DNA from: Candidatus Saccharicenans sp.
GTDB taxonomy: Bacteria; Acidobacteriota; Aminicenantia; Aminicenantales; Saccharicenantaceae
Direction of reading: 5' to 3'
DNA length: 64,000 nucleotides
Assembly (NCBI GenBank): GCA_030018265.1
Contig: JASEFX010000008.1
Location: 13,346 to 77,345, forward strand
Shown: one piece after another, positions 1-64,000 of the stretch
Numbering within the stretch: position 1 is the stretch's first letter
How the letters are laid out: every line of letters begins with the position of its first letter
Notes under the pieces: generated by a model
The model's input: only the letters and a program-made list of their open reading frames with translations
Databases searched by the model: none
Told to the model about the DNA's origin: nothing
Program-made: the position numbers and the translations under genes

Positions 1-30
1 GAAAAGCCCGGGAAAAGTTATTCGGCTGTC

Positions 31-438
31 TCAGCTATTCTGTCTGGACAAAACTTCTCCCGTGGTGCTCTCGGGAACTTCAGTTGTCTGGCAGGTGGCT
101 TCGAGATAAGCTCCTTCTTCCACCACGAGCCTCGGCGTGATCAGCGTGCCAAACACCCGGCCCTTGCTGTGAACTTCAATCCTGTCCCTTGCCTGAAGGT
201 TACCTTTTATCTCTCCGTTAATAATTAACTGCCCGACCTTAACATCGGCTTCCACCTTTCCTTTTTCTCCCACGATCAGCATCGAATCAGAATTGATCTT
301 TCCCTGGAAATATCCTTCTATCCGGAAAGAACCCTTGAAATTCAATTCGCCTTTCAATTCAGTTCCATGGTCGATAAGACCGGCCAGCCGGGATTCATCG
401 ACAATCTCTCTCACTCTTTCTTTTTCTTTTTCTTTCAT
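31..438 (-). CDS. Bactofilin (DUF583-type) cytoskeletal protein
   Basis: 135-aa ORF with the repetitive beta-helix pattern of bactofilins (GSFRIEGYFQGKINSDSMLIVGEKGKVEADVKVGQLIINGEIKGNLQARDRIEVHSKGRVFG). Its start overlaps the parB stop by 4 nt. Confidence 0.85.
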   Translation of the reverse strand: MKEKEKERVREIVDESRLAGLIDHGTELKGELNFKGSFRIEGYFQGKINSDSMLIVGEKGKVEADVKVGQLIINGEIKGNLQARDRIEVHSKGRVFGTLITPRLVVEEGAYLEATCQTTEVPESTTGEVLSRQNS

Positions 439-1283
439 TGCCTGGCTCCTTTAAGCATATTATAAATTCGGTTTAAGTCATCCAGAGAAAAATAAAATAT
501 TTTTATGGCTCCCCTGTTGCGGTTGCCAGAGATGGCCACCTTTGTCCCGAGCAATCTGATCAGCTCTTCCTCCACTGCCCTCAGGTCCGGATCTTCAAAA
601 GATTTCTGAATTCTTGGTGGCTTTTCTTTGTATTTCTGAACCAGCTTTTCTGTCTCCCTGACGGAAAGCTGTTTCTCCACCACCAGCCGGGCCACCTGGA
701 GCTGGAGGTCGGCATCTTCCAGCGCCAGCAGTGCTTTTGCCTGCCCCATCGACAACTTTCCCTCAAGGATGAACTGCTTTATCTCCGGGTGCAGCTTCAA
801 AAGCCTCAGATAATTGGCGACCGAGGCTCTGTCCATCCCCACCCTTTCAGCAATTTCCTGCTGGGTTAGACCAAGCTCTGTACTCAACTGCTGAAACGCC
901 TGAGCGATTTCCAGCGGGTTCAGGTTTTCCCGGTGAATGTTTTCTATGATCTGGACTTCAAGTTCCTTCTCCCGGGGGAGATTTCTGATGATAACCGGGA
1001 CGGTGCGCAGGCCAGCCTTCTGAGCAGCCCTCCACCTTCTCTCGCCCACGACAATACGGTAATGGTCCTCTTCAGGAACCACCAAAATCGGCTGGATAAT
1101 TCCGGTCTCTTTAATGGATTTCGATAGCTCATCGATTGCCTGTTCATCGAAAATCGTTCTCGGCTGTTGAGGATTCGGCCGAACTTTTTCTATTTCGACC
1201 TCAGCGAAACGATCTTCCTTGAGAATCCCGAATTCCTCCGGGATAAAAGCTCCAAGACCTTTTCCGAGTCCTCTTTTGGTCAT
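435..1283 (-). CDS. parB: Chromosome partitioning protein ParB/Spo0J
   Basis: 282 aa. ParB box motif [16 protein letters not shown], an HTH region ([24 protein letters not shown]), and position directly downstream of parA. Confidence 0.95.
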
Positions 1284-2035
1284 CTTTTAATCAACTCCTC
1301 TGCCAGGTTCATGTAGGCTTCAGCTCCCTTGGATTTCGGGTCATAGAGAATGACAGGTTTTCCGAAACTCGGAGCTTCAGCCAGACGCACACTTCGCGGT
1401 ATTATCGTGTTGAGGAGAACTCCCCTCAACGATTTTTTTATTTCCTCAGCCACCTGCCGCGAAAGATTAGTTCTTTCGTCGAACATCGTAAGAAGAATAC
1501 CTTCTATATAAAGCTGGGGATTAAAATAGGTCCGGACGATATCCAGCGTGTGAAAAAGGTCGGGAATTCCCTCCATACAGAAGAATTCTGCCTGGACCGG
1601 GATCAGGATAGAATCAGCAGCTGATAGAGCATTAATTGTCAGATACCCCAGGGATGGCGGGCAATCTATGAGAATAAAATTAAACAATTTTTTCACTTCC
1701 TGAATCGCGTTCTTGAGCTTCTTCTCTCTTCCTTCTGTATGATAAAGCTCAGCTTCTGCTCCGCTCATCTCGGGCGAACAACCGCACAGATACAGATTTT
1801 CAATCTCGGTCCTTGTGGCGCAATCGATAATATTCTGACCGTTGAGTAGCGCCTGATAAATGCCTTTCCCTTTCTCTTTTGGCCTCCCCAGACCCACCGT
1901 TGCCATACCCTGCGGGTCCATATCAACAATCAGGACCCTGAAGCTCTTAAGGGCCAGGGCAGCTCCAAGGTTAATCGTCGTGGTGGTTTTTCCCACGCCG
2001 CCTTTCTGATTGGCTATGGCTATTACCCTGTTCAT
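1280..2035 (-). CDS. parA: Chromosome partitioning ATPase ParA/Soj
   Basis: 251 aa. Deviant Walker [18 protein letters not shown]. 4-nt overlaps with both mnmG and parB. Confidence 0.95.
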
Positions 2036-3906
2036 CCATCCTCTTCCGATGTTCCACGTGGAACATTTTCCCCGAGGTCTTTCTTCCTGATGACCTCAAG
2101 GTATAGATAAATATTATAAACTGCTGCCGGCGTAATTCCAGAGATTTTTTTAACCTGACCGATGTTTTCAGGCCTGTGTTTTTCCAGCTTTTCTATCTGT
2201 TCCCTGGTTAATCCAGGAATCTCTCTGTAATTAAGGTCGGCCGGAATCGGCATCCTATCAAGTTTCATAATCCTGGCAATCTCTTTTTCCTGCTTTTTCA
2301 GATAACCTTCATATTTGACCTCAGACTCGATATACCTTATCTCCTCGGAAGACAGTTCAATTGGCAGTTTGAGTTTTTCTTCTAACATCTTCCAGGTGAT
2401 CCCGGGCTTCCTCAGATAATTGACGGCTGGAACCGAGTCGCCCTTCTCATCTTTCACCTTTTTCTGGCCTAAAAAATCCAGCGCATTATCAGTCCTCTTA
2501 ATTTTTTCCATGAAGCGATGGTATTCGCTTTCGCCTATCAAACCAAACCGGTATCCGTACGGGAGCAATCTCCTGTCAGCATTGTCTATCCTTAAATTGA
2601 GTCGGTACTCCGCCCTGGAAGTGAACAGCCGGTAAGGTTCGTCCACCCCAAGGGAAATCAGGTCGTCAATCAGAACTCCTATGTAAGCTTCATGCCTACC
2701 GAGTATAAAAGGCTCTTTTCCCCTTAGCTTCAAAACCGCGTTTATTCCCGCCATCAGCCCCTGGGCGGCGGCCTCTTCATAGCCAGAAGTGCCGTTTATC
2801 TGTCCGGCGAGATAAAGATTTTTTATTCTCCGTGTCTCAAGCGTCGGCATTAACTCCACCGGAGAAACCGCATCGTATTCAATCCCGTAAGCCGGTCTCA
2901 GTATCTTAGCTTCTTCCAGCCCTGAAATGGTCTTCAAAATTTCTTTCTGAACCTCATAGGGGAGACTGGAGGAAATCCCGTTAACGTATATTTCTGTGGT
3001 ATTCAGGCCCTCAGGCTCTAAAAAAAATTGATGCCGCGGATGGTGGGGGAATTTTACCACCTTGTCCTCAATTGAAGGACAATATCTTGGACCTATGCCT
3101 TTTATTCTGCCGCTGTAGAGAGGGGATTTATCCAGATTTTTCCTTATTACCTCATGAGTTTTCTCGTTGGTATAGCCGACATAACAGACAATCAGGTTCC
3201 GGAGGGGTCGCTCGGTTCTGAAGGAAAACGGCACCGGGTCTTCGTCACCGGGCTGAGGCCTGAATTTCTCCCAGTCAATACTGTTTTTATCCAGTCTCAT
3301 AGGAGTGCCGGTTTTCAACCTTAAAATCTTAAACCCTGCCTCTCTAAGCCACTGAGCCAGCTCCACCGCCGGAGGTTCGTTGGCCCTGCCAGCTGGATAG
3401 CTGCGCAGGCCGATATGAATCAGGCCGTTAAGAAATGTGCCGGGGGTAAGGATGACCGCTCGAGCTCCGATAGCCGTGCCATCCTGACAGACGACACCGG
3501 CAGCCTTCCCATCTTGCACTATCACGCCCGTCACCACCGCCTGAAAAATTCTCAAGTTTTTTATTTCTTCCAGCCATTTTTTCATCGTCAGGCGGTAAGC
3601 AGCCTTGTCGCACTGGGCCCTTGGACCCTGAACAGCCCCTCCCCGGCTTCTGTTAAGGAGACGGAAATGAATTCCGGTTTCGTCAGCCAGAAGCCCCATT
3701 ATTCCGCCAAGGGCATCTATTTCCCGGACCAGATGCCCTTTGGCCAGACCGCCGATCGCCGGGTTGCAGGACATTTGAGCGATCGTTTCCAGGTGTATCG
3801 TGATCAGGCAGGTGGATGCACCCATCTTAGCGGCCGTAGCCGCCGCCTCACAGCCGGCATGCCCGGCCCCCACCACCACCACATCATACTCTTCGACGAA
3901 CGGCAT
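2032..3906 (-). CDS. mnmG: tRNA uridine 5-carboxymethylaminomethyl modification enzyme MnmG (GidA)
   Basis: 624 aa. N-terminal FAD fold [16 protein letters not shown]. Full-length GidA-like sequence and synteny with mnmE. Confidence 0.95.
2050..2065. promoter_or_regulatory. parS centromere-like site (TGTTCCACGTGGAACA)
   Basis: Perfect 16-bp palindrome that differs from the TGTTTCACGTGAAACA consensus only at one symmetric position pair. It is identical to the palindromic parS recalled for Pseudomonas. It lies 15 nt upstream of the parA start, inside the last codons of mnmG (..[12 protein letters not shown]). Confidence 0.75.
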
Positions 3907-3911
3907 CTGCG

Positions 3912-5288
3912 TTATTTCCCTATACAGAAAGTATTGAATATTTGTTCGAGAACTTCCTGGCTCCTTATTTCACCCGTAAGCTGTCCGAACAACGGCAGGC
4001 TCTCCCGTATGGTTTCAGCGATCAGTTCTTCCCCGAACCCCTCTTCCAGCATTATCTGCGCTTTTTGAAGAACCTCCCTCGCGCGCTCGAGAAGAATTTT
4101 CTGGCGCCCATGGAGGATGACCTCGTCCTGTTTCTCGGCTTTTGGCCCGAAAATTTCGAGCATGGATTTTCTAAGTCGGTCGATGTTATAACCCGTCAGC
4201 GCAGAAACCTCTATAAAAGGCGCTCCTGGCGCTTTGCTAAAAATTTTTTCCCTGTCGGCTGCCGGAGGGAGATCTGACTTGTTAAAAACCAGAATTTTCT
4301 TTTTTCCACTGAATCTGTCCAGAATTTCCAGATCTTCTTGATTTTCTCTGACGGAAGCATCCAGCACTACCAGCAAACCATCAGCATTTTCGGCTAACTT
4401 CTGTCCTCTGGCCATTCCTTCCTCTTCGACCGGATGAGTCGCCTGTCCGAACCCGGCCATATCGATCAGCTTCATCAGCACTCCATCAACCTGAATGTTT
4501 TCCCTGATGAAATCCCTGGTGGTTCCGGGAAAAGGAGCTACTATCGCCCTGTCCTCTTCGAGGAGCGCGTTAAAAAGGGTGGATTTGCCGACGTTCGTCC
4601 GGCCGACGATGGCTATCGTCAGCCCTTCCATAAGAGCTCTGCCTCTCTCGTATGATCTAATAAGATTATCGAGATGCGTGATTACGGTCGAGACCGCTTC
4701 CCTCAATTGATCCCCTGATACCTCATGTTCTTCCTCAGGAAATTCCAGCGCGGTTTCCAGCAGAACAAGAAGGTCAACTATTTTTTCTCTCAGGCCGGCA
4801 ATTTTTTTAGAAAGGCTGCCCTCAAGCTGCCTGAAAGAAATTTTTGCCTGGTCGAGCGAGCAGGCCCGGATCAGGTCGTTGATGGCTTCAGCCTGGATTA
4901 TATCGAAGCGCCCGTTGAGGTAAGCCCGGAGGGTGAATTCCCCCGGGTTTGCCTGTCTGGCACCGGCTCTTATCCCCATCCTCACCGCTTCTGCCAGCAA
5001 AACAGGCGACCCGTGAAGATAAATTTCCACCACTTCTTCTCTGGTGTAAGAAATCGCAGACGGAAAATAACAGAGATACCCGACATCGAGAGTTTCCCCG
5101 ACCTCTCTGTCAACAAGGTAACCGAAATGCATTCTCCGCGGGAAGATTTCCTGGCTGGATTCCTTCAGAGAAAAAATTCCCCTGGCCACCTCCAGGGCTT
5201 CCGGACCGCTGATCCTGATTATTCCAATCCCTCCGGCTCCCGGAGGAGTGGAAATGGCAATGATGGTGTCCTGAAGACTTTGATTCAT
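3912..5288 (-). CDS. mnmE: tRNA modification GTPase MnmE (TrmE)
   Basis: 458 aa. G1 motif [14 protein letters not shown] and the C-terminal FCIGK tetrapeptide characteristic of MnmE. Confidence 0.95.
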
Positions 5289-5344
5289 AAGAATATTTTA
5301 ACCGGAGATGCCTGGATAGTAAATTCAGCCGTCAGCTGGCTTCG

Positions 5345-6022
5345 TCAGTTCTCTTCAAGCCGCCGTTTCTGGCTGTCGTCTGAAATCGGGTAAACTCTGA
5401 CTTTTTTTAAGAATCCTTCGCCCAGGCTTTCCGTAGTTACTCCAGAAATCTGATTGACCGTCAGATGGATAATGCGCCTTTCATAAGGATTCATAAAGTC
5501 GAGTATCTCTTCCTCTCCGGTCTCTTTGACTTTCTGAGCTACCTGCTGGGCAAACTCCCGCAGCTGCTTTTCCTTCCGGCGTCTGAAAAATTCGCAGTCG
5601 GCCTGAACTTTCTGATTGGCAATTTTGTTCAGAATGTGCTGAATCGCCAGGAGCAGAGCGCCATCATTTTTCAGCAGCATTTTCCGGTCCTGACCGTCAA
5701 AAACCACGTAAATCATCTGGTCTTTCTTTTTTATCTGGTAGGAAAGTTTCAGCGGAAAAACCTTCATAAGTTCTCTCAGAAACCTGCTCACCGGTTCAGT
5801 TTCATCGTCTCTCTTCGGCCAGGCCCTGATGACTATTTCTTTGTTTTTCAGGCCAAACAGCTTGGTTTTTTCGGTAACGATCTCATAGTTAAACTGCTCT
5901 CGCGGGAGCTTCAGCACGTGCTCCGCATGGCTGAGCACATCTTCGAGCGTTCTTCCTTTAAATTCTTTTTTTTCAACAATTTGCGTCTGTTCAGGTTGAT
6001 TATTTTTTTCTTCTTTTTCCAT
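5345..6022 (-). CDS. jag: Jag/KhpB-type RNA-binding protein (Jag_N-KH-R3H)
   Basis: 225 aa. Conserved position downstream of yidC and an R3H-like C-terminus (NPYERRIIHLTV). Overlaps the yidC 3' end by 23 nt, so the start is uncertain. Confidence 0.8.
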   Translation of the reverse strand: MEKEEKNNQPEQTQIVEKKEFKGRTLEDVLSHAEHVLKLPREQFNYEIVTEKTKLFGLKNKEIVIRAWPKRDDETEPVSRFLRELMKVFPLKLSYQIKKKDQMIYVVFDGQDRKMLLKNDGALLLAIQHILNKIANQKVQADCEFFRRRKEKQLREFAQQVAQKVKETGEEEILDFMNPYERRIIHLTVNQISGVTTESLGEGFLKKVRVYPISDDSQKRRLEEN

Positions 6023-7706
6023 CAGACTCCCTCTTGCGGGCCATCATTTTGTTCATAATGGCTTGCTGAGCTATTTGCAGCACATTATTCGTCAGCCAGT
6101 ACAGCACCAGCCCGGCCTGAAAGTTCATAAATAAAATGGTGAAGATAAAGGGCATCAGCATCATCATCTTCTGCTGGGCCGGGTCGCTGGTTGAAGGCGT
6201 CATTTTTTGAGAAATAAACTGCGTTACGCCCATCAAAATCGGCGTCACGTAATAAGGATCGCGCACCGAGAGGTCCTTGATCCAGAAGATAAACGGGCTG
6301 TGACGGAATTCCACCGCAACCACTAACATCCGGAAGAATCCCCAGAATATCGGCAGCTGGATGAGCAGCGGCAAACAGCCGCTCGCCGGGTTGATCCCGT
6401 GCTCCTTGTAAAGGCGCATGAGCTCTTCATTCATCTGCCTTCTCTGCTCCAGGTCCTGTTTTGCTCTTTTATACTTTGCCCGAAGAGCTTTAATCTTCGG
6501 CTGCAGCTCGGCCATCCTGGCCATCGATCTGGTGGAGCTGTAGGTCAGCGGGAAGAAAAGAATTTTTATGATGAGGGTCATTATTATAATGGCCACTCCC
6601 CAGTTTGGAATAAGTCCGTAAAAATACCTGGTGGCCAGAAGAAGCAGCTCGGCTATCCCGCCAGAGAAACCAAAATTTATTATTTTCTTCGTGCTGTGAC
6701 CGTAGGCCTTCAGACGGCTGTATTCTTTCGGCCCGATATAAGCTCCCCCTGGCCGGCTGACAGCCAGATAAAAATACGGAACAACGGTGGTTTTGCCATC
6801 AGGCCGCTGCTCGCTTATTTCCTGCTTAAAGGCGAAAGCCTGCCCCTGAGCTTTCTCCAGCAGGAAGATCGCCGCAAAATAATTTTCTTCATAAGCGGCC
6901 CAGTCCAATCCCTCATACCGGCTGGCTTCTTTCTCCGGGGTTATTTTTTTCTCCTGCAGCCTGAATACTTTTCCCTCGCGGCTGCTGAAAAAAGCTGCGC
7001 CGCGGGCCGCGCTGAATCTTTCCTTGAGCTCCTCCGGGCCGGGAGTCCCGATCCCGGGTCCCCACAGCAGAACCGGCTCGGCCTCCTTCCCGCCCACCTG
7101 GAGATCCACCTTTATCCCGAAATTGTACTCCAGCCCGTTAAAAGTTAACTGTTTTCTTACTTTAATATTATTCCCATCGGAATACTCAAACACGAGCGAG
7201 GCTGAACCATCAGGGCCGAGCTTAAGGTCACCTCCTTCGACCCGGTAAAGTGACCGGTTGGCTTTTTCCATTAAATTATCGTCTTCAAGCTTAAGGGCGA
7301 GCGGATACAGGCCGGTTCTGGAAGCATCCTCCGGCACCAGGTCGAGCGGCTCGCGGGCAGGATTCTTTCTGTCAGGAAGCTTTTTTAAATGGTTTTTCAG
7401 CTGCCAGCTGATAAGAACGCCTCCGCGATTGCTCCAGACCGCCCGGTAAAGGGGTGTTTCGACGGTAATCGTCTGTTCCTCTTCCGCGGCCACTTCCTGC
7501 CCGGATATCGCCGGCTCTGTTTTTTCCTTTTCACCTGCCGTAGCTTTCGCTTCCGGAGATTCTGATTCAGCTGAAACAGATTTTTCTACGACGGCAGTTT
7601 CCGGCGGCAAAGACTCAGCCGGCCTGTGCGGTTTGATAAAAATTAACTGGTAAAGAAAAAGCACTAAAAAGGAAAGAAAAATGGCCAGGATAAGTCTCTT
7701 TTCCAT
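6000..7706 (-). CDS. yidC: Membrane protein insertase YidC (long, diderm type with periplasmic domain)
   Basis: 568 aa. N-terminal TM helix, large periplasmic domain, and a C-terminal 5-TM insertase core (GCLPLLIQLPIFWGFF...). Confidence 0.95.
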   Translation of the reverse strand: MEKRLILAIFLSFLVLFLYQLIFIKPHRPAESLPPETAVVEKSVSAESESPEAKATAGEKEKTEPAISGQEVAAEEEQTITVETPLYRAVWSNRGGVLISWQLKNHLKKLPDRKNPAREPLDLVPEDASRTGLYPLALKLEDDNLMEKANRSLYRVEGGDLKLGPDGSASLVFEYSDGNNIKVRKQLTFNGLEYNFGIKVDLQVGGKEAEPVLLWGPGIGTPGPEELKERFSAARGAAFFSSREGKVFRLQEKKITPEKEASRYEGLDWAAYEENYFAAIFLLEKAQGQAFAFKQEISEQRPDGKTTVVPYFYLAVSRPGGAYIGPKEYSRLKAYGHSTKKIINFGFSGGIAELLLLATRYFYGLIPNWGVAIIIMTLIIKILFFPLTYSSTRSMARMAELQPKIKALRAKYKRAKQDLEQRRQMNEELMRLYKEHGINPASGCLPLLIQLPIFWGFFRMLVVAVEFRHSPFIFWIKDLSVRDPYYVTPILMGVTQFISQKMTPSTSDPAQQKMMMLMPFIFTILFMNFQAGLVLYWLTNNVLQIAQQAIMNKMMARKRESDGKRRKK

Positions 7707-7715
7707 ATTTTCCTC

Positions 7716-7928
7716 TCAGGGCACCGGGTCAAAACCCCCGGGATGCCAGGGGTGGCAGCGCAGAAGTCTCCTGCTCCCCAGCCAGCAGCCTTTCAGAAAG
7801 CCATATTTTTTTATCGCCTCGTATGTGTACTCAGAACAGCTCGGATAAAAACGACACCGGCTTCCAAGCAAAGGCGAAATAAGAAGCTGATAGGCTTTTA
7901 TCAGCCCGAGGGCAATGTATTTCATCAA
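7716..7928 (-). CDS. yidD: Membrane protein insertion efficiency factor YidD
   Basis: 70 aa. Signature [10 protein letters not shown]. Sits between rnpA and yidC. Confidence 0.9.
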
Positions 7929-8293
7929 GTGCTCCGTTTTTCAAATCCTGAGCCGGAAGAAAGCTTCCTGGCCACTTCAAAAAACTCCGCTTCCACCTCG
8001 GCCCTCTGGCTGCCGGCCATCTCCTTCTGAGCAATAAAAATCAGATCCAGCGGCTGAGGCCAGAGGCTCTTATTCCGGCGAAAAATTTCCCGGAACCATC
8101 GCTTTATCCTGTTTCTAACCGTGGCCTTGCCAACCTTACGGCTGACCACCACGGCCATCCGGGAAAATTCAAGCCCGTTCGGCATAAATACCAGATGAAA
8201 ATATCTGCCTCTTATCCGGCGCCCCTTCCTGAATAATTCGCTAAAATCCTTTTTCCGGCGGATTCTTTCATCAGGTCTCAGGCGCTCATTCAT
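7925..8293 (-). CDS. rnpA: Ribonuclease P protein component
   Basis: 122 aa, basic protein immediately downstream of rpmH (1-nt overlap). Confidence 0.9.
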
Positions 8294-8427
8294 CAGACCG
8301 CAAGTCTCTTGCGACCCTTAGCCCTTCTTCTTTTTATAACTTTCTGGCCACCTTTGGTGCGCATTCTGACCAGAAAGCCATGTGTTCTCTTTCTCCTGCG
8401 GTTGTTCGGCTGAAACGTTCTCTTCAT
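8293..8427 (-). CDS. rpmH: 50S ribosomal protein L34
   Basis: Hand translation of the minus strand gives [44 protein letters not shown] (44 aa), a classic L34. It is below the ORF-track length cutoff. Confidence 0.95.
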
Positions 8428-8527
8428 GGTCTACTCTCACCAGCAGATTTAAGCTTGTATCTTAAACGAAGACAAGCAGTTCTGTCAAGTGCCGGCATTC
8501 TGTGCTCCTGACCCGGCCCGGGCTGGT

Positions 8528-8556
8528 TTGACTATAAACCCCGGTTAGAATATAAT
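8528..8556 (+). promoter_or_regulatory. Sigma-70-type promoter of carD (TTGACT-N17-TATAAT)
   Basis: -35 at 8528-8533 and -10 at 8551-8556. Only 10 nt separate the -10 from the carD ATG (8567), and there is no Shine-Dalgarno. Confidence 0.55.
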
Positions 8557-8566
8557 TTAAATTGAA

Positions 8567-9085
8567 ATGCACTCACTCAAAGTCGGAGATAAAGTCATCT
8601 ATCCCGCCCAGGGAATTGGCATCATAGAAAACATTCAGGAAGAAATATTCGACGGGCAGGTCGTTCGCACTTTTTACATCCGACTTCAGAACAACAACAC
8701 GCTGGTGGTCATTCCGAGCTCGTCAGCCGCAGAAATAGGGCTGCGCAAGCCCGTTTCCCAGAAGGACGCCAACAAACTATTCAACTTCATTAAAAAATGC
8801 TCGGTGGACATAAGCGCTGACTGGAAAGACCGTTACCGGGAAAATTTCGAGATGATGAAATCCGGCCATCTGGAAGACATCGCCCAGGTTTTCAAAATGC
8901 TTTTCCTCCTCAGCCAGGTGAAGCCTCTGTCCTTCAGAGAGAAAAAGATGCTGGAAAAATCCCGGGAACTGATCATCAGCGAACTTGCCGCATCTTCCGG
9001 GCTCTCCCCGGAGAAAATCAACGAGAAACTCGATCGGTGCCTGGCCAGCTGTCTTAAAAACCTGAAGACAGGACCGGTCGTCTGA
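8567..9085 (+). CDS. carD: CarD/CdnL-family RNA polymerase-binding transcription regulator
   Basis: 172 aa. N-terminal Tudor-like CarD_CdnL_TRCF pattern (KVGDKVIYPAQGIGIIENI...). Confidence 0.85.
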   Translation: MHSLKVGDKVIYPAQGIGIIENIQEEIFDGQVVRTFYIRLQNNNTLVVIPSSSAAEIGLRKPVSQKDANKLFNFIKKCSVDISADWKDRYRENFEMMKSGHLEDIAQVFKMLFLLSQVKPLSFREKKMLEKSRELIISELAASSGLSPEKINEKLDRCLASCLKNLKTGPVV

Positions 9086-9095
9086 TTTTCACCCG

Positions 9096-10364
9096 ATGCT
9101 GACTCAAGTTGGCCTGTTCGTGCTTTTTCTGGCGCTGAGCGCTTTTTTCTCTTCGTCTGAAACCGCTTTCCTTTCAGTTAACCCGCTCAAGCTCGAATAT
9201 CTCGAATCCAGGGGTTCGGCGCGTGCCCGCCTCTTAAAAAAGGTTATGAACAGATTGAGCGAGTTGCTTTCGACGATTCTGATCGGTAACACCCTGGTAA
9301 ACACTGCCGCCGCTTCCATAGCCACTTCAATCTTCGTCAAACTCTGCCCCGATCCGAACAGGGCGGTTATTCTGGCCACCCTCACCACCACCGTGCTGAT
9401 TCTGATTTTTGCCGAAATCACCCCGAAGACCCTGGCCGCCTACCAGCCGATGCCGGTGGCCTCGATTTTTGTATATCCGATCAGGTTGCTGCTTTACATT
9501 TTCTATCCGCTCAACCGTGTTTTTTCTTTGCTGACACATCTTTTCCTGCCGCGCGAGGAACGCCTGCGTCAACCGCGGGAGACTCAGGTTTCAGAAGAAG
9601 AGGCCAGGGTGTTGATTCGCTCCGGTATTCCGGGGCTCTCCCGACTAAGAAGAAAAATGCTCTTTGGAGTTCTGGACCTCAACCGCCGGCCGGTTAAGGA
9701 AATTATGATCCCCAGAACCCAGGTCCGCGCGATCAATATCAAAGCGCCGCTTCCGGAAGTGGTGCAGATTATCCAGGAAAGCGGCTTTTCCAGATATCCT
9801 GTTTATCGTGAGTCGACCGACAGCATCGAAGGAATTGTCCATGCGAAGGACATTCTTCCGTTCGTCCAATCTCCGGCCGGTTTTGACCTCGCCCGTCTCC
9901 TGCGGAAACCCTTTTTTGTCCCGGAGCTCGCCAGCATCGAGCAGGTTCTCCTTCAGATGCAGGAAAGGGCGATGCACATGGCACTGGTGGTGGACGAATT
10001 CGGAAGCTTCGAGGGGATAGTCACCCTTGAAGACATTATCGAAGAAATAGTCGGTGATATTCGCGACGAATACGACCGGAAGACCGAATCCTGGTACCAG
10101 AAGATCAGTGACCGTGAGTTCCTGATCAAAGGCACAGCCACCATAAAAGAAATAAACGAAACGCTCAACCTGGGAATTCCGGAAAAAAAGGACTATACTA
10201 CGCTGGCCGGTGTTTTCATCTACCATTTCGGACATCTGCCAGCTGAGAAGGACACAATCAGGCTTGATTCGATGGAGTTCACGGTGGAAAAAATGAGCCG
10301 CCGCCATCTCAGTCTCATACGGGTTAAACTCCTCCCTGAATCTCAGGAAGGTCAGGACAGATGA
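9096..10364 (+). CDS. CNNM/TlyC-family membrane protein (DUF21 + CBS pair + CorC_HlyC)
   Basis: 422 aa. N-terminal 4-TM DUF21, a CBS region (IMIPRTQV...SGFSRYPVY), and a C-terminal transporter-associated domain. Confidence 0.85.
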   Translation: MLTQVGLFVLFLALSAFFSSSETAFLSVNPLKLEYLESRGSARARLLKKVMNRLSELLSTILIGNTLVNTAAASIATSIFVKLCPDPNRAVILATLTTTVLILIFAEITPKTLAAYQPMPVASIFVYPIRLLLYIFYPLNRVFSLLTHLFLPREERLRQPRETQVSEEEARVLIRSGIPGLSRLRRKMLFGVLDLNRRPVKEIMIPRTQVRAINIKAPLPEVVQIIQESGFSRYPVYRESTDSIEGIVHAKDILPFVQSPAGFDLARLLRKPFFVPELASIEQVLLQMQERAMHMALVVDEFGSFEGIVTLEDIIEEIVGDIRDEYDRKTESWYQKISDREFLIKGTATIKEINETLNLGIPEKKDYTTLAGVFIYHFGHLPAEKDTIRLDSMEFTVEKMSRRHLSLIRVKLLPESQEGQDR

Positions 10365-10813
10365 AGGTCGTAGCCACAAACAAAAACGCCTACCACAATT
10401 ATGAAATCCTCGAAACGTTCGAAGCCGGCATTGCCCTCACCGGCAGCGAAGTTAAATCTATTCGCGAGGGCCGTATCAGTCTGAAAGAAAGTTACGCCGA
10501 TTTTAAGGGAGACGAACTTTACCTCATAGACTGCAACATCAGCCCTTACCATGGAGCGAGTTATTTCAACCATCAACCCACACGCGAACGCAAGCTGCTC
10601 CTTCACCGCAGGGAGCTCAAAAGGCTGGCCGGCAAGGTGCAGGAACGTGGTCTCACCTTGATCCCGACGAAAGTTTACCTGAATGATCGGGGACTGGTGA
10701 AAGTTGAACTGGCTCTCTCCCGGGGCAAAAAAACGTATGAAAAAAGAGAAGCCATCAAAAAGAGGGATGTGGAGAGAGAAATCCGGGCGGAAATCAAAAA
10801 GCGTCTCGGCTGA
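10361..10813 (+). CDS. smpB: SsrA-binding protein SmpB
   Basis: 150 aa. NKNAYHNYEILETFEAGIALTGSEVKSIR is typical of SmpB. No tmRNA gene was seen nearby. Confidence 0.95.
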   Translation: MKVVATNKNAYHNYEILETFEAGIALTGSEVKSIREGRISLKESYADFKGDELYLIDCNISPYHGASYFNHQPTRERKLLLHRRELKRLAGKVQERGLTLIPTKVYLNDRGLVKVELALSRGKKTYEKREAIKKRDVEREIRAEIKKRLG

Positions 10814-11785
10814 TCATGCCCGCCTGCCCCTAATCAGCTCCCGGGCGAGTTTTATGGCTTCCCTGAAACTTTCGGCGCTGGCCAGCCCTTTTCCGGCTAT
10901 ATCAAAAGCCGTCCCGTGGTCGGGCGAGGTTCTGATAAAAGGCAGTCCCAGAGTCAGGTTAACTCCGCGCTCGAAAGAAAGCAGTTTGAAAGCGATCAGC
11001 GCCTGATCGTGATAAAGGCAGGCCACCATCTTATCGAGGCGGTCAACAGCTCTCAGAAAAATTGTATCCGGAGGAAAGGGGCCGGATATTCTGATGCCTT
11101 CCGCCCTGGCCCTGGCAATAGCCGGAATGATTTCCGTTAATTCTTCCGTTCCCAGCGTTCCATCCTCGCCGGCATGGGGGTTAAGTCCGCACATCAGTAT
11201 CTCCTCGATTCCAAGGTTCCAGCGACGCGCCGCCCGATGAAGATTCCGGAAAAATTCCAGAAGGTCATCCTGTCTGACCCGGTCAACAGCCGCCTTAAGC
11301 GGGAGATGGTGGGTGAACAGAGCCGCTTTCAAGCGGTCAGACCAGAAACTCATGATGGCTCCCGGGAAGATCTCTTCCAGGTATTCAGTATGACCCCGGT
11401 ACTTTATTCCGGCCAGGTGCCAGGAAGCTTTCGAGACCGGAGCTGTCACCACCGCCTGAATCTCTCCGGCCAGAGCCGATTCTACCGCCCGGCCAAAAAA
11501 TTCAAAAGAAGCCCTTCCGCCGGCAGCCGCTGGCTTTCCTGGAATTACTTCTTCCAGCGGTTCGCCGGTCTCCCTCAACTCCACTTTTCCTGAGGAAAAC
11601 AGGGCGGACAGGAAATCAGGTTCCAGGCAAAGATGTTCGCACCAGATCTGGAAAATTCGCCGCTGTCCGAAAACCACAAATTTAGTTTCCGGGAAAAGAT
11701 GGATTTCTCTAAAAATTTTAAGGATTATTTCCGGCCCCACTCCCGCAGGATCACCCGCGGTCAGCCCGATAATCGGCGAGCTCAT
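10814..11785 (-). CDS. pdxA: 4-hydroxythreonine-4-phosphate dehydrogenase PdxA
   Basis: 323 aa. Motifs GDPAGVGPEI, GHTEYL, NPHAGE and SPDHGTAFDIAG. Confidence 0.9.
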   Translation of the reverse strand: MSSPIIGLTAGDPAGVGPEIILKIFREIHLFPETKFVVFGQRRIFQIWCEHLCLEPDFLSALFSSGKVELRETGEPLEEVIPGKPAAAGGRASFEFFGRAVESALAGEIQAVVTAPVSKASWHLAGIKYRGHTEYLEEIFPGAIMSFWSDRLKAALFTHHLPLKAAVDRVRQDDLLEFFRNLHRAARRWNLGIEEILMCGLNPHAGEDGTLGTEELTEIIPAIARARAEGIRISGPFPPDTIFLRAVDRLDKMVACLYHDQALIAFKLLSFERGVNLTLGLPFIRTSPDHGTAFDIAGKGLASAESFREAIKLARELIRGRRA

Positions 11786-12156
11786 TATTTGCTTTTTTTG
11801 TTGCTGTGATGACCTTCTTCTGATTGCCCCTTTACTTCCTGCTCAAGCTTAAAAAGATATTTCACCTGCCTTTTATAAATCAGAAGGTTGGGCGCGCCTT
11901 CCCGATTTAGTTTGAAGCAGTTGCGATCATACCACTCGATGTAACCTTCGAGACGTTCCCCGTCAGCCATGATCACGGCCATCGGAGTCTTTTTGTTCAT
12001 CTGCTTAAGGAAGTAATAATTTTCCGCATGGGTGTCAGTCGGAGGAGGAGATTTCTTCTTGGCGGCCTCCTTTTCCTTGGCTTCTTTGGCTATCTTCTCT
12101 TTCACTTCAGAAAGGTCTGGCCGTATTAATTTTCTCTGCATAGATACCCTCGCCAA
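11785..12156 (-). CDS. Atypical Hfq-like (Sm-fold) RNA-binding protein with a K/E-rich N-terminal extension
   Basis: The 123-aa core FLKQMNKKTPMAVIMADGERLEGYIEWYDRNCFKLNREGAPNLLIYKRQVKYL aligns by eye with the Hfq Sm1/Sm2 region (FLN..R.PV.I.L.NG..L.G.I..FD......YKHAI). Confidence 0.55.
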   Translation of the reverse strand: MARVSMQRKLIRPDLSEVKEKIAKEAKEKEAAKKKSPPPTDTHAENYYFLKQMNKKTPMAVIMADGERLEGYIEWYDRNCFKLNREGAPNLLIYKRQVKYLFKLEQEVKGQSEEGHHSNKKSK

Positions 12157-12242
12157 AAGGAAACTGTTTGGTTAAATGATAACATCCTGAAAATAAAAAA
12201 GCAATAAAAAATTTATTTCGTCAGACGGAAACCAGAATCAAA

Positions 12243-12271
12243 TTGATTTTTATGACTCGTCACCGTAGAAT
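12243..12271 (+). promoter_or_regulatory. Sigma-70-type promoter (TTGATT-N17-TAGAAT) ahead of the metal-efflux operon
   Basis: -35 at 12243-12248 and -10 at 12266-12271, with 11 nt to the ATG at 12283. Confidence 0.45.
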
Positions 12272-12282
12272 GTAAAATCAGG

Positions 12283-12549
12283 ATGAACACTTTTTCGCGC
12301 GGCCGGTTATTCTTTGTTCTCTGGGGTCTATTTCTTTTCGCGCTTACCAATACAATCATCCATGATTTCATCTGCCATGAAGAGCTGCATCAGCTGGCCA
12401 ATCCTGTTCATCATTCCTTCAGCTGCCCGGAGAACTTCGACCAGGAGATGATCTCTACGATTAAACCGAGCGCGGAAAAGTTGAGCCTGCTGGCGGAGTG
12501 TTCTCTGCCTTTTGAATTCGCCCCATCGATCTTTCACCCTCCTGATTAA
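12283..12549 (+). CDS. Small His/Cys-containing membrane-anchored or secreted protein upstream of the HME-RND operon
   Basis: 88 aa with an N-terminal hydrophobic segment (LFFVLWGLFLFALT). Several His and Cys residues (HDFICHEELH, HHSFSCP). Its position resembles that of small czc/cus accessory proteins. Confidence 0.5.
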   Translation: MNTFSRGRLFFVLWGLFLFALTNTIIHDFICHEELHQLANPVHHSFSCPENFDQEMISTIKPSAEKLSLLAECSLPFEFAPSIFHPPD

Positions 12550-12595
12550 AAACCGCCTGAATTTCTCAGAATCTTATTGAGTTCAGGAGGGTAAA

Positions 12596-13825
12596 ATGCT
12601 TTCTATTTTTCTTTGCCTGTTATTAATTCTGCTGCCACTGTCAGCAGAAACAGATAAACCTGAAATATCTATTTCTGTCGAACAGGCGGTGGCCATCGCG
12701 CTGAAGCAAAATCCGGAAATTAAAGCTTTGGAGAAAGACCTGGAGATTGCACGGAGCCAGACCGCTATCAACTCGGCCCTTCCAGACACCGAATTAGGAT
12801 TGGAAATCGCCGCACTGAAATTTCCCGGTCATCCGGCAGTCGAACAGGAAACCAGCTTCGGGCTGTTGCAGAACATTCCTTTCCCCGGGAAAATCAAACT
12901 CCGGAAGCGGGAGGGCCTTCTCGGAGAAAACGAGGCCGCTCTGCGTCTGGAAAAAGCTTCGATCCTTCTATCAGCCAGGGTTAAAAAGACCTACTACCGG
13001 GCACTCTTTCAACAGAAGACGGGGGAAATCCTGTTGAAAAATCTGGAGTTTCTCGAAGAAATTCAGAAAAACGCCATTTCAAAATACCCTCTTCAGACCG
13101 CCGGTTACCGGGACCTGATCAGGTTAAAGCTGGAAATGGCCAGAACGAAAAACGACCTGATCCAGGCGCAAAAAGAGCTGGCGGTGTGTTTGCAGGAACT
13201 CGTCGTTCTGCTCGGACTGGAACAGCCGGTAAAGCCTGTGCTGACCTCCCGCCTGGAATTCAACCCGGAAGGGTTCAGACTTGAAGAATTCACCGCAAGC
13301 AAAAAACAGCTCAGCCCGACGCTCCGGCTGGCAAAACTTGCCCGGGAAAAAGCAGAACTCAACGTGAAGCAGGCCGGTCTGAACAGGCTGCCGGACTTCT
13401 CTTTCGGGCTGTTTTCACCCAGCAAAAAACCGGGAGCTACCGGCTTCAGCTTCGGCCTGAGCTATCCTCTTTTTGCCGGGAAAAGAATCTCCGGCGAAAG
13501 AACCCTGGCTGAGGCCGAACGTCAGAAAGCTGGAGACTGGCTGCGAGCGGTCGAAAAATTTTATGAAAGCCGGGTAAACCAGGTGACGGCCGAAATCGGC
13601 CAGTGCCTCGAGCAGATGAAAATTTTTGAGGAAAACCTTCTGAAGGAGATTGCCGCCGAGCTGGAGAAAGCGCTGGAAGATTATCGCCTCGGACGGCTTG
13701 ATTATCTTAATCTCCTTGACCTGTTCAGAAATTCAAGCCTCATCCAGCTCGAGTATTACCGGACAGTCTATCTTTTTTACGATTCGCTGGCCGGACTGGA
13801 AGCGGCCGGAGAGGATCTCGAATGA
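12596..13825 (+). CDS. TolC-family outer-membrane efflux protein (CzcC-like)
   Basis: 409 aa with a signal peptide and two OEP-type coiled repeats. Strong SD (AGGAGGG). ATGA overlap with the adaptor gene. Confidence 0.85.
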   Translation: MLSIFLCLLLILLPLSAETDKPEISISVEQAVAIALKQNPEIKALEKDLEIARSQTAINSALPDTELGLEIAALKFPGHPAVEQETSFGLLQNIPFPGKIKLRKREGLLGENEAALRLEKASILLSARVKKTYYRALFQQKTGEILLKNLEFLEEIQKNAISKYPLQTAGYRDLIRLKLEMARTKNDLIQAQKELAVCLQELVVLLGLEQPVKPVLTSRLEFNPEGFRLEEFTASKKQLSPTLRLAKLAREKAELNVKQAGLNRLPDFSFGLFSPSKKPGATGFSFGLSYPLFAGKRISGERTLAEAERQKAGDWLRAVEKFYESRVNQVTAEIGQCLEQMKIFEENLLKEIAAELEKALEDYRLGRLDYLNLLDLFRNSSLIQLEYYRTVYLFYDSLAGLEAAGEDLE

Positions 13826-13851
13826 AAACAGCTCATCCCGGAGGTGAAAAC

Positions 13852-14988
13852 ATGCGTAATAAAAAAATTTCTTCAATAAAAACGGCACTTGTTCTTATGG
13901 CCTCAGCGTTCATTTTTCTTTACGGATGCGGCCGGAAGAATACGGCAGAAACTTCCTCCAGATTGTCCGAAGAAGAACATCAGCATGAACACATCACTCT
14001 AACCGCTGAGGCAATCGAACTCGCCGGAATAAAGCTGGCCAGGCTCACACCGCAGGAGATTCAAACCGAAATTGAAGTTCCGGCCGAAGTGGTTCTTAAT
14101 CCGCGCTCTTTCTATCGTCTGACCACCAGAGTCCCCGGCCGGGTCGAAGAACTTCTGGCATATGAAGGAGACCGGGTGAAAAGGGGAGAGGTGGTGGCGC
14201 GATTGTTCAGTTTTAATTACCTTGAAAGCCTGGGTGAGTTGCGCCTGTCCCTGGAAAGACTCAAAAGGGCGGAGAGCCTGAATTCGCCGGAAAAAGAAAC
14301 AGCCGAACACATCTACAAATCAGCCAGGGAAAAGCTCCGGCTGCTCGGCCTGACCGAAGAAAAAATAGACCAAATCCAGAAATCAGAAGCCTGGAGCAGT
14401 CTCTACGAATTGACCAGCCCGGCTGATGGTCTGTTAATCAACAGATATGTATTTCCGGGAGATCAGGTTGATACCGGCGCCGTTCTACTCGAGATAGCCT
14501 CTTTCGACCGGGTCTGGGTTGAAGGAAGGGTGCCAGAAAGAGACCTCGGATGGTTGAAACCTGGTATGGAAGCCGCTGTCAGGAGTAATTTTTATCCAGG
14601 TGAAGAAATAGTCGGAAAGGTGACTTTCATCGATCCGGCGCTTGACTCTTCCACCAGAACCGTCCGGGTGAGAGTGGAGGCGGCCAACTTCCGTGAACGG
14701 TTGAAACCGGGAATGTACGTTGAGCTGGCCTTGAGGCTGGAGAAGAAAATTATCCTGGCGGTGCCGGAAGAAGCCGTGGTGGAAATAGAAGGTCAGAAGA
14801 CGATTTTTCTTCCGGAAGGTTCAGGCGTTTTTGTCCCGAGAGCTATCCGCACCGGCCCGGCCGTTAAAGGCTGGCTTCCGGTGATTTCAGGTCTGTCGGA
14901 AGGCGAGGAGTATGTCGCCTCCGGAGCGTTTATGCTGAAGGCCGAACTTCTCAAGCACACTCTTGAAGGAGACCACCACCATGATTGA
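13852..14988 (+). CDS. RND efflux periplasmic adaptor (CzcB/CusB-like), probable lipoprotein
   Basis: The ORF opens at 13822, but the ATG at 13852 follows GGAGGTGA and yields MRNKK...FIFLYGC (lipobox-like). HlyD-type barrel-sandwich region. His-rich stretches EEEHQHEH and a C-terminal GDHHHD. Confidence 0.85.
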   Translation: MRNKKISSIKTALVLMASAFIFLYGCGRKNTAETSSRLSEEEHQHEHITLTAEAIELAGIKLARLTPQEIQTEIEVPAEVVLNPRSFYRLTTRVPGRVEELLAYEGDRVKRGEVVARLFSFNYLESLGELRLSLERLKRAESLNSPEKETAEHIYKSAREKLRLLGLTEEKIDQIQKSEAWSSLYELTSPADGLLINRYVFPGDQVDTGAVLLEIASFDRVWVEGRVPERDLGWLKPGMEAAVRSNFYPGEEIVGKVTFIDPALDSSTRTVRVRVEAANFRERLKPGMYVELALRLEKKIILAVPEEAVVEIEGQKTIFLPEGSGVFVPRAIRTGPAVKGWLPVISGLSEGEEYVASGAFMLKAELLKHTLEGDHHHD

Positions 14989-17900
14989 GCGAATTGTCAG
15001 GTTCTCGCTTCAGGAAAGATTCCTGGTGTTTTTCTTGATCCTTCTGATTCTTGGCCTCGGCGTTTATTCCTTCGTTAAACTCCCGATAGATGCCTTCCCG
15101 GACGTCACCGGCATTCAGGTGGAAATACTTTCTTATCTTCCGGGGCATTCACCTTTTGAGATGGAAAAATTCGTAACTTATCCGCTGGAGATCAGCCTGC
15201 GAGGGCTTCCGGGCTTGACCCAGATGCGTTCGGTATCCCGGGCCGGGCTTTCTGTCATCACCGCGGTATTTGACGACCGAACTGACATCTATTTCGCCAG
15301 GCAGCAGGTGTTCGAACGAATGGCTGAAGCCAGGGACAGGTTGCCGGAAGGCGCTCAAGTGTATCTTGGTCCGGTGGCCACGGCCATGGGGGAAATCTAT
15401 CAATACACGATTGAAGGAAACGCACCTCCGGCTGATGGCGACTGGAAAACTTATTTAACCGAGCTGAGAACGCTTCAGGACTGGGTAATAGCTCCGATGC
15501 TCAAGAGCGTTCCAGGAGTCATCGATGTAAATTCTTTCGGTGGTTACCTCAAACAGCTGGTGATCACTGTCGACCCGTCCAGACTCCTGAGGTACGACCT
15601 CACTCTTTCGCAGGTGATCGAAGCGGTGAGAAACAACAACCTGAACATCGGAGGCAGCATTGTGGAAAAAGGTCAGCAGCAGCTCATCGTCAGGGGAATC
15701 GGTCTCTTCAGCCACCTTGATGACATTAAAAATACCGTGGTGAAGACAGCGAACGGAACCCCGGTGCTTCTGAGAGATGTGGCCGAGGTCGAATCCGGCC
15801 AGGCGATTCGCCAGGGAGCGGCTTTAATCAACGGGCAGAAGGAGGCGGTGGGCGGAATAGTCCTGATGCTCAGGGGAGAAAACAGCCGCCTGGTGACCCG
15901 CAGGGTGGAGAAGAAGGTGGAGGAAATCAACTCCAGCGGACTCCTTCCCGCCGGGCTGAAGATTGTTCCATTTTATAAAAGAACCGACATCGTGGAAAAA
16001 AGCGTGCGCACGATTGAGGAAGCCCTGCTGACCGGAGCGATCCTGGTAATTCTGGTGGTGTTTATCTTCCTCCGCAGCTTCCGCGGCTCCCTCGTTATCA
16101 TAATGTCGCTGCCGCTGACGGTACTTCTGACCTTCATCGTCATGAAGCAAACCGGCCTGACCGCCAACCTGATGTCGCTCGGAGGGCTGGCCATTTCCAT
16201 CGGGATGATCATCGATGCAGCCATAATTCAGGTGGAAAACATTCAGAGACATCTGGCAGAAGCCGGCAAAAAAGATAAGGATACATTTCTGCGGGCTGTG
16301 CTTGAGGTCAGGAAGCCGAGCATTTTTGGAGAGTTGATCATTGCGCTGACCTTCATACCGCTGCTGAGTCTTCAGGGACTTGAAGGCAAGATGTTTTCTC
16401 CGCTGGCTATTACCCTGTCGATCGCCATTGTGTGTTCGCTGCTCATATCTCTTTTCATTATTCCTGGTCTCTCTTATCTCGTATTAAAGGCATACGCGGC
16501 CCGCAACCAGCACTTTACAGGCACCTTACAAAAAGGTTATGCCGCCGGACTCAGGTGGTCTCTCCGGAATGGCCGGGTGATTGCCGGGTTGATGATGGTG
16601 CTTTTAGCCGGAAGCCTTCTGATTTTTCCCCGTCTCGGTAGAGAATTTATACCGATCATGGATGAGGGCGCTTTCGACATGGATATCCAGATGCTGCCGG
16701 GAATTTCGCTGACCCAGGCGCTTAACATCACGATGGAAGTGGAAAAAAGGTTGAAGAAATTCCCGGAACTGGAAACAATTGTATCCAGAACAGGACAGAC
16801 AGGTATAGCGCTCGAAGCCAGGGGAGTGGAAAAAACAGGGTTCATCGGTTCTCTCCGCCCGAGGCGAGAATGGACCTCGGCCAGAAGCCGCGAGGAACTC
16901 TTCGAGAGGATGCGTCAGGCAATAGAGGATATACCGGGCATATCCTTCTCTTTCAGCCAGCCGATTGCCTGCCGTATTGACGAGCTGGTGGCCGGCACCA
17001 GAGCCCAGCTGATCATCAAGCTTTTCGGGGAAGACCTGGAAGTTCTGCAGTCGAAAGCAGCCCGGATTGCTTCCATACTTCAAGAAATTCGGGGAACATC
17101 AGACCTGATGGTGGAGAAAATATCTGGACAGCCTTACCTGGCAATTGAAATCGACCGTCAGGCTCTTAAAAGACACGGCCTTCAGGCCGCCGATGTGCTC
17201 GGACAGGTTGAGGCTTTTTCCAGCGGAAAGGCTATAAGCCAGATTTATGAAGGCGACCGCATTTTTGACCTGGTGATAAGATATCCTGAAAACCTGCGCC
17301 GGTCGGCAGAACAGCTCCGTGCTCTTCTCATCGATACTCCCGCCCGATACAGACTTCCGCTCGGGCAGCTCGCCCGTATCCGGGAAATAGAGGGACCTTC
17401 GCAGATCAGCCGGGAAGGCGGATTCAGAAGAATCGGAATCGAGGTCAACATCAGCGGAAGAGATCTCGGCAGCTATGTGGCTGAAGCCAGGGAAGAGATT
17501 AATCGCAGGGTAACTCTGCCGCCGGGATACAGAATCGAATGGGGCGGGCAGTTTGAAAACCAGCAACGAGCGATGCGCCGGCTGGCGATAATCGTGCCGG
17601 TGGTTCTGCTGCTGATTTTTTTCCTTCTCTTTTCCACCTTCAATTCGGTCAGCCTGGCGTTGCTTGTTCTGCTGACACTTCCGTTCGCTCTGATTGGCGG
17701 GATTTGCTCGCTGTGGCTCTCCGGGCTCTATCTCTCAGTCCCGGCCTCAGTTGGCTTTATCGCCCTGCTGGGAATAGCCGTTCTGAACGGTGTGGTCATG
17801 GTGAGTTATTTCCAGCAGCTTACAGAAAACGGCTGCTTTACTCTGGATGAAGCCATCGTCCGTGCAGCCAGCCTCAGGTTAAGGCCGGTGTTAATGACGG

Positions 17901-18094
17901 CCACCACCACCCTTCTGGGTCTGCTGCCGTTGATGTTTGCCACCGGACCCGGCTCTGAAGTGCAGCGTCCGCTGGCTACAGTGGTGATCGGAGGACTCAC
18001 TTCCTCGACGCTGCTGACGCTGTTCCTGCTGCCTGTTTTTTACCGCTGGATCTGCCGCATAAAAAGCAAAAAAGAGAACCTTGAAGATGGCTGA
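14981..18094 (+). CDS. Heavy-metal efflux RND permease (CzcA/CusA family)
   Basis: About 1037 aa, 12-TM ACR_tran architecture. The TM4 motif GGLAISIGMIIDAAIIQVENI resembles the HME family. The ORF opens at 14963, and the start MIERIVRFS at 14981 fits family N-termini. Confidence 0.9.
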   Translation: MIERIVRFSLQERFLVFFLILLILGLGVYSFVKLPIDAFPDVTGIQVEILSYLPGHSPFEMEKFVTYPLEISLRGLPGLTQMRSVSRAGLSVITAVFDDRTDIYFARQQVFERMAEARDRLPEGAQVYLGPVATAMGEIYQYTIEGNAPPADGDWKTYLTELRTLQDWVIAPMLKSVPGVIDVNSFGGYLKQLVITVDPSRLLRYDLTLSQVIEAVRNNNLNIGGSIVEKGQQQLIVRGIGLFSHLDDIKNTVVKTANGTPVLLRDVAEVESGQAIRQGAALINGQKEAVGGIVLMLRGENSRLVTRRVEKKVEEINSSGLLPAGLKIVPFYKRTDIVEKSVRTIEEALLTGAILVILVVFIFLRSFRGSLVIIMSLPLTVLLTFIVMKQTGLTANLMSLGGLAISIGMIIDAAIIQVENIQRHLAEAGKKDKDTFLRAVLEVRKPSIFGELIIALTFIPLLSLQGLEGKMFSPLAITLSIAIVCSLLISLFIIPGLSYLVLKAYAARNQHFTGTLQKGYAAGLRWSLRNGRVIAGLMMVLLAGSLLIFPRLGREFIPIMDEGAFDMDIQMLPGISLTQALNITMEVEKRLKKFPELETIVSRTGQTGIALEARGVEKTGFIGSLRPRREWTSARSREELFERMRQAIEDIPGISFSFSQPIACRIDELVAGTRAQLIIKLFGEDLEVLQSKAARIASILQEIRGTSDLMVEKISGQPYLAIEIDRQALKRHGLQAADVLGQVEAFSSGKAISQIYEGDRIFDLVIRYPENLRRSAEQLRALLIDTPARYRLPLGQLARIREIEGPSQISREGGFRRIGIEVNISGRDLGSYVAEAREEINRRVTLPPGYRIEWGGQFENQQRAMRRLAIIVPVVLLLIFFLLFSTFNSVSLALLVLLTLPFALIGGICSLWLSGLYLSVPASVGFIALLGIAVLNGVVMVSYFQQLTENGCFTLDEAIVRAASLRLRPVLMTATTTLLGLLPLMFATGPGSEVQRPLATVVIGGLTSSTLLTLFLLPVFYRWICRIKSKKENLEDG

Positions 18095-18392
18095 ATCCGG
18101 GATGAACAGTTACGAAGTCGAAACAGAAATTTCTGTAAGAGAATCGAAAAAGCGTTAAAAGCGCAGCTTCCTTGAGCACAGAGAAGTGTGAGAAGCTTTA
18201 AGCAATGCCAGCTCCAGGTCTGTGAGATTCTGTCTGCCGCTGAGCATCATCACGAAAAAATGATAAATTTTGGAAAAGAGTTAAATACCGGTCTGAGAAT
18301 ATGTCCGTAAACAGTTTATGGCTCTCAGCAACGAATCAGAGGTTTCTGGCACAACACACCCTGGAGAAGAATAAGAGGGAAAACGGTGACGA

Positions 18393-20579
18393 CTAAATTC
18401 TCCACCAGTAAGAGAACTTCATGAAATAATACCGGCCGGTAAGCTCGTAGGGACCCGGGTTCGGCCGTTCGCGGTGCTCTTCCATTCCCAGATAAAAACA
18501 GGTGCCCGGGTTCAATTCGTAGCCGATGAGCCCGCTGAGATATATCTTTTGATAATAGCTGTTATAATCGACGATGGCCCTGAAAAAGAGAGAGCGGTTG
18601 ACCTGAAAATTGAGCCTCTGACTGAGAATCGTCACCTGATAAACTTCAGGACCGCCGCGGTATTCGTAAAACTTCAGGTCTTCCAGCCTGATGGTGGCCA
18701 CCAGATTCTGAACCGGCCGGACGTTGAGTTCTCCTGCGACCGACTGACTGAACCCGAGATACGGATCTTCGCTGTAGTAAATTGATGTTCCGGTGTTAAA
18801 GCCGATGCGCCCGCTCAACCAGGAAAACGGCGCGGAAAAGAAGCTCGCTCGCAGCTGCCGTGGCTTCAGGTCCACTCCGTTGTATTTTTCAAATTTGTGG
18901 CTGTAGTTGATAAAAACAAAGCTCTGCCTCCAGCCGCTTATCATCAAAGAATAGTCGATGTCGAGGTCGGTCAGCTGCCAGCTGAAATCATAGACCCGGC
19001 GGTAGGAAAAAGAAGGCGTTACCGAAATCACATACTCATTCTGGGGGAGAAAAGAATATCCAGCTCTGGCATTCAGAGAATTTATGTCCTTCCGGCGAAG
19101 GAACCCGAGGGCAGCCTCAAATTCCGGATGGACGCTGAACAAGTCTACTGAAAAATTAAGATGCCGATCCTGGTGATTAAAACTGAAATTGAACGCCGGG
19201 GCAAGCCCGGTCTTTATTCCGTCCACCTGGCTTGTGGACCCGACCAGCTGAAAACCAAGACGGTCGGTGCGGGAAAGCTTGAACTGACCGTCAACTCCAG
19301 CCAGGCGGCTGTAATCGGAAAAAATTGAAGTGCCGGCCAGCCCCATTTCCTTATCTGTAACTATTAAACCGACATAAGATTCCGAGAAAAGATCCTGGCG
19401 CAGCCTGAAAACATTATTCAGCGCACGATATGAAGCATCCTCATCCAGTCCAGGAGCTTCAGGAATCCGAATGGCTAGCGGCCGGTTATCCATAGCGGAC
19501 ATTATTCCGAAGCTCGTGCTGCCGAGTTTTCCAGTAACCTTCGCCGCCCAGACCGGGGAAACCACCTTCCTGGAATACAGAATTTCAAAAGGAGTGTCGA
19601 AAATGTCCTTGCCCTCAAGAAAAAACGGTCGCTTTTCAGGATAATACAGCGGATAACGCTGGTTCACTTCGTTCTGGGGAATGTCGGCTTCGATCTGGCT
19701 GAAATCAGGGTTCACCGCCAGGTCAACGGTAACGTCAGAAGTTATCCCGTATTTTATGTTCGCGCCGGCCTCCGGCCTGAATTTTTGCTCGAGCGACTTG
19801 CTGCCGACAACCGCAGGCAGAAGTTCCAGATTCCGGCCTCTGGTCAGACTTTGATTCAGGGTGATCCTGCCAGCCTGAATCAGCAGGCCGTTCACGTTGC
19901 GCGAGCGCGGCGGCCAGTAAAGGTCTTCATTCTTCCTCGGAATCTGTCTGCGGAGTATTATTCCCCAGGTCTGAACATCCTTATTCGGAAATCGGAGACT
20001 CTTGAAGGGAATGGCAAACTCAACCACATACCCGAACTCAGTTTTGCGCGCGGCTGATTGGAAATAACCATTCCAGTTCCGGTCTATTTGATCAAAACTT
20101 TCTCCACGCCCCCGACCTCGCCTCGGACTGGCTTCAGTATAAACGCCATCAACCTGAACTCCGCGGGCGTTGCTCTGAAAGACAAAAGCCCTTTTCCGGT
20201 CGTTAAAAGTGTCCAGATACACCCCGACCGAGTCGTCGCCCTGCACCCGGTCCCTCTGACAGAGCGTGCAGCGAATGGCCGCTGGCTGTCGATCGTGGCA
20301 TTCAAAAGCTATATAAAGATTCTTTCTGTCGTAACCTATGTAAACAATCGTTTTTTCTGTAGCAGAGGCTCCCTCCTGGGGTTCATACTGGACAAAATCT
20401 GTTATGACCGCTGCTTCCTGCCATTCCGGATCGCTGATCTCGCCGTCTATCTGCGGAGGCCGGCTCATAAAGCCCGGCTGGATTTCAAACGGATTCTCTG
20501 AACTTCCAGCACGCAGAGCCCCCGGAAACAGGACAGCGGCTGCAACTAAGGTAAGGCTTAAAACCCGGTTGAGTTTCAT
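18393..20579 (-). CDS. CBM9-like + DUF5916 large outer-membrane protein
   Basis: The ORF extends to 20726, but the Met at 20579 gives a signal peptide (MKLNRVLSLTLVAAAVLFPGALRA) and leaves a 19-nt gap after TolC. N-terminal pattern IDGEISDPEWQEAAVITDFVQYEPQEG...LYIAFECHD, and a long beta-rich C-terminus ending in aromatic residues. Confidence 0.7.
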   Translation of the reverse strand: MKLNRVLSLTLVAAAVLFPGALRAGSSENPFEIQPGFMSRPPQIDGEISDPEWQEAAVITDFVQYEPQEGASATEKTIVYIGYDRKNLYIAFECHDRQPAAIRCTLCQRDRVQGDDSVGVYLDTFNDRKRAFVFQSNARGVQVDGVYTEASPRRGRGRGESFDQIDRNWNGYFQSAARKTEFGYVVEFAIPFKSLRFPNKDVQTWGIILRRQIPRKNEDLYWPPRSRNVNGLLIQAGRITLNQSLTRGRNLELLPAVVGSKSLEQKFRPEAGANIKYGITSDVTVDLAVNPDFSQIEADIPQNEVNQRYPLYYPEKRPFFLEGKDIFDTPFEILYSRKVVSPVWAAKVTGKLGSTSFGIMSAMDNRPLAIRIPEAPGLDEDASYRALNNVFRLRQDLFSESYVGLIVTDKEMGLAGTSIFSDYSRLAGVDGQFKLSRTDRLGFQLVGSTSQVDGIKTGLAPAFNFSFNHQDRHLNFSVDLFSVHPEFEAALGFLRRKDINSLNARAGYSFLPQNEYVISVTPSFSYRRVYDFSWQLTDLDIDYSLMISGWRQSFVFINYSHKFEKYNGVDLKPRQLRASFFSAPFSWLSGRIGFNTGTSIYYSEDPYLGFSQSVAGELNVRPVQNLVATIRLEDLKFYEYRGGPEVYQVTILSQRLNFQVNRSLFFRAIVDYNSYYQKIYLSGLIGYELNPGTCFYLGMEEHRERPNPGPYELTGRYYFMKFSYWWRI

Positions 20580-20598
20580 CGAGTCGAGAATCCGCTCG

Positions 20599-22170
20599 TC
20601 AATCCTGGATGCTGAAGTCCACCACCCTAATATTTCTGTTCTTAAGGCTGAGTCCCAGAGCCCGTTCGAGATTCGCCAGGGAGATGTTGTAATCGATGAT
20701 CGCCTTAAGCTCAGCGGCTCTGGCATTTGCCAGGTCTCTCTGATACATCAACACCGTGTAGTTGGTGCTCTGCCCCACTTTAAGTTTCTCTTCTTCCGCC
20801 GCCAGCTTCTTTTCCTGCAGCTCGCGGGCGAAGCGATAGGCTTCAACCCTCTTGAGATTGGCTTCGACGTCTCTAAGGGCTGTTTTTATTTCGAGAAGCG
20901 CCTGTTGCTCCTGCCTCTTCAGGTTAAGAGTAGCCTGTTCCAGGTTGATTTTCGCCTGTGCGTAATTAGCCCGGGAAAGCACGTTGCTTACAGGAATGTT
21001 CAGAGTAAGTCCAACCGACCAGTTCTGATATTTGAAATTCAGCGCATCCTTGATGGCATCAGTTCTCGGGGAAGGAATAGTTCCGACCACCACTCCAGAA
21101 AGGGGATTGTCGTTTAGATAGAGTATTCTTGTTCCGGAAATCCCCGGGCTCCAGTAAGAGGCATTAAGATTGAGCTGGGGAAGAAGCTGATTCCTGGCAA
21201 CATTGAGGTTAAACTGCTGCGTCTGAAGTTCGATCTGCAGACTTTTCAGGTCAGGGCGATTCGACAGGGCAATGTTCAGGGCTTCATCCAGAGAGAGACT
21301 TTTCTGTTCGAATTTCGGTTTATCCACCGGTATTATGGCTGTGTATTTCCTCTGCTCTTCCTCGCTCATGTTCATCAGGACCCGCAGCTGATCTTCGGCG
21401 TTTTTAACCGCCAGTTCAGCCTGAATGATGTCGGCTTCGCGCGTGGCCACTTCCGATTGAGCGCTCAGGATCTCAATCGGAGCCAGGGTGCCAATTTCCA
21501 CTGAACGTTTATTTTTCTCGAGAAGCTCCTGCGCCAGCTTCAAAGAATGGCGCCTGACTTCGAGATTGTCAATAGCATAAGATAGTGCCCAGTAGGCCTG
21601 TTCCACCTGATAGATTATGTCCATCAGGCTTTTTTCCAGCTGGACGCGAGAAATTTCCAGGTTGTTTCTGGCAATGATGATTTCCCTCCGGCTTATGTTA
21701 TAGCCAAAATTCTGGAGCAACGGCTGGGTGAAATCAAAGCGCAGGGTGCTGCCAAAACGCGGGTTGATCGTCTGGAAACGCTGATTGGTGTCATTTTTAT
21801 AAGAATCAATACTGACGCTCAGGCTCCCGCCGAATGGAATCTGCTGGGAAATACCACCGGAAATTGAATTGTATTTAGTTATCGTCTGGTCAGAAGCTTC
21901 CAGCCAGGAATAGGAAGCGTTCTCGTTCCTCCTCTGGTTAAAACTGAAAGAAAGTGTCGGATAATATTTTTCCTTCGCGCGGGAGAGATTGGCCGCAGCC
22001 AGCTCCGGACTTAATTCCTGTATAGCCACCGACAGATTATTCTTCATCGTCCTCAGGATGCATTCTTCAAGCGTCAGTTTTAGCACGTTTTCTTCCTGAG
22101 CCAGCAGCATAGAGGCTGTCAGAATCAACGTCACAACTATCAAACTCAGGCTTTTTATTTTCTTGCTCAT
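20599..22170 (-). CDS. TolC-family outer-membrane channel
   Basis: 523 aa with a signal peptide and duplicated OEP repeats. SD GGAGG. Confidence 0.9.
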   Translation of the reverse strand: MSKKIKSLSLIVVTLILTASMLLAQEENVLKLTLEECILRTMKNNLSVAIQELSPELAAANLSRAKEKYYPTLSFSFNQRRNENASYSWLEASDQTITKYNSISGGISQQIPFGGSLSVSIDSYKNDTNQRFQTINPRFGSTLRFDFTQPLLQNFGYNISRREIIIARNNLEISRVQLEKSLMDIIYQVEQAYWALSYAIDNLEVRRHSLKLAQELLEKNKRSVEIGTLAPIEILSAQSEVATREADIIQAELAVKNAEDQLRVLMNMSEEEQRKYTAIIPVDKPKFEQKSLSLDEALNIALSNRPDLKSLQIELQTQQFNLNVARNQLLPQLNLNASYWSPGISGTRILYLNDNPLSGVVVGTIPSPRTDAIKDALNFKYQNWSVGLTLNIPVSNVLSRANYAQAKINLEQATLNLKRQEQQALLEIKTALRDVEANLKRVEAYRFARELQEKKLAAEEEKLKVGQSTNYTVLMYQRDLANARAAELKAIIDYNISLANLERALGLSLKNRNIRVVDFSIQD

Positions 22171-22225
22171 CTTAACCTCCAGTTGTCATTGCAGGTTTAT
22201 ACCTGAACCGATTAGACTTTTCGAT

Positions 22226-23452
22226 TTATTCATAGCGCAGGGCTTCGATCGGGTCGAGTTTCGAAGCCTTCCTTGCCGGATAATAGCCGAAGAAAATACC
22301 GACGGCCGCCGCAAAGCAAAACGCCAGAAGAATCGACTCAATCGTAACCACGGTGGTAATGGTGGAAAAAACCGAAATGTATTTCATCAGCTTGGAAGCG
22401 CCCACTCCAACAATAATTCCAATCACGCCTCCGGTAACGCTCAACACCACCGCTTCGATAAGGAACTGCAGCAGAATGTCGCGTTCCCTGGCTCCAACCG
22501 CCATTCTCACGCCAATTTCTCTGATGCGTTCAGTCACGGAAACCAGCATTATGTTCATTATTCCTATTCCGCCGACGATCAAAGAAATACCCGCTATCGA
22601 GCCGAGAAGAATGGTCATGATTCTGGTCGATTCCGCGGCGCTTTCAGCCACATCCGTCATGTTTCGCACCTGAAAATCGTCTTCAGCCCCGGGGGCGATC
22701 CGGTGCCGCTCTCTCATCAGCTCTTCTATCTGCCTCTGAGCTTCAGCGGTCTTATCGGCCGAAACAGCGGCGACATCAATCGAACTTATATAATCAACGC
22801 CCCTCAGGCGGCGCATGACTGTAGTGTAAGGAACGGCAATCATGTCATCGCGGTTAAAAAAGCCTCCCTGCTCGCCCTTGCTTTCGAGAACTCCGATGAC
22901 CGTAAAGGGAATCCGGTTGATCCTGATGGTTTTTCCGATCGGGTCTTCATCCTCAAAAAGATTCTGCCTGACCAGACTTCCGAGAACGGCCACCTTCGCT
23001 GCTCCGGCCACGTGAGTTTCGTCAAAATAAGAACCTTCAACCACTTTCCAGTTTCTGATGAGCGGAAACTTTTCACCCGTGCCCTGAATCTGGGTATTCC
23101 AGTTCTTGTTTCCGTAAACCACCTGCGCCCGCGTGCTGATCGAAGGAGACACAGCGAGCACCGCGTCACAGCGTTCCTCTATGGCCTTAGCGTCGTCAGG
23201 CTTGAGGTTGGTGAAACCGCCAAACCCGGTTTGAACTCCACGAACACTGCGGCTGCCGGGATAGACAAAAAGCAGGTTCGTGCCCATCGAAGCGAATCGA
23301 TCCTCTATGCCCTTTTTGGCGCCCTCACCGATACTGACCATGGCAATAACCGCAGCCACTCCGATGATGACGCCCAGAATTGTTAGGAACGACCTCATCT
23401 TATTGCGGGCAAGGGCCCGTAAATAAACTCGCATTATTCTCAATAGTTTCAT
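22226..23452 (-). CDS. ABC transporter permease, MacB/FtsX type (MacB_PCD + FtsX)
   Basis: The ORF opens at 23521. The Met at 23452 (MKLLRIMRVYLRALARNKMRSFLT...) sits 1 nt after the ATPase stop. One N-terminal TM, a periplasmic domain and 3 C-terminal TM helices. Confidence 0.9.
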   Translation of the reverse strand: MKLLRIMRVYLRALARNKMRSFLTILGVIIGVAAVIAMVSIGEGAKKGIEDRFASMGTNLLFVYPGSRSVRGVQTGFGGFTNLKPDDAKAIEERCDAVLAVSPSISTRAQVVYGNKNWNTQIQGTGEKFPLIRNWKVVEGSYFDETHVAGAAKVAVLGSLVRQNLFEDEDPIGKTIRINRIPFTVIGVLESKGEQGGFFNRDDMIAVPYTTVMRRLRGVDYISSIDVAAVSADKTAEAQRQIEELMRERHRIAPGAEDDFQVRNMTDVAESAAESTRIMTILLGSIAGISLIVGGIGIMNIMLVSVTERIREIGVRMAVGARERDILLQFLIEAVVLSVTGGVIGIIVGVGASKLMKYISVFSTITTVVTIESILLAFCFAAAVGIFFGYYPARKASKLDPIEALRYE

Positions 23453-23453
23453 T

Positions 23454-24179
23454 TTATCCTCCAGAAACCGGGGCACGCTCGCAGGCGGTCTGGCTGACTT
23501 CCTCTCCGACAATCTGACCATCCTTCAGGTATAGTCGACGCCGCGCGTAAGAAGCGATGACCGGGTCGTGCGTGACCATGATGAGGGTGATCTTCCTTTC
23601 CTGGTTCAAACGGCAGAAGATGTCCATGATTTCAGCCCCGGTTTTTGAATCTAAGTTGCCCGTCGGTTCGTCAGCCAGAATAATTGACGGCTCGTTAACC
23701 AGCGCTCTGGCAATGGCCACTCTCTGCATCTGACCGCCCGAAAGCTGGTTTGTCCGGTGATGTTCCCAGCCTTTAAGTCCGACCGCAGCCAGCGCTTCCA
23801 TCGCTCTTTTCCGCGCTTCCTTGCTGCTAATGTGAGAATAAACCATCGGGAGCTCGACGTTCTCGAGAGCCGTCGTCCTTGGAAGAAGATTAAAATTCTG
23901 GAAGACAAAACCTATCTTTCTGTTCCTGATGGCCGCCATCTCATCCCGGCTCATCTGAGAGACATCAACTCCCTCAAGGAAATACCGGCCTGAAGTCGGA
24001 CGGTCAAGCAGTCCAAGAATAGCCATCAGGGTAGACTTGCCGGAACCCGAAGGTCCCATGATGGCTAAGAATTCCGAATAGTCCACGCTGTAGGTGATGC
24101 CTCTCAGGGCATGCACCTGCGTCTCTCCTATCTGATATATCCTTACGATATTTTCCAGCCTGATAATTTTTTCACTCAT
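23454..24179 (-). CDS. ABC transporter ATP-binding protein (MacB/LolD-like)
   Basis: 241 aa. Walker A GPSGSGKST, signature LSGGQMQRVAIARAL, Walker B ILADEPT. Confidence 0.95.
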   Translation of the reverse strand: MSEKIIRLENIVRIYQIGETQVHALRGITYSVDYSEFLAIMGPSGSGKSTLMAILGLLDRPTSGRYFLEGVDVSQMSRDEMAAIRNRKIGFVFQNFNLLPRTTALENVELPMVYSHISSKEARKRAMEALAAVGLKGWEHHRTNQLSGGQMQRVAIARALVNEPSIILADEPTGNLDSKTGAEIMDIFCRLNQERKITLIMVTHDPVIASYARRRLYLKDGQIVGEEVSQTACERAPVSGG

Positions 24180-24203
24180 TTTGTTTCCCGCCTGAAAAAT
24201 CCA

Positions 24204-25574
24204 TTAGCGTCTCGGCATCATAAAGAGTCCGCCGCCGGGAGGTCCGGGCTGGGTGGTCGTCCTGGTAGTTGAAGCAGCCATAATGCCTACAATAACCTCA
24301 TCTCCTTCTTTAAGGTTATCGCTTTTTATTTCCGTGTAAGCTGCGTCAGAAACACCGGTCCTGACAAACACCACCTTCAGATTGCCCTTTTCATCCAGCA
24401 TCCAGACCCTGGAAGGCATCCTCCGCTGACCCATCTGTCCGGCCTGACCGGCCTGTCCGCCACCCATCTGCTGAGCCCGCTGGGCCATCTGGGCGGGGTC
24501 AAACATTCTCTGTCCGCCCTGACCGGCGCCAGCTGCCGGTCCGCCTTCCTGCTTTCTTCTCGCTGCCATCTCTTCAAAAGCGGCTCTCATGATTTTCTGA
24601 AGTTCTTCGTTGGAGAGATTGGGAGTGAAGCGAAGGGAGGCATTCGGCACTCTCAGGACATTTCTGGCTTCGCCAACGATTATCGTGCAGGTGGCGGTCA
24701 TCCCGGGAAGCAGTTTCAGACTCGAATTGTCAACATCTATGATGACCGAATAAGAAACCACGTTCTGGACAGTTTGCGGAGAATAACGGACCTGACGCAC
24801 AACTCCGTTGAAGGTTTCATTCTGATAAGCTTCAACCGTGAACCTGACCTTCTGTCCTTCCTTCACCTTGCCCACGTCGGCTTCGTCCACCAGACATTCG
24901 ACTTCCATTTTGCTCAGGTCGTTGGCGATTTCAAAAAGCTTCGGCGCCTGGAAACTGGCGGCGACGGTCTGACCGACGTTAACGTTGCGCGAGATGACCA
25001 CGCCATCTATCGGCGACCTGATGATCGCGTAGGTCAGGTCCACTTTGCTGGCTTCGAGCTGGCTTTTGGCCTGTTCCACCCGCGCCTGCTGGGCGATCAG
25101 GTCCGACTTCGCCTGAAGATAATTGGCTTCAGCCTGTTCCTTTTCCTCGCTCGAAATCAAATTCTTTTCATACAGGCTCAGGGCTCTTTCGTATCTTTTC
25201 TGAGCGATTTCCAGCGAAATTTTCGCTCTCTCGAGAGAGGCCAGAGCGTTTTTATAATTAGCTTCGTTCTGCTTGACTCTCTCAATCAAAGGAGCCTGGT
25301 CAAGTTCTGCCAGGATATCTCCATTTTTAACCTTGGAATTAAAATCAACATAAATTTTCTCGATCCTTCCGGAAACCTGGCTGCCCACTTCTACCTTGAT
25401 GACCGGATTCAATGTGCCGGAAGCGGTAACCACAGCTTCTATGTCGCCTCTGCTTACTTTATCTGTCCGGTATTTGGGCTTGTTGTTGGAACCTTTCCTG
25501 GCCAGAGAGATTCCAACCACCACACCCACTATCACCACCAGAACCAGAATGATGATCAAAGTTTTCTTTTTCAT
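24204..25574 (-). CDS. MacA-like (HlyD family) periplasmic adaptor
   Basis: 456 aa. N-terminal TM, a long coiled-coil hairpin and beta-barrel domains. Contains a G/Q/M-rich insertion. Confidence 0.9.
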   Translation of the reverse strand: MKKKTLIIILVLVVIVGVVVGISLARKGSNNKPKYRTDKVSRGDIEAVVTASGTLNPVIKVEVGSQVSGRIEKIYVDFNSKVKNGDILAELDQAPLIERVKQNEANYKNALASLERAKISLEIAQKRYERALSLYEKNLISSEEKEQAEANYLQAKSDLIAQQARVEQAKSQLEASKVDLTYAIIRSPIDGVVISRNVNVGQTVAASFQAPKLFEIANDLSKMEVECLVDEADVGKVKEGQKVRFTVEAYQNETFNGVVRQVRYSPQTVQNVVSYSVIIDVDNSSLKLLPGMTATCTIIVGEARNVLRVPNASLRFTPNLSNEELQKIMRAAFEEMAARRKQEGGPAAGAGQGGQRMFDPAQMAQRAQQMGGGQAGQAGQMGQRRMPSRVWMLDEKGNLKVVFVRTGVSDAAYTEIKSDNLKEGDEVIVGIMAASTTRTTTQPGPPGGGLFMMPRR

Positions 25575-26014
25575 CTTTTCTCTCCTTTCTTCTCCTTTTC
25601 AGATGGAGTTGGTGTAATATTATCACGCCGCTCGGGAGAATCCCTTCTGCGCTGGCGCATATATCTTTCCATCAATTCTTTCATTTTTTGCTCCTGCTCA
25701 TCGGTGAGCACTTCATCCATTTCCGATTTCAACTGCTCTCTCAACTCCGACAAACGGCCATGTACTTCTTTGCGGAAAGCTTCAAGCCTCTCTTCGCTCC
25801 GCTTGAAAATTTCCCTGATTTTCTCTTCCTGCTCCGGGGTCAGCTGGAGCTCCCTGGAAATGACTTCCAGGGTGGGGAATGGTTCCTGCCTTGGTCTCGG
25901 AGCAGGTTTCTTCTTCCCTAAGTAGGTGCGATCGCCAACCACTCCTGCTGTCACCCCGATCAGAAACACCGCAACCAGAGAAAGAATTACCCATAATTTA
26001 TATTTATTATTCAT
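25571..26014 (-). CDS. Membrane-anchored LTXXQ-motif protein (Spy/CpxP/ZraP-like periplasmic stress or metal sensor)
   Basis: 147 aa with an N-terminal TM and two LTXXQ motifs (LTPEQ, LTDEQ) in a helical K/E-rich region. Confidence 0.7.
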   Translation of the reverse strand: MNNKYKLWVILSLVAVFLIGVTAGVVGDRTYLGKKKPAPRPRQEPFPTLEVISRELQLTPEQEEKIREIFKRSEERLEAFRKEVHGRLSELREQLKSEMDEVLTDEQEQKMKELMERYMRQRRRDSPERRDNITPTPSEKEKKGEKR

Positions 26015-26508
26015 TGCTTACCTCTCCTGAGAATTTCCTGAGACTCAACTCCAGCAAACAGCAGCTGGAGCTGCCTTTCCTCAGGTTTCTGAGCTTCAAA
26101 TATGTAGCTGGCCTCAGTCAGCGGGTTCTGTCCCTGAAGCAGGAGCATCTGAGGCTGACTCACCTGAACTTCTGCCGGCTGAACAAGAAACAGAATGCCC
26201 ACCAGCACCATGGCCACCACAAGAAACACCGGCACCGCCGCCGCATACCATCTTTCTACCATAGCCCAGATCGGCTGACGACTTTCTGCCCCCAGCCTCG
26301 CTAACAGCCTCTGTTCAAACCAGGGCAGCGGCTCGGCCTCCTGCATTTTTAACCCGGCCAGGGCGTTTTTCAAACTCCTGTATTCCTCGAGCAGCTGAGC
26401 GCAGGAAGGACAGGTTTTCACATGTTCTTCGAGTCTGGCAGACAGGGCCGGCTCCAGCCGTCCGTCCATCAGCTTCGAAATCAATTTTTCAACCTTAGAG
26501 CATTTCAT
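26011..26508 (-). CDS. Anti-sigma factor (zf-HC2 type)
   Basis: 165 aa. N-terminal H-x3-C-x2-C motif (EEHVKTCPSCAQ), a central TM, and location immediately downstream of the ECF sigma gene. Confidence 0.8.
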   Translation of the reverse strand: MKCSKVEKLISKLMDGRLEPALSARLEEHVKTCPSCAQLLEEYRSLKNALAGLKMQEAEPLPWFEQRLLARLGAESRQPIWAMVERWYAAAVPVFLVVAMVLVGILFLVQPAEVQVSQPQMLLLQGQNPLTEASYIFEAQKPEERQLQLLFAGVESQEILRRGKQ

Positions 26509-26511
26509 GTC

Positions 26512-27126
26512 TCATCCTCCTTCCTGGCTCAGAAACGGAGCCAGTTTTTTTCTTAAAAGCCTTCTTGCCCTGTGCAGCCGGGAATCAACTGTTCCCGGAG
26601 ATAGTTTCAAAATCTTTCCGATCTCTTCGTAAGAAAACCCCTGAATATCTCTCAAGGATATTATTAGACGATACTTTTCCGGCATTTCTTCCAATTTCTG
26701 CCAGAGGAGCTTTTTTCGCCGCTCTTCTTCCTGTAGCTCGGCCAGCCTCTCACCCGGTTCCTTCTCCGGCAGGGAAGGCTCGGGAATATCCTCCAGCCTC
26801 AGGTCGTTTTTTTCCTTTTTTCGTTTCCGCAAATAATCTCTGATATGATTTATGGCAATCTGGTAAAGCCAGGTGCCGAACTCTGATTCAAACCTGAACC
26901 TGGGGAGCGAAAGGTAGGCTTTCAGGAAAATTTCCTGGGCCAGGTCATCCGCGGTTTCCCGGTTGCGCACGATGTTCACCGCCAGGCTGAAAACTTTATT
27001 CTGGTAGGACTGAACCAGCCTGGAGAAAGCCTCCCGGTCTCCTTTTCTCGCCAGACTGACCAGCTGACGTTCATCCATCTGATCTTCACTCTCAGAACCT
27101 CGATTTTTTAGACGCCGGTCTTCCAT
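26512..27126 (-). CDS. ECF-family RNA polymerase sigma factor
   Basis: 204 aa. Sigma-70 region 2 (DLAQEIFLKAYLSLPRFR...FGTWLYQIAIN) and region 4 (YRLIISLRDIQGFSYEEIGKILKLSPGTVDSRLHRAR). Confidence 0.9.
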   Translation of the reverse strand: MEDRRLKNRGSESEDQMDERQLVSLARKGDREAFSRLVQSYQNKVFSLAVNIVRNRETADDLAQEIFLKAYLSLPRFRFESEFGTWLYQIAINHIRDYLRKRKKEKNDLRLEDIPEPSLPEKEPGERLAELQEEERRKKLLWQKLEEMPEKYRLIISLRDIQGFSYEEIGKILKLSPGTVDSRLHRARRLLRKKLAPFLSQEGG

Positions 27127-27171
27127 CTATCTTCCTCAAAGCCAGGGCAATATCTGGTTTCAATTAAATAA

Positions 27172-27197
27172 AACGAATGTACGCCTCATCGGTTTCA
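27172..27197 (-). promoter_or_regulatory. Candidate autoregulated ECF-type promoter (TGAAAC-N16-CGTT)
   Basis: The minus strand reads aaTGAAACcgatgaggcgtacattCGTTtt about 45 nt upstream of the sigma gene ATG. It matches the generic ECF -35/-10 pattern (TGAAAC..CGT). Confidence 0.35.
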
Positions 27198-27241
27198 TTG
27201 CCCGGTCCGGAACCACCAGCCAGGACCAGGCCGTCATCAGG

Positions 27242-27655
27242 CTATTCTCCATCAGCCTTTTTCCGGCTGACAAAATAGTAGCCGACTCCAAGCGCCAGAA
27301 TGATAACCCCGATTCCAACCAGACTCAAACCAGAAACGTTATTCAGGTCAAGAATTATAACTTTTCTGGCTATGGCAATAAGAGCTACCGACAGAACCAC
27401 CCGGACATGGTCCACCCCTTCCATCAGGTAAGTTCTCATCACTGATTCAACCAGCTCAATTCCTATGACCACGAGCATTATCAGACCAAAAATCTCCAGC
27501 AGTTCGCTGACATCGAGAAACAGTATCGGGGGCGAAAGAATATCCTTAAAAATCTCGTATCCGAGCTCGAGAATTGAAAGAAAGATGACAATGATCATCA
27601 GAAATATAAGGCCTGTGACAAAAGTTCGCTTTACCCTGCGAATGATATCCAGCAT
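27242..27655 (-). CDS. PsiE-like phosphate-starvation-inducible family membrane protein
   Basis: 137 aa, 4 TM helices. The overall pattern resembles the PsiE family. Recognition is from memory. Confidence 0.55.
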   Translation of the reverse strand: MLDIIRRVKRTFVTGLIFLMIIVIFLSILELGYEIFKDILSPPILFLDVSELLEIFGLIMLVVIGIELVESVMRTYLMEGVDHVRVVLSVALIAIARKVIILDLNNVSGLSLVGIGVIILALGVGYYFVSRKKADGE

Positions 27656-27777
27656 TTCCCTCCCCCTGAAAATTTTAAGCGCCGGGAACAGAAATATCTA
27701 CCTTCAAAAACGCTCACAGGAATTTTATCCTATCAGAAAAAATTCTACAATTCCTCCATCGGACGGGTTTTCAATTA

Positions 27778-27806
27778 TTGAATAACGCCGTGGAGTTAAA
27801 TATAAT
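27778..27806 (+). promoter_or_regulatory. Sigma-70-type promoter (TTGAAT-N17-TATAAT) of the apgM-family gene
   Basis: -35 at 27778-27783 and -10 at 27801-27806. The ATG at 27813 is only 6 nt after the -10, predicting a leaderless mRNA. Confidence 0.55.
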
Positions 27807-27812
27807 GGAAGC

Positions 27813-29018
27813 ATGATGTGGGAAGAACTTGCCAGGGAATTAACTCAGCCGACGGACTCGAAAATTATCCTTCTGGTGATGGATGGACTCGGCGGTCTTC
27901 CGGTTAACGGGAAGACCGAACTCGAGACTGCCTCCAGGCCAAACCTGGATGAAACTGCCAGACGCGGTGTTTGCGGTCTGACCGACCCTGTCTATCCGGG
28001 CATTACTCCAGGTTCTGGCCCGGCCCATCTGGCTCTTTTTGGATACGACCCGCTGCGCTATCAGCTCGGCCGCGGTATTCTCGAAGCGATGGGCACCGGA
28101 GTGGAGGTTGGCCGCGATGATGTCGTGGCCCGTGGAAATTTTGCCACCCTGAGCGACGGTATAGTGGTCGACAGGCGCGCCGGCCGGATTTCGACCGAAG
28201 AAAACCAGAGACTCTGCGAATTTATCAACCGTGAACTCAGGGAAATAAGCGGAATTAAGGTCAGCCTTTATCCGGGAAAAGAACACCGCTTTGTTCTGAA
28301 GCTTTCCGGACCTGGACTTTCCGACGCCCTCACCGATGCCGACCCCCAGAAAGAAGGCAAACCCCCTGTGCCGGCTAAACCACTCTGCCAGGAAGCTGAA
28401 TTCACCTCCGAAGTGATTAATAAATTTTTGGAGGAGCTGACAAAACTTCTGGCCAGCCAGCCAAAAGCCAACTTTGCTCTTCTTCGAGGTTTCTCCAAAT
28501 TCCCGTCAAACCTCCCCGCCATGGGAGACCTGTACAAAATTAAACCGGCAGCCATCGCCAGCTATCCGATGTACCGCGGTCTAACCAGACTGCTCGGAAT
28601 GGAAGTGCTCGAAGTCGGGCCGGAAACTGAAGATATTTTCAACGTCCTGGAGAAAAATTACGAGCGCTTCAATTTCTTCTACCTCCATTACAAAAAAACA
28701 GATTCTGCCGGGGAGGACGGACGGTTTGAAGATAAGGTTAAAGCGATTGAAGAAATAGACCGTTTTATTCCCCGTCTCTGGCAGCTCAAGCCCGATGTTC
28801 TGGTTATTACCTCAGACCACTCAACCCCTTCGGTTCTTAAATCCCACTCCTGGCATCCCAACCCGTTTGTGCTCGTATCAGACCGGGCGCCGGCCGATGA
28901 AGTGACCCGGTTCACCGAGAAAGATTGTGCTCGTGGAAGTCTCGGTCGTTTTCCCTCGCTTCAGGCGATGCCGCTGATGTTAGCCTGCGCCCTGAAGTTA
29001 AAAAAATTCGGCGCCTGA
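27813..29018 (+). CDS. apgM: ApgM-family metalloenzyme: cofactor-independent phosphoglycerate mutase, or the related 'proposed homoserine kinase' subfamily
   Basis: 401 aa. N-terminal KIILLVMDGLGGLP and C-terminal ITSDHSTP...HSWHP motifs of the archaeal-type iPGM/alkaline phosphatase superfamily. Confidence 0.8.
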   Translation: MMWEELARELTQPTDSKIILLVMDGLGGLPVNGKTELETASRPNLDETARRGVCGLTDPVYPGITPGSGPAHLALFGYDPLRYQLGRGILEAMGTGVEVGRDDVVARGNFATLSDGIVVDRRAGRISTEENQRLCEFINRELREISGIKVSLYPGKEHRFVLKLSGPGLSDALTDADPQKEGKPPVPAKPLCQEAEFTSEVINKFLEELTKLLASQPKANFALLRGFSKFPSNLPAMGDLYKIKPAAIASYPMYRGLTRLLGMEVLEVGPETEDIFNVLEKNYERFNFFYLHYKKTDSAGEDGRFEDKVKAIEEIDRFIPRLWQLKPDVLVITSDHSTPSVLKSHSWHPNPFVLVSDRAPADEVTRFTEKDCARGSLGRFPSLQAMPLMLACALKLKKFGA

Positions 29019-29052
29019 TTTCTGGCAGAATTTTATCGGTCTAAATTCTCGC

Positions 29053-29081
29053 TTGCTGCTATATTTGATATTAAAGATAAT
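29053..29081 (+). promoter_or_regulatory. Candidate promoter (TTGCTG-N17-GATAAT) of the amiC operon
   Basis: -35 at 29053-29058 and -10 at 29076-29081, with 8 nt to the ATG at 29090 and no SD. Confidence 0.35.
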
Positions 29082-29089
29082 ATTGTTTA

Positions 29090-30328
29090 ATGCCAGAGAA
29101 AAAGGCGTTGGTCAGGCTTTTGATATTTTCCCTGATCCTGTTCTCTTTTGAGACTTCAGCCCGGCAGTCAGACCCCAGGGCTGAGGTTTTAAGCATCCGC
29201 TTCCATCAGCATCCGGAGTTCTTCCGGGTGGTCCTGGAAATAGAGAAGGTTAGAGAGTTTTATTCGGCCAGTTTGAAGGACCCTGAAAGGCTTTTCGTAG
29301 ATATATTTCAGGCAAAGCTCAAACCCGGACTCCATGGTACATCAGCCGAGATAAAATCTCCCCAGGTGAAGGCGCTTCGCCTCGCTCAGAAAAACCCTTC
29401 GACGGTCCGGCTGACGCTCGAACTGATCCCCGGCCCCGGACATAAAGAAAAAATTTATTATCTTACGAACCCGACGAGGCTGGTAATAGACGTTTATCCT
29501 GAGACTGGAGCCAGAAGCCCCGCCTCACCGCCCGTTACCCCGAGCTCGTCGAGCATGGCAGCCCGCGAAAACCAGCAAAAAGGGGAGACTGCCGGCAAGC
29601 CTCCGGAACCAGCCTCAACCGGCTATTCTCTGGTGAGACAGCTCGGACTCGGAGTGAAACGCATCGTAATCGACCCGGGCCACGGGGGACAGGACCCGGG
29701 CTGCATCAGTCCCTCCGGTCTTAAGGAAAAGGATGTGGCTCTCGACCTGGCCAGAAGGCTCAAAGCGATGCTGGAAAAAGAAGGAAATTTTGAAGTTTTC
29801 CTCACCCGGGAAACCGACATCACCCTGCCGCTCGAAAAACGCACTGCTTTCGCCAATGAGAAAAAGGCTGACCTGTTCATTTCGATTCATCTTAATGCCA
29901 GTCCGCGCAAAAACCGCACCGGCGTGGAAACCTTCTACTTAAATTTCAGCCCGGACCCGGCCGTGAACGAACTGGCCGCGCGGGAGAACGCCTCATCTTC
30001 AAAAAACATCCACGAATTAAAATCCATCGTGGATAAAATAATCAAAAACACGAAATATGAAGAATCCCGCGACCTGGCTGAGAAAGTTCACAAACATCTC
30101 ATGCAGAACCTGAAACAGAACTTCGGTCCGCGGGAAGACCTTGGAGTCAAAGGTGGACCTTTCTGGGTGCTGATCGGGACTGAAATGCCGGCCATCCTGG
30201 TGGAAGCCTCGCATCTCTCCAACCCGAAAGAAGAAGCCGCGCTCAAAACAGAACCATATCGACAGACGATAGCCACGGGAATTATTCGTGGTATTATTGA
30301 ATACGTAAAATCTCTCGGAAAGGGATAG
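29090..30328 (+). CDS. amiC: N-acetylmuramoyl-L-alanine amidase (AMIN domain + Amidase_3), AmiC-like
   Basis: 412 aa with a signal peptide and an AMIN-like N-domain. A Pro/Ser linker leads to the catalytic IVIDPGHGGQDPG...SIHLNA...EASHLSNP motifs. Confidence 0.9.
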   Translation: MPEKKALVRLLIFSLILFSFETSARQSDPRAEVLSIRFHQHPEFFRVVLEIEKVREFYSASLKDPERLFVDIFQAKLKPGLHGTSAEIKSPQVKALRLAQKNPSTVRLTLELIPGPGHKEKIYYLTNPTRLVIDVYPETGARSPASPPVTPSSSSMAARENQQKGETAGKPPEPASTGYSLVRQLGLGVKRIVIDPGHGGQDPGCISPSGLKEKDVALDLARRLKAMLEKEGNFEVFLTRETDITLPLEKRTAFANEKKADLFISIHLNASPRKNRTGVETFYLNFSPDPAVNELAARENASSSKNIHELKSIVDKIIKNTKYEESRDLAEKVHKHLMQNLKQNFGPREDLGVKGGPFWVLIGTEMPAILVEASHLSNPKEEAALKTEPYRQTIATGIIRGIIEYVKSLGKG

Positions 30329-30331
30329 TCC

Positions 30332-31216
30332 ATGGAAAGACGAGATTTTCTGAAAAACCTGATCATCGGCGGGCTTGCTCTGAAGTTTAATCTGCCGACC
30401 GTCAGCCAGACTCCTTCGCCCGAGCTGGCTGTGGTCGAGGGCGACTCGCCACGAGCGATCACCCGGGAAGCTTTGAAAATTCTCGGCGGGATCTCGCGCT
30501 TTGTCAGGAGGGGAGACCGGGTTCTGATCAAACCGAACATCGGCTGGGACAGGACACCGGAAATGGCTGCCTGCACCAACCCGGAAGTAGTGGCCGCGCT
30601 GGTGGAAATGGCCCTGGAGGCTGGCGCGCGGGAAGTCATCGTCATGGACCATACGATCAACCAGCCCCAGCGCTGCTACACCCGTTCGGGCATCCAGGAA
30701 GCAGCCAGAGCTGCCGGCGCCAGGGTGCTTTACACTGACGAAAAGCGTTTGAAACGGATGAACATAAAGGGCGAGTGGCTAAAAGAGTGGGAGGTTTTTC
30801 AGGACTTCGTGGAAGTTGACCGGCTGATCAACGTGCCGGTGGCGAAGGTTCACAGCCTATCCCGCGTGACCCTCGGGCTGAAAAACTGGCTCGGGGCCAT
30901 CGGCGGTAACAGAAACCAGCTTCACCAGAAAATAGACCAGGCTGTGGTTGACCTAGGAGCCTTTTTTAAGCCAGCACTCACCGTACTCGACGCCTACCGG
31001 GTACTCTTCAGGAATGGTCCGCAGGGAGGAAGAGTATCCGACACCAGACTGCAAAAAACAGTCGTGGCCGGAATTGACCCGGTAGCCGTGGATGCTTACG
31101 GTGCCACTTTCTTTGACCTGAAGCCTCAGGAGTTAACTTTTCTGAAGCTGGCCCAGAACCGCGGGCTGGGAATTTTTGAACTGGAGAAGGTCAAAATTGA
31201 AAAGAGAACGGTCTAA
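30332..31216 (+). CDS. Tat-signal DUF362 domain protein
   Basis: 294 aa. Twin-arginine motif MERRDFLKNLIIGGLAL. The DUF362 core starts at RVLIKPNIGW. Confidence 0.75.
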   Translation: MERRDFLKNLIIGGLALKFNLPTVSQTPSPELAVVEGDSPRAITREALKILGGISRFVRRGDRVLIKPNIGWDRTPEMAACTNPEVVAALVEMALEAGAREVIVMDHTINQPQRCYTRSGIQEAARAAGARVLYTDEKRLKRMNIKGEWLKEWEVFQDFVEVDRLINVPVAKVHSLSRVTLGLKNWLGAIGGNRNQLHQKIDQAVVDLGAFFKPALTVLDAYRVLFRNGPQGGRVSDTRLQKTVVAGIDPVAVDAYGATFFDLKPQELTFLKLAQNRGLGIFELEKVKIEKRTV

Positions 31217-32777
31217 AAAATATTTCTGGTTTCAACGACTTCGTATTCTTACCCAGACTGTATTTTTTCTTCTCTTTTTCATTTTGCTGATGAAAACTCG
31301 TTATCCAGGAGAAGACTATCTGAATACCACGGTCGAGAGATTCTTCCATTTCGACCCGCTCATCCTGACCGCCACGCTGCTGGCTTCCAGAACTTTATAC
31401 GCAGCGTTGCTGCTTTCGCTGATCACGGTTGCCGCCACGCTATTTTTCGGTCGGTTTGTCTGCGGCTGGATCTGCCCTCTTGGCTCCATCCATCAATTTT
31501 TCTCGTTCATATTCAAGAAAAGCAAAATACTGAAACCGAAAAGAGACGACACGGCCAGCCTGGCACCCAAATATTTAATCCTGTTGATCGTGCTGGCTGC
31601 TGCTGCTTTTTCGGTTAACCTGGCCGGCTATCTTGACCCCCTCTCTTTTCTCTATCGTTCCTCAGCCGTTTTCCTCTCGCCGCTGCTGAACATGTTCCTC
31701 TCACACACCATCGAGCTGAGCTACTGGAGCGGGCTGAAAAGCCTGGGCCAGAATCTGAATCAGCTCAGCGGCAATCTGACCCTTAACAGCGTTTTCCAGA
31801 ATGCACTGGTTATCGGGATAGTTTTTCTCGGGGTACTGCTGCTCAATGCTTACAAAGAAAGATTCTGGTGCCGGTATCTGTGTCCAGCCGGCGCTCTGCT
31901 TGGGTTTTTATCCCGCTTCAACCTTTTCAAGCTGAAAATCGACCGGGAAAAATGTATCAACTGTCATCTCTGTTCCATTCACTGTCAGACAAACGCCAGA
32001 CCTTACCCTGAAGGGGAGTGGAGAAGTTCCGAATGTATCTACTGTGAAACCTGCGCCGCCATCTGTCCGACCGCCGCCATCTCCTTCCCCCTTAAATGGC
32101 AGGCTGAAAAAATCAAGGGTGTAGACTTAAACCGCCGCCGGGTGCTGCTTGCAGCCGTCGGCGGATTTCTTCTCGCGCCGGTTTTTAAGATAACGCCGCT
32201 GGCCCGGCGGGCTGCCAGTTCTATCATCAGGCCGCCCGGAGCTCTGCCCGAAGCAGAATTTCTCAGGCGCTGCGTGAAATGTGGAGAATGCATGAAGGTC
32301 TGTCCGACCAACGGTCTTCAGCCGGCTCTCGCTGAAGCCGGACCGGAAGGAGTCTGGACGCCGGTGCTGGTGCCGCGCATCGGCTACTGCGAGTATTACT
32401 GTTCTCTCTGCAGCCAGGTCTGTCCGACCGGAGCCATCAGGGAGCTGACGATAGAAGAAAAAGTTAACGTAAAGATAGGAACCGCCTGGGTGGATAAAAC
32501 TCGCTGCCTTCCTTATGCTCTGGGAAAGCCCTGCATCGTCTGCGAGGAACACTGTCCGGTTTCCCCGAAGGCTATTCAGCTGGTCAGGGTAGAAACCCTT
32601 ACACCCGACGGTCAGATAGCCACCAACCTCGCTCCGTTCGTCAATGTGGAAAGCTGCATCGGATGCGGCATCTGCGAGAATAAATGCGTGGTGCAGGACC
32701 TGCCCGCAATAAGGGTCACCAGCATCGGCGAACACCGGTCGCGTCAGAACCAGCTGATTCTTCCGCTGGTCGAATGA
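31176..32777 (+). CDS. Membrane-bound polyferredoxin (NapH/NosR-like CX3CP membrane domain + multiple 4Fe-4S motifs)
   Basis: 533 aa. Two membrane CX3CP motifs (CGWICPLG, CRYLCPAG). Six cytoplasmic-type cluster motifs (CINCHLCSIHC, CIYCETCAAICP, CVKCGECMKVCP, CSLCSQVCP, CIVCEEHCP, CIGCGICENKC). The start is uncertain because of a 41-nt overlap with the upstream gene. Confidence 0.8.
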   Translation: MNWRRSKLKRERSKKYFWFQRLRILTQTVFFLLFFILLMKTRYPGEDYLNTTVERFFHFDPLILTATLLASRTLYAALLLSLITVAATLFFGRFVCGWICPLGSIHQFFSFIFKKSKILKPKRDDTASLAPKYLILLIVLAAAAFSVNLAGYLDPLSFLYRSSAVFLSPLLNMFLSHTIELSYWSGLKSLGQNLNQLSGNLTLNSVFQNALVIGIVFLGVLLLNAYKERFWCRYLCPAGALLGFLSRFNLFKLKIDREKCINCHLCSIHCQTNARPYPEGEWRSSECIYCETCAAICPTAAISFPLKWQAEKIKGVDLNRRRVLLAAVGGFLLAPVFKITPLARRAASSIIRPPGALPEAEFLRRCVKCGECMKVCPTNGLQPALAEAGPEGVWTPVLVPRIGYCEYYCSLCSQVCPTGAIRELTIEEKVNVKIGTAWVDKTRCLPYALGKPCIVCEEHCPVSPKAIQLVRVETLTPDGQIATNLAPFVNVESCIGCGICENKCVVQDLPAIRVTSIGEHRSRQNQLILPLVE

Positions 32778-32910
32778 TTCTATAAAGAAATCTACACCTG
32801 GATAAATAATTCTCGCTGCCGCCCTGAGGCGCGGTCAGGCGAGGCAAATGCAGCCACTGAATTTTCCAGGACAGAAGCGCTGCTCCTCTGTCCGGACCGC
32901 TGGCCTCAGT

Positions 32911-34152
32911 TCATTCAAACTTTTTCAGCAGCAGACAGGCGTTGGTCCCGCCAAACCCGAAAGAATTGCTAATGGCATAAACGATTTCAGCCGGACGCGC
33001 CCGGTTCGGCACATAATCCAGGTCACATTCCGGGTCGGGGAATTCGTAATTGATGGTCGGCGGCATTACCTGATGAAAAACAGCCAGCGCGGTGATGGCC
33101 GTCTCCACTCCACCGGCTGCACCGAGAAGATGCCCGGTCATCGATTTGGTCGAGCTGACGCCGAGTTTGCGGGCGTGATCGCCAAAGACCTTTTTTATGG
33201 CCAGAGTCTCAATTCTGTCATTGTAAAGAGTGGATGTTCCGTGAGCGTTGATGTACTGAACGTCCTCAGGAGAGATTCCGGCATCGTCCAGCGCCATCTT
33301 CATCACCCTGGCAGCTCCATCGCCATCGGGAGCGGGAGCGGTCACATGATAGGCATCACCGTTCAGTCCGTAGCCAGCAATTTCAGCATATATCCTGGCT
33401 CCGCGTTTAAGGGCGCAACCGAGCTCCTCGAGCAGCAGAATTCCAGCACCTTCGCTCATCACAAAACCGTCTCTCTGAGCGTCGAACGGACGCGAAGCTT
33501 TCTCCGGCTCGTCGTTCCTTTCTGAAAGCGCCTTCATCGTGGAAAAACCGGCCACACTCAGCGGGGTGATGGGTGCTTCGGCTCCACCGGCGATCATCCG
33601 GTCAACAATGCCGAGCTGGATCATGCGGAAAGCTTCCCCGATCGCGTGGGCAGCTGTGCTGCAGGCGGTGGCATTAGACATGTTCGGCCCGCTCGACCCG
33701 TAGCGGATGGAAATGTGTCCTGGAGCTTCGTTTATTATCGTCTGTATGATAAAAAACGGAGAAACCCTTTCCGGCCCTTTTTCCAGCAGCACCCGGTGAG
33801 TTTCCTCGATGGTGCCAATTCCTCCTATGCCTGAACCGACATAAACTCCCGCGCGCTCTCCTCGCAGCAATTCGCGGTCAATCCCAGAATCCTGCACAGC
33901 CAGCTCGGCAGCCGCTATCGCGTACTGAATGAACAGGTCCATCTTCCGGGCTTCTTTACGGTCGATGAATTGCTGCACGTCGAAATTTTTAATTTCTCCC
34001 GCTATTTTAGTCTTGAAATGAGTTGTGTCGAACCTGGAAATCAACCCGATGCCAGAGCGACCCTCGAGCAGAGCCCGCCAGTTAGACTCGACTCCTAAAC
34101 CGAGCGGGCTAACCAGGCCGAGACCCGTAATGACAACTCTTCTTCGCGACAT
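32911..34152 (-). CDS. fabF: 3-oxoacyl-ACP synthase II
   Basis: 413 aa. Active-site Cys context [15 protein letters not shown]. His motifs NAHGTST and GHLLGAAG. Confidence 0.95.
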
Positions 34153-34191
34153 GAAAGCAGATTTTACCTTCTTCTTGAAGAAAATCCGGGA

Positions 34192-34440
34192 TTATTTCCC
34201 TTTATAATGTTCCATTATATAGTCAAGAGCCTTGCCCACGGTGTTCAGCTTTTCAGCTTCATCATCCGGAATGCTCAGACCGAATTCGTCTTCAAGAGCC
34301 ATCACCAGCTCGACCGTATCCAGAGAATCCGCACCCAGATCCTGGGTAAAGGAAGCGTTTTCGGTAATCTGATCTTCGCTGATGTTTAGTTTGTCCGCCA
34401 CGATGCTTTTAACCTTCTTCAAGATTTCTTCTCTTTCCAT
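34192..34440 (-). CDS. acpP: Acyl carrier protein
   Basis: 82 aa with the phosphopantetheine site [19 protein letters not shown]. Confidence 0.95.
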
Positions 34441-34467
34441 CTTTACCTCCTATGAATTTTTTTATGA

Positions 34468-35208
34468 TTACATATACATACCGCCGTTCACGCTGATCAC
34501 CTGACCGGTGATGTAAGCGGCATCGTCCGAACAGAGAAATTTGACCACCCTGGCCACTTCCACCGGAAGTCCGAATCTCTTCATCGGGATGATATCAAGA
34601 AAAGCTTTCTTGACTTCCTCGGGCAGCTTCTCGGTCATCGGAGTGGCAATGTAACCCGGAGCCACGCAATTTACAGTTATGCCGCGCGGCGCCACCTCTC
34701 GCGCCAGCGATTTGGAGAATCCTATCAGACCGGCTTTGGAGGCGGCATAATTGGTCTGACCGACATTGCCCATCAGGCCGACCACCGAAGCGATGTTGAC
34801 GATACGTCCATAACGGGCATTGAACATCGACTTCAGCGCGGCCCTGCAGAAATTAAAAGCTCCTTTAAGGTTAATCTGAAGCACCAGGTCCCACTCTTCC
34901 TCCTTCATCCTCAATAATAGAGTGTCCCTGGTAATGCCAGCGTTGTTGATCAGATGGTCAATCCTTCCAAGGGAAGAAATCACCTCCTCAACCACCCGGG
35001 TGACGCGAGCGGAATCGGAAACATCAGCTTCGAAGGGAATAGCCTTAATCCCCGCAGCCGACAGACGTTCAGCTACCTGATCAAGCTTTTCCTTCTGAAT
35101 GTCAACCAGAACTACCGTGGCTCCTTCCCGACCGAGTTCCTCCGCTATCGCTTCTCCTATGCCCTGAGAAGCTCCGGTTACCAGCGACACTCTTTCCTTA
35201 AAAATCAT
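34468..35208 (-). CDS. fabG: 3-oxoacyl-ACP reductase
   Basis: 246 aa SDR. TGASQGIGEAIA and YAASKAG motifs, located upstream of acpP-fabF. Confidence 0.9.
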   Translation of the reverse strand: MIFKERVSLVTGASQGIGEAIAEELGREGATVVLVDIQKEKLDQVAERLSAAGIKAIPFEADVSDSARVTRVVEEVISSLGRIDHLINNAGITRDTLLLRMKEEEWDLVLQINLKGAFNFCRAALKSMFNARYGRIVNIASVVGLMGNVGQTNYAASKAGLIGFSKSLAREVAPRGITVNCVAPGYIATPMTEKLPEEVKKAFLDIIPMKRFGLPVEVARVVKFLCSDDAAYITGQVISVNGGMYM

Positions 35209-35650
35209 CCCGCTGCTCCTTCTTAACCTTAATTTTTTAGCTTTTTACTCAACCTGCCGGGCAAACCCGGCTTCAACCCGCGAATGCTTTCCGTCGAGCT
35301 TGATGCCTGACCGGAAAGCAAATCCGGGCCAACCTGCATACGCTTCAGAATAATTTACTTTTTTCAAAAATTTTTTCAACCCTTTTTTTTGACCGGGGCT
35401 GGAGAGTTCGGTCGGGAAGCATGACAGAGGCAGAAATTCGTGCGAAACTCCAGAGACAGACGGACGAAACAGAGCACCACGCTCTATTCCCGGAAAATTG
35501 CTATTCTTTTTTTCTTCAAACACGGGCGCCCGCCCTGCCCTTCCTTTTTCTCGCCCCAACTTCATGACTATTCCCTGCGATCAGACAGGATGTTTAAGGC
35601 CGGACTGGAGCTCACCCTCCGGCTTCTGCCCTCGCCTTCACTCCCGGCGA

Positions 35651-35833
35651 TTACTGTTCCTGACCCTCGATAACCTGACGTCCCTTGTAATAACCGCATT
35701 CCGGACAGGCTCTATGGGGCAGCTTCGGACTGCCGCAATTTGAGCAGAGCGAGAAGGAAGGCAGAATCAGATGGTCGTGAGACCTTCTTTTGCCCTTTCT
35801 TGAATGTGAATGTCTGCGTTTTGGATTAGGCAT
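35651..35833 (-). CDS. rpmF: 50S ribosomal protein L32
   Basis: 60 aa. MPNPKRRHSHSRKGKRRSHD with a CxxC...CxxC zinc ribbon. Confidence 0.95.
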   Translation of the reverse strand: MPNPKRRHSHSRKGKRRSHDHLILPSFSLCSNCGSPKLPHRACPECGYYKGRQVIEGQEQ

Positions 35834-36372
35834 TATTTCTTCTCTCTCAAAAAGAATTTCAGGTTGCCCAGTCTGGGATCAACGCTGCGAAATTCACAGG
35901 CACAGCGGCCCTGGTTAATGACCTCGCCGCAAACCGGGCAAAGGCCCTCGCAATCTTCTGAACAGAGAGGGCGGAAGGGGAAGCTCAGATTAAGCTGCTC
36001 AAGTATAACAGCTCTCAGGTCGAGCTGCTGATGATAGTAGAAAAACCGCTCGAGGTCTTCCTCTTCCAGCTCTTCTTTTAATTCATCCAGCTCTTCCGGA
36101 AGATAGACAAGGTCAAAGGCGGAATCGACGTTGAATTCAAACGGACGCAGGCACCGGCTGCAGGTAAAACTGAGTCTGGTAGTGATCCTGCCCTTCACCA
36201 GCACCTCGGCACCGATTTTCCTGATTTCCACCACCGCATGAGTGGGCTCGAGAAAGACCGCATCCTCTTCGACCAGGTCCAGACCTATAAAGTCGAAATC
36301 CTGGTCGATGTGCAGCCCCTCACGGGGGATTTCGTTGACATCGATAATCATGGTGTTTCCTTTTATGACCAA
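35833..36372 (-). CDS. yceD: YceD/DUF177 family protein (23S rRNA accumulation protein)
   Basis: 179 aa. Acidic, with Cys pairs (CSRC; CSEDCEGLCPVCG) and the conserved position upstream of rpmF. Confidence 0.85.
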   Translation of the reverse strand: MVIKGNTMIIDVNEIPREGLHIDQDFDFIGLDLVEEDAVFLEPTHAVVEIRKIGAEVLVKGRITTRLSFTCSRCLRPFEFNVDSAFDLVYLPEELDELKEELEEEDLERFFYYHQQLDLRAVILEQLNLSFPFRPLCSEDCEGLCPVCGEVINQGRCACEFRSVDPRLGNLKFFLREKK

Positions 36373-36430
36373 GTATTATACCAGCTTGACCCACCTTGTC
36401 AACCTGACCCGGTCAGGGAAATTTCTCCGC

Positions 36431-36458
36431 TTGAAGTCAGGAGCTTTTGGAGTATAAT
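36431..36458 (+). promoter_or_regulatory. Sigma-70-type promoter (TTGAAG-N16-TATAAT) upstream of the small-ORF/polA pair
   Basis: -35 at 36431-36436 and -10 at 36453-36458. The TTG 'start' given in the ORF track (36447) lies inside this promoter. Confidence 0.5.
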
Positions 36459-36491
36459 CACCTCGGAAGTGATCCCGCAAGAAGAGCGGAA

Positions 36492-36749
36492 ATGGAAGGT
36501 TACACGACAGCTATCGAATACAAGGGCCACCTGCTGACGGTTCAGACCCAGGACAAGGGGCCAGCCTTTAATTATGTGGAGTCTCTTATTTTCCTTGGCG
36601 GGAAGGTTATCTTCTCCAGAAGGGCCAGTTATTCTGCCCATCTGAACGACCCCGACCTGCAGGAAACCGTCAAGCGTCTGGTGGAAGAGCTGCACGCTGA
36701 CGTGCTGGACGAAATAGTAGAAGGCAAATACGACCGATTCCTCGAATGA
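36492..36749 (+). CDS. Hypothetical 85-aa protein translationally coupled to polA
   Basis: An ATG at 36492 begins MEGYTTAIEYKGHLLTVQTQDKG.... The stop overlaps the polA start (ATGA). I recognised no family. Confidence 0.5.
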   Translation: MEGYTTAIEYKGHLLTVQTQDKGPAFNYVESLIFLGGKVIFSRRASYSAHLNDPDLQETVKRLVEELHADVLDEIVEGKYDRFLE

Positions 36750-39469
36750 CACCCCCGAGAATATTTCTGATAGACGGCAACTCCCTTCTCTATCGTTCTT
36801 ATTACGCGATTCCCAGGCTCAGCAACTCGGCCGGATTTCCCACGAATGCCATTTACGGCTTCATCAGCACCTTAAATAAATTAATTGAAAGCGAAAAGCC
36901 GGAATACCTGGGCATTGTGTTTGACACCGGCAAGCCGACGCTCAGACATCATGTGTACAAGGAATACAAAGCCGGCCGCCGTCCGATGCCCGAGGACCTG
37001 GTTGTCCAGGTCCCCGTGCTGAAAAAAATTATAGCTGCCCGGAGAATCCCGCTCTTTGAATATGCCGATTACGAAGCGGATGATGTTCTGGCCACGCTGG
37101 CCCGGCTGGCCGCGGACAGGGACCTGTGCGCCGTGGTGGTGACCACGGATAAAGACCTTCTCCAGATTCTCGGGCCCCGGGTGGTAATTTACAACCCGGC
37201 GAAAGAATTTTTTATCGTTGACGACAGCCTCGATCCAGAATGCCAGCAGTTGTTCAAAAACAGGGAAATTAAAACTGTCAGCGATTATTTCGGTCTCCGG
37301 GCCCACCAGGTGGCAGATGTTCTGGCGCTCTGGGGAGACACGTCAGATAACATTCCGGGTGTCCCGGGGATAGGGGAGAAGACCGCGAAGAACCTCATCC
37401 TGGAATTCGGGTCAATAGAGAATCTGATAAAGAACTTAGAACGGGTAAAAAATCCGCGGTTGAGAGAGGCCATCAGGAAAAACCTCTCCCAGCTGGAATT
37501 GAGCCGGAATCTGGTCCGGGTGGAAGATAACCTTGCGCTGGAATTCGAACTCGAGAATTTCAAACCCTGCGTCCCTGACCGGGAAACTTTAATTGAACTC
37601 TACCGGGAACTTGAATTCACCGCTTTTCTCCAGGAACATCTGGAACAAAAGGAAGTCATTCGGGGAAACTTCCGAACAATTTCAGACATGGATTCTTTTC
37701 TGGATTTCCTTCAGCAACTCAGGCAGGCGGCAGAAGTCGCCCTGGACACAGAAACCACCAGTCTGTTTCCGACGCAGGCCCGTCTGGTCGGACTCTCATT
37801 CTGTCTGAAGCCTGGCGAAGCTTATTACATCCCGCTCCGGCACAGCTATCCGCTGGCTCCGAATCAGCTGCCCGCTCATTCTGTTTTTTCAGAGCTCAAG
37901 CCTTATCTGGAAAATCCGGCCATAAAAAAAATCGGACAGAATATTAAATATGATTACATAGTCCTGAAAAAAGAGGGGATTCAGCTACAGGGCATTCATC
38001 TGGACACGATGGTGCTTTCCTATCTTCTCGAGCCGAACTGGGGAAAGCACAGTCTGGACCGGCTGGCCGCCTACTATCTTCAGGAGGCCAAGATTCCTTT
38101 CGACAGCCTGACCGGGAAAGGGAAAAAACAGCTGACATTCGACCAGGTTCCGGTGGAGAAGGCCACGGATTATGCCTGTCAGGATGCCCATCTGGCGATG
38201 AGTTTAAGCCGGGTTTTATGGCCCAGAGTTCAGGCCCGGAATCTCGACCGCCTCTATCTGGAAATAGAGCTGCCTTTAATTGAGGTGCTGGCAGAAATGG
38301 AGCTGGCCGGAGTGCGGGTGGATCTCAATCTTCTCCGTCAGCTCGGCCGCGAACTCGAAAGCCAGCTTAGACAGCGGGAAAAACAGATCTATGAAATGGC
38401 CGGTCAGGAATTCAACATCAATTCTCCGCAGCAGCTCAGCCAGGTTCTCTTTTACAAACTTAACCTTCCGGCCTCAAAGAAGACGCGGGTCACCCGGGGA
38501 TTATCGACGGCAACGGAAATTCTCGAAGAGCTGGCGCCGCTTCATCCGCTGGCCGGAGCTGTGCTTGAATACCGGCAGCTGGCGAAAATTAAGTCCACCT
38601 ACGTTGAGGCGTTGAGCGAACTTGTGAATCCGGAGACCGGCCGTGTGCATACTTCCTTCAACCAGACGGTCACGGCCACCGGACGACTCTCTTCCTCTGA
38701 CCCAAATCTTCAGAACATACCGGCCAGAGGGGAAATGGGTAAAAAGATCAGGCAGGCCTTTATCCCGGAAGAAGGCCACCTTCTGCTGTCGGCGGATTAT
38801 TCACAGATAGAGCTCCGGCTTCTCGCCCATCTTTCAGAGGATCCGGTGCTTATTGAAACCTTCCTCAGCGACCGGGATATACACGCGGAGACGGCGCGGC
38901 GGGTGTTCGGTCCGGCCGTGGAGCTTTTCCCGGAGGAAATGCGCCGCCGGGCAAAAATCATCAATTTCAGCGTGATTTACGGGACGGGGGCTTTCTCACT
39001 TGCCAGGGAACTTGAAACCTCGCCGGCCGAAGCCCAGAAGTTCATCGACCGGTATTTTTCCGAGCATCGCAGGGTCAAAGAATATCTCGACCGGGCAGTG
39101 GAGCAGGCGAAGGAAAAAGGATACGCTGAAACCATTTTCGGACGTCAGCGGCAGATCCCCGAGCTAAAAAGTCCTGACAACAATACCTTCCAGGCCGGAC
39201 GGAGGATGGCTCTGAATACTCCCATTCAGGGTTCGGCCGCTGACATCATCAAGCTGGCGATGATAAAAATTTACCGGGAAATCAAATCCCGCGGACTTAA
39301 ATCTAAGATGATTCTTCAGGTACATGACGAGCTGGTGTTTGAAGTGCCGGAGGCAGAAAAGGATCTGATCGAACAGCTGGTCAGGGACTGCATGGAGAAC
39401 ATTTGTTCGCTGAAAGTTCCGCTCAAGGTCAGGCTCGGCTGGGGCAAGAACTGGGCTGAGGTTAAATAA
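36746..39469 (+). CDS. polA: DNA polymerase I (5'-3' exonuclease, 3'-5' exonuclease, polymerase)
   Basis: 907 aa. Pol motif A DYSQIELR, motif B RRRAKIINFSVIYG and motif C QVHDELVFE, plus an N-terminal FEN-like domain. Confidence 0.97.
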   Translation: MTPPRIFLIDGNSLLYRSYYAIPRLSNSAGFPTNAIYGFISTLNKLIESEKPEYLGIVFDTGKPTLRHHVYKEYKAGRRPMPEDLVVQVPVLKKIIAARRIPLFEYADYEADDVLATLARLAADRDLCAVVVTTDKDLLQILGPRVVIYNPAKEFFIVDDSLDPECQQLFKNREIKTVSDYFGLRAHQVADVLALWGDTSDNIPGVPGIGEKTAKNLILEFGSIENLIKNLERVKNPRLREAIRKNLSQLELSRNLVRVEDNLALEFELENFKPCVPDRETLIELYRELEFTAFLQEHLEQKEVIRGNFRTISDMDSFLDFLQQLRQAAEVALDTETTSLFPTQARLVGLSFCLKPGEAYYIPLRHSYPLAPNQLPAHSVFSELKPYLENPAIKKIGQNIKYDYIVLKKEGIQLQGIHLDTMVLSYLLEPNWGKHSLDRLAAYYLQEAKIPFDSLTGKGKKQLTFDQVPVEKATDYACQDAHLAMSLSRVLWPRVQARNLDRLYLEIELPLIEVLAEMELAGVRVDLNLLRQLGRELESQLRQREKQIYEMAGQEFNINSPQQLSQVLFYKLNLPASKKTRVTRGLSTATEILEELAPLHPLAGAVLEYRQLAKIKSTYVEALSELVNPETGRVHTSFNQTVTATGRLSSSDPNLQNIPARGEMGKKIRQAFIPEEGHLLLSADYSQIELRLLAHLSEDPVLIETFLSDRDIHAETARRVFGPAVELFPEEMRRRAKIINFSVIYGTGAFSLARELETSPAEAQKFIDRYFSEHRRVKEYLDRAVEQAKEKGYAETIFGRQRQIPELKSPDNNTFQAGRRMALNTPIQGSAADIIKLAMIKIYREIKSRGLKSKMILQVHDELVFEVPEAEKDLIEQLVRDCMENICSLKVPLKVRLGWGKNWAEVK

Positions 39470-39482
39470 CCGGCAATCCGCT

Positions 39483-40610
39483 TCAGACGAGAGACTTCTG
39501 ATAAACGCGGTAAATCTTGTAAATTTGCCCGCCCAGCCTTTCCATTTCTGCTCTCACCCGAACGTTCGATTCCATCTCGTGGTGGGTGTCGATGACCTTA
39601 AAACCGGCTTTGCGGGCTTCCGCCAGCATGGCCATGCCCATCAGAGCATCCAGCCCGACACCCCGGTATTCTTTCTTGATCGCTCCCAGGAGCAGGTCAA
39701 GCTGTCTGGTTTTTTTCTGAGCTCTGAGAATATGAATGAAGCCGAAAGGAAACAGACGACCTCGTGCCTTCTGGATTCCTTCCGTCATATCTGGAATGCC
39801 TATGATGAAAGCAACCACCTGGCCGTCCTTCAGGACACACTTTATGAAGCGGGGGTCGAGAATCGGCATGTATTTCTTCGCCAGGTCATCCATCTCCTTC
39901 TCGTCAAGAGGAGCATAACCATAAATGTTGCTCTCGGTGTAAGTTTCGTTCATCAGGGAGAGAATCGGCCTGACCCAGGGCTTGATTTCTTTCTTCCTGC
40001 GGAATTCCAGCAGCTGAAAGTTCCCCTTTTTTAGAATTCGTTCAGAAACCCGACGGTAAATCTCGGGTATCTCTTCCGGCACCTCTATTTTGTACACAAA
40101 ATAATCGATGTCTTTGGTATAGCCTTCTTTCTCCACCATCTCCGGCAGCCATTCAAAGTTGTAATAGGTAGCGATGGTAGCCCGGTTTTCGAAACCCTTG
40201 ATGAGAAATCCTTCGGGATCCTGGTCGGAAAATCCGTAAGGCCCGATGATTCTGGTCATACCTTTCTCCCGGGCCCATTCTTCCACCCGACTGAGGAGAG
40301 CGTGGACCACTTCCTGATCCTTTATGCTCTCGAGATATCCGAAGCGAGCGGTTTTCTCGTTGCGGACTTCATTGTAGCGGCGGTTGATGATGCCCATAAT
40401 TCGACCGACTGTTTCACCGTCTTTTTCCGCCAGAAGAAGGATGGCGTCAGAATAGCTGAACGCTTTGTTCTTCTTCGGGTCGAAATAGGACCACTCATCC
40501 ATGTAGATCGGCGGCACCCAGTTTGGATGGTCACGATGGAGTTTCTCCGGCAAATAAATAAATGCTTTAAGCTGAGACCTGGTTTTAACTTCGATCAGTT
40601 TTACGCTCAT
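39483..40610 (-). CDS. GNAT-like N-acyltransferase family protein, function unknown
   Basis: About 375 aa starting at MSVKLIEVKT (the ORF opens at 40655). The C-terminal segment QLDLLLGAIKKEYRGVGLDALM resembles the acetyl-CoA-binding motif of GNATs. Weak recognition. Confidence 0.45.
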   Translation of the reverse strand: MSVKLIEVKTRSQLKAFIYLPEKLHRDHPNWVPPIYMDEWSYFDPKKNKAFSYSDAILLLAEKDGETVGRIMGIINRRYNEVRNEKTARFGYLESIKDQEVVHALLSRVEEWAREKGMTRIIGPYGFSDQDPEGFLIKGFENRATIATYYNFEWLPEMVEKEGYTKDIDYFVYKIEVPEEIPEIYRRVSERILKKGNFQLLEFRRKKEIKPWVRPILSLMNETYTESNIYGYAPLDEKEMDDLAKKYMPILDPRFIKCVLKDGQVVAFIIGIPDMTEGIQKARGRLFPFGFIHILRAQKKTRQLDLLLGAIKKEYRGVGLDALMGMAMLAEARKAGFKVIDTHHEMESNVRVRAEMERLGGQIYKIYRVYQKSLV

Positions 40611-40865
40611 GTTATCCCTTCCTGGCGGGTATTCTACCAAATTTTCAAAAAACAATTAAATTTTTTTTATAGCAGGAAAAGATTACTGCCTGCAGCGGCT
40701 TTTCTCTCCTTAAAACGGGTTTTTTCGCTAATGAAGTTTGTTCGACCTCCTTTCAGGAGATTTTTTCGAAAAAACTTAAAGTCAGCATCTCTTTTATGTG
40801 GAAAAATATCTGAATAGCCTGTGGAAACCCCGGATAATTTTCTGTTAATTTTCTTCGTTAAATTC

Positions 40866-40895
40866 TTGACAATAACTTTTTTATTTTAATATACT
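40866..40895 (+). promoter_or_regulatory. Sigma-70-type promoter (TTGACA-N18-TATACT) of the hydrogenase operon
   Basis: Consensus -35 at 40866-40871 and -10 at 40890-40895. Only 9 nt to the ATG at 40905, with no SD. Confidence 0.5.
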
Positions 40896-40904
40896 CATAA
40901 ACTC

Positions 40905-42335
40905 ATGAAAGCCGAAACCATAACTCTTCTAACCATCTTCATTCCGGTATTGGGTTCGCTGCTGGTGCCCCTGGCTGGATCCATCTCGCCCAGGGTTCGT
41001 TCCGCGTGGGCCGTTCTGCTCGGCGCGGTCACCGCTTTCCTGCCGCTCACGCTTATTCCTCAGGCGACGAAGGGCGGAGAAATCATCTGGTCCAGGAGCC
41101 TGGCGCTGGGTCTGGATTTTATCCTGGTTATCGATCCCCTGGCCATTTTCATGGCGATCGTTTCCTCGTTCATAGGGTTCCTGATCATCATCTACTCTCT
41201 CGGTTACATCCACCACGAAGAGCATCAGAATGAATACTACCTGATGGTCATCCTGTTCATCGGCTCGATGATGGGTCTGGTGTTCTCGGGCAGCCTGGTG
41301 TTCATGTACCTGTTCTGGGAGATCATCGCCATCGCCTGCTGGCGGTTGATAGGCTTTTACCGGCAGAAGGATTACATTCTGAAAGCGGACAAAGCCTTCC
41401 TGGTCACTTTCGGCGGCGCCGTGGTCATGCTGCTCGGCTTCATCGTCATCTACGGGCAGACCGGAACTTTCAACCTGACCCAGATGCGCGGGGTTTTCAT
41501 TCCCGGCACCGCCGTTCTGCTGATTCTGTTCGGAATGTTCTCCAAATCCGCGACCGTGCCGCTGCATACCTGGCTGCCTGATGCCGGTGTGGCGCCGACG
41601 ACGGTCACCGCCCTGCTGCACGCGGCCGTGCTGGTTAAAATCGGCGTTTATGCCTATGCTCGCCTTTTCCTGTACACCTTCAAAATACCCCCTGAATGGC
41701 AGCAGGCGATTATCATCCTGGCAGTTCTTTCCAGCCTGATTTCAGCCGGGGCCGCTACGGTGGAAAATGACCTGAAAAGAATCCTGGCTTACTCGACGGT
41801 GAGCCAGATAGGATATATTTTCCTCGGACTAAGCGTGGCGACGCCAACAGCCATCTCCGGCGCTCTGCTTTACATCCTGATGCACGGGCTGGCCAAGGCC
41901 GGTCTGTTCCTCTGCGCCGGGATTGTCATTCACGCAACTCATAAAAGAGATATCAGGGAGATGGGCGGGTTGATAAAAACCATGCCCATCACCGCGATTT
42001 CATTCCTGATTTGCGCCTTTTCGGTCATCGGACTGCCGCCGCTGGGCGGGTTCTTCTCGAAACTGCTGGTTATCGTCGGAGCGGTTCAGGCTGACCAGGT
42101 CTGGGTAGCTGCGCTGGCGCTTTTTACCGCTGTCCTGACAATGTTTTACCTGCTCCGGGTGTTCGCAGCGGTCTTCCTGGGCGAACTTAAGATTCCCGCT
42201 CCGGAGAAAACTCCTTCGATGGTCGGAGTGGTAACCGTCCTGGCCGTGCTCTCTGTCGTGGCCGGCCTGCTGGTAACCTATCCGATGAAACTCGTCCAGG
42301 TGGCAACAACTCACATAAGCTGGTGGCTAAGATGA
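40905..42335 (+). CDS. Antiporter-like subunit (NuoN/NuoM/MrpD family) of the group-4 hydrogenase complex
   Basis: 476 aa, about 14 TM. Proton_antipo_M signature PLHTWLPDAGVAPTTVTALLHAAVLVKIGVY. Confidence 0.85.
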   Translation: MKAETITLLTIFIPVLGSLLVPLAGSISPRVRSAWAVLLGAVTAFLPLTLIPQATKGGEIIWSRSLALGLDFILVIDPLAIFMAIVSSFIGFLIIIYSLGYIHHEEHQNEYYLMVILFIGSMMGLVFSGSLVFMYLFWEIIAIACWRLIGFYRQKDYILKADKAFLVTFGGAVVMLLGFIVIYGQTGTFNLTQMRGVFIPGTAVLLILFGMFSKSATVPLHTWLPDAGVAPTTVTALLHAAVLVKIGVYAYARLFLYTFKIPPEWQQAIIILAVLSSLISAGAATVENDLKRILAYSTVSQIGYIFLGLSVATPTAISGALLYILMHGLAKAGLFLCAGIVIHATHKRDIREMGGLIKTMPITAISFLICAFSVIGLPPLGGFFSKLLVIVGAVQADQVWVAALALFTAVLTMFYLLRVFAAVFLGELKIPAPEKTPSMVGVVTVLAVLSVVAGLLVTYPMKLVQVATTHISWWLR

Positions 42336-44200
42336 ACTCAACAATTTTACTCTGGCCCATTCTGTTTCCGGCCGCGATGGCCGTGGTGTTGCTTTTAATC
42401 CCTTCCCGGATCAAATTCCTGAGAGAAATACTCGCGGTGCTGAGCTCGGGTGTCCTTCTCTATCTTGGCTTCCGTCTGTTTGCCGTAAAAAACCTCTCGG
42501 TGGTCAGGGACTGGCTTGGCAACGGCATCAATTTTGACCTTAAGCTCTACCACTTCTCCGCCTTTATCCTCCTGGCTCTGGCCGGATTTCTCTTCCTGAT
42601 CTGCCTTTATTCCACGGTAAAAATGCAGAACCATCCGCGGATCCGGGAATATTATGCTTATGTTTTCCTGGCAGCCGCTTTTTCCAACGGCGCGGTGCTG
42701 GCCAACAATTTCATCCTGCTGGTGTTTTTCTGGGAGGCCCTGCTGATCACAACCTATGCTCTGGTAACTCTCGGGCTTAAGCCCACCTCGCACCGCACCG
42801 CGGTTAAATCGTTGATCATAGGCGGCTTCTGCGACTTCGCCATGATCCTGGGCATCGGGATTCTGTGGGCTTCCACCGGAACCCTGACGATGGATAAAAT
42901 CCAGGTGGAACCGCACGGGCTGACGGTGGTCGCTTTTATCCTGATGATGATCGGGGCGATCGGTAAGGCCGGAGCCATGCCATTCCACACCTGGATACCT
43001 GACGCGGCTCTCGACGCCCCGGTGAGCTTCATGGCCTTCATGCCGGCTTCTTTTGAAAAACTTCTGGGAATTTATCTTCTCGCCCGGATTACGCTGGACT
43101 TCTTCGAACTTAAAGTCGGAAGCGGGCTCTCTATCCTTCTGATGATTATCGGAGCGGCCACCATAGTGTTTGCCGTTTTTATGGCTCTTATTCAGAAAGA
43201 TTTCAAGAAGCTGCTTTCATTCCATGCAGTCAGCCAGGTGGGTTATATGGTGCTCGGCGTGGGAACTGCCATTCCCATCGGGATTGCCGGCGGCATTTTC
43301 CATATGATCAACCACGCCATGTACAAGTGCGGCCTGTTCCTCAGCTCCGGCTCGGTAGAACACCGGACGGGGACGACAGAACTGAAAAAACTCGGCGGAC
43401 TCGCCCGGGAAATGCCCTGGACGGCGGCCGGTTTTGTGGTCTGCGCTCTGGCCATTTCCGGCGTCTGGCCGCTTAACGGTTTTGTCTCCAAGGAAATGGT
43501 TTTTCACGGCGCGCTGGAAACCGGCTATCCGATTTTTGCCATTGCCGCCTGGGTGGGAGCTATTTTCACCTTCGCTTCTTTCCTTAAAGCCGGACATTCC
43601 GTCTTCTTCGGTCCGCGCTCGACCGAGGTGCCCCGAACAAAAGAAAGCGAGGCTCCGATCGTTCTGCCGATTCTCATTCTGGCAGCACTCTGCATTACCT
43701 TCGGCGTGTACAACAAGCTCCCGCTGGAAAATTTCATACAGCCGATTCTGGCCGGGCATCCGGAAGCCGGAGAACATCTTGATTTCACCTCCCATGCGCT
43801 TGACCTGTTCAACCCGGTGGCCGGGGTTTCCATTCTCTGCCTGATCATCGCTCTGGGGATTCATCTTTACGGCTGGAATCGCAGCGGCAAAAAAGCCTAT
43901 CTGGCTTCTGAACCAATCCACAATCTGCCGGTTCTCCGCAAACTTTATGACCTTTCGGAAGCCCGTTTCTTTGACCTTTACGAGCAGGGCGTGAAGTTAC
44001 TGCAGGGACTTTCCAGAGTGCTTTTCAGGTTTATCGACCGGCCGATTGATTATCTTTACGAAAAAGTGGTTACTGCGGTCGGCCGTTCCTTTACCGGCCT
44101 GCTGCAGAAAGCCCATAACGGCCAGTATGCCAATTATCTGGCCTGGACCATCGGCGGCCTGGTGGTCGTCGTCTGGATAATTCTTCAGTTAGTGAAATAG
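42332..44200 (+). CDS. NuoL-like antiporter subunit with a C-terminal lateral-helix-type extension
   Basis: About 622 aa. The ORF opens at a GTG at 42323, and the ATG at 42332 forms an ATGA overlap. Motif FHTWIPDAALDAPVSFMAF. The C-terminus (long amphipathic stretch, then HNGQYANYLAWTIGGLVVVVWIILQLVK) resembles the NuoL helix HL plus last TM. Confidence 0.8.
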   Translation: MNSTILLWPILFPAAMAVVLLLIPSRIKFLREILAVLSSGVLLYLGFRLFAVKNLSVVRDWLGNGINFDLKLYHFSAFILLALAGFLFLICLYSTVKMQNHPRIREYYAYVFLAAAFSNGAVLANNFILLVFFWEALLITTYALVTLGLKPTSHRTAVKSLIIGGFCDFAMILGIGILWASTGTLTMDKIQVEPHGLTVVAFILMMIGAIGKAGAMPFHTWIPDAALDAPVSFMAFMPASFEKLLGIYLLARITLDFFELKVGSGLSILLMIIGAATIVFAVFMALIQKDFKKLLSFHAVSQVGYMVLGVGTAIPIGIAGGIFHMINHAMYKCGLFLSSGSVEHRTGTTELKKLGGLAREMPWTAAGFVVCALAISGVWPLNGFVSKEMVFHGALETGYPIFAIAAWVGAIFTFASFLKAGHSVFFGPRSTEVPRTKESEAPIVLPILILAALCITFGVYNKLPLENFIQPILAGHPEAGEHLDFTSHALDLFNPVAGVSILCLIIALGIHLYGWNRSGKKAYLASEPIHNLPVLRKLYDLSEARFFDLYEQGVKLLQGLSRVLFRFIDRPIDYLYEKVVTAVGRSFTGLLQKAHNGQYANYLAWTIGGLVVVVWIILQLVK

Positions 44201-44210
44201 AGGAGGAGCG

Positions 44211-45689
44211 GTGGTTTTTTCATTCATTGTCATACCGTTACTGTTGGCTGCCTTTCTGCCTCTTATCGGTAAATTTTCAAAAAAATTGCTGCCTGATCTG
44301 TTGACTAACGCCGCTCTGGCTTACCTGGTGTTCAACTCGATCCTGCTGATCAAGACGATCTTCAACCGGGGGGTTCTCATCCAGAATCTCAGCTGGTTCG
44401 GGGAAACAGTTAACCTTCAGGTAGCGCTTGACAGTTTTAACCTGTTCATGCTGTTCACGATTTCGCTGGTGAGTCTGTGCATTTCGCTCTTCTCGGTCGA
44501 CTATCTCGAACACTACGGACACAGGTCCACTTTCTACGCGCTTTTCCTGGTGATGATCGCCGGGATGAACGGGCTGGTGCTCGTCCCCGACCTTTTCTCC
44601 ATCTACCTGTTCCTGGAAGTGGCGGCTGTCGCTTCTTACGCTCTGGTAGCCTTCGGGTTGGGTTACGACGAGCTGGAAGCGTCCTTCAAGTACCTGATGC
44701 TCTCGGTGGTGGCTTCAGCTTTTGCCCTTCTGAGCATTACGGTGATTTTCGGGTTGACCGGAAGCCTGAACTTTCAGGCTGTCGCTCAGGGACTGCAGGA
44801 TCTCGGCGCCAGATCAGTGCTGGGAGTTTGCGTGGCTTTCTTCATAATGGGCTTTGGACTGAAGGCGGCGCTGATTCCGTTCCATGCCTGGTTGCCTGAC
44901 GCCCACCCTTCAGCTCCGGCTCCAATTTCCGCCATGCTGTCCGGCCTGTTAATCAAGGTGTCCGGAATCTATGCGCTTTTCAGAATAATTTACAGCGTGA
45001 TCGGCATCACTCCGGCGCTGAGCCAGATTTTGATGGCCCTGGGAACGATCTCGATGGTGGCTGCGGCTCTCCTGGCGCTCGGGCAGAAAGATATCAAGAG
45101 AATGCTGGCCTATTCGTCCATCAGCCAGGTGGGCTACATAGTTCTCGGCCTGGCTCTGGGCACACCGCTCGGGATCGCTGGAGCTCTTTTCCATCTGTTC
45201 AATCACGCGGTAGCCAAAGGATTGCTGTTCTTGAATTCCGGCTCGATTCAGCATATCACCGGAACCAGAAATTTAGATGAACTGGGCGGCCTGGGCAAAG
45301 TTGTGCCGGTGACCGCCGGCACCAACCTGGTCGGAGCGCTTTCGATTGCCGGCGTGCCGCCGCTGGCTGGATTCTGGAGCAAATTGATCATAATCATGGC
45401 CCTGATTCAGGCCAAAGAATTCGCTTACGCGCTCGTAGCGATTCTGGCCAGCGTCTTAACCCTCTGGTATTATCTTCTGATTCAGAGAAAAGCCTTTTTC
45501 GGCCGGGTGAGCGAAAAGTGGGCACAGGTAAACGAAGCTCCTTTCTGGATGTCGGCCGCGAATGTGCTGCTGGCTCTGATATGCATTCTGGCCGGTATTT
45601 TCTTTACTCCGATCTTCAGAACCTGGATTTCTCCAGCGGCTGAAGCGCTCGCCAGGGGAATTCAGGCGGTTCTCATGTGGGGATTGTGA
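44211..45689 (+). CDS. Antiporter-like subunit (NuoM/NuoN/MrpD family)
   Basis: 492 aa, GTG start preceded by AGGAGG. Motif FHAWLPDAHPSAPAPISAMLSGLLIKVSGIY. Confidence 0.85.
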   Translation: MVFSFIVIPLLLAAFLPLIGKFSKKLLPDLLTNAALAYLVFNSILLIKTIFNRGVLIQNLSWFGETVNLQVALDSFNLFMLFTISLVSLCISLFSVDYLEHYGHRSTFYALFLVMIAGMNGLVLVPDLFSIYLFLEVAAVASYALVAFGLGYDELEASFKYLMLSVVASAFALLSITVIFGLTGSLNFQAVAQGLQDLGARSVLGVCVAFFIMGFGLKAALIPFHAWLPDAHPSAPAPISAMLSGLLIKVSGIYALFRIIYSVIGITPALSQILMALGTISMVAAALLALGQKDIKRMLAYSSISQVGYIVLGLALGTPLGIAGALFHLFNHAVAKGLLFLNSGSIQHITGTRNLDELGGLGKVVPVTAGTNLVGALSIAGVPPLAGFWSKLIIIMALIQAKEFAYALVAILASVLTLWYYLLIQRKAFFGRVSEKWAQVNEAPFWMSAANVLLALICILAGIFFTPIFRTWISPAAEALARGIQAVLMWGL

Positions 45690-45690
45690 T

Positions 45691-46179
45691 ATGGTAATAC
45701 AAATAATTCTTCTATGCGGCCTGGTAATTTTTTCAGGACTGGCCATCCTGCTCAGGGACCTGATTAAAGCCGCTCTGTCGCTGGCTGTGGCCAGCCTGAT
45801 TCTCGGTATCATCTTCTTTCGCCTGTCAGCACCCTATGCCGGAGTTTTCGAGATTTCGGTGGTCGCCGGTCTGATCACCGTGCTGTTCGTCCTGACGATT
45901 GCTCTGACAAAGAAAGGCGATGAGGTGGCGGAAGCCCGTCTGGTGAAAATGGCTTTTCCGATTTTCCTGATTCTTTTCCTGATCATCGACGGTCTGGTGA
46001 TGAAATCCCTGCTGCAGAAAATTCCGGCTCTCCCCTCAGGACCTGAGGCTGGTGCCTTTGGAGATGTTCTCTGGAAGCAGAGAACTTTCGACCTGGTAGC
46101 CCAGATCGGGGTCATTCTGGCAGGCGTGCTGGCCGTTCTGGCCTTATTCCGGAAAAAGGAAGAAGACGGAGATGAGTAA
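45691..46179 (+). CDS. NuoJ-like (ND6 / MbhD-MnhB related) membrane subunit
   Basis: 162 aa. APYAGVFEISVVAGLITVLFVLTIAL aligns by eye with E. coli NuoJ AYFAGALEIIVYAGAIMVLFVFVVMM. The C-terminal TM is also similar. Confidence 0.65.
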   Translation: MVIQIILLCGLVIFSGLAILLRDLIKAALSLAVASLILGIIFFRLSAPYAGVFEISVVAGLITVLFVLTIALTKKGDEVAEARLVKMAFPIFLILFLIIDGLVMKSLLQKIPALPSGPEAGAFGDVLWKQRTFDLVAQIGVILAGVLAVLALFRKKEEDGDE

Positions 46180-46480
46180 TCTGTGGTTTCTTTACATATT
46201 CTTTTCTGCCCTGCTGATATTCATCGGCCTGTATTGTTTGCTGACGATGCGCAACCTGATCAGGTTGTTTATCGCCGTGGAAGTCATCAGCAAGGGCGTG
46301 AGCCTGGCCATCGTGGCCACGGGCGCGGTTAAAAACAACATCCTTCTGGCCCAGAGTCTGGTCATCACCTACATCGTGGTGGAAGTGGCTCTGGTGGCCA
46401 CCGCCCTGGCTCTGATCATCAACATTTACAAAAAGAATAAGAGTCTGGATGTTCGTCTGCTGTCCAGACTTAAGGGGTAA
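46172..46480 (+). CDS. NuoK-like (ND4L / MnhC / MbhG) membrane subunit
   Basis: 102 aa, 3 TM. Conserved membrane Glu residues (FIAVEVISKG; VVEVALVATALAL) and the C-terminal tail SLDVRLLSRLKG. Confidence 0.8.
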   Translation: MSNLWFLYIFFSALLIFIGLYCLLTMRNLIRLFIAVEVISKGVSLAIVATGAVKNNILLAQSLVITYIVVEVALVATALALIINIYKKNKSLDVRLLSRLKG

Positions 46481-46483
46481 GCG

Positions 46484-46816
46484 ATGAAAGGACTGCAATT
46501 TTTGCTATCTCCGCCAGTTGCCTTCTTCTTCTTCCTGGGTGTGGCTTATCTGCTATACGCCCTCGGCCGGGCTATGGCTCCCGGACTCAACCGGACCCCC
46601 GGCAAGCTGGCCAGCTACGCCTGCGGTGAGGACATCCCTGGAGAAAAAGTGCAGTTCGGCTACCGGCTGTTTTTTGTCTTCGCTCTGTTCTTCACCATCA
46701 TGCACGTGGCCGCCCTGGTAATTGCCACTATTCCGATCGGGAAAATAGTATATTTGGGTATAATATATTTAGCAATCATATTCCTGGCCATTGTGGCCCT
46801 GATAGCGAGGGACTGA
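46484..46816 (+). CDS. NuoA/ND3-like (or MbhI-like) small membrane subunit
   Basis: 110 aa, 3 TM. The loop motif SYACGEDIPG resembles the Y-E-C-G loop of NuoA. Confidence 0.5.
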   Translation: MKGLQFLLSPPVAFFFFLGVAYLLYALGRAMAPGLNRTPGKLASYACGEDIPGEKVQFGYRLFFVFALFFTIMHVAALVIATIPIGKIVYLGIIYLAIIFLAIVALIARD

Positions 46817-46817
46817 C

Positions 46818-47243
46818 ATGCTTAATAAACTGGTTCACTGGTCCCGGTTGAAATCACCCTGGATACTTCACCTTAACACCGGAGCCTGCAACGCCTGTGA
46901 CATCGAGGTGGTGGCGGCTCTGACACCCCGGTTTGACGTGGAGAGGTTTGGCATCCTGCTGAAGGCTACTCCCCGCCACGCTGACGTCATCATCTGCACC
47001 GGCCCGGCCACCAGACAGATGAAAGACCGGTTGATCCGGATTTACGAGCAGACTCCGGACCCGAAATTTGTCATCGCCGTCGGGGCCTGCGCCATGTCCG
47101 GCTGCGTTTACCGCGGGGCCTACAACGTCATCGGCGGTATCGATCAGGTCATCCCGGTCGACGTGTACGTTCCCGGTTGTCCGGTGCGCCCGGACGCGGT
47201 CATCGACGGGGTGGTAAAACTTCTCAACAAGCTTAAGGGATGA
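46818..47243 (+). CDS. [NiFe] hydrogenase small subunit, NuoB-like (single proximal 4Fe-4S)
   Basis: 141 aa. Four Cys ligands in the group-4/NuoB pattern (GACNACDIEV ... GACAMSG ... PGCPVRP). Confidence 0.9.
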   Translation: MLNKLVHWSRLKSPWILHLNTGACNACDIEVVAALTPRFDVERFGILLKATPRHADVIICTGPATRQMKDRLIRIYEQTPDPKFVIAVGACAMSGCVYRGAYNVIGGIDQVIPVDVYVPGCPVRPDAVIDGVVKLLNKLKG

Positions 47244-47250
47244 GGCAAAC

Positions 47251-47724
47251 ATGAACGACCAGATTCTGATGGAGAAAGCTCAGGCCAGTCTGGGGAATAA
47301 AATCCTGGCGCTGACCAACCCGGCCCCCCGCCGGATTTTCCTGAAAGTGGCGCCGGAAAATCTGCTGGAAACCGTCGGCTGGCTTAAGAATGAAATCGGG
47401 TTCACGCACCTTTCAACCATCAGCGGGGTGGACCTGGGACAGACCTTTGAAGTTCTCTATCATTTCGCCAACGATTTTACCTGCCTTACCCTCAGAACAG
47501 AGATCCCGCGAGAGAACCCGCTGCTGCCGAGCATCTGCGAGTTGATTCCGGGAGCCATCCTTTACGAAAGAGAACTGCAGGATATGTTTGGCATAGTCGT
47601 GCAAAATATACCAGATGGCCGGCCGCTGGTGCTTCCTGACGGCTGGCCTGCGGGCAATTATCCCTTAAGAAAAGACTGGAAATACAAAAGACCGCCGGAA
47701 GTCATTCCTGGAGGAAACAAATGA
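47251..47724 (+). CDS. NuoC-like (30-kDa) subunit
   Basis: 157 aa. Complex1_30kDa-type C-terminal pattern ERELQDMFGIVVQNIPDGRPLVLPDGWP. Confidence 0.85.
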   Translation: MNDQILMEKAQASLGNKILALTNPAPRRIFLKVAPENLLETVGWLKNEIGFTHLSTISGVDLGQTFEVLYHFANDFTCLTLRTEIPRENPLLPSICELIPGAILYERELQDMFGIVVQNIPDGRPLVLPDGWPAGNYPLRKDWKYKRPPEVIPGGNK

Positions 47725-48923
47725 AGTTTCAGATACCGATCGGACCGCAACATCCGGCCTTAAAAGAGCCCATCGGCCTGCGCATAACGGTCGAGGGAGA
47801 AATCATTCGCGATGCAGACCTCCGGCTCGGCTACAATCACCGGGGGCTGGAAAAGCTGGCTGAACAGAAAACCTGGATTCAGAACATCTACCTCGCTGAA
47901 CGCATCTGCGGCATCTGCTCTCATTCCCATACGACCTGTTACGTTCAGGGTGTGGAAAAGTTGATGGAGCTGGAACCGCCAAAACGCGGCCTGTACATCC
48001 GCACGCTGGTGGCCGAACTTGAAAGGGTCCACAGCCATCTCCTCTGGCTCGGCGTGGCCGGGCACGAAGCCGGTTTTGACAGCTTCTTCATGTACACCTG
48101 GCGCGACCGGGAAATAGTCATGGACATACTCGAGACGATCACCGGAAACCGCGTTCACTACGGCATCAACACTATCGGCGGGGTCCGGCGCGACCTGGAC
48201 GAAATGCAGGTCAAGCACATACTGGATTCGCTCGAGATATTGAGGAAACGCAGCGAATACTACAGGAACCTCGGGACGACCGAGCCCAGCTTCGTGGCCA
48301 GGCTGGCTGGCGTTGGCTATCTCTCTCCTGAAGATGCGGTGGCGCTCTGCGCCGTCGGACCAACGCTCAGGGCCTCCGGCATCGCCAGGGACGTGCGCAA
48401 AGATGATCCTTATGCGGTGTATGAGGAAGTTCCTTTTGAAGTCTGCACCGCCGACACCTGCGATGTCCTCGGCCGGGCTGTTGTCCGCATTAAGGAACTT
48501 TTCCAGAGTTATAACATAATCGAGTATCTGCTGAAGAATCTGCCGGCCGGGCCGATAGCCGTTAGGGCTCCCAGAAGAGCGAAACCGAACGAAGTGGTCA
48601 GCCGCTATGAAGCGCCGCGAGGAGAAAATATCCACTACATAAAGAGCAACGGCACTGATAAACCCGAGCGGTTGAAAGTGCGGGCTCCGACTCTGGCCAA
48701 CTATGCGGCCACCATCAAGATGCTCAAGAACGGGTTCATCGCCGACGTGCCGCTGATCTTCGCGGCCATCGACCCCTGCATCTGCTGCGCCGAGCGCGCG
48801 GTCTCGGTGGTTGATGCCAGGTCTGGAGAAGAAAAAATAATCCCGATGAACACCCTGAAACAACTGAGTCAAAAAATTTCATACGGGAAAGAAAAAAAGA
48901 GGGTAGCAGAATGGCCACTGTGA
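47721..48923 (+). CDS. Group-4 [NiFe] hydrogenase large subunit (NuoD-like) with both Ni-Fe Cys pairs and a C-terminal extension
   Basis: 400 aa. N-terminal RICGICSHSH and C-terminal DPCICCAER motifs, followed by 41 further residues. Confidence 0.92.
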   Translation: MKFQIPIGPQHPALKEPIGLRITVEGEIIRDADLRLGYNHRGLEKLAEQKTWIQNIYLAERICGICSHSHTTCYVQGVEKLMELEPPKRGLYIRTLVAELERVHSHLLWLGVAGHEAGFDSFFMYTWRDREIVMDILETITGNRVHYGINTIGGVRRDLDEMQVKHILDSLEILRKRSEYYRNLGTTEPSFVARLAGVGYLSPEDAVALCAVGPTLRASGIARDVRKDDPYAVYEEVPFEVCTADTCDVLGRAVVRIKELFQSYNIIEYLLKNLPAGPIAVRAPRRAKPNEVVSRYEAPRGENIHYIKSNGTDKPERLKVRAPTLANYAATIKMLKNGFIADVPLIFAAIDPCICCAERAVSVVDARSGEEKIIPMNTLKQLSQKISYGKEKKRVAEWPL

Positions 48924-49882
48924 ATACTCTGATTTATCTAATCATTTATCCGGGTCTTCTGTTCCTGTTCCTCTATTCCACCTTTGTCGAGTGGTACGAC
49001 CGTAAACTCTATGCCCGTTTCCAGAACCGCATGGGCCCCACCCATACGGGAAAATTCGGGCTGCTGCAGCCGATAGCCGACTTCTTCAAGCTGATGGCAA
49101 AAGAAGACATCGTTCCTGAAAGAGCAGACCGGAAAATGTTCTCTGCTCTTCCGGCATTTGGTCTGGCCATAGTTTTCACCGCGATGCTGTTAATCCCCGT
49201 CTGGAATTACAGCCTGGACCGTCCTTCGGTTATCTCTTTCAGCGGCGACATAATCGTTGTGCTTTATCTGCTGAGCCTTCCGACTTTTATCTTTTTCCTG
49301 GCCGGCTGGTCGTCAACCAACCTGTTCTCGATCGTTGGCGGAGCCAGGGTTCTCACCATGCTTTTCGGCTATGAAGTGCCTCTGTTCCTGGCGGTGCTGA
49401 GCCCGGCTGTTCTGGCCAATTCCTGGCGTCTGGCGGAAATCGCCGCTTTCTACCGCCAGCACCCGGCGCTCATTCCGGTGAATCTGCTGGGTTTTGTGAT
49501 CGCCCTGATCTGCGTACAGGCAAAGCTGGAAAGAACGCCGTTTGATATTCCGCACGCCGAGACCGAGATAGTCGGCGGAACTTTCACCGAATACTCCGGC
49601 AAAAAGCTGGCGATATTCCGGTTGATGATGGACGCCGAGATGGTCGTGGCCGCAGGTCTGCTGGCAACAGTTTTTCTCGGCGGTTTTCCCGGCGGCCCGC
49701 TCCTCGGGCTGATAAACTTCATCGTCAAAACTTTATTCGTCATATTTTTCCTGGCGTTAATCCGGGCGACAACTTCCAGAATCAGGGTTGATCAGGTGGT
49801 CACCTTTTCCTGGAAGTATCTGGCTCCGCTGGCCGTCCTTCAGCTACTCATTACCATCCTGGTTAAGGGGTTAATCTCATGA
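48911..49882 (+). CDS. NuoH-like (HycD/MbhM/EchB) membrane subunit
   Basis: 323 aa, about 8 TM. N-terminal pattern ERKLYARFQNRMGPTHTGKFGLLQPIADFFKL is typical of NuoH/ND1. Confidence 0.9.
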   Translation: MATVNTLIYLIIYPGLLFLFLYSTFVEWYDRKLYARFQNRMGPTHTGKFGLLQPIADFFKLMAKEDIVPERADRKMFSALPAFGLAIVFTAMLLIPVWNYSLDRPSVISFSGDIIVVLYLLSLPTFIFFLAGWSSTNLFSIVGGARVLTMLFGYEVPLFLAVLSPAVLANSWRLAEIAAFYRQHPALIPVNLLGFVIALICVQAKLERTPFDIPHAETEIVGGTFTEYSGKKLAIFRLMMDAEMVVAAGLLATVFLGGFPGGPLLGLINFIVKTLFVIFFLALIRATTSRIRVDQVVTFSWKYLAPLAVLQLLITILVKGLIS

Positions 49883-50274
49883 AGATCGGAGTATTCATTC
49901 CCGAATTGCTGCGTCACCTCTTTAAGAAACCGGCAACTGTGGACTATCCCTTTGAAAAGCTCGAAGTGCCGCGCGGTTTTAGAGGTTCGCCCTACCTGAG
50001 ACCGGAACTCTGCATCGTCTGCCGGGCCTGCGAGCGTGACTGCCCGGCCGAAGCTATTGAAATCACCGCGATAAATGAGGCTGAAAAAAGATTCAGGATG
50101 ATTATCCATAACGACCGCTGCATTCACTGCGCTCAGTGCGTCGATTCCTGCCCGACCGAGGCGATGCTGATGGACGACCGTTTTGAAATATCGGACTACA
50201 GCCGGCTAAACCTGAAGATGGAATGGGAATACGTGCGGGCGGTGGTCAAGCCGAAATCCGAACAGAAAAGCTGA
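49879..50274 (+). CDS. NuoI-like 2x[4Fe-4S] ferredoxin subunit (HycF/MbhN/EchF)
   Basis: 131 aa. CIVCRACERDCP and CIHCAQCVDSCP. Confidence 0.9.
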   Translation: MKIGVFIPELLRHLFKKPATVDYPFEKLEVPRGFRGSPYLRPELCIVCRACERDCPAEAIEITAINEAEKRFRMIIHNDRCIHCAQCVDSCPTEAMLMDDRFEISDYSRLNLKMEWEYVRAVVKPKSEQKS

Positions 50275-50365
50275 TCGGAAATTTTGTCTGAAAAAATTTG
50301 TCTTGATTCGGGGGGGAGAAAAATATAAATTAATTCTAATCCCTGAATGACAGAGGGAAGGGCGG

Positions 50366-50881
50366 ATGGCCGTGAAATGGGTTCAATTCCTCAGAAAAGA
50401 GCTCCGGAGCGTGGAGAAGCTTCTGGTGCTTGGAACCGGCAACGCCCTGAAAGCGGACGATGCCGCCGGCCTTCTGGTAGCCAGCATCCTGGAAAACCTT
50501 CTTACCAGAAGACAGAAATCAAAGGTCAAAGTGTTGCGTGTCTACGAATTGATCGACACTTACAGCCGACGGGTTAAACGTTTGAAGCCTTCTCATTTAA
50601 TCATCGTCGACGCTCTGGACATGAAAAAAACTCCAGGAACGATCATGGTGACCAGATTGCAGCCAGAAAGCGGAAAAGGGAAGAAAAAGGTTGGACTGGA
50701 ATTTGCGAAATTTCTGGAAAATCTAACTTCTGAGCTTTCCTGCAAGGTTATCTTTATCGGAATACAGCCGGCCTCTTTAGATTTTGGACATCCGATAACC
50801 CAGCCGATAAGAGAGGCCTGTCGCCAGGTGTCCGAGGCCATTGCCGTGATGACCACAGGTCAGCCGGCTAAATCTTCATAG
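50366..50881 (+). CDS. hycI: Hydrogenase maturation endopeptidase (HycI/HyaD family)
   Basis: 171 aa. LLVLGTGNALKADDAAGLLVA and HLIIVDALD motifs (Ni-binding Asp residues) and adjacency to the hydrogenase genes. Confidence 0.8.
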   Translation: MAVKWVQFLRKELRSVEKLLVLGTGNALKADDAAGLLVASILENLLTRRQKSKVKVLRVYELIDTYSRRVKRLKPSHLIIVDALDMKKTPGTIMVTRLQPESGKGKKKVGLEFAKFLENLTSELSCKVIFIGIQPASLDFGHPITQPIREACRQVSEAIAVMTTGQPAKSS

Positions 50882-51965
50882 GCATAAGCACGTAAAAATA
50901 AACTCCCTCAGGCTCGGACTCAGGCTTTATCAACACCGCGCTGTTCTCATCCTTTATTTCAAAAATAACCCGGTCGCAGGACACTGTTTCCATAAAATCG
51001 AGGAGATACTGAGAATTGAAACCAATCTCCATATCCTTTCCTCTGTATTCAACCGTGAGCTTATCCCTGGCTTCGCCAAACTCCGGGTTGGAAGAGAATA
51101 ACCTTAGCTCGTCACCACTGAGGTCAAACTTTATTCCTTTCGATTTCTCAGAGGAAAGGATGGCTACTCTTTTAATAGCCCTGATAAGAGCTTCTTTATC
51201 AACGGTCAGAATGTTGGGATTATCTCTGGGAATTACTGCCTGATAATTGGGAAATTTGCTCTCAATAATCCGGCTTATTAAAACTCTGTTGTTAACCCGG
51301 AAATAAAGGCTGTTGTCGTCAAAATCAAAATCCACTTTTTCGTTTTCAAACTTTTTAAGCTCATTCAGTGTTTTTTTGGAAACTATCTGGTTCACTTCCT
51401 TATCAACATTTAACCCTTCAAATTCTCTCTTTGTGTAAGAAAGGCGGTGCCCGTCTGTGCTTACCAGCTCAAGCTGATTTTTTTTGATCGAAAGAAGCGC
51501 GCCACTGAGATAGTAGCGCTGCTCCTGGGTAATGGCGTATAAAACACAATCTATCATCTCTTTGAAATCTGAGAAATTCCACGATATTCCCTTTTCAAAA
51601 TCTGAAGCCTGGATTTCAGGAAAATCCTCTTCTGAGGCGGTTAGAACCTTTATTTCACTTTCGCCGCTCCTGACTATTAAGTGTTCATCTTTCTTTATAA
51701 ACTCTATTTCCTGATCCTCGGGCAATAATTTTATGAACTCAAAAAGTCTTCTGCCATTAACTGCGGCCCGTCCGTCGGTGCGGACATCTGCCTCAAATTT
51801 TGTTCTCAGACCCACTTCCAGGTCAGTGCCCATCATTTCCACCGTTCCTTTCGTCGCTCTGATCATAATACTGGAGAGAATCGGCATGGTCGTCCTTTTT
51901 TCCACAATCCCCTGAAGAAGGCTTAATTCGTTGATAATGTTGTTTTTAGAAGTTATAAACCTCAT
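50868..51965 (-). CDS. dnaN: DNA polymerase III beta sliding clamp
   Basis: About 365 aa starting MRFITSKNN at the ATG at 51965, which is preceded by AAGGTGG. The track's GTG at 51974 adds 3 aa. Ends ..YVLMPMKI. The gene is very AT-rich. Confidence 0.95.
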   Translation of the reverse strand: MRFITSKNNIINELSLLQGIVEKRTTMPILSSIMIRATKGTVEMMGTDLEVGLRTKFEADVRTDGRAAVNGRRLFEFIKLLPEDQEIEFIKKDEHLIVRSGESEIKVLTASEEDFPEIQASDFEKGISWNFSDFKEMIDCVLYAITQEQRYYLSGALLSIKKNQLELVSTDGHRLSYTKREFEGLNVDKEVNQIVSKKTLNELKKFENEKVDFDFDDNSLYFRVNNRVLISRIIESKFPNYQAVIPRDNPNILTVDKEALIRAIKRVAILSSEKSKGIKFDLSGDELRLFSSNPEFGEARDKLTVEYRGKDMEIGFNSQYLLDFMETVSCDRVIFEIKDENSAVLIKPESEPEGVYFYVLMPMKI

Positions 51966-52082
51966 TTTTTCCACCTTTCCTTATTCTTCATAATATAATC
52001 AATTTAAGCTAAAAGGCAATTAAAAAAATAATACATTGTTTCAAGAATATGTGAATATCTATTCCTTTTGTGTTGATAATCA

Positions 52083-53414
52083 TTACTTTAGCAGCTTAAT
52101 CATTTTGTTGATTTCTCTGTTAAATTCCGGGTCCTTCTCTCTTAATTTCTCAATTTTCCTTATACTGTGAAGAACTGTCGTATGGTGCTTGCCGCCAAAT
52201 TTCTTCCCTATTTCTGGAAGAGAACTGTCGGTGAGCTCTTTAGTCAGATACATGGCTACCTGTCTGGGAAAAGAAACTCTGGGTGAATTGTTTTTTGATT
52301 TAATCTCAGATAGCTTGATTTTGTACTGATTGCAGACAACTTTCTGTATTTTTTCGATGGTAATCACATTGGTTTCAGCGTCAAGTAAACCCCTCAGGGC
52401 TTCACGAGCCAGGTCCAGGTCTATTGGAGCTCCTTTAAGAGAAGCGAAGGCGATCACCCTTCTAAGGTAACCTTCCAGTTCTCTTATGTTCGAATGTACT
52501 TTATCGGCGATGTACAGTGCGACAGCCTCGGGAAGAGATATGTTCTCAAGCTCAGCTTTTTTCTTAAGAATGGCGATTCTGGTTTCGATGTCCGGTGGTT
52601 TCAGGTCGGCAATCAATCCCCACTCAAAGCGCGAGCGGAAACGTTCTTCCAGATGGGGAATGTCCTTTGGCGGGCAGTCACTCGAAATGACAATCTGTTT
52701 CTGGCTATCATAAAGATGGTTGAAGGTATGGAAAAATTCTTCCTTCGTTCTCTCCCGGCCTGAAATGTAGTGGATATCATCCATCAGCAGAACGTCAACT
52801 GCCCGGTATTTCTGACGGAATTCAAGAATTTTTCCGTACTGCAGGTGGTTGATCAGCTCATTCATGAACCTCTCGGTGGTAACATAAAGCACCTTCAGCC
52901 TGGGATTGTTGTTCATGATATAATGGCCGATGGCGTTCATAAGATGGGTTTTCCCGAGTCCAGCTCCACCGTAGATGAAAAGCGGGTTGTAAGATTTAGC
53001 CGGATTCTTGGCGACTGCGACGGCAGCCGCGTGAGCGAACTGGTTGCAGTTGCCGACGACAAAATTTTCAAAAGTGTAATTTGGGTTAAGGTTAGCCACC
53101 ACAGTGATGGCCTGGTGGAGTTTCCTTTCTTCGGGTGAGTTTCTAAGGAATGATGTCGGGGTTTCATCATAGATAAATTTTATTTCGAATACTTTGTTAA
53201 ATATTTCCTGAGAACATTCATTTATAAGTCTGGAATAATGAAAGCTCAGCCAGTCCTTGAAGTAGGAATTTGGCACCTTGATGTAAAGCGTTTCGCCTTC
53301 TGCTCCGATGTAGGAGGTTGGCTCAAACCAGGTTTCAAAAGCCTGACTTTCCACCCGGCTTTTTACTGCCGCCAGTATCTTATTCCAGGGATTAGTTTTA
53401 TCTTCGACCTTCAT
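52083..53414 (-). CDS. dnaA: Chromosomal replication initiator DnaA
   Basis: About 443 aa starting MKVEDKTNPWNKIL. The track start at 53474 would place the DnaA boxes in the coding sequence. Walker A GGAGLGKTHL, Walker B LLMDDIHY, and domain IV KHHTTVLHSIRKIE. Confidence 0.95.
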   Translation of the reverse strand: MKVEDKTNPWNKILAAVKSRVESQAFETWFEPTSYIGAEGETLYIKVPNSYFKDWLSFHYSRLINECSQEIFNKVFEIKFIYDETPTSFLRNSPEERKLHQAITVVANLNPNYTFENFVVGNCNQFAHAAAVAVAKNPAKSYNPLFIYGGAGLGKTHLMNAIGHYIMNNNPRLKVLYVTTERFMNELINHLQYGKILEFRQKYRAVDVLLMDDIHYISGRERTKEEFFHTFNHLYDSQKQIVISSDCPPKDIPHLEERFRSRFEWGLIADLKPPDIETRIAILKKKAELENISLPEAVALYIADKVHSNIRELEGYLRRVIAFASLKGAPIDLDLAREALRGLLDAETNVITIEKIQKVVCNQYKIKLSEIKSKNNSPRVSFPRQVAMYLTKELTDSSLPEIGKKFGGKHHTTVLHSIRKIEKLREKDPEFNREINKMIKLLK

Positions 53415-53427
53415 GACTGCCCGAAAG

Positions 53428-53459
53428 ATTTCCACAGATTTTTCCACAACTGTGGAAAA
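53428..53459. promoter_or_regulatory. Cluster of three DnaA-box-like 9-mers (ATTTCCACA, TTTTCCACA, inverted TGTGGAAAA)
   Basis: Boxes at 53428-53436, 53440-53448 and 53451-53459. The last two form the palindrome TTTTCCACAACTGTGGAAAA, 14-45 nt upstream of the preferred dnaA start. Each has 1-2 mismatches to TTATCCACA. Confidence 0.55.
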
Positions 53460-53658
53460 ATACCCCGTCGACACAGGAAACGGGGGAAATGCTGAAAAAT
53501 ATTAGCACCTTGAAGCATAAAATTCAAGAAAAATTTTTACAACTGTCGTGAAAAAAATGGCTCCGGGTGCCCGCCTTTAGGTCTGCTGACAGAATTTAAT
53601 CGCTGAACAATAGCATGAACGCCGGATAAGTCCATTCCGGGCCTGTCAATCTCTGGAG

Positions 53659-53687
53659 TTGCAAGCCTGAAAGATTTGTGATATAAG
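53659..53687 (+). promoter_or_regulatory. Candidate promoter (TTGCAA-N17-TATAAG) of rpmB
   Basis: -35 at 53659-53664 and -10 at 53682-53687, with about a 40-nt leader to the rpmB ATG. Confidence 0.4.
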
Positions 53688-53727
53688 ATTAAAATCATCA
53701 GAAAATCGTTAGAAAGCGAGAACGACC

Positions 53728-53919
53728 ATGGCCAGAGAATGTGATATCTGTCATAGAGGCCCGATTTTCGGTTTGAGCCGGAGCCATTCGAACAGGGCTT
53801 CACGCAAGAAATGGAGTGTCAACCTGCAGAGAGTCAGAGCCCGGACGGAAAGCGGAGTGAGAAGAATCTGGGTCTGCACCCGCTGCCTTCGCTCCGGGAA
53901 GGTGCAGAAAGCCGTCTGA
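53728..53919 (+). CDS. rpmB: 50S ribosomal protein L28
   Basis: 63 aa. MARECDICHRGPIFGLSRSHSNRASRKKWSVNLQ is typical of L28. Confidence 0.95.
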   Translation: MARECDICHRGPIFGLSRSHSNRASRKKWSVNLQRVRARTESGVRRIWVCTRCLRSGKVQKAV

Positions 53920-53921
53920 CT

Positions 53922-56081
53922 TTAATCCCTTTCGACGGAATTAACTTCCTTCAGTCGTCCGATCTTTTCCATAATTTTCTGCAGATGGTTGATGTCTTCG
54001 ATCGTTATTTCCAGCGAGATGCAGGCCTGTCCGTCCTGGCTGGTGCTGACTTCTGCTTTTGAAATGTTTCCGTTCTGTTCGGCCACAGACGCGGCCACCC
54101 TGGCTAACACTCCTGGATAATCCTTAGATCTGATAATAAGCCTTGCCTTAAACATTCCTTGAAAAGAAGGATCCCAGCCCACTTCCACCAGACGTTGACT
54201 GTCAAGGATTTCTTTCTGAACCAGGTAACATCGCTGGGCGTGGACGGTCATCCCTTTGCCTGAAGTGAGATATCCAACGACCGGCTCGCCTTTTATCGGC
54301 GAGCAGCAGCGAGCCAGTGAGATCATCTGTTCGTCCAGATCTTTGATCATCAGTCCCGGGGACTGGCTGCGCCCGGAGAATCTTTCCACCACCCTGGTGA
54401 GTAGCCCTCCGGCAGAGGCTCTCTCCACCAGCGGACTTGAAGTCAGCTTTTCCAGGAGTTTTCGGTCAATCACAATTTTTCCGAGACCGACCAGGAGAAA
54501 AAAATCTTCCAGGCTGTTCAGGCGCATGCTCAGAGCTTCTGACAGCTTTTTTCTGAGTGTCTCTTCAGAGCGCAGGTCAGGAGGAAGCGTCAGCCTTTTG
54601 CTTTCTTTCTCCCAGAGACGACGCCCGAGCTCGATCGCTCTTTTCCGGGTTTTCAGGTTGAGAAATTTTTTTATCTGCTGGCGAGCGGAGGCCGTCACCA
54701 CCCAGTTCAGCCAGCTCCGGTGCGGGGTTCTGTCTGGCGAGGTTATTATTTCGACAATATCTCCGGTTTTGAGCGGTGTTTTCAGGGGCATCAGCTGACC
54801 GTTGATTCTGGCCTCGCTGGCTTTGAGCCCGATTTCCGAATGGATCTTGAAGGCGAAATCGAGGGCGGTGGCACCCGGAGGAAGCGTGATCACCTTGCCC
54901 TTCGGCGTGAAGGCATAAATTTCTTCAGGTATAAGGTTGATTTTCAAGTTTTTCAGAAATTCCTTCGGGTTTTTCTGCTCGCTGAACAGAGCGGCAATTT
55001 CCCTGAGCCACTGCAGGCGCTGATCTTCCGCGGTCAGGCCGGTCGGGGCTCCTTCTTTGTATTTCCAGTGAGCGGCGATACCGTTTTCTGCCAGTTCATG
55101 CATTTCCCGGGTGCGAATCTGAATTTCAAAAGTCTGCTTGTTTTCAGTAATGATGGTGGTATGGAGCGACTGATACAGGTTCGGCTTCGGCATCGCGATG
55201 AAGTCCCGAAATCTCTGCGGCAGGTGAGGCCAGCGCTGGTGAATGATCCCCAGGATGGCGTAACAGTTTTTAACCGAATCGGTGATTATGCGGAGAGCCA
55301 GAAAGTCATAAACCTGGTCGAAGTCGATCCCTTTTTTCATCATCTTCGAGTAGATGCTGTAAAGTCTTTTTATCCGGAACTGGATTTCTGCCGGTATGCC
55401 GTTTTCTTTCAGCAGCTGTTCTATGGTTTTTTTCAGCTTTTTCAATTCTTTTTCGCCTTTTTTTAGTTCCGGTTCGACCAGCGCCACCATCCTGAAATAT
55501 TCGTCCGGGTCAACATAGCGGAAGGCCAGGTCTTCCAGCTCGGCCCGGATGCGACCCATGCCCAGACGGTTGGCGATCGGAGCGTAAATTTCCAGCGTCT
55601 CCCTGGCGATGCGCTTCTGTTTCTCCTCCGGGAGGAAATGAAGCGTTTTCAGGTTATGCCAGCGGTCTGCCAGTTTGATAAAGATCACCCGCAGGTCATC
55701 GGTCATCGCCAGAATAATTTTCCTGATGGTCTCAGCCCTGGTGTCTTCCGGGGATGAATCCTCGACCCGGCTGATCTTGGTCACCCCTTCCACCAGGGTG
55801 GCCACTTCCCGGCCGAAATTTTCTCTGATTTCTGCCGGGGTGACCTCGGTGTCTTCGAGCACATCGTGCAGCAGCCCGGCCACCAGGGTGGTCAGGTCCA
55901 GGTTCATCTCCGCCAGAATGTTCGTGACTTCCAGCGGGTGGCTCATGTACGGCTCGCCCGAGCGGCGGGTCTGTCCTCTGTGGGCTTTTGCCGCAAAAAC
56001 GTAGGCTTTCTGCAGTATCCTCAGGTCTTTTTCGGAATACTTCCCCGAAATCTTTTCTACGATGTCGTCAAACCTGATCAT
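53922..56081 (-). CDS. relA: Bifunctional (p)ppGpp synthetase/hydrolase RelA/SpoT (Rel)
   Basis: 719 aa. HD hydrolase motif (HPLEV...LLHDVLEDT), a RelA_SpoT synthetase domain, TGS (FTPKGKVITLPPGATALDFA) and a C-terminal ACT domain. Confidence 0.95.
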   Translation of the reverse strand: MIRFDDIVEKISGKYSEKDLRILQKAYVFAAKAHRGQTRRSGEPYMSHPLEVTNILAEMNLDLTTLVAGLLHDVLEDTEVTPAEIRENFGREVATLVEGVTKISRVEDSSPEDTRAETIRKIILAMTDDLRVIFIKLADRWHNLKTLHFLPEEKQKRIARETLEIYAPIANRLGMGRIRAELEDLAFRYVDPDEYFRMVALVEPELKKGEKELKKLKKTIEQLLKENGIPAEIQFRIKRLYSIYSKMMKKGIDFDQVYDFLALRIITDSVKNCYAILGIIHQRWPHLPQRFRDFIAMPKPNLYQSLHTTIITENKQTFEIQIRTREMHELAENGIAAHWKYKEGAPTGLTAEDQRLQWLREIAALFSEQKNPKEFLKNLKINLIPEEIYAFTPKGKVITLPPGATALDFAFKIHSEIGLKASEARINGQLMPLKTPLKTGDIVEIITSPDRTPHRSWLNWVVTASARQQIKKFLNLKTRKRAIELGRRLWEKESKRLTLPPDLRSEETLRKKLSEALSMRLNSLEDFFLLVGLGKIVIDRKLLEKLTSSPLVERASAGGLLTRVVERFSGRSQSPGLMIKDLDEQMISLARCCSPIKGEPVVGYLTSGKGMTVHAQRCYLVQKEILDSQRLVEVGWDPSFQGMFKARLIIRSKDYPGVLARVAASVAEQNGNISKAEVSTSQDGQACISLEITIEDINHLQKIMEKIGRLKEVNSVERD

Positions 56082-56111
56082 CGATGCGACTCTGTCCGCT
56101 CATCGGAATTT

Positions 56112-57116
56112 TTATGAGGGCAGAAAAGTTAATATGACGTCCAGGACTTCTTCCACCTCGATGCTGTTCAGACAGCGGTGGTCGTAGGGACAGGCTCGGT
56201 AACTGCAGGGAGAACAGGGAACAATTTTTTTAAGGGCAACTGAGGGGGCCTGTGAGGGCCCTGAAAGATGCGGGTCTGTCGGTCCGTAAAGGCCGACCAC
56301 CGGGGTGCCGAGGAAGTTTGCCAGATGAGTAAGTCCGCTGTCGTTCCCCACATACACTTTTGAAGAGGCTATGACTCCGGCAGTTTCTTCAAGAGAAAGA
56401 CTGCCGGCCAGGTCGGCCACGCGGCCATCAGCCGAAGCTTTGAGGATGCGGCTTAATGACTGGCTGGCGGGCGAGCCTATCAGCGCAACCTGAAGGTCTT
56501 TCTCCAGCAGTTTCTTTATGAGTTCCTCCTGCCGGGTTACAGGCCAGACCCGGGCGGCACCAAAACTTGAGCCGGGCTTGAGGGTTATGGCAGGTCGCGT
56601 CGGGTCCAGTCCCGCCTGCTTTAGATTCTCAACTCCGAGCTCGATGTATCTCTCCGGAAGTTTTAGAAAAAAAGGCTGTTCATCTACCTGCAGGCCAAGT
56701 TTCTGGAGCAGATGGAGGTAATGATCTTTTATATGCCGCCTGGGGTCGGTGGCTTTCAGGCGCAATTTTCTGGTCAGCATGAAACCGCGACCTTCGCGGT
56801 CATAACCCCAGCGCTGGGGTATTCTGGCCAGATAGAAAAGCAGGGCTGAGGCGAAAGATTCGTCCAGCAACAATCCAAGGTCGAAATTCATCTTCTTAAG
56901 CCTGGAGGAGGTTCTTTTCAGGGAGGCGATATCCTTAAGGTCAGGCAGGCTTATTACTTCAAATCCGGGAAGGATGTTCTGAAGAAAAGCGGCAAATCTG
57001 GAAGAGCCCAACAGGCTTATTTCGGCTGTCGGAAAATTCTGCTGAAGAGTTCGGACGGTCGGAAGCGATAGAAATGAACCCCCCAGGGTTGCGGGAAGAT
57101 AAACAGCAATTTTCAT
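56112..57116 (-). CDS. Glycosyltransferase family 9 (LPS heptosyltransferase-like)
   Basis: 334 aa. Typical GT9 C-terminal pattern VGNDSGLTHLANFLGTPVVGLYGPT. Confidence 0.8.
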   Translation of the reverse strand: MKIAVYLPATLGGSFLSLPTVRTLQQNFPTAEISLLGSSRFAAFLQNILPGFEVISLPDLKDIASLKRTSSRLKKMNFDLGLLLDESFASALLFYLARIPQRWGYDREGRGFMLTRKLRLKATDPRRHIKDHYLHLLQKLGLQVDEQPFFLKLPERYIELGVENLKQAGLDPTRPAITLKPGSSFGAARVWPVTRQEELIKKLLEKDLQVALIGSPASQSLSRILKASADGRVADLAGSLSLEETAGVIASSKVYVGNDSGLTHLANFLGTPVVGLYGPTDPHLSGPSQAPSVALKKIVPCSPCSYRACPYDHRCLNSIEVEEVLDVILTFLPS

Positions 57117-57155
57117 CGATTTATTTCCACCAGGGGTTTATGCAGATGACAAATC

Positions 57156-57449
57156 TTATGTCCCTGACGCAGGTTTGGTTGAAGAGGAGGCAGGCTGCCC
57201 GGCCGGCTTCGTCTTCTCCTCTTCAGGTCGCTTCTGTCCCCCGTTACGGCCGTTGCCACCGGGAGAATTTTTGAGAGCATAATCGGTTATGTACCAGCCG
57301 CTTCCCTTGAATTGAATGGCCGGGGAAGAAATCAGCCGGCGCAGAGAGCCGCCGCATTCAGGGCAGACGGTAAGCGGCTCGTCGCTTACTTTTTGCAAAA
57401 CTTCAAATTCCTTCTGGCAATTGGCGCAACGATATTCATAAAGTGGCAT
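57156..57449 (-). CDS. FmdB-family zinc-ribbon protein
   Basis: 97 aa. MPLYEYRCANCQKEFEVLQKVSDEPLTVCPECGG (CxxC...CxxC) with a low-complexity tail. Confidence 0.85.
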   Translation of the reverse strand: MPLYEYRCANCQKEFEVLQKVSDEPLTVCPECGGSLRRLISSPAIQFKGSGWYITDYALKNSPGGNGRNGGQKRPEEEKTKPAGQPASSSTKPASGT

Positions 57450-57596
57450 AATCTCTCTCCTCAGTGATAATCACCTCAGCTTCAATGCTTCTAATTATTA
57501 TAGCAGAAAAAACAACCAGCAGTAACAGACCTGTAGTTCAGGACATAAAGGCAATTTCTACCTTCCTGTACCCCCCTTTTTATGGTTCAACTGTTT

Positions 57597-57731
57597 TCAA
57601 AATTCTCTCTCGGAGTCGTCCTGGAACTTGGGGATACGAGCCTTTTCTTTCTCTCTGCCAAAGTGAAATCCAAGAAGGAAGGTGGAAAATATCCCTCCGA
57701 CTAACAGTAAGAACTTTAACAGTTTTTTCAT
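57597..57731 (-). CDS. Possible 44-aa single-TM small protein
   Basis: Hand translation gives MKKLLKFLLLVGGIFSTFLLGFHFGREKEKARIPKFQDDSEREF*. It has a signal/TM-like N-terminus but no clear SD. It lies in an otherwise empty 575-nt intergenic region. Confidence 0.3.
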   Translation of the reverse strand: MKKLLKFLLLVGGIFSTFLLGFHFGREKEKARIPKFQDDSEREF

Positions 57732-58025
57732 GGTCGTCTGTTCTAAGTAAATTTTTTATCAAATTCGTTTAATTGTCAACAGCAAGCGGCACGATGCTGA
57801 AAAAATTTTTGCGCTTGCCTCTAGCCTTCCGCCTTCAACCGGGCACGATATCCATCTTTTTCCGCTTGAGGTAATTTCTCATCCCGCCTGTCCCGTGAAG
57901 CGAAAGAAGCGTAAGAAAAAGTCACCGTCCTTGGCTCCGGTTGTCCTGTCGAATTCTTGTGGTTAAAAAAGAGAGGCAGTTTGCTGAGCGGGGGTTAAAA
58001 GATTAAAATTAAAACGGAGGCCGGG

Positions 58026-59471
58026 ATGAGAAAGAAAAGAACCCCGGGGATAACTTTCGGGCTTTTGCTTTTCTGCTGGCTCCTGGTCCCGGGATTAGCT
58101 CAGGGTATAAGAAAGCCTTTCTGGGCTGGTCAGTTTTATGAAGCTGACCCGGAGAGATTGAATCATACCCTGGAGGTTTTCCTGCAAAGCGCTGAGGTCA
58201 GACGCCTCCCGGGAAATGTAATCGGGTTGATCGTCCCGCACGCCGGTTACGTTTATTCAGGGAGGCTGGCGGCGCTTGCCTACAGACAGGTCCAGGATAT
58301 TAATTTTGAGTCGGTGGTCATCATCGGTCCCTCTCATCAATTTGCTTTTGAAGGATGTTCGGTCTATCTCCGGGGTGGATTCGAAAGCCCGCTGGGTATT
58401 GCCCGGGTGGATGAAAATTTAGCCCGGGAGATAGCGCGCGCTTCCGGATTCGGCTTCATACCGGAAGCTCATCAGAAGGAACATTCGGTAGAAGTGCAGG
58501 TGCCCTTTATCCAGAAAGTTTTCCCGGAGGCCCGGATTGTGCCGATTGTCATGGGGGACCAGACCGAGCGGACGGTGAAGGTACTGGCTGATGCTTTAAC
58601 CAGGGCACTGAAGGGGAAAAAAGTTCTGATGATAGCCTCGACCGACCTGTCGCACTTTCTGGAACGTTTCAGAGCCAACGAGGTTGACAGCAGAACAATT
58701 GAACTTATCAAAAAGTTCGAGCTGAGCACGCTGATGAAAAAAGTGGAAAGACATGAAAACATCATGTGCGGCGGTGGTCCGGTGCTGGCGGTTCTCCATT
58801 ATGCCCGGAAACTCGGTTCCTCCCGGGTTGCAGTGCTTGGCTATTCAGATTCAGCCGCAGCTGGCGGACCGGCAGATCGCGTGGTCGGCTATCTGGCGGC
58901 GGCGGTGTGTGTTGAAACAAAGGGAGGACCGTTAAAACTTAATGAAGAAGAGAAGAAAGAACTGCTGGCGCTCACCCGGCTGGCTGTTGAAACCTACCTG
59001 GACTCCGGACGGCTTCCGGAGTATCACCTTCAACATGAAAGCCTGAAAATTCCGGCTGGAGCGTTTGTCACGCTGAAGAAAGACGGAGAACTCCGCGGCT
59101 GCATCGGTTTCTTTGAACCGGTCTTTCCTCTCTGGGAAACTGTGGTCAGGGCAGCTGTACTGGCGGCTACCGAGGACCCGAGGTTCCCGCCGCTGAAAAA
59201 ACAGGAGCTGAGCAGGATTAAACTGGAAATTTCCTTTTTGGGGCCGCTCGAGCCGGTGGGCAGCGTTTCAGAAATACAGGTTGGACGCCACGGACTTTTA
59301 ATTAGAGAAAGCGGGAGGAGCGGACTGTTGCTGCCGCAGGTACCCGTGGAACAGGGATGGGATCGGCAAACTTTTCTAAGGGAGCTTTGCCGCAAGGCCG
59401 GTCTTCCCGATAATGCTTGGCGCAAATCGAAGGGTCTTTATAAGTTTGAAGCTCTCGTGTTTCATGAATGA
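58026..59471 (+). CDS. Memo-like (AmmeMemoRadiSam protein B) + AMMECR1 (protein A) fusion with an N-terminal signal peptide
   Basis: 481 aa. SD GGAGG. Signal-like MRKKRTPGITFGLLLFCWLLVPGLAQG. Memo motifs VPHAGYVYSG, HSVEVQVPF, STDLSH and MCGGGP. AMMECR1 motif GELRGCIGF. Confidence 0.85.
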   Translation: MRKKRTPGITFGLLLFCWLLVPGLAQGIRKPFWAGQFYEADPERLNHTLEVFLQSAEVRRLPGNVIGLIVPHAGYVYSGRLAALAYRQVQDINFESVVIIGPSHQFAFEGCSVYLRGGFESPLGIARVDENLAREIARASGFGFIPEAHQKEHSVEVQVPFIQKVFPEARIVPIVMGDQTERTVKVLADALTRALKGKKVLMIASTDLSHFLERFRANEVDSRTIELIKKFELSTLMKKVERHENIMCGGGPVLAVLHYARKLGSSRVAVLGYSDSAAAGGPADRVVGYLAAAVCVETKGGPLKLNEEEKKELLALTRLAVETYLDSGRLPEYHLQHESLKIPAGAFVTLKKDGELRGCIGFFEPVFPLWETVVRAAVLAATEDPRFPPLKKQELSRIKLEISFLGPLEPVGSVSEIQVGRHGLLIRESGRSGLLLPQVPVEQGWDRQTFLRELCRKAGLPDNAWRKSKGLYKFEALVFHE

Positions 59472-59535
59472 CCGGGTGACCGGGCCGGTTGCTAAACAGA
59501 AGACCTGAACTTATAATTATGGTTGGAAGGCCAAA

Positions 59536-59796
59536 ATGAGCTGGACGATTTATGGAATACTGATTATCTTCGGTCTTTTTGTCATTCTGATGATCATCAA
59601 CCCGAATCTGTCCTGCTTTGGCAGGAGAATTCGCTCTCCGTTTTATCCGGTGACCCGAAAAAGGAAAAAGATGCGGGTAACTACCACCGATTACAAATTT
59701 GATCTGGGTTCGACAGGAGCATCCGGGCAGAAGCCGTCAGGAGAGGATGGAAAGAAGAAGCCAGAAACCGAGGACTACGGTTTCAAGCTCGATTGA
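59536..59796 (+). CDS. Small single-TM hypothetical protein
   Basis: 86 aa. N-terminal TM (IYGILIIFGLFVILMII), a basic stretch, then the repeated motifs DYKFDLG and DYGFKLD. Confidence 0.45.
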   Translation: MSWTIYGILIIFGLFVILMIINPNLSCFGRRIRSPFYPVTRKRKKMRVTTTDYKFDLGSTGASGQKPSGEDGKKKPETEDYGFKLD

Positions 59797-60521
59797 TAAA
59801 GTCCACAGGCAGCGTCATCGTGAAAAGAGAAAGAAGGGGGCGGGGGAAGAGAATCGGACCGAAGGTAGGGCCGGGATGGCTGCTATTATTGCTTTTTAGC
59901 TTTATAGCTGCGGCCTGCCGCACAGCGCCGCCTGTAATTGTCCCCCCGGATTCTATAGAACGACTGGAAGCAGAAGCCTCATTCCAGTTGAGCGGTCCTG
60001 AAGGAAATTTTAGATTCCGGGGGCGGCTTTATGGAGCTTTCCCCGATAAGCTCCGGCTGGAGTTATTCGACCCGCTCGGGCGTCTTCAAAGCATCGTCTG
60101 GATTGATAGCGGGACGGCCCTGGTTTATGTGCCCCGGGAAAAGACTTTCTGGAGCGGAGATAGCAGGGTGATCACCTCAGAAGTATTCGGACAGGAACTC
60201 AACTCCCGCGAGCTCTCGCTGGTTTTATCCGGCCGCTGGGCTGAGCTTGAGGTCGCGGGAGGGTGGGCTCTCGAATTTGATCGCTCCAGCCAGATTATGA
60301 CAGGGCAAAGGGATGGTCTCAGGTTTGAAGTCAAAGAGCGGTATGCTCCCGGTCCTGTTCCAAAAATCATTTTTTTTGTTTGCGGTGAATACCGGGTAAA
60401 AGTTCGTTTGCAGAAAATTGCTTTTAACCGGAATTTCAACTTTTCTTTGCTGGACCCTTCGATTCCGGTGGGGACCAGGAGAGTCGAATGGGCGGAGATT
60501 GCGGGCAGATGGAAAAGCTGA
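59793..60521 (+). CDS. LolB-like outer-membrane lipoprotein (DUF4292/LolB fold candidate)
   Basis: 242 aa, or about 233 aa from the GTG at 59820. Signal peptide with a lipobox-like FIAAAC. Its position immediately upstream of ispE-prs mirrors the E. coli lolB-ispE-prs order. Confidence 0.55.
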   Translation: MIKSTGSVIVKRERRGRGKRIGPKVGPGWLLLLLFSFIAAACRTAPPVIVPPDSIERLEAEASFQLSGPEGNFRFRGRLYGAFPDKLRLELFDPLGRLQSIVWIDSGTALVYVPREKTFWSGDSRVITSEVFGQELNSRELSLVLSGRWAELEVAGGWALEFDRSSQIMTGQRDGLRFEVKERYAPGPVPKIIFFVCGEYRVKVRLQKIAFNRNFNFSLLDPSIPVGTRRVEWAEIAGRWKS

Positions 60522-61414
60522 CGCTCTGTTCTTTTGCCAAGATAAACCTGGGACTCGAAGTCGGCGGTCTGAGAGAGGACGGGTACCATCAGCTGATAAC
60601 CCTGTTTCAGACAATTGATATAAAAGATTGGCTCACTTTTCACCCAAGAAATGATGATCGAATCGTGCTTTACGGCAACAGAAGCGATGTTCCCTGGGAT
60701 GAAAACAATCTGATTTACCGCAGCGCCCGTCTTCTCCGGGAGATAGCCGGCAGCACCCCGGGAGTTACGATAACCGTAGAAAAGAACATTCCACCCGGAA
60801 GCGGGCTGGCTGGAGGAAGCAGCAACGCCGCTGTCACCCTGCTGGGTTTGTGCCGTCTCTGGGGTCTCCGGTTAACCAGGGAGGAATTGAAAAAACTGGC
60901 CGCTTCGATTGGGGCTGATGTGCCTTTTTTCCTCCACGGGGGATTGTGTCTGGGGAGGGGAAAAGGAGAAGACCTGCTCGAAGTGGCCGAGCTGCCCCCG
61001 GCCTGGGTCGTGGTCGTTATGCCCGGGTTCCCTGTTTCCACCTCTGCGGTCTACCGGGAACTCGACCGCCGGCGGGCAACCTTGACTTCAAACCTTAAAG
61101 CAAGTAAAATTATTCAGTTTTTAGAACAAAGAAATACATCCATTTTCAAGTATTTAGAAAACGATTTAGAAGCAATAGTTTTTGAAATTTATCCCCGGCT
61201 GGCTGAGATTAAAAAGGAACTTGCGGGGGCGGGAGCGGAACTCTCGCTTATGAGCGGTTCAGGCTCAGCGATATTTGGCTGGTTCGCAGACAGATGGCTG
61301 GCCAGCCAGGCGGCGAAGAAATTAGAATTAGAGTATGAAGTCCTGGTGGCTGAAACAGTCGGACGTGAAAGATACTGGAGAGAACTTCACACTGGGGCGT
61401 CGCCAAACTGGTAA
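60509..61414 (+). CDS. ispE: 4-diphosphocytidyl-2-C-methyl-D-erythritol kinase
   Basis: About 301 aa from MEKLTLCSFAKINLGLEV (the ORF opens at 60488). GHMP kinase motif PPGSGLAGGSSNAAV. The last 22 nt overlap tRNA-Gln. Confidence 0.92.
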   Translation: MEKLTLCSFAKINLGLEVGGLREDGYHQLITLFQTIDIKDWLTFHPRNDDRIVLYGNRSDVPWDENNLIYRSARLLREIAGSTPGVTITVEKNIPPGSGLAGGSSNAAVTLLGLCRLWGLRLTREELKKLAASIGADVPFFLHGGLCLGRGKGEDLLEVAELPPAWVVVVMPGFPVSTSAVYRELDRRRATLTSNLKASKIIQFLEQRNTSIFKYLENDLEAIVFEIYPRLAEIKKELAGAGAELSLMSGSGSAIFGWFADRWLASQAAKKLELEYEVLVAETVGRERYWRELHTGASPNW

Positions 61415-61465
61415 GGCAACGGACTTTGGATCCGTCATCTGGAGGTTCGAGTCCTCCCGCCCCAG
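61393..61465 (+). tRNA. tRNA-Gln (anticodon UUG)
   Basis: 73 nt folded by hand: acceptor TGGGGCG/CGCCCCA, D arm GCC-AAACTGGTAA-GGC, anticodon arm ACGGA-CTTTGGA-TCCGT, T arm GGAGG-TTCGAGT-CCTCC, discriminator G. Closely resembles E. coli tRNA-Gln. CCA is not encoded. Confidence 0.93.
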
Positions 61466-61496
61466 CTATGTTAAGGCCGCTGAAAGGAATTGAGGC

Positions 61497-62426
61497 ATGA
61501 AAGTATTTTCAGGTTCTTCGAATCCAGAGCTGGCGCAGAAAATTGCCAGTTACCTGAAGATTGAACTCGGCCGGTGTGTGCTGACCAGATTTGCCGACGG
61601 GGAAATCCGCTTTTACATCGATGAAAACGTTCGGGGAGAGGATGTGTTTGTAGTGCAGTCCGGCGCTCCCGACGGCAATTTTCATCTCATGGAATTGTTT
61701 GTGATGCTGGACGCCTTCAAGCGGGCTTCTGCCGGGAGGATTACCGCGGTGATTCCTTATTTTGCTTATGCCCGGCAGGACTGGAAAGATCGGCCGAGGG
61801 TTCCGATTTCCGCCAGGCTGATGGCTGACCTGCTGGAAACCGCTGGCGCCAACCGGGTACTGACGATGGACCTCCATTCGCCCCAGATTCAGGGATTCTT
61901 TTCTATCCCGGTGGACAATCTTATGGCCGCTCCGGTTATAGCCGCTCACATCAGAAAGCTGAGCCTGGAAAACCTGACGATCGTCTCTCCCGATGCTGGC
62001 GGCGTGGCCCGGGCGAGGGTATTTGCCAAGAGACTCGATGCCCCGCTGGCTATCATCGATAAAAGACGGCCGGCTCCGAATGTCGCTCAGGTGCTTCATG
62101 TCATCGGTGACGTCAGGGACCAGAATGTGGTGCTTTTTGACGACATGGTGGATACCGCCGGGACTCTGACTCTTGGTGTGGAGGCGCTGAAGGAAGCGGG
62201 GGCAAAAAGAATTTTTGCTGCCTGCACCCATCCGGTGCTTTCGGGTCCGGCGGTGGAGAGAATCGAAAACTCTGCCCTGGAAAAAGTTTTTGTCACCGAT
62301 ACCATCAGGTTGAACGATAAGACCAGCAACAGCGATCGGTTTGAAGTGCTATCTGTGGCTGAGCTTTTTGGCGAAGCCATTAAGAGAATAAATGAGGGAA
62401 GCTCAGTGAGCTCTCTTTTTATCTGA
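61497..62426 (+). CDS. prs: Ribose-phosphate pyrophosphokinase
   Basis: 309 aa. Motifs DLHSPQIQGFF, VSPDAGGVARA and DDMVDTAGT. Confidence 0.95.
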   Translation: MKVFSGSSNPELAQKIASYLKIELGRCVLTRFADGEIRFYIDENVRGEDVFVVQSGAPDGNFHLMELFVMLDAFKRASAGRITAVIPYFAYARQDWKDRPRVPISARLMADLLETAGANRVLTMDLHSPQIQGFFSIPVDNLMAAPVIAAHIRKLSLENLTIVSPDAGGVARARVFAKRLDAPLAIIDKRRPAPNVAQVLHVIGDVRDQNVVLFDDMVDTAGTLTLGVEALKEAGAKRIFAACTHPVLSGPAVERIENSALEKVFVTDTIRLNDKTSNSDRFEVLSVAELFGEAIKRINEGSSVSSLFI

Positions 62427-62437
62427 GGAGGATACAC

Positions 62438-63103
62438 ATGACACTGGTTATCAAGGCTGAGAAAAGAACCGAGCTCGGGAAAAACGCATCCGGGAGGCTC
62501 AGACGGAAGGGACTCGTCCCGGCCATCCTCTACGGCGAATCGGTGGAAAACATTCCGCTGATTCTGCAAAAGAAGGATGTTATCGAAATATTAAAATCGG
62601 AAACGGGAGAAAACACCATTTTCCGCGTGGCCTTCGATTCCGGCGAAACCGACGTAATGATCAAGGAAGTTCAGATTCATCCGGTTACCGACGAGCTGCT
62701 GCACGTGGACCTGATCCGGATTTCCATGGACAAGCCGGTCAGAGTTTCTGTTCCGGTGGAACTCGTGGGCGAACCGGTCGGAGTTAAGTCTGAGGGTGGA
62801 GTGGTTGACTTCCTGCTGAGAGAACTTGAAATTGAATGTCTCCCCCGCGACATTCCTGAAGCGATCACCATCGACATCAGCCATCTGCACATTCATCAAT
62901 CTTTCAAGGTGATGAACCTGGAGCTCCCGCCAGGTATCAAAGTGCTCCATGAGCCGCAGGCAGCGATCGTGGTCATAAGCAGTGTGGCTGAAGAGGCGGC
63001 CCCGGGTACGGCTGAAGGCACGGTGGAGGAAGCCGCAGAAATTAAAGAGCCGGAAGTTATCAGGAAAGAGCGCAAGAAAGAAGAGGAAGAAACCGGAGAA
63101 TAG
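62438..63103 (+). CDS. rplY: 50S ribosomal protein L25 / general stress protein Ctc (long form)
   Basis: 221 aa. N-terminal RTELGKNASGRLRRKGLVPAILYG and an acidic C-terminal extension. Confidence 0.9.
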   Translation: MTLVIKAEKRTELGKNASGRLRRKGLVPAILYGESVENIPLILQKKDVIEILKSETGENTIFRVAFDSGETDVMIKEVQIHPVTDELLHVDLIRISMDKPVRVSVPVELVGEPVGVKSEGGVVDFLLRELEIECLPRDIPEAITIDISHLHIHQSFKVMNLELPPGIKVLHEPQAAIVVISSVAEEAAPGTAEGTVEEAAEIKEPEVIRKERKKEEEETGE

Positions 63104-63106
63104 TGA

Positions 63107-63694
63107 GTGTGGCTGGTGGTGGGCCTGGGCAATCCGGGCAAAGAGTACGCGAAAACCAGGCATAACGCTGGCTTCCTGGTGGTGCAGCACCTGGCTCGCA
63201 AATGGCAGGCAGAAATAAAGAAGCGAGCTTATTACTCTAAGATTGCCGAGTGCCAGAAGGGTGCCACGAGGGTAGTGCTGGCCCTGCCTCAAACTTTTAT
63301 GAATTTAAGCGGGAAGGCCGTGGCTGCTTTGCTTGCCGGCTATCGGGCAAAACCTGAGAATATGATAGTCATCTATGACGACCTGGATCTCGACCTGGGC
63401 CAGTTAAGATTACGTCCAGGCGGCAGCCCGGGCAGCCACAAAGGGATGAAATCGGTCGTGGAGGCTGCTGGCTCTGAGGAGTTCCCGAGAATCAGAGTGG
63501 GCATCGGGCCAAAGCCTGAAGGGCGGGATGCTGCCGATTATGTGCTCGAAGAGTTCCCGCTGTCCGAGTGGGAAACGCTTCAGCCGGTGCTGGATATGGC
63601 CTGTGAGGCGATAGAAATGATCATCCGCGGGAATATAAACCAGGCGATGAACAGATTTAACAGAAGAAAAACGGTGGCGCCGACTGAGGGTTGA
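63107..63694 (+). CDS. pth: Peptidyl-tRNA hydrolase
   Basis: 195 aa, GTG start. WLVVGLGNPGKEYAKTRHNAGF is the canonical Pth N-terminus. Confidence 0.95.
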   Translation: MWLVVGLGNPGKEYAKTRHNAGFLVVQHLARKWQAEIKKRAYYSKIAECQKGATRVVLALPQTFMNLSGKAVAALLAGYRAKPENMIVIYDDLDLDLGQLRLRPGGSPGSHKGMKSVVEAAGSEEFPRIRVGIGPKPEGRDAADYVLEEFPLSEWETLQPVLDMACEAIEMIIRGNINQAMNRFNRRKTVAPTEG

Positions 63695-63780
63695 TTTTTA
63701 GCTGAAATATTGTAAAATAAGCATTCAACTCCTTGCTCCGGGGCAAAAGTTCCGGGGCTGTTAATCCATAAGGAGGAAAA

Positions 63781-64000
63781 ATGAATCAATACGAAACCGG
63801 TTTTATCGTCGCCCCCAACCTGCCAGAGGAAGAGGTTTCCACTCTGATTAATCAGATGGCCGAGGCGATAGCCAGCAAAAAGGGCCAGATGATTAAAAAA
63901 GATATCTGGGGCAAGCGGAGACTGGCCTATCCGATCAAAAAATTCAATGAGGGTATCTATGTGTTTTTCACCTACGAGGGTGCTCCGGCTGTTCCGGCAG
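63781..64000 (+). CDS. rpsF: 30S ribosomal protein S6 (5' part, truncated by the window end)
   Basis: Hand translation gives MNQYETGFIVAPNLPEEEVSTLINQMAEAIASKKGQMIKKDIWGKRRLAYPIKKFNEGIYVFFTYEG.... SD AAGGAGG lies upstream. Confidence 0.9.
   Translation, partial: MNQYETGFIVAPNLPEEEVSTLINQMAEAIASKKGQMIKKDIWGKRRLAYPIKKFNEGIYVFFTYEGAPAVPA

Follow-up and report, generated by a model that had tools for sequence, protein, structure and literature searches.

A complex-I-like group 4 [NiFe] hydrogenase operon in Ca. Saccharicenans, the bacterial counterpart of archaeal Hfo

The Ca. Saccharicenans gene cluster described here encodes a bacterial counterpart of the archaeal hydrogenase Hfo, both complexes having 11 subunits and resembling complex I. 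By analogy, its likeliest function is ferredoxin-driven, ion-translocating H2 evolution, a reading that we consider probable; we infer the donor, direction, ion and stoichiometry from the example of Mbh and Ech. Twelve genes on the + strand are crowded into positions 40905 to 50881 of the window (the whole 64-kb stretch of DNA that was analyzed), 11 of them encoding complex-I-like subunits and the last being hycI. Adjacent genes overlap or are separated by at most 10 nt throughout, with the single exception of 92 nt upstream of hycI, and the hydrogenase cluster is a real operon. A putative sigma-70-like promoter (40866..40895, + strand; TTGACA, 18-nt spacer, TATACT) lies 9 nt upstream of the first start codon; as a consensus match alone, it agrees at 11 of 12 positions and is the top match in the region. 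Subunit identities were derived from Pfam, NCBIfam and PDB sequence searches. These recovered homologues of all 11 subunits outside the NADH module, as a preliminary description of this DNA had claimed, and all twelve of its genes are present at the positions given there, on the + strand. The host belongs to the Aminicenantes.

The large subunit and its Ni-Fe site

As judged from its sequence, the complex is a group 4 [NiFe] hydrogenase, as opposed to the ligand-less Ehr and Mbx complexes, because its NuoD homologue retains both Ni-Fe cysteine pairs and a C-terminal tail of 41 residues. This large subunit (400 aa; 47721..48923, + strand; Complex1_49kDa and NiFeSe_Hases) carries the L1 motif RICGICSHSH and the L2 motif DPCICCAER, and all four ligand cysteines line up with those that bind Ni-Fe in E. 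coli HycE (E 1e-87) and P. furiosus MbhL (E 3e-85). The alignment thus places the motifs where they had been read before and supports the earlier claim of a hydrogenase. The tail aligns with that of HycE, and among 82 related large subunits examined nearly all keep the Cys motifs together with a tail of 27-50 aa. Adjoining the subunit genes is the gene for a HycI-type maturation endopeptidase (171 aa; 50366..50881, + strand; Pfam HycI 37.6 bits vs a cut-off of 23), and hycI ends the cluster at the same position in most related loci. The Cys ligands, the tail and the adjoining protease suggest that the Ni-Fe site is active; during maturation, Ni-Fe insertion into the large subunit would be followed by removal of the tail by HycI. 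The hypA-F genes were not found in the 64-kb window.

In databases, many of the relatives go under the name NADH-quinone oxidoreductase subunit D or L, and the top NCBIfam model for the large subunit is NuoD, as might be expected if a ferredoxin- or NADH-dependent reductase of quinone or another acceptor (an 11-subunit enzyme of the complex I, Fpo-like or Mbx-Mbs type) had been misread as a hydrogenase. We regard this as very improbable. The NuoD score of 343 bits falls below the model cut-off of 360, and the four cysteine ligands, which NuoD and FpoD have lost (PMC7886697), are all present. Furthermore, the cleavable tail and the dedicated HycI are conserved with the cluster, and both would be purposeless in such an enzyme.

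The NuoB-like hydrogenase small subunit (141 aa, one [4Fe-4S]; 46818..47243, + strand; Oxidored_q6 E 9.5e-32) has the Cys pattern CxxC...GACA...GCP and scores 167 bits with the NuoB subfamily model, above the cut-off of 116. The NuoC-like subunit (157 aa; 47251..47724, + strand) matches Complex1_30kDa at E 4.8e-30. Two CxxCxxCxxxCP motifs are present in the NuoI-like 2x[4Fe-4S] subunit (131 aa; 49879..50274, + strand; Fer4 family matches), the presumed entry point of ferredoxin.

The membrane arm

Three antiporter-like subunits of 476, 622 and 492 aa match Proton_antipo_M with E-values of 4.9e-75, 1e-54 and 1.7e-69, respectively. The first (40905..42335, + strand) has a NuoL/HyfD-like core, also matches Proton_antipo_N, has NuoL (330 bits) and HyfD as its top NCBIfam models, and is without a C-terminal extension; it retains the conserved TM5 Glu and the Lys residues of TM7, TM8 and TM12. 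The third (44211..45689, + strand) has MrpD and NuoM/N types as its top NCBIfam models and likewise retains the key charged residues. In the second, L-type subunit (42332..44200, + strand), the mechanically called reading frame has 625 aa and begins at a GTG; homologues have 622 aa, and the start is therefore the ATG at 42332, so that the preliminary length of about 622 aa stands and the 625-aa frame is corrected. This subunit aligns over its full length with the NuoL and PRK08668 (MbxH'/MbsH') models, the NuoL HMM spanning residues 10-621, and its E135, K212, K243, H324 and K387 are the counterparts of key residues of MbsH' (PMC8165549). The proton paths of MbsH and MbsH' are defined by a Glu in TM5 and by Lys or His residues in TM7, TM8, TM11 and TM12 (PMC8165549), and all three subunits retain these.

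The 622-aa subunit is predicted to end in TM15, an L-type lateral helix and a terminal TM helix (TM16). Its AlphaFold2 monomer has a helix of 60 residues (533-592) and a terminal helix (598-621), with pLDDT only about 55-60 there, so that the structure prediction agrees, at low confidence, with the lateral helix proposed earlier. Residues 545-590 are strongly amphipathic, and the top Foldseek matches of the model are full-length NuoL chains and MrpA.

The small membrane subunits had been described as NuoJ-, NuoK- and NuoA-like, and scoring of the first and last as MnhB/MbhI types only was considered; by family profiles they came out as J-type and A-type. The NuoJ-like protein (162 aa; 45691..46179, + strand) scores 38 bits with Oxidored_q3, which 22 of 22 family members match, and 33 bits with MbhD. 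Its family profile matches MbsD (1e-12), MbhD (2e-11) and E. coli NuoJ (1e-6), its E54 aligns with E58 of MbsD, and the C-terminal half of the profile matches MbsE at 0.012; the single chain corresponds to MbhD and MbhE combined. The NuoK/MrpC/MbhG-like protein (102 aa; 46172..46480, + strand) matches Oxidored_q2 (E 8e-19) as well as the NuoK and MrpC models, and its sequence has two membrane Glu residues, E37 and E71. The NuoA/ND3-like protein (110 aa; 46484..46816, + strand) has a YACGED loop motif and scores 22.0 bits with Oxidored_q4, slightly under the cut-off of 23.3, a model matched by 19 of 25 family members. Its PDB matches are ND3/NuoA/NdhC alone; the family profile, in which Y45 and G48 are invariant, matches 25 such chains (best E 6e-6) and MbhI only at E 0.39. 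A NuoH-like membrane anchor (323 aa; 48911..49882, + strand; NADHdh E 8e-88) completes the set.

Electron donor, direction and energetics

Homologues of NuoEFG, Fdh, CODH, HyfA and MrpEFG were found neither in the cluster nor among the approximately 40 larger ORFs scanned in the 64-kb window, in agreement with the preliminary description. Because a dedicated donor module is absent, ferredoxin, the partner presumed there, is the sensible donor; genes for ferredoxin and pyruvate:ferredoxin oxidoreductase were not in the 64-kb window. Alternatively, a detachable module that is encoded elsewhere in the genome and oxidizes NAD(P)H, formate or CO could feed the complex, in which case ferredoxin would not be the direct donor. 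Other group 4 enzymes, of the FHL, Coo, Hun and Mbh-Mrp-oxidoreductase types, carry such modules (PMC6349859, bioRxiv 10.1101/536078, bioRxiv 10.1101/765248), and our analysis covers only 64 kb of the genome. However, the known modular enzymes hold the module genes within the operon, and the short NuoI-like subunit is without an additional docking domain. Across many phyla, 80 related loci share no donor module in the flanks up to 4.5 kb from the cluster, where hypF, hypD, hypE and a pyrophosphatase-like gene are the only recurrent neighbors; we think a detachable module unlikely.

With ferredoxin as donor, its reduced form, produced for example by pyruvate:ferredoxin oxidoreductase, would reduce the NuoI-like subunit at its two [4Fe-4S] clusters; the electrons would then travel by way of the single NuoB-like cluster to the NuoD-like subunit, at whose Ni-Fe site protons would be reduced to H2. 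The NuoH-, A-, J- and K-like subunits would link the redox step to the three antiporter-like subunits, which the 622-aa subunit probably clamps with its lateral helix, and the net effect would be outward movement of H+ or Na+.

From standard redox potentials, electron transfer from ferredoxin to protons yields roughly 15-40 kJ per H2, which covers one or two ions, while complex I moves four. So small a free energy is difficult to square with four potential ion paths, and thermodynamics argues against extra ions pumped per H2; the earlier suggestion that the complex could outdo Mbh or Ech in ions moved per H2 is unsupported speculation.

By analogy, the reaction is probably reversible, and an ion gradient could therefore power H2-dependent ferredoxin reduction. 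It is possible, though we favor it less, that the complex normally runs this way, a H+/Na+ gradient from ATP hydrolysis or another pump driving the uphill reaction and CO2 fixation or acetogenesis receiving the low-potential electrons. This very role was proposed for Hfo, the homologous complex in acetogenic Bathyarchaeia (Loh et al., PMC7886697), some Aminicenantes MAGs have been called putative acetogenic heterotrophs (PMC6472368), and a multi-pump arm would suit the uphill direction, several ions entering per H2 oxidized. In contrast, Aminicenantes have been treated as H2 producers that live by organotrophy or fermentation (PMC10766756; PMC7509429), with MAGs scored as having H2-evolving group 4 hydrogenases (PMC10766756), and the genome paper on Ca. 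Saccharicenans calls the organism, in its title, fermentative and saccharolytic. No Wood-Ljungdahl genes were found in the 64-kb window; sequence does not reveal direction, and the enzyme may run both ways.

Distribution and known relatives

The large subunit falls within a big clade, already described and named, whose members routinely have the 11-gene plus hycI layout; among the 80 closest species-level loci, about 45 share the gene order, and these come from roughly ten phyla. Bathyarchaeia have these 11 genes arranged as in nuo/fpo, published as Hfo, an Fpo-like 11-subunit hydrogenase (Loh et al. 2021, PMC7886697) of HydDB subgroup 4g, which is listed as putatively ferredoxin-coupled (PMC5037454); Hfo itself has been read as a hydrogenase coupled to both ferredoxin and ions (PMC7886697). 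In 2024, Asgard archaea were described as having complex-I-like hydrogenases whose lateral helix is complete (PMC11291895; bioRxiv 10.1101/2024.07.04.601786). The novelty implied by the preliminary description is therefore not upheld. This enzyme type, common in anaerobic bacteria, has been known from archaea since 2021, and the Ca. Saccharicenans operon is a good example of it rather than a discovery.

Operon organization and hydrogenase identity

The cluster forms a twelve-gene operon on the + strand (window positions 40905-50881), and ORF calls combined with Pfam and NCBIfam searches confirmed in detail the gene set that a preliminary, sequence-only description had placed there. Adjacent genes overlap or lie no more than 10 nt apart, the sole exception being a gap of 92 nt before the last gene, and this layout leaves no space for further genes inside the cluster. 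If P denotes an antiporter-like subunit, PL the long antiporter-like subunit of the L type and the other letters the respective Nuo homologues, the order is P-PL-P-J-K-A-B-C-D-H-I, followed by a gene for a HycI endopeptidase (50366-50881, +; Pfam HycI). The subunit content corresponds to exactly the 11 subunit types of Nuo and Fpo (A, B, C, D, H, I, J, K, L, M and N).

Judged from its sequence, the cluster encodes a group 4 (energy-converting) [NiFe] hydrogenase. The large subunit, the NuoD homologue, is a 400-aa protein assigned by Pfam and NCBIfam to the Complex1 49-kDa-type/NiFeSe_Hases families, and it retains all four ligand cysteines in the motifs RICGICSHSH (L1) and DPCICCAER (L2). The Ni-Fe ligand motifs have been defined as C[GS][ILV]C[AGNS]xxH for L1 and [DE][PL]CxxCxx[DE][RL] for L2 (PMC7886697). 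The large subunit matches HycE of E. coli at E 1e-87 and MbhL of P. furiosus at E 3e-85, and both motifs fall on the Ni-Fe ligand motifs of these proteins; they had therefore been placed correctly at the outset. The 41-residue stretch beyond DPCICCAER aligns with the C-terminal tail of HycE, which in E. coli is cut off by HycI once the metal is inserted; we infer that the tail of the large subunit is cleaved by the HycI-type endopeptidase of the cluster. Both motifs and a tail of 27-50 residues are kept in almost all of 82 related large subunits from the best 80 related loci, in most of which HycI is the last gene of the cluster. Identity as a respiratory complex I (NDH-1) was rejected on the basis of the four retained ligand cysteines and of the NCBIfam NuoD equivalog, which scored 343 against the large subunit, below its cut-off of 360. 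Of the remaining subunits of this part of the enzyme, the NuoB-like small subunit (Oxidored_q6) has four cysteines, sufficient for one [4Fe-4S] cluster, and the I-like subunit (Fer4 matches) has two CxxCxxCxxxCP motifs, corresponding to two [4Fe-4S] clusters. The NuoH-like membrane anchor (NADHdh match) is encoded in the same operon, and the NuoC-like gene is separate from the NuoD-like gene (Pfam).

The L2 motif of the window (48776-48802) is of a CxCC form, with an additional cysteine beside the Ni-Fe ligand. This form is found in all 12 Aminicenantes-type loci (L001-L012) and in two Bathyarchaeia loci (L061 and L064), most remaining members of the clade having DPCFSCTDR at this site; a comparable CYCC motif has been described for the HunG hydrogenase of Atribacteria (bioRxiv 10.1101/536078).

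Directly upstream of the operon (40866-40904), a near-consensus sigma-70 promoter candidate, consisting of TTGACA, an 18-nt spacer and TATACT, ends 9 nt before the first hydrogenase ATG. No Shine-Dalgarno sequence is visible between this match and the ATG; the transcript may have little or no leader, or the promoter match may be due to chance. The cluster is flanked upstream by polA and a GNAT gene and downstream by dnaN, dnaA and relA/spoT (Pfam). The operon adjoins replication-origin genes (50868-53900), the 3′ ends of hycI and dnaN being convergent with a 14-nt overlap and dnaA following next. GC content falls to 0.44-0.45 at 50-54 kb of the window, and the cumulative GC skew reaches its minimum at about 50-52 kb. 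The usual origin-proximal set of parB, parA, mnmG, mnmE, jag and yidC is located here at 0.4-7.7 kb, about 45 kb away.

Pfam searches with about 40 of the larger ORFs of the 64-kb window, among them the origin-region genes parAB, mnmG/E, yidC, polA, dnaN, dnaA and relA together with efflux systems and fatty-acid synthesis genes, revealed no NuoEFG, formate dehydrogenase, CODH or polyferredoxin partner near the cluster and no hyp genes in the window. Similarly, neither MrpEFG or a Na+ module (MbhABCF) nor an FpoFO input module was found in the cluster or the 64-kb window. At 30332-32777, 8 kb upstream of the hydrogenase, a gene for a DUF362 protein precedes one for a putative membrane polyferredoxin of 533 aa, which contains Fer4_5 and multiple 4Fe-4S domains; this pair showed no linkage to the cluster in other loci. 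We also surveyed all ORFs within 4.5 kb of the cluster in the best 80 related loci by all-versus-all BLAST. Genes for hypF, hypD and hypE recurred in 4-7 loci, and a pyrophosphatase-like membrane protein was encoded beside the cluster in 9 of the 80, from several phyla; the other recurring genes within this distance were lineage-specific housekeeping genes only, with no donor module. The lack of a donor module, already remarked upon in the preliminary description, therefore extends from the cluster and the window scan to the surroundings of the related loci. The pyrophosphatase-like protein (L014, L016, L022, L024, L030, L031, L033, L034 and L052) is large and, from inspection of its sequence, looks like the H+/Na+-translocating type, and its position could reflect a shared ion economy.

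The membrane arm

Three proteins match Proton_antipo_M (Pfam), with lengths of 476 aa, 625 aa as a mechanical ORF and 492 aa. Homologues of the middle protein have 622 aa, which places its start at the ATG at 42332, where it overlaps the stop codon of the preceding gene. The 622-aa subunit aligned over its full length with the NuoL model (residues 10-621) and with PRK08668, the MbxH'/MbsH' family, and also aligned with M. smegmatis NuoL. In an AlphaFold2 monomer model based on 25 homologues (pLDDT 71, pTM 0.75), it consists of a 14-TM core, a TM helix at 495-517, a 60-residue helix at 533-592 and a terminal helix at 598-621. The L-type lateral helix that had been suspected from the sequence is thus also predicted by the model, with a pLDDT of only about 55-60 for the long helix. 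Residues 545-590 have a mean hydrophobicity near zero and a high helical hydrophobic moment, and residues 599-621 are hydrophobic. The top full-length Foldseek matches of the model were MrpA and the NuoL subunits of complex I from mycobacteria and E. coli. Furthermore, E135, K212, K243, H324 and K387 correspond in an alignment to E128, K217, K248, H336 and K399 of MbsH' (PDB 6U8Y chain X), residues assigned to a proton path in structural work on MBS and MBH (PMC8165549). The same set of charged residues is kept in the 476- and 492-aa paralogues.

Among the small subunits, the 102-aa protein matched Oxidored_q2 (NuoK/MrpC), the 162-aa protein matched both Oxidored_q3 (NuoJ) and MbhD (Pfam), and the 110-aa protein matched Oxidored_q4 (NuoA) below threshold. 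These assignments were retested with profiles built from 22-25 family members of related loci. The A-like profile matched 25 ND3/NuoA/NdhC chains (best E 6e-6) and MbhI only at E 0.39, and 19 of 25 members of the A-like family matched Oxidored_q4. The N-terminal half of the J-like profile matched MbsD (1e-12), MbhD (2e-11) and E. coli NuoJ (1e-6), its C-terminal part matched MbsE at 0.012, and Oxidored_q3 was matched by every one of the 22 J-like family members; E54 of the J-like subunit is aligned with E58 of MbsD. The J-like profile and Oxidored_q3 results identify the 162-aa protein as a single-chain NuoJ, equivalent to MbhD plus MbhE. On the basis of the profile searches, we rejected a reading of the small subunits as MbhI or MnhB types only; the searches uphold the NuoJ- and NuoA-type assignments first proposed for the 162-aa and 110-aa proteins. 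We conclude that the membrane arm of the cluster really is complex-I-like.

Distribution and relation to known systems

The best matches to the cluster are from Candidatus Saccharicenans and Aminicenantes MAGs, with large subunits 93-77% identical to that of the cluster and an L-type subunit that is 99% identical. When representatives clustered at 50% identity were searched exhaustively, neighbouring families were no more than 56% identical. A scan of one genome per GTDB species yielded at least 600 matching stretches, with 599 confirmed relatives. We analyzed the best 80 of these stretches, with large-subunit identities of 50-90%, and labelled their ORFs by iterative HMM searches. The order P-PL-P-J-K-A-B-C-D-H-I(-HycI) was present in about 45 of the 80, including loci from Aminicenantes, Planctomycetota (Sedimentisphaerales/Phycisphaerae), Omnitrophota, Bacillota, Elusimicrobiota, Spirochaetota/Brevinematales, Margulisiibacteriota, Acidobacteriota/Holophaga, Coriobacteriia and others, some of these MAG taxon labels being doubtful; most of the other loci are interrupted by contig ends. 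This architecture is routine across a large clade, and the complete 11-subunit form is found widely among anaerobic bacteria. The novelty implied by the preliminary description is not borne out, given this number of identical layouts and the published Hfo and Asgard types discussed below.

Taxon labels at odds with sequence similarity were seen at L004-L006, L011, L029, L038 and L047. They include "uncultured Eubacteriales", given to records whose large subunits share 72-79% identity with the Aminicenantes protein, as well as "Patescibacteria group" and "Polyangiaceae", and the labels of these records look unreliable.

A close variant with the J-K block first and two antiporter-like genes (J-K-PL-P-A-B-C-D-H-I-HycI; L066, L067, L070, L073, L074, L077 and L079) was found in a Methanoregula MAG and in Anaerolineae, among them the isolates Longilinea arvoryzae KOME-1 and Leptolinea tardivitalis YMTK-2. 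The order is J-K-PL-P-P-A-...-I in a Caldisericota MAG and A-B-C-D-H-I-J-K-P-PL-P, the nuo/fpo order, in Bathyarchaeia (L046 and L062), with the long subunit again central. The two-pump and three-pump forms constitute a natural series, for which the cultured Anaerolineae are possible study objects. In a rough neighbor-joining tree, which has HycE and MbhL as its sole named references and is too crude for subgroup assignment, the set comprised relatives 51-57% identical to the window's large subunit, MbhL at 43% and HycE at 41%. The long MbhL branch fell within the clade, a placement that we treat as unreliable.

Hfo, an Fpo-like 11-subunit hydrogenase, was named by Loh, Herve and Brune in 2021 for a Bathyarchaeia cluster (HydDB subgroup 4g, lineage 4g-6); it is without the Na+ module of Mbh, was proposed to connect hydrogenases and complex I more closely than Mbh does, and has predicted counterparts in Pyrodictium delaneyi and Ca. 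Methanomethylicus (PMC7886697). The enzyme of Bathyarchaeota BA1 is likewise 4g according to HydDB (PMC5037454). The window cluster resembles Hfo in its identical 11 subunit types (A, B, C, D, H, I, J, K and three antiporter-like subunits), in its retained Ni-Fe ligands, and in having neither a Na+ module (MbhABCF or MrpEFG) nor an NADH or F420 input module; as in the Bathyarchaeia Hfo-type loci (L046), the long L-type gene stands in the middle of the three antiporter genes. However, the blocks are permuted (P-PL-P / J-K / A-B-C-D-H-I here, A-B-C-D-H-I / J-K / P-PL-P in Bathyarchaeia), the host is bacterial, and hycI is attached to the end of the operon. Bathyarchaeia loci with the Hfo-type order are within the best 80 species-level matches (large subunits 54-56% identical) and form a neighbouring clade in the rough tree, with its two named references.

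Complex-I-like group 4 hydrogenases have also been reported from Asgard archaea (Valentin-Alvarado et al. 2024, PMC11291895), including Heimdallarchaeia complexes that resemble complex I but in which NuoD has retained an active Ni-Fe site (Appler et al. 2024, bioRxiv 10.1101/2024.07.04.601786). By their description, these share with the window cluster a competent NuoD-type large subunit, several NuoL/M/N-like subunits, the absence of NuoEFG and a proposed ferredoxin-to-H2 chemistry in a complex-I-shaped enzyme. In contrast to the window's, the Asgard clusters are syntenic with Hdr, group 3c hydrogenase and ATP synthase genes.

Mbh of P. furiosus (14 subunits, group 4d, PDB 6CFW) also has ferredoxin-type input via a NuoI-like subunit. 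The earlier comparison with the MbhG-I-J-K-L-M-N order was apt, since the K-like, I-like and J-K-L-M-N genes of Mbh correspond to K-A-B-C-D-H-I of the window; the large subunits are 43% identical, and the N-terminus of the J-like subunit is nearest MbhD. However, Mbh has one antiporter-like subunit (MbhH) rather than three, a Na+ module (MbhA, B, C and F) that the window cluster lacks, split MbhD and MbhE rather than one NuoJ-like chain, and an MbhI-type subunit rather than the NuoA-type 110-aa subunit. These differences, together with the absence of an MrpE/F/G-like gene, led us to reject an Mrp-linked group 4d enzyme. E. coli Hyf (hydrogenase 4, group 4a), the other hydrogenase known to contain three antiporter-like subunits, has three Proton_antipo_M subunits as well (HyfB, D and F), along with NuoH, B, D and I homologues and HycI-dependent maturation; for group 4a, the sequence compared was HycE of hydrogenase 3, the solved enzyme of the group. 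Hyf has a fused NuoC-NuoD large subunit, the HyfA polyferredoxin, a formate dehydrogenase partner and HyfE, and is without separate NuoJ- or NuoA-like subunits; the window cluster showed none of these Hyf-specific traits. A Hyf or other formate hydrogenlyase was rejected because the C and D genes are separate and no such polyferredoxin or Fdh genes are in the cluster or window. Ech (group 4e), with six subunits, one of them antiporter-like (EchA) and none of the J, K or A type, was rejected in view of the eleven subunits, three of them antiporter-like. The view that the layout departs from Hyf-FHL, Ech and Mbh-Mrp thus stands.

With respiratory complex I and the 11-subunit NDH-1 and Fpo-like complexes the cluster shares the 11 core subunit families, the predicted L-type lateral helix and the conserved charged residues in the three antiporter-like, J and K subunits. 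Unlike in those enzymes, the D subunit has no quinone site but Ni-Fe ligands and a tail that is presumably cleaved by a protease. Further differences are the short small subunit, another gene order and a far smaller driving force.

For the bacterial 11-gene clusters, literature searches gave only general labels. Elusimicrobia members were catalogued as "Mbh-Mrp type" (bioRxiv 10.1101/765248), a Saganbacteria enzyme was described as having antiporter-like subunits without an oxidoreductase module (PMC6349859), Omnitrophota and Cloacimonadota enzymes were labelled "group 4g" (PMC8542988), and Aminicenantes MAGs were scored as "group 4 NiFe-hydrogenases" only (PMC10766756). Group 4g itself is acknowledged to be polyphyletic and biochemically uncharacterised (PMC5037454, PMC13582414). 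Bacterial members have been catalogued, usually as "group 4g" or "Mbh-Mrp type", without remark on their 11-gene architecture. We know of no solved structure or ion/H2 ratio for any complex-I-like 11-subunit hydrogenase. Among these described but uncharacterised complex-I-like group 4 hydrogenases, the window locus represents a complete bacterial member whose gene order is permuted.

Proposed mechanism and energetics

By analogy with Mbh, Ech and Hfo, reduced ferredoxin would pass electrons to the clusters of the NuoI-like subunit. The NuoB-like cluster would hand them on to the Ni-Fe site, which would reduce protons to H2. The H, A, J and K subunits would relay the energy to the three antiporter-like subunits, and these would export H+ or Na+. 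The reaction is probably reversible. The functional reading of the cluster as a hydrogenase, probably ferredoxin-linked and ion-coupled, is sound.

Calculated from standard potentials, ferredoxin near -500 mV would provide per H2 about 17 kJ when the H2 pressure is 1 bar and about 40 kJ when it is 10 Pa, and translocation of one ion against 150-180 mV would cost about 15-17 kJ. One or two ions would therefore be affordable, not four. The preliminary description had suggested that the enzyme could translocate more ions per H2 than Mbh or Ech; at this energy yield, a three-pump arm does not imply so. The arm may instead reflect other gearing, partial use of the modules, H+/Na+ exchange, or fitness for gradient-driven ferredoxin reduction, a reverse reaction that Loh et al. 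proposed for Hfo (PMC7886697). A more specific proposal, which we consider rather unlikely, is that in the bacterial P-PL-P-J-K-A-BCDHI clade, with its full three-pump arm on a one-or-two-ion reaction, not all antiporter-like subunits pump outward in the manner of complex I; one or two would carry return flow or H+/Na+ exchange without MrpEFG, or the enzyme would be geared mainly to gradient-driven ferredoxin reduction. If true, this would make the clade a natural test of antiporter module number against stoichiometry, and as a living model of the transition from hydrogenase to complex I it could come closer than Mbh.

The three-pump arm on a low-energy reaction is an energetic puzzle. The window locus is a clean and complete bacterial example, of practical value as a pointer to this kind of enzyme. 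In fermenters and syntrophs, such enzymes couple energy conservation to H2 metabolism, and they inform how complex I arose from hydrogenase.
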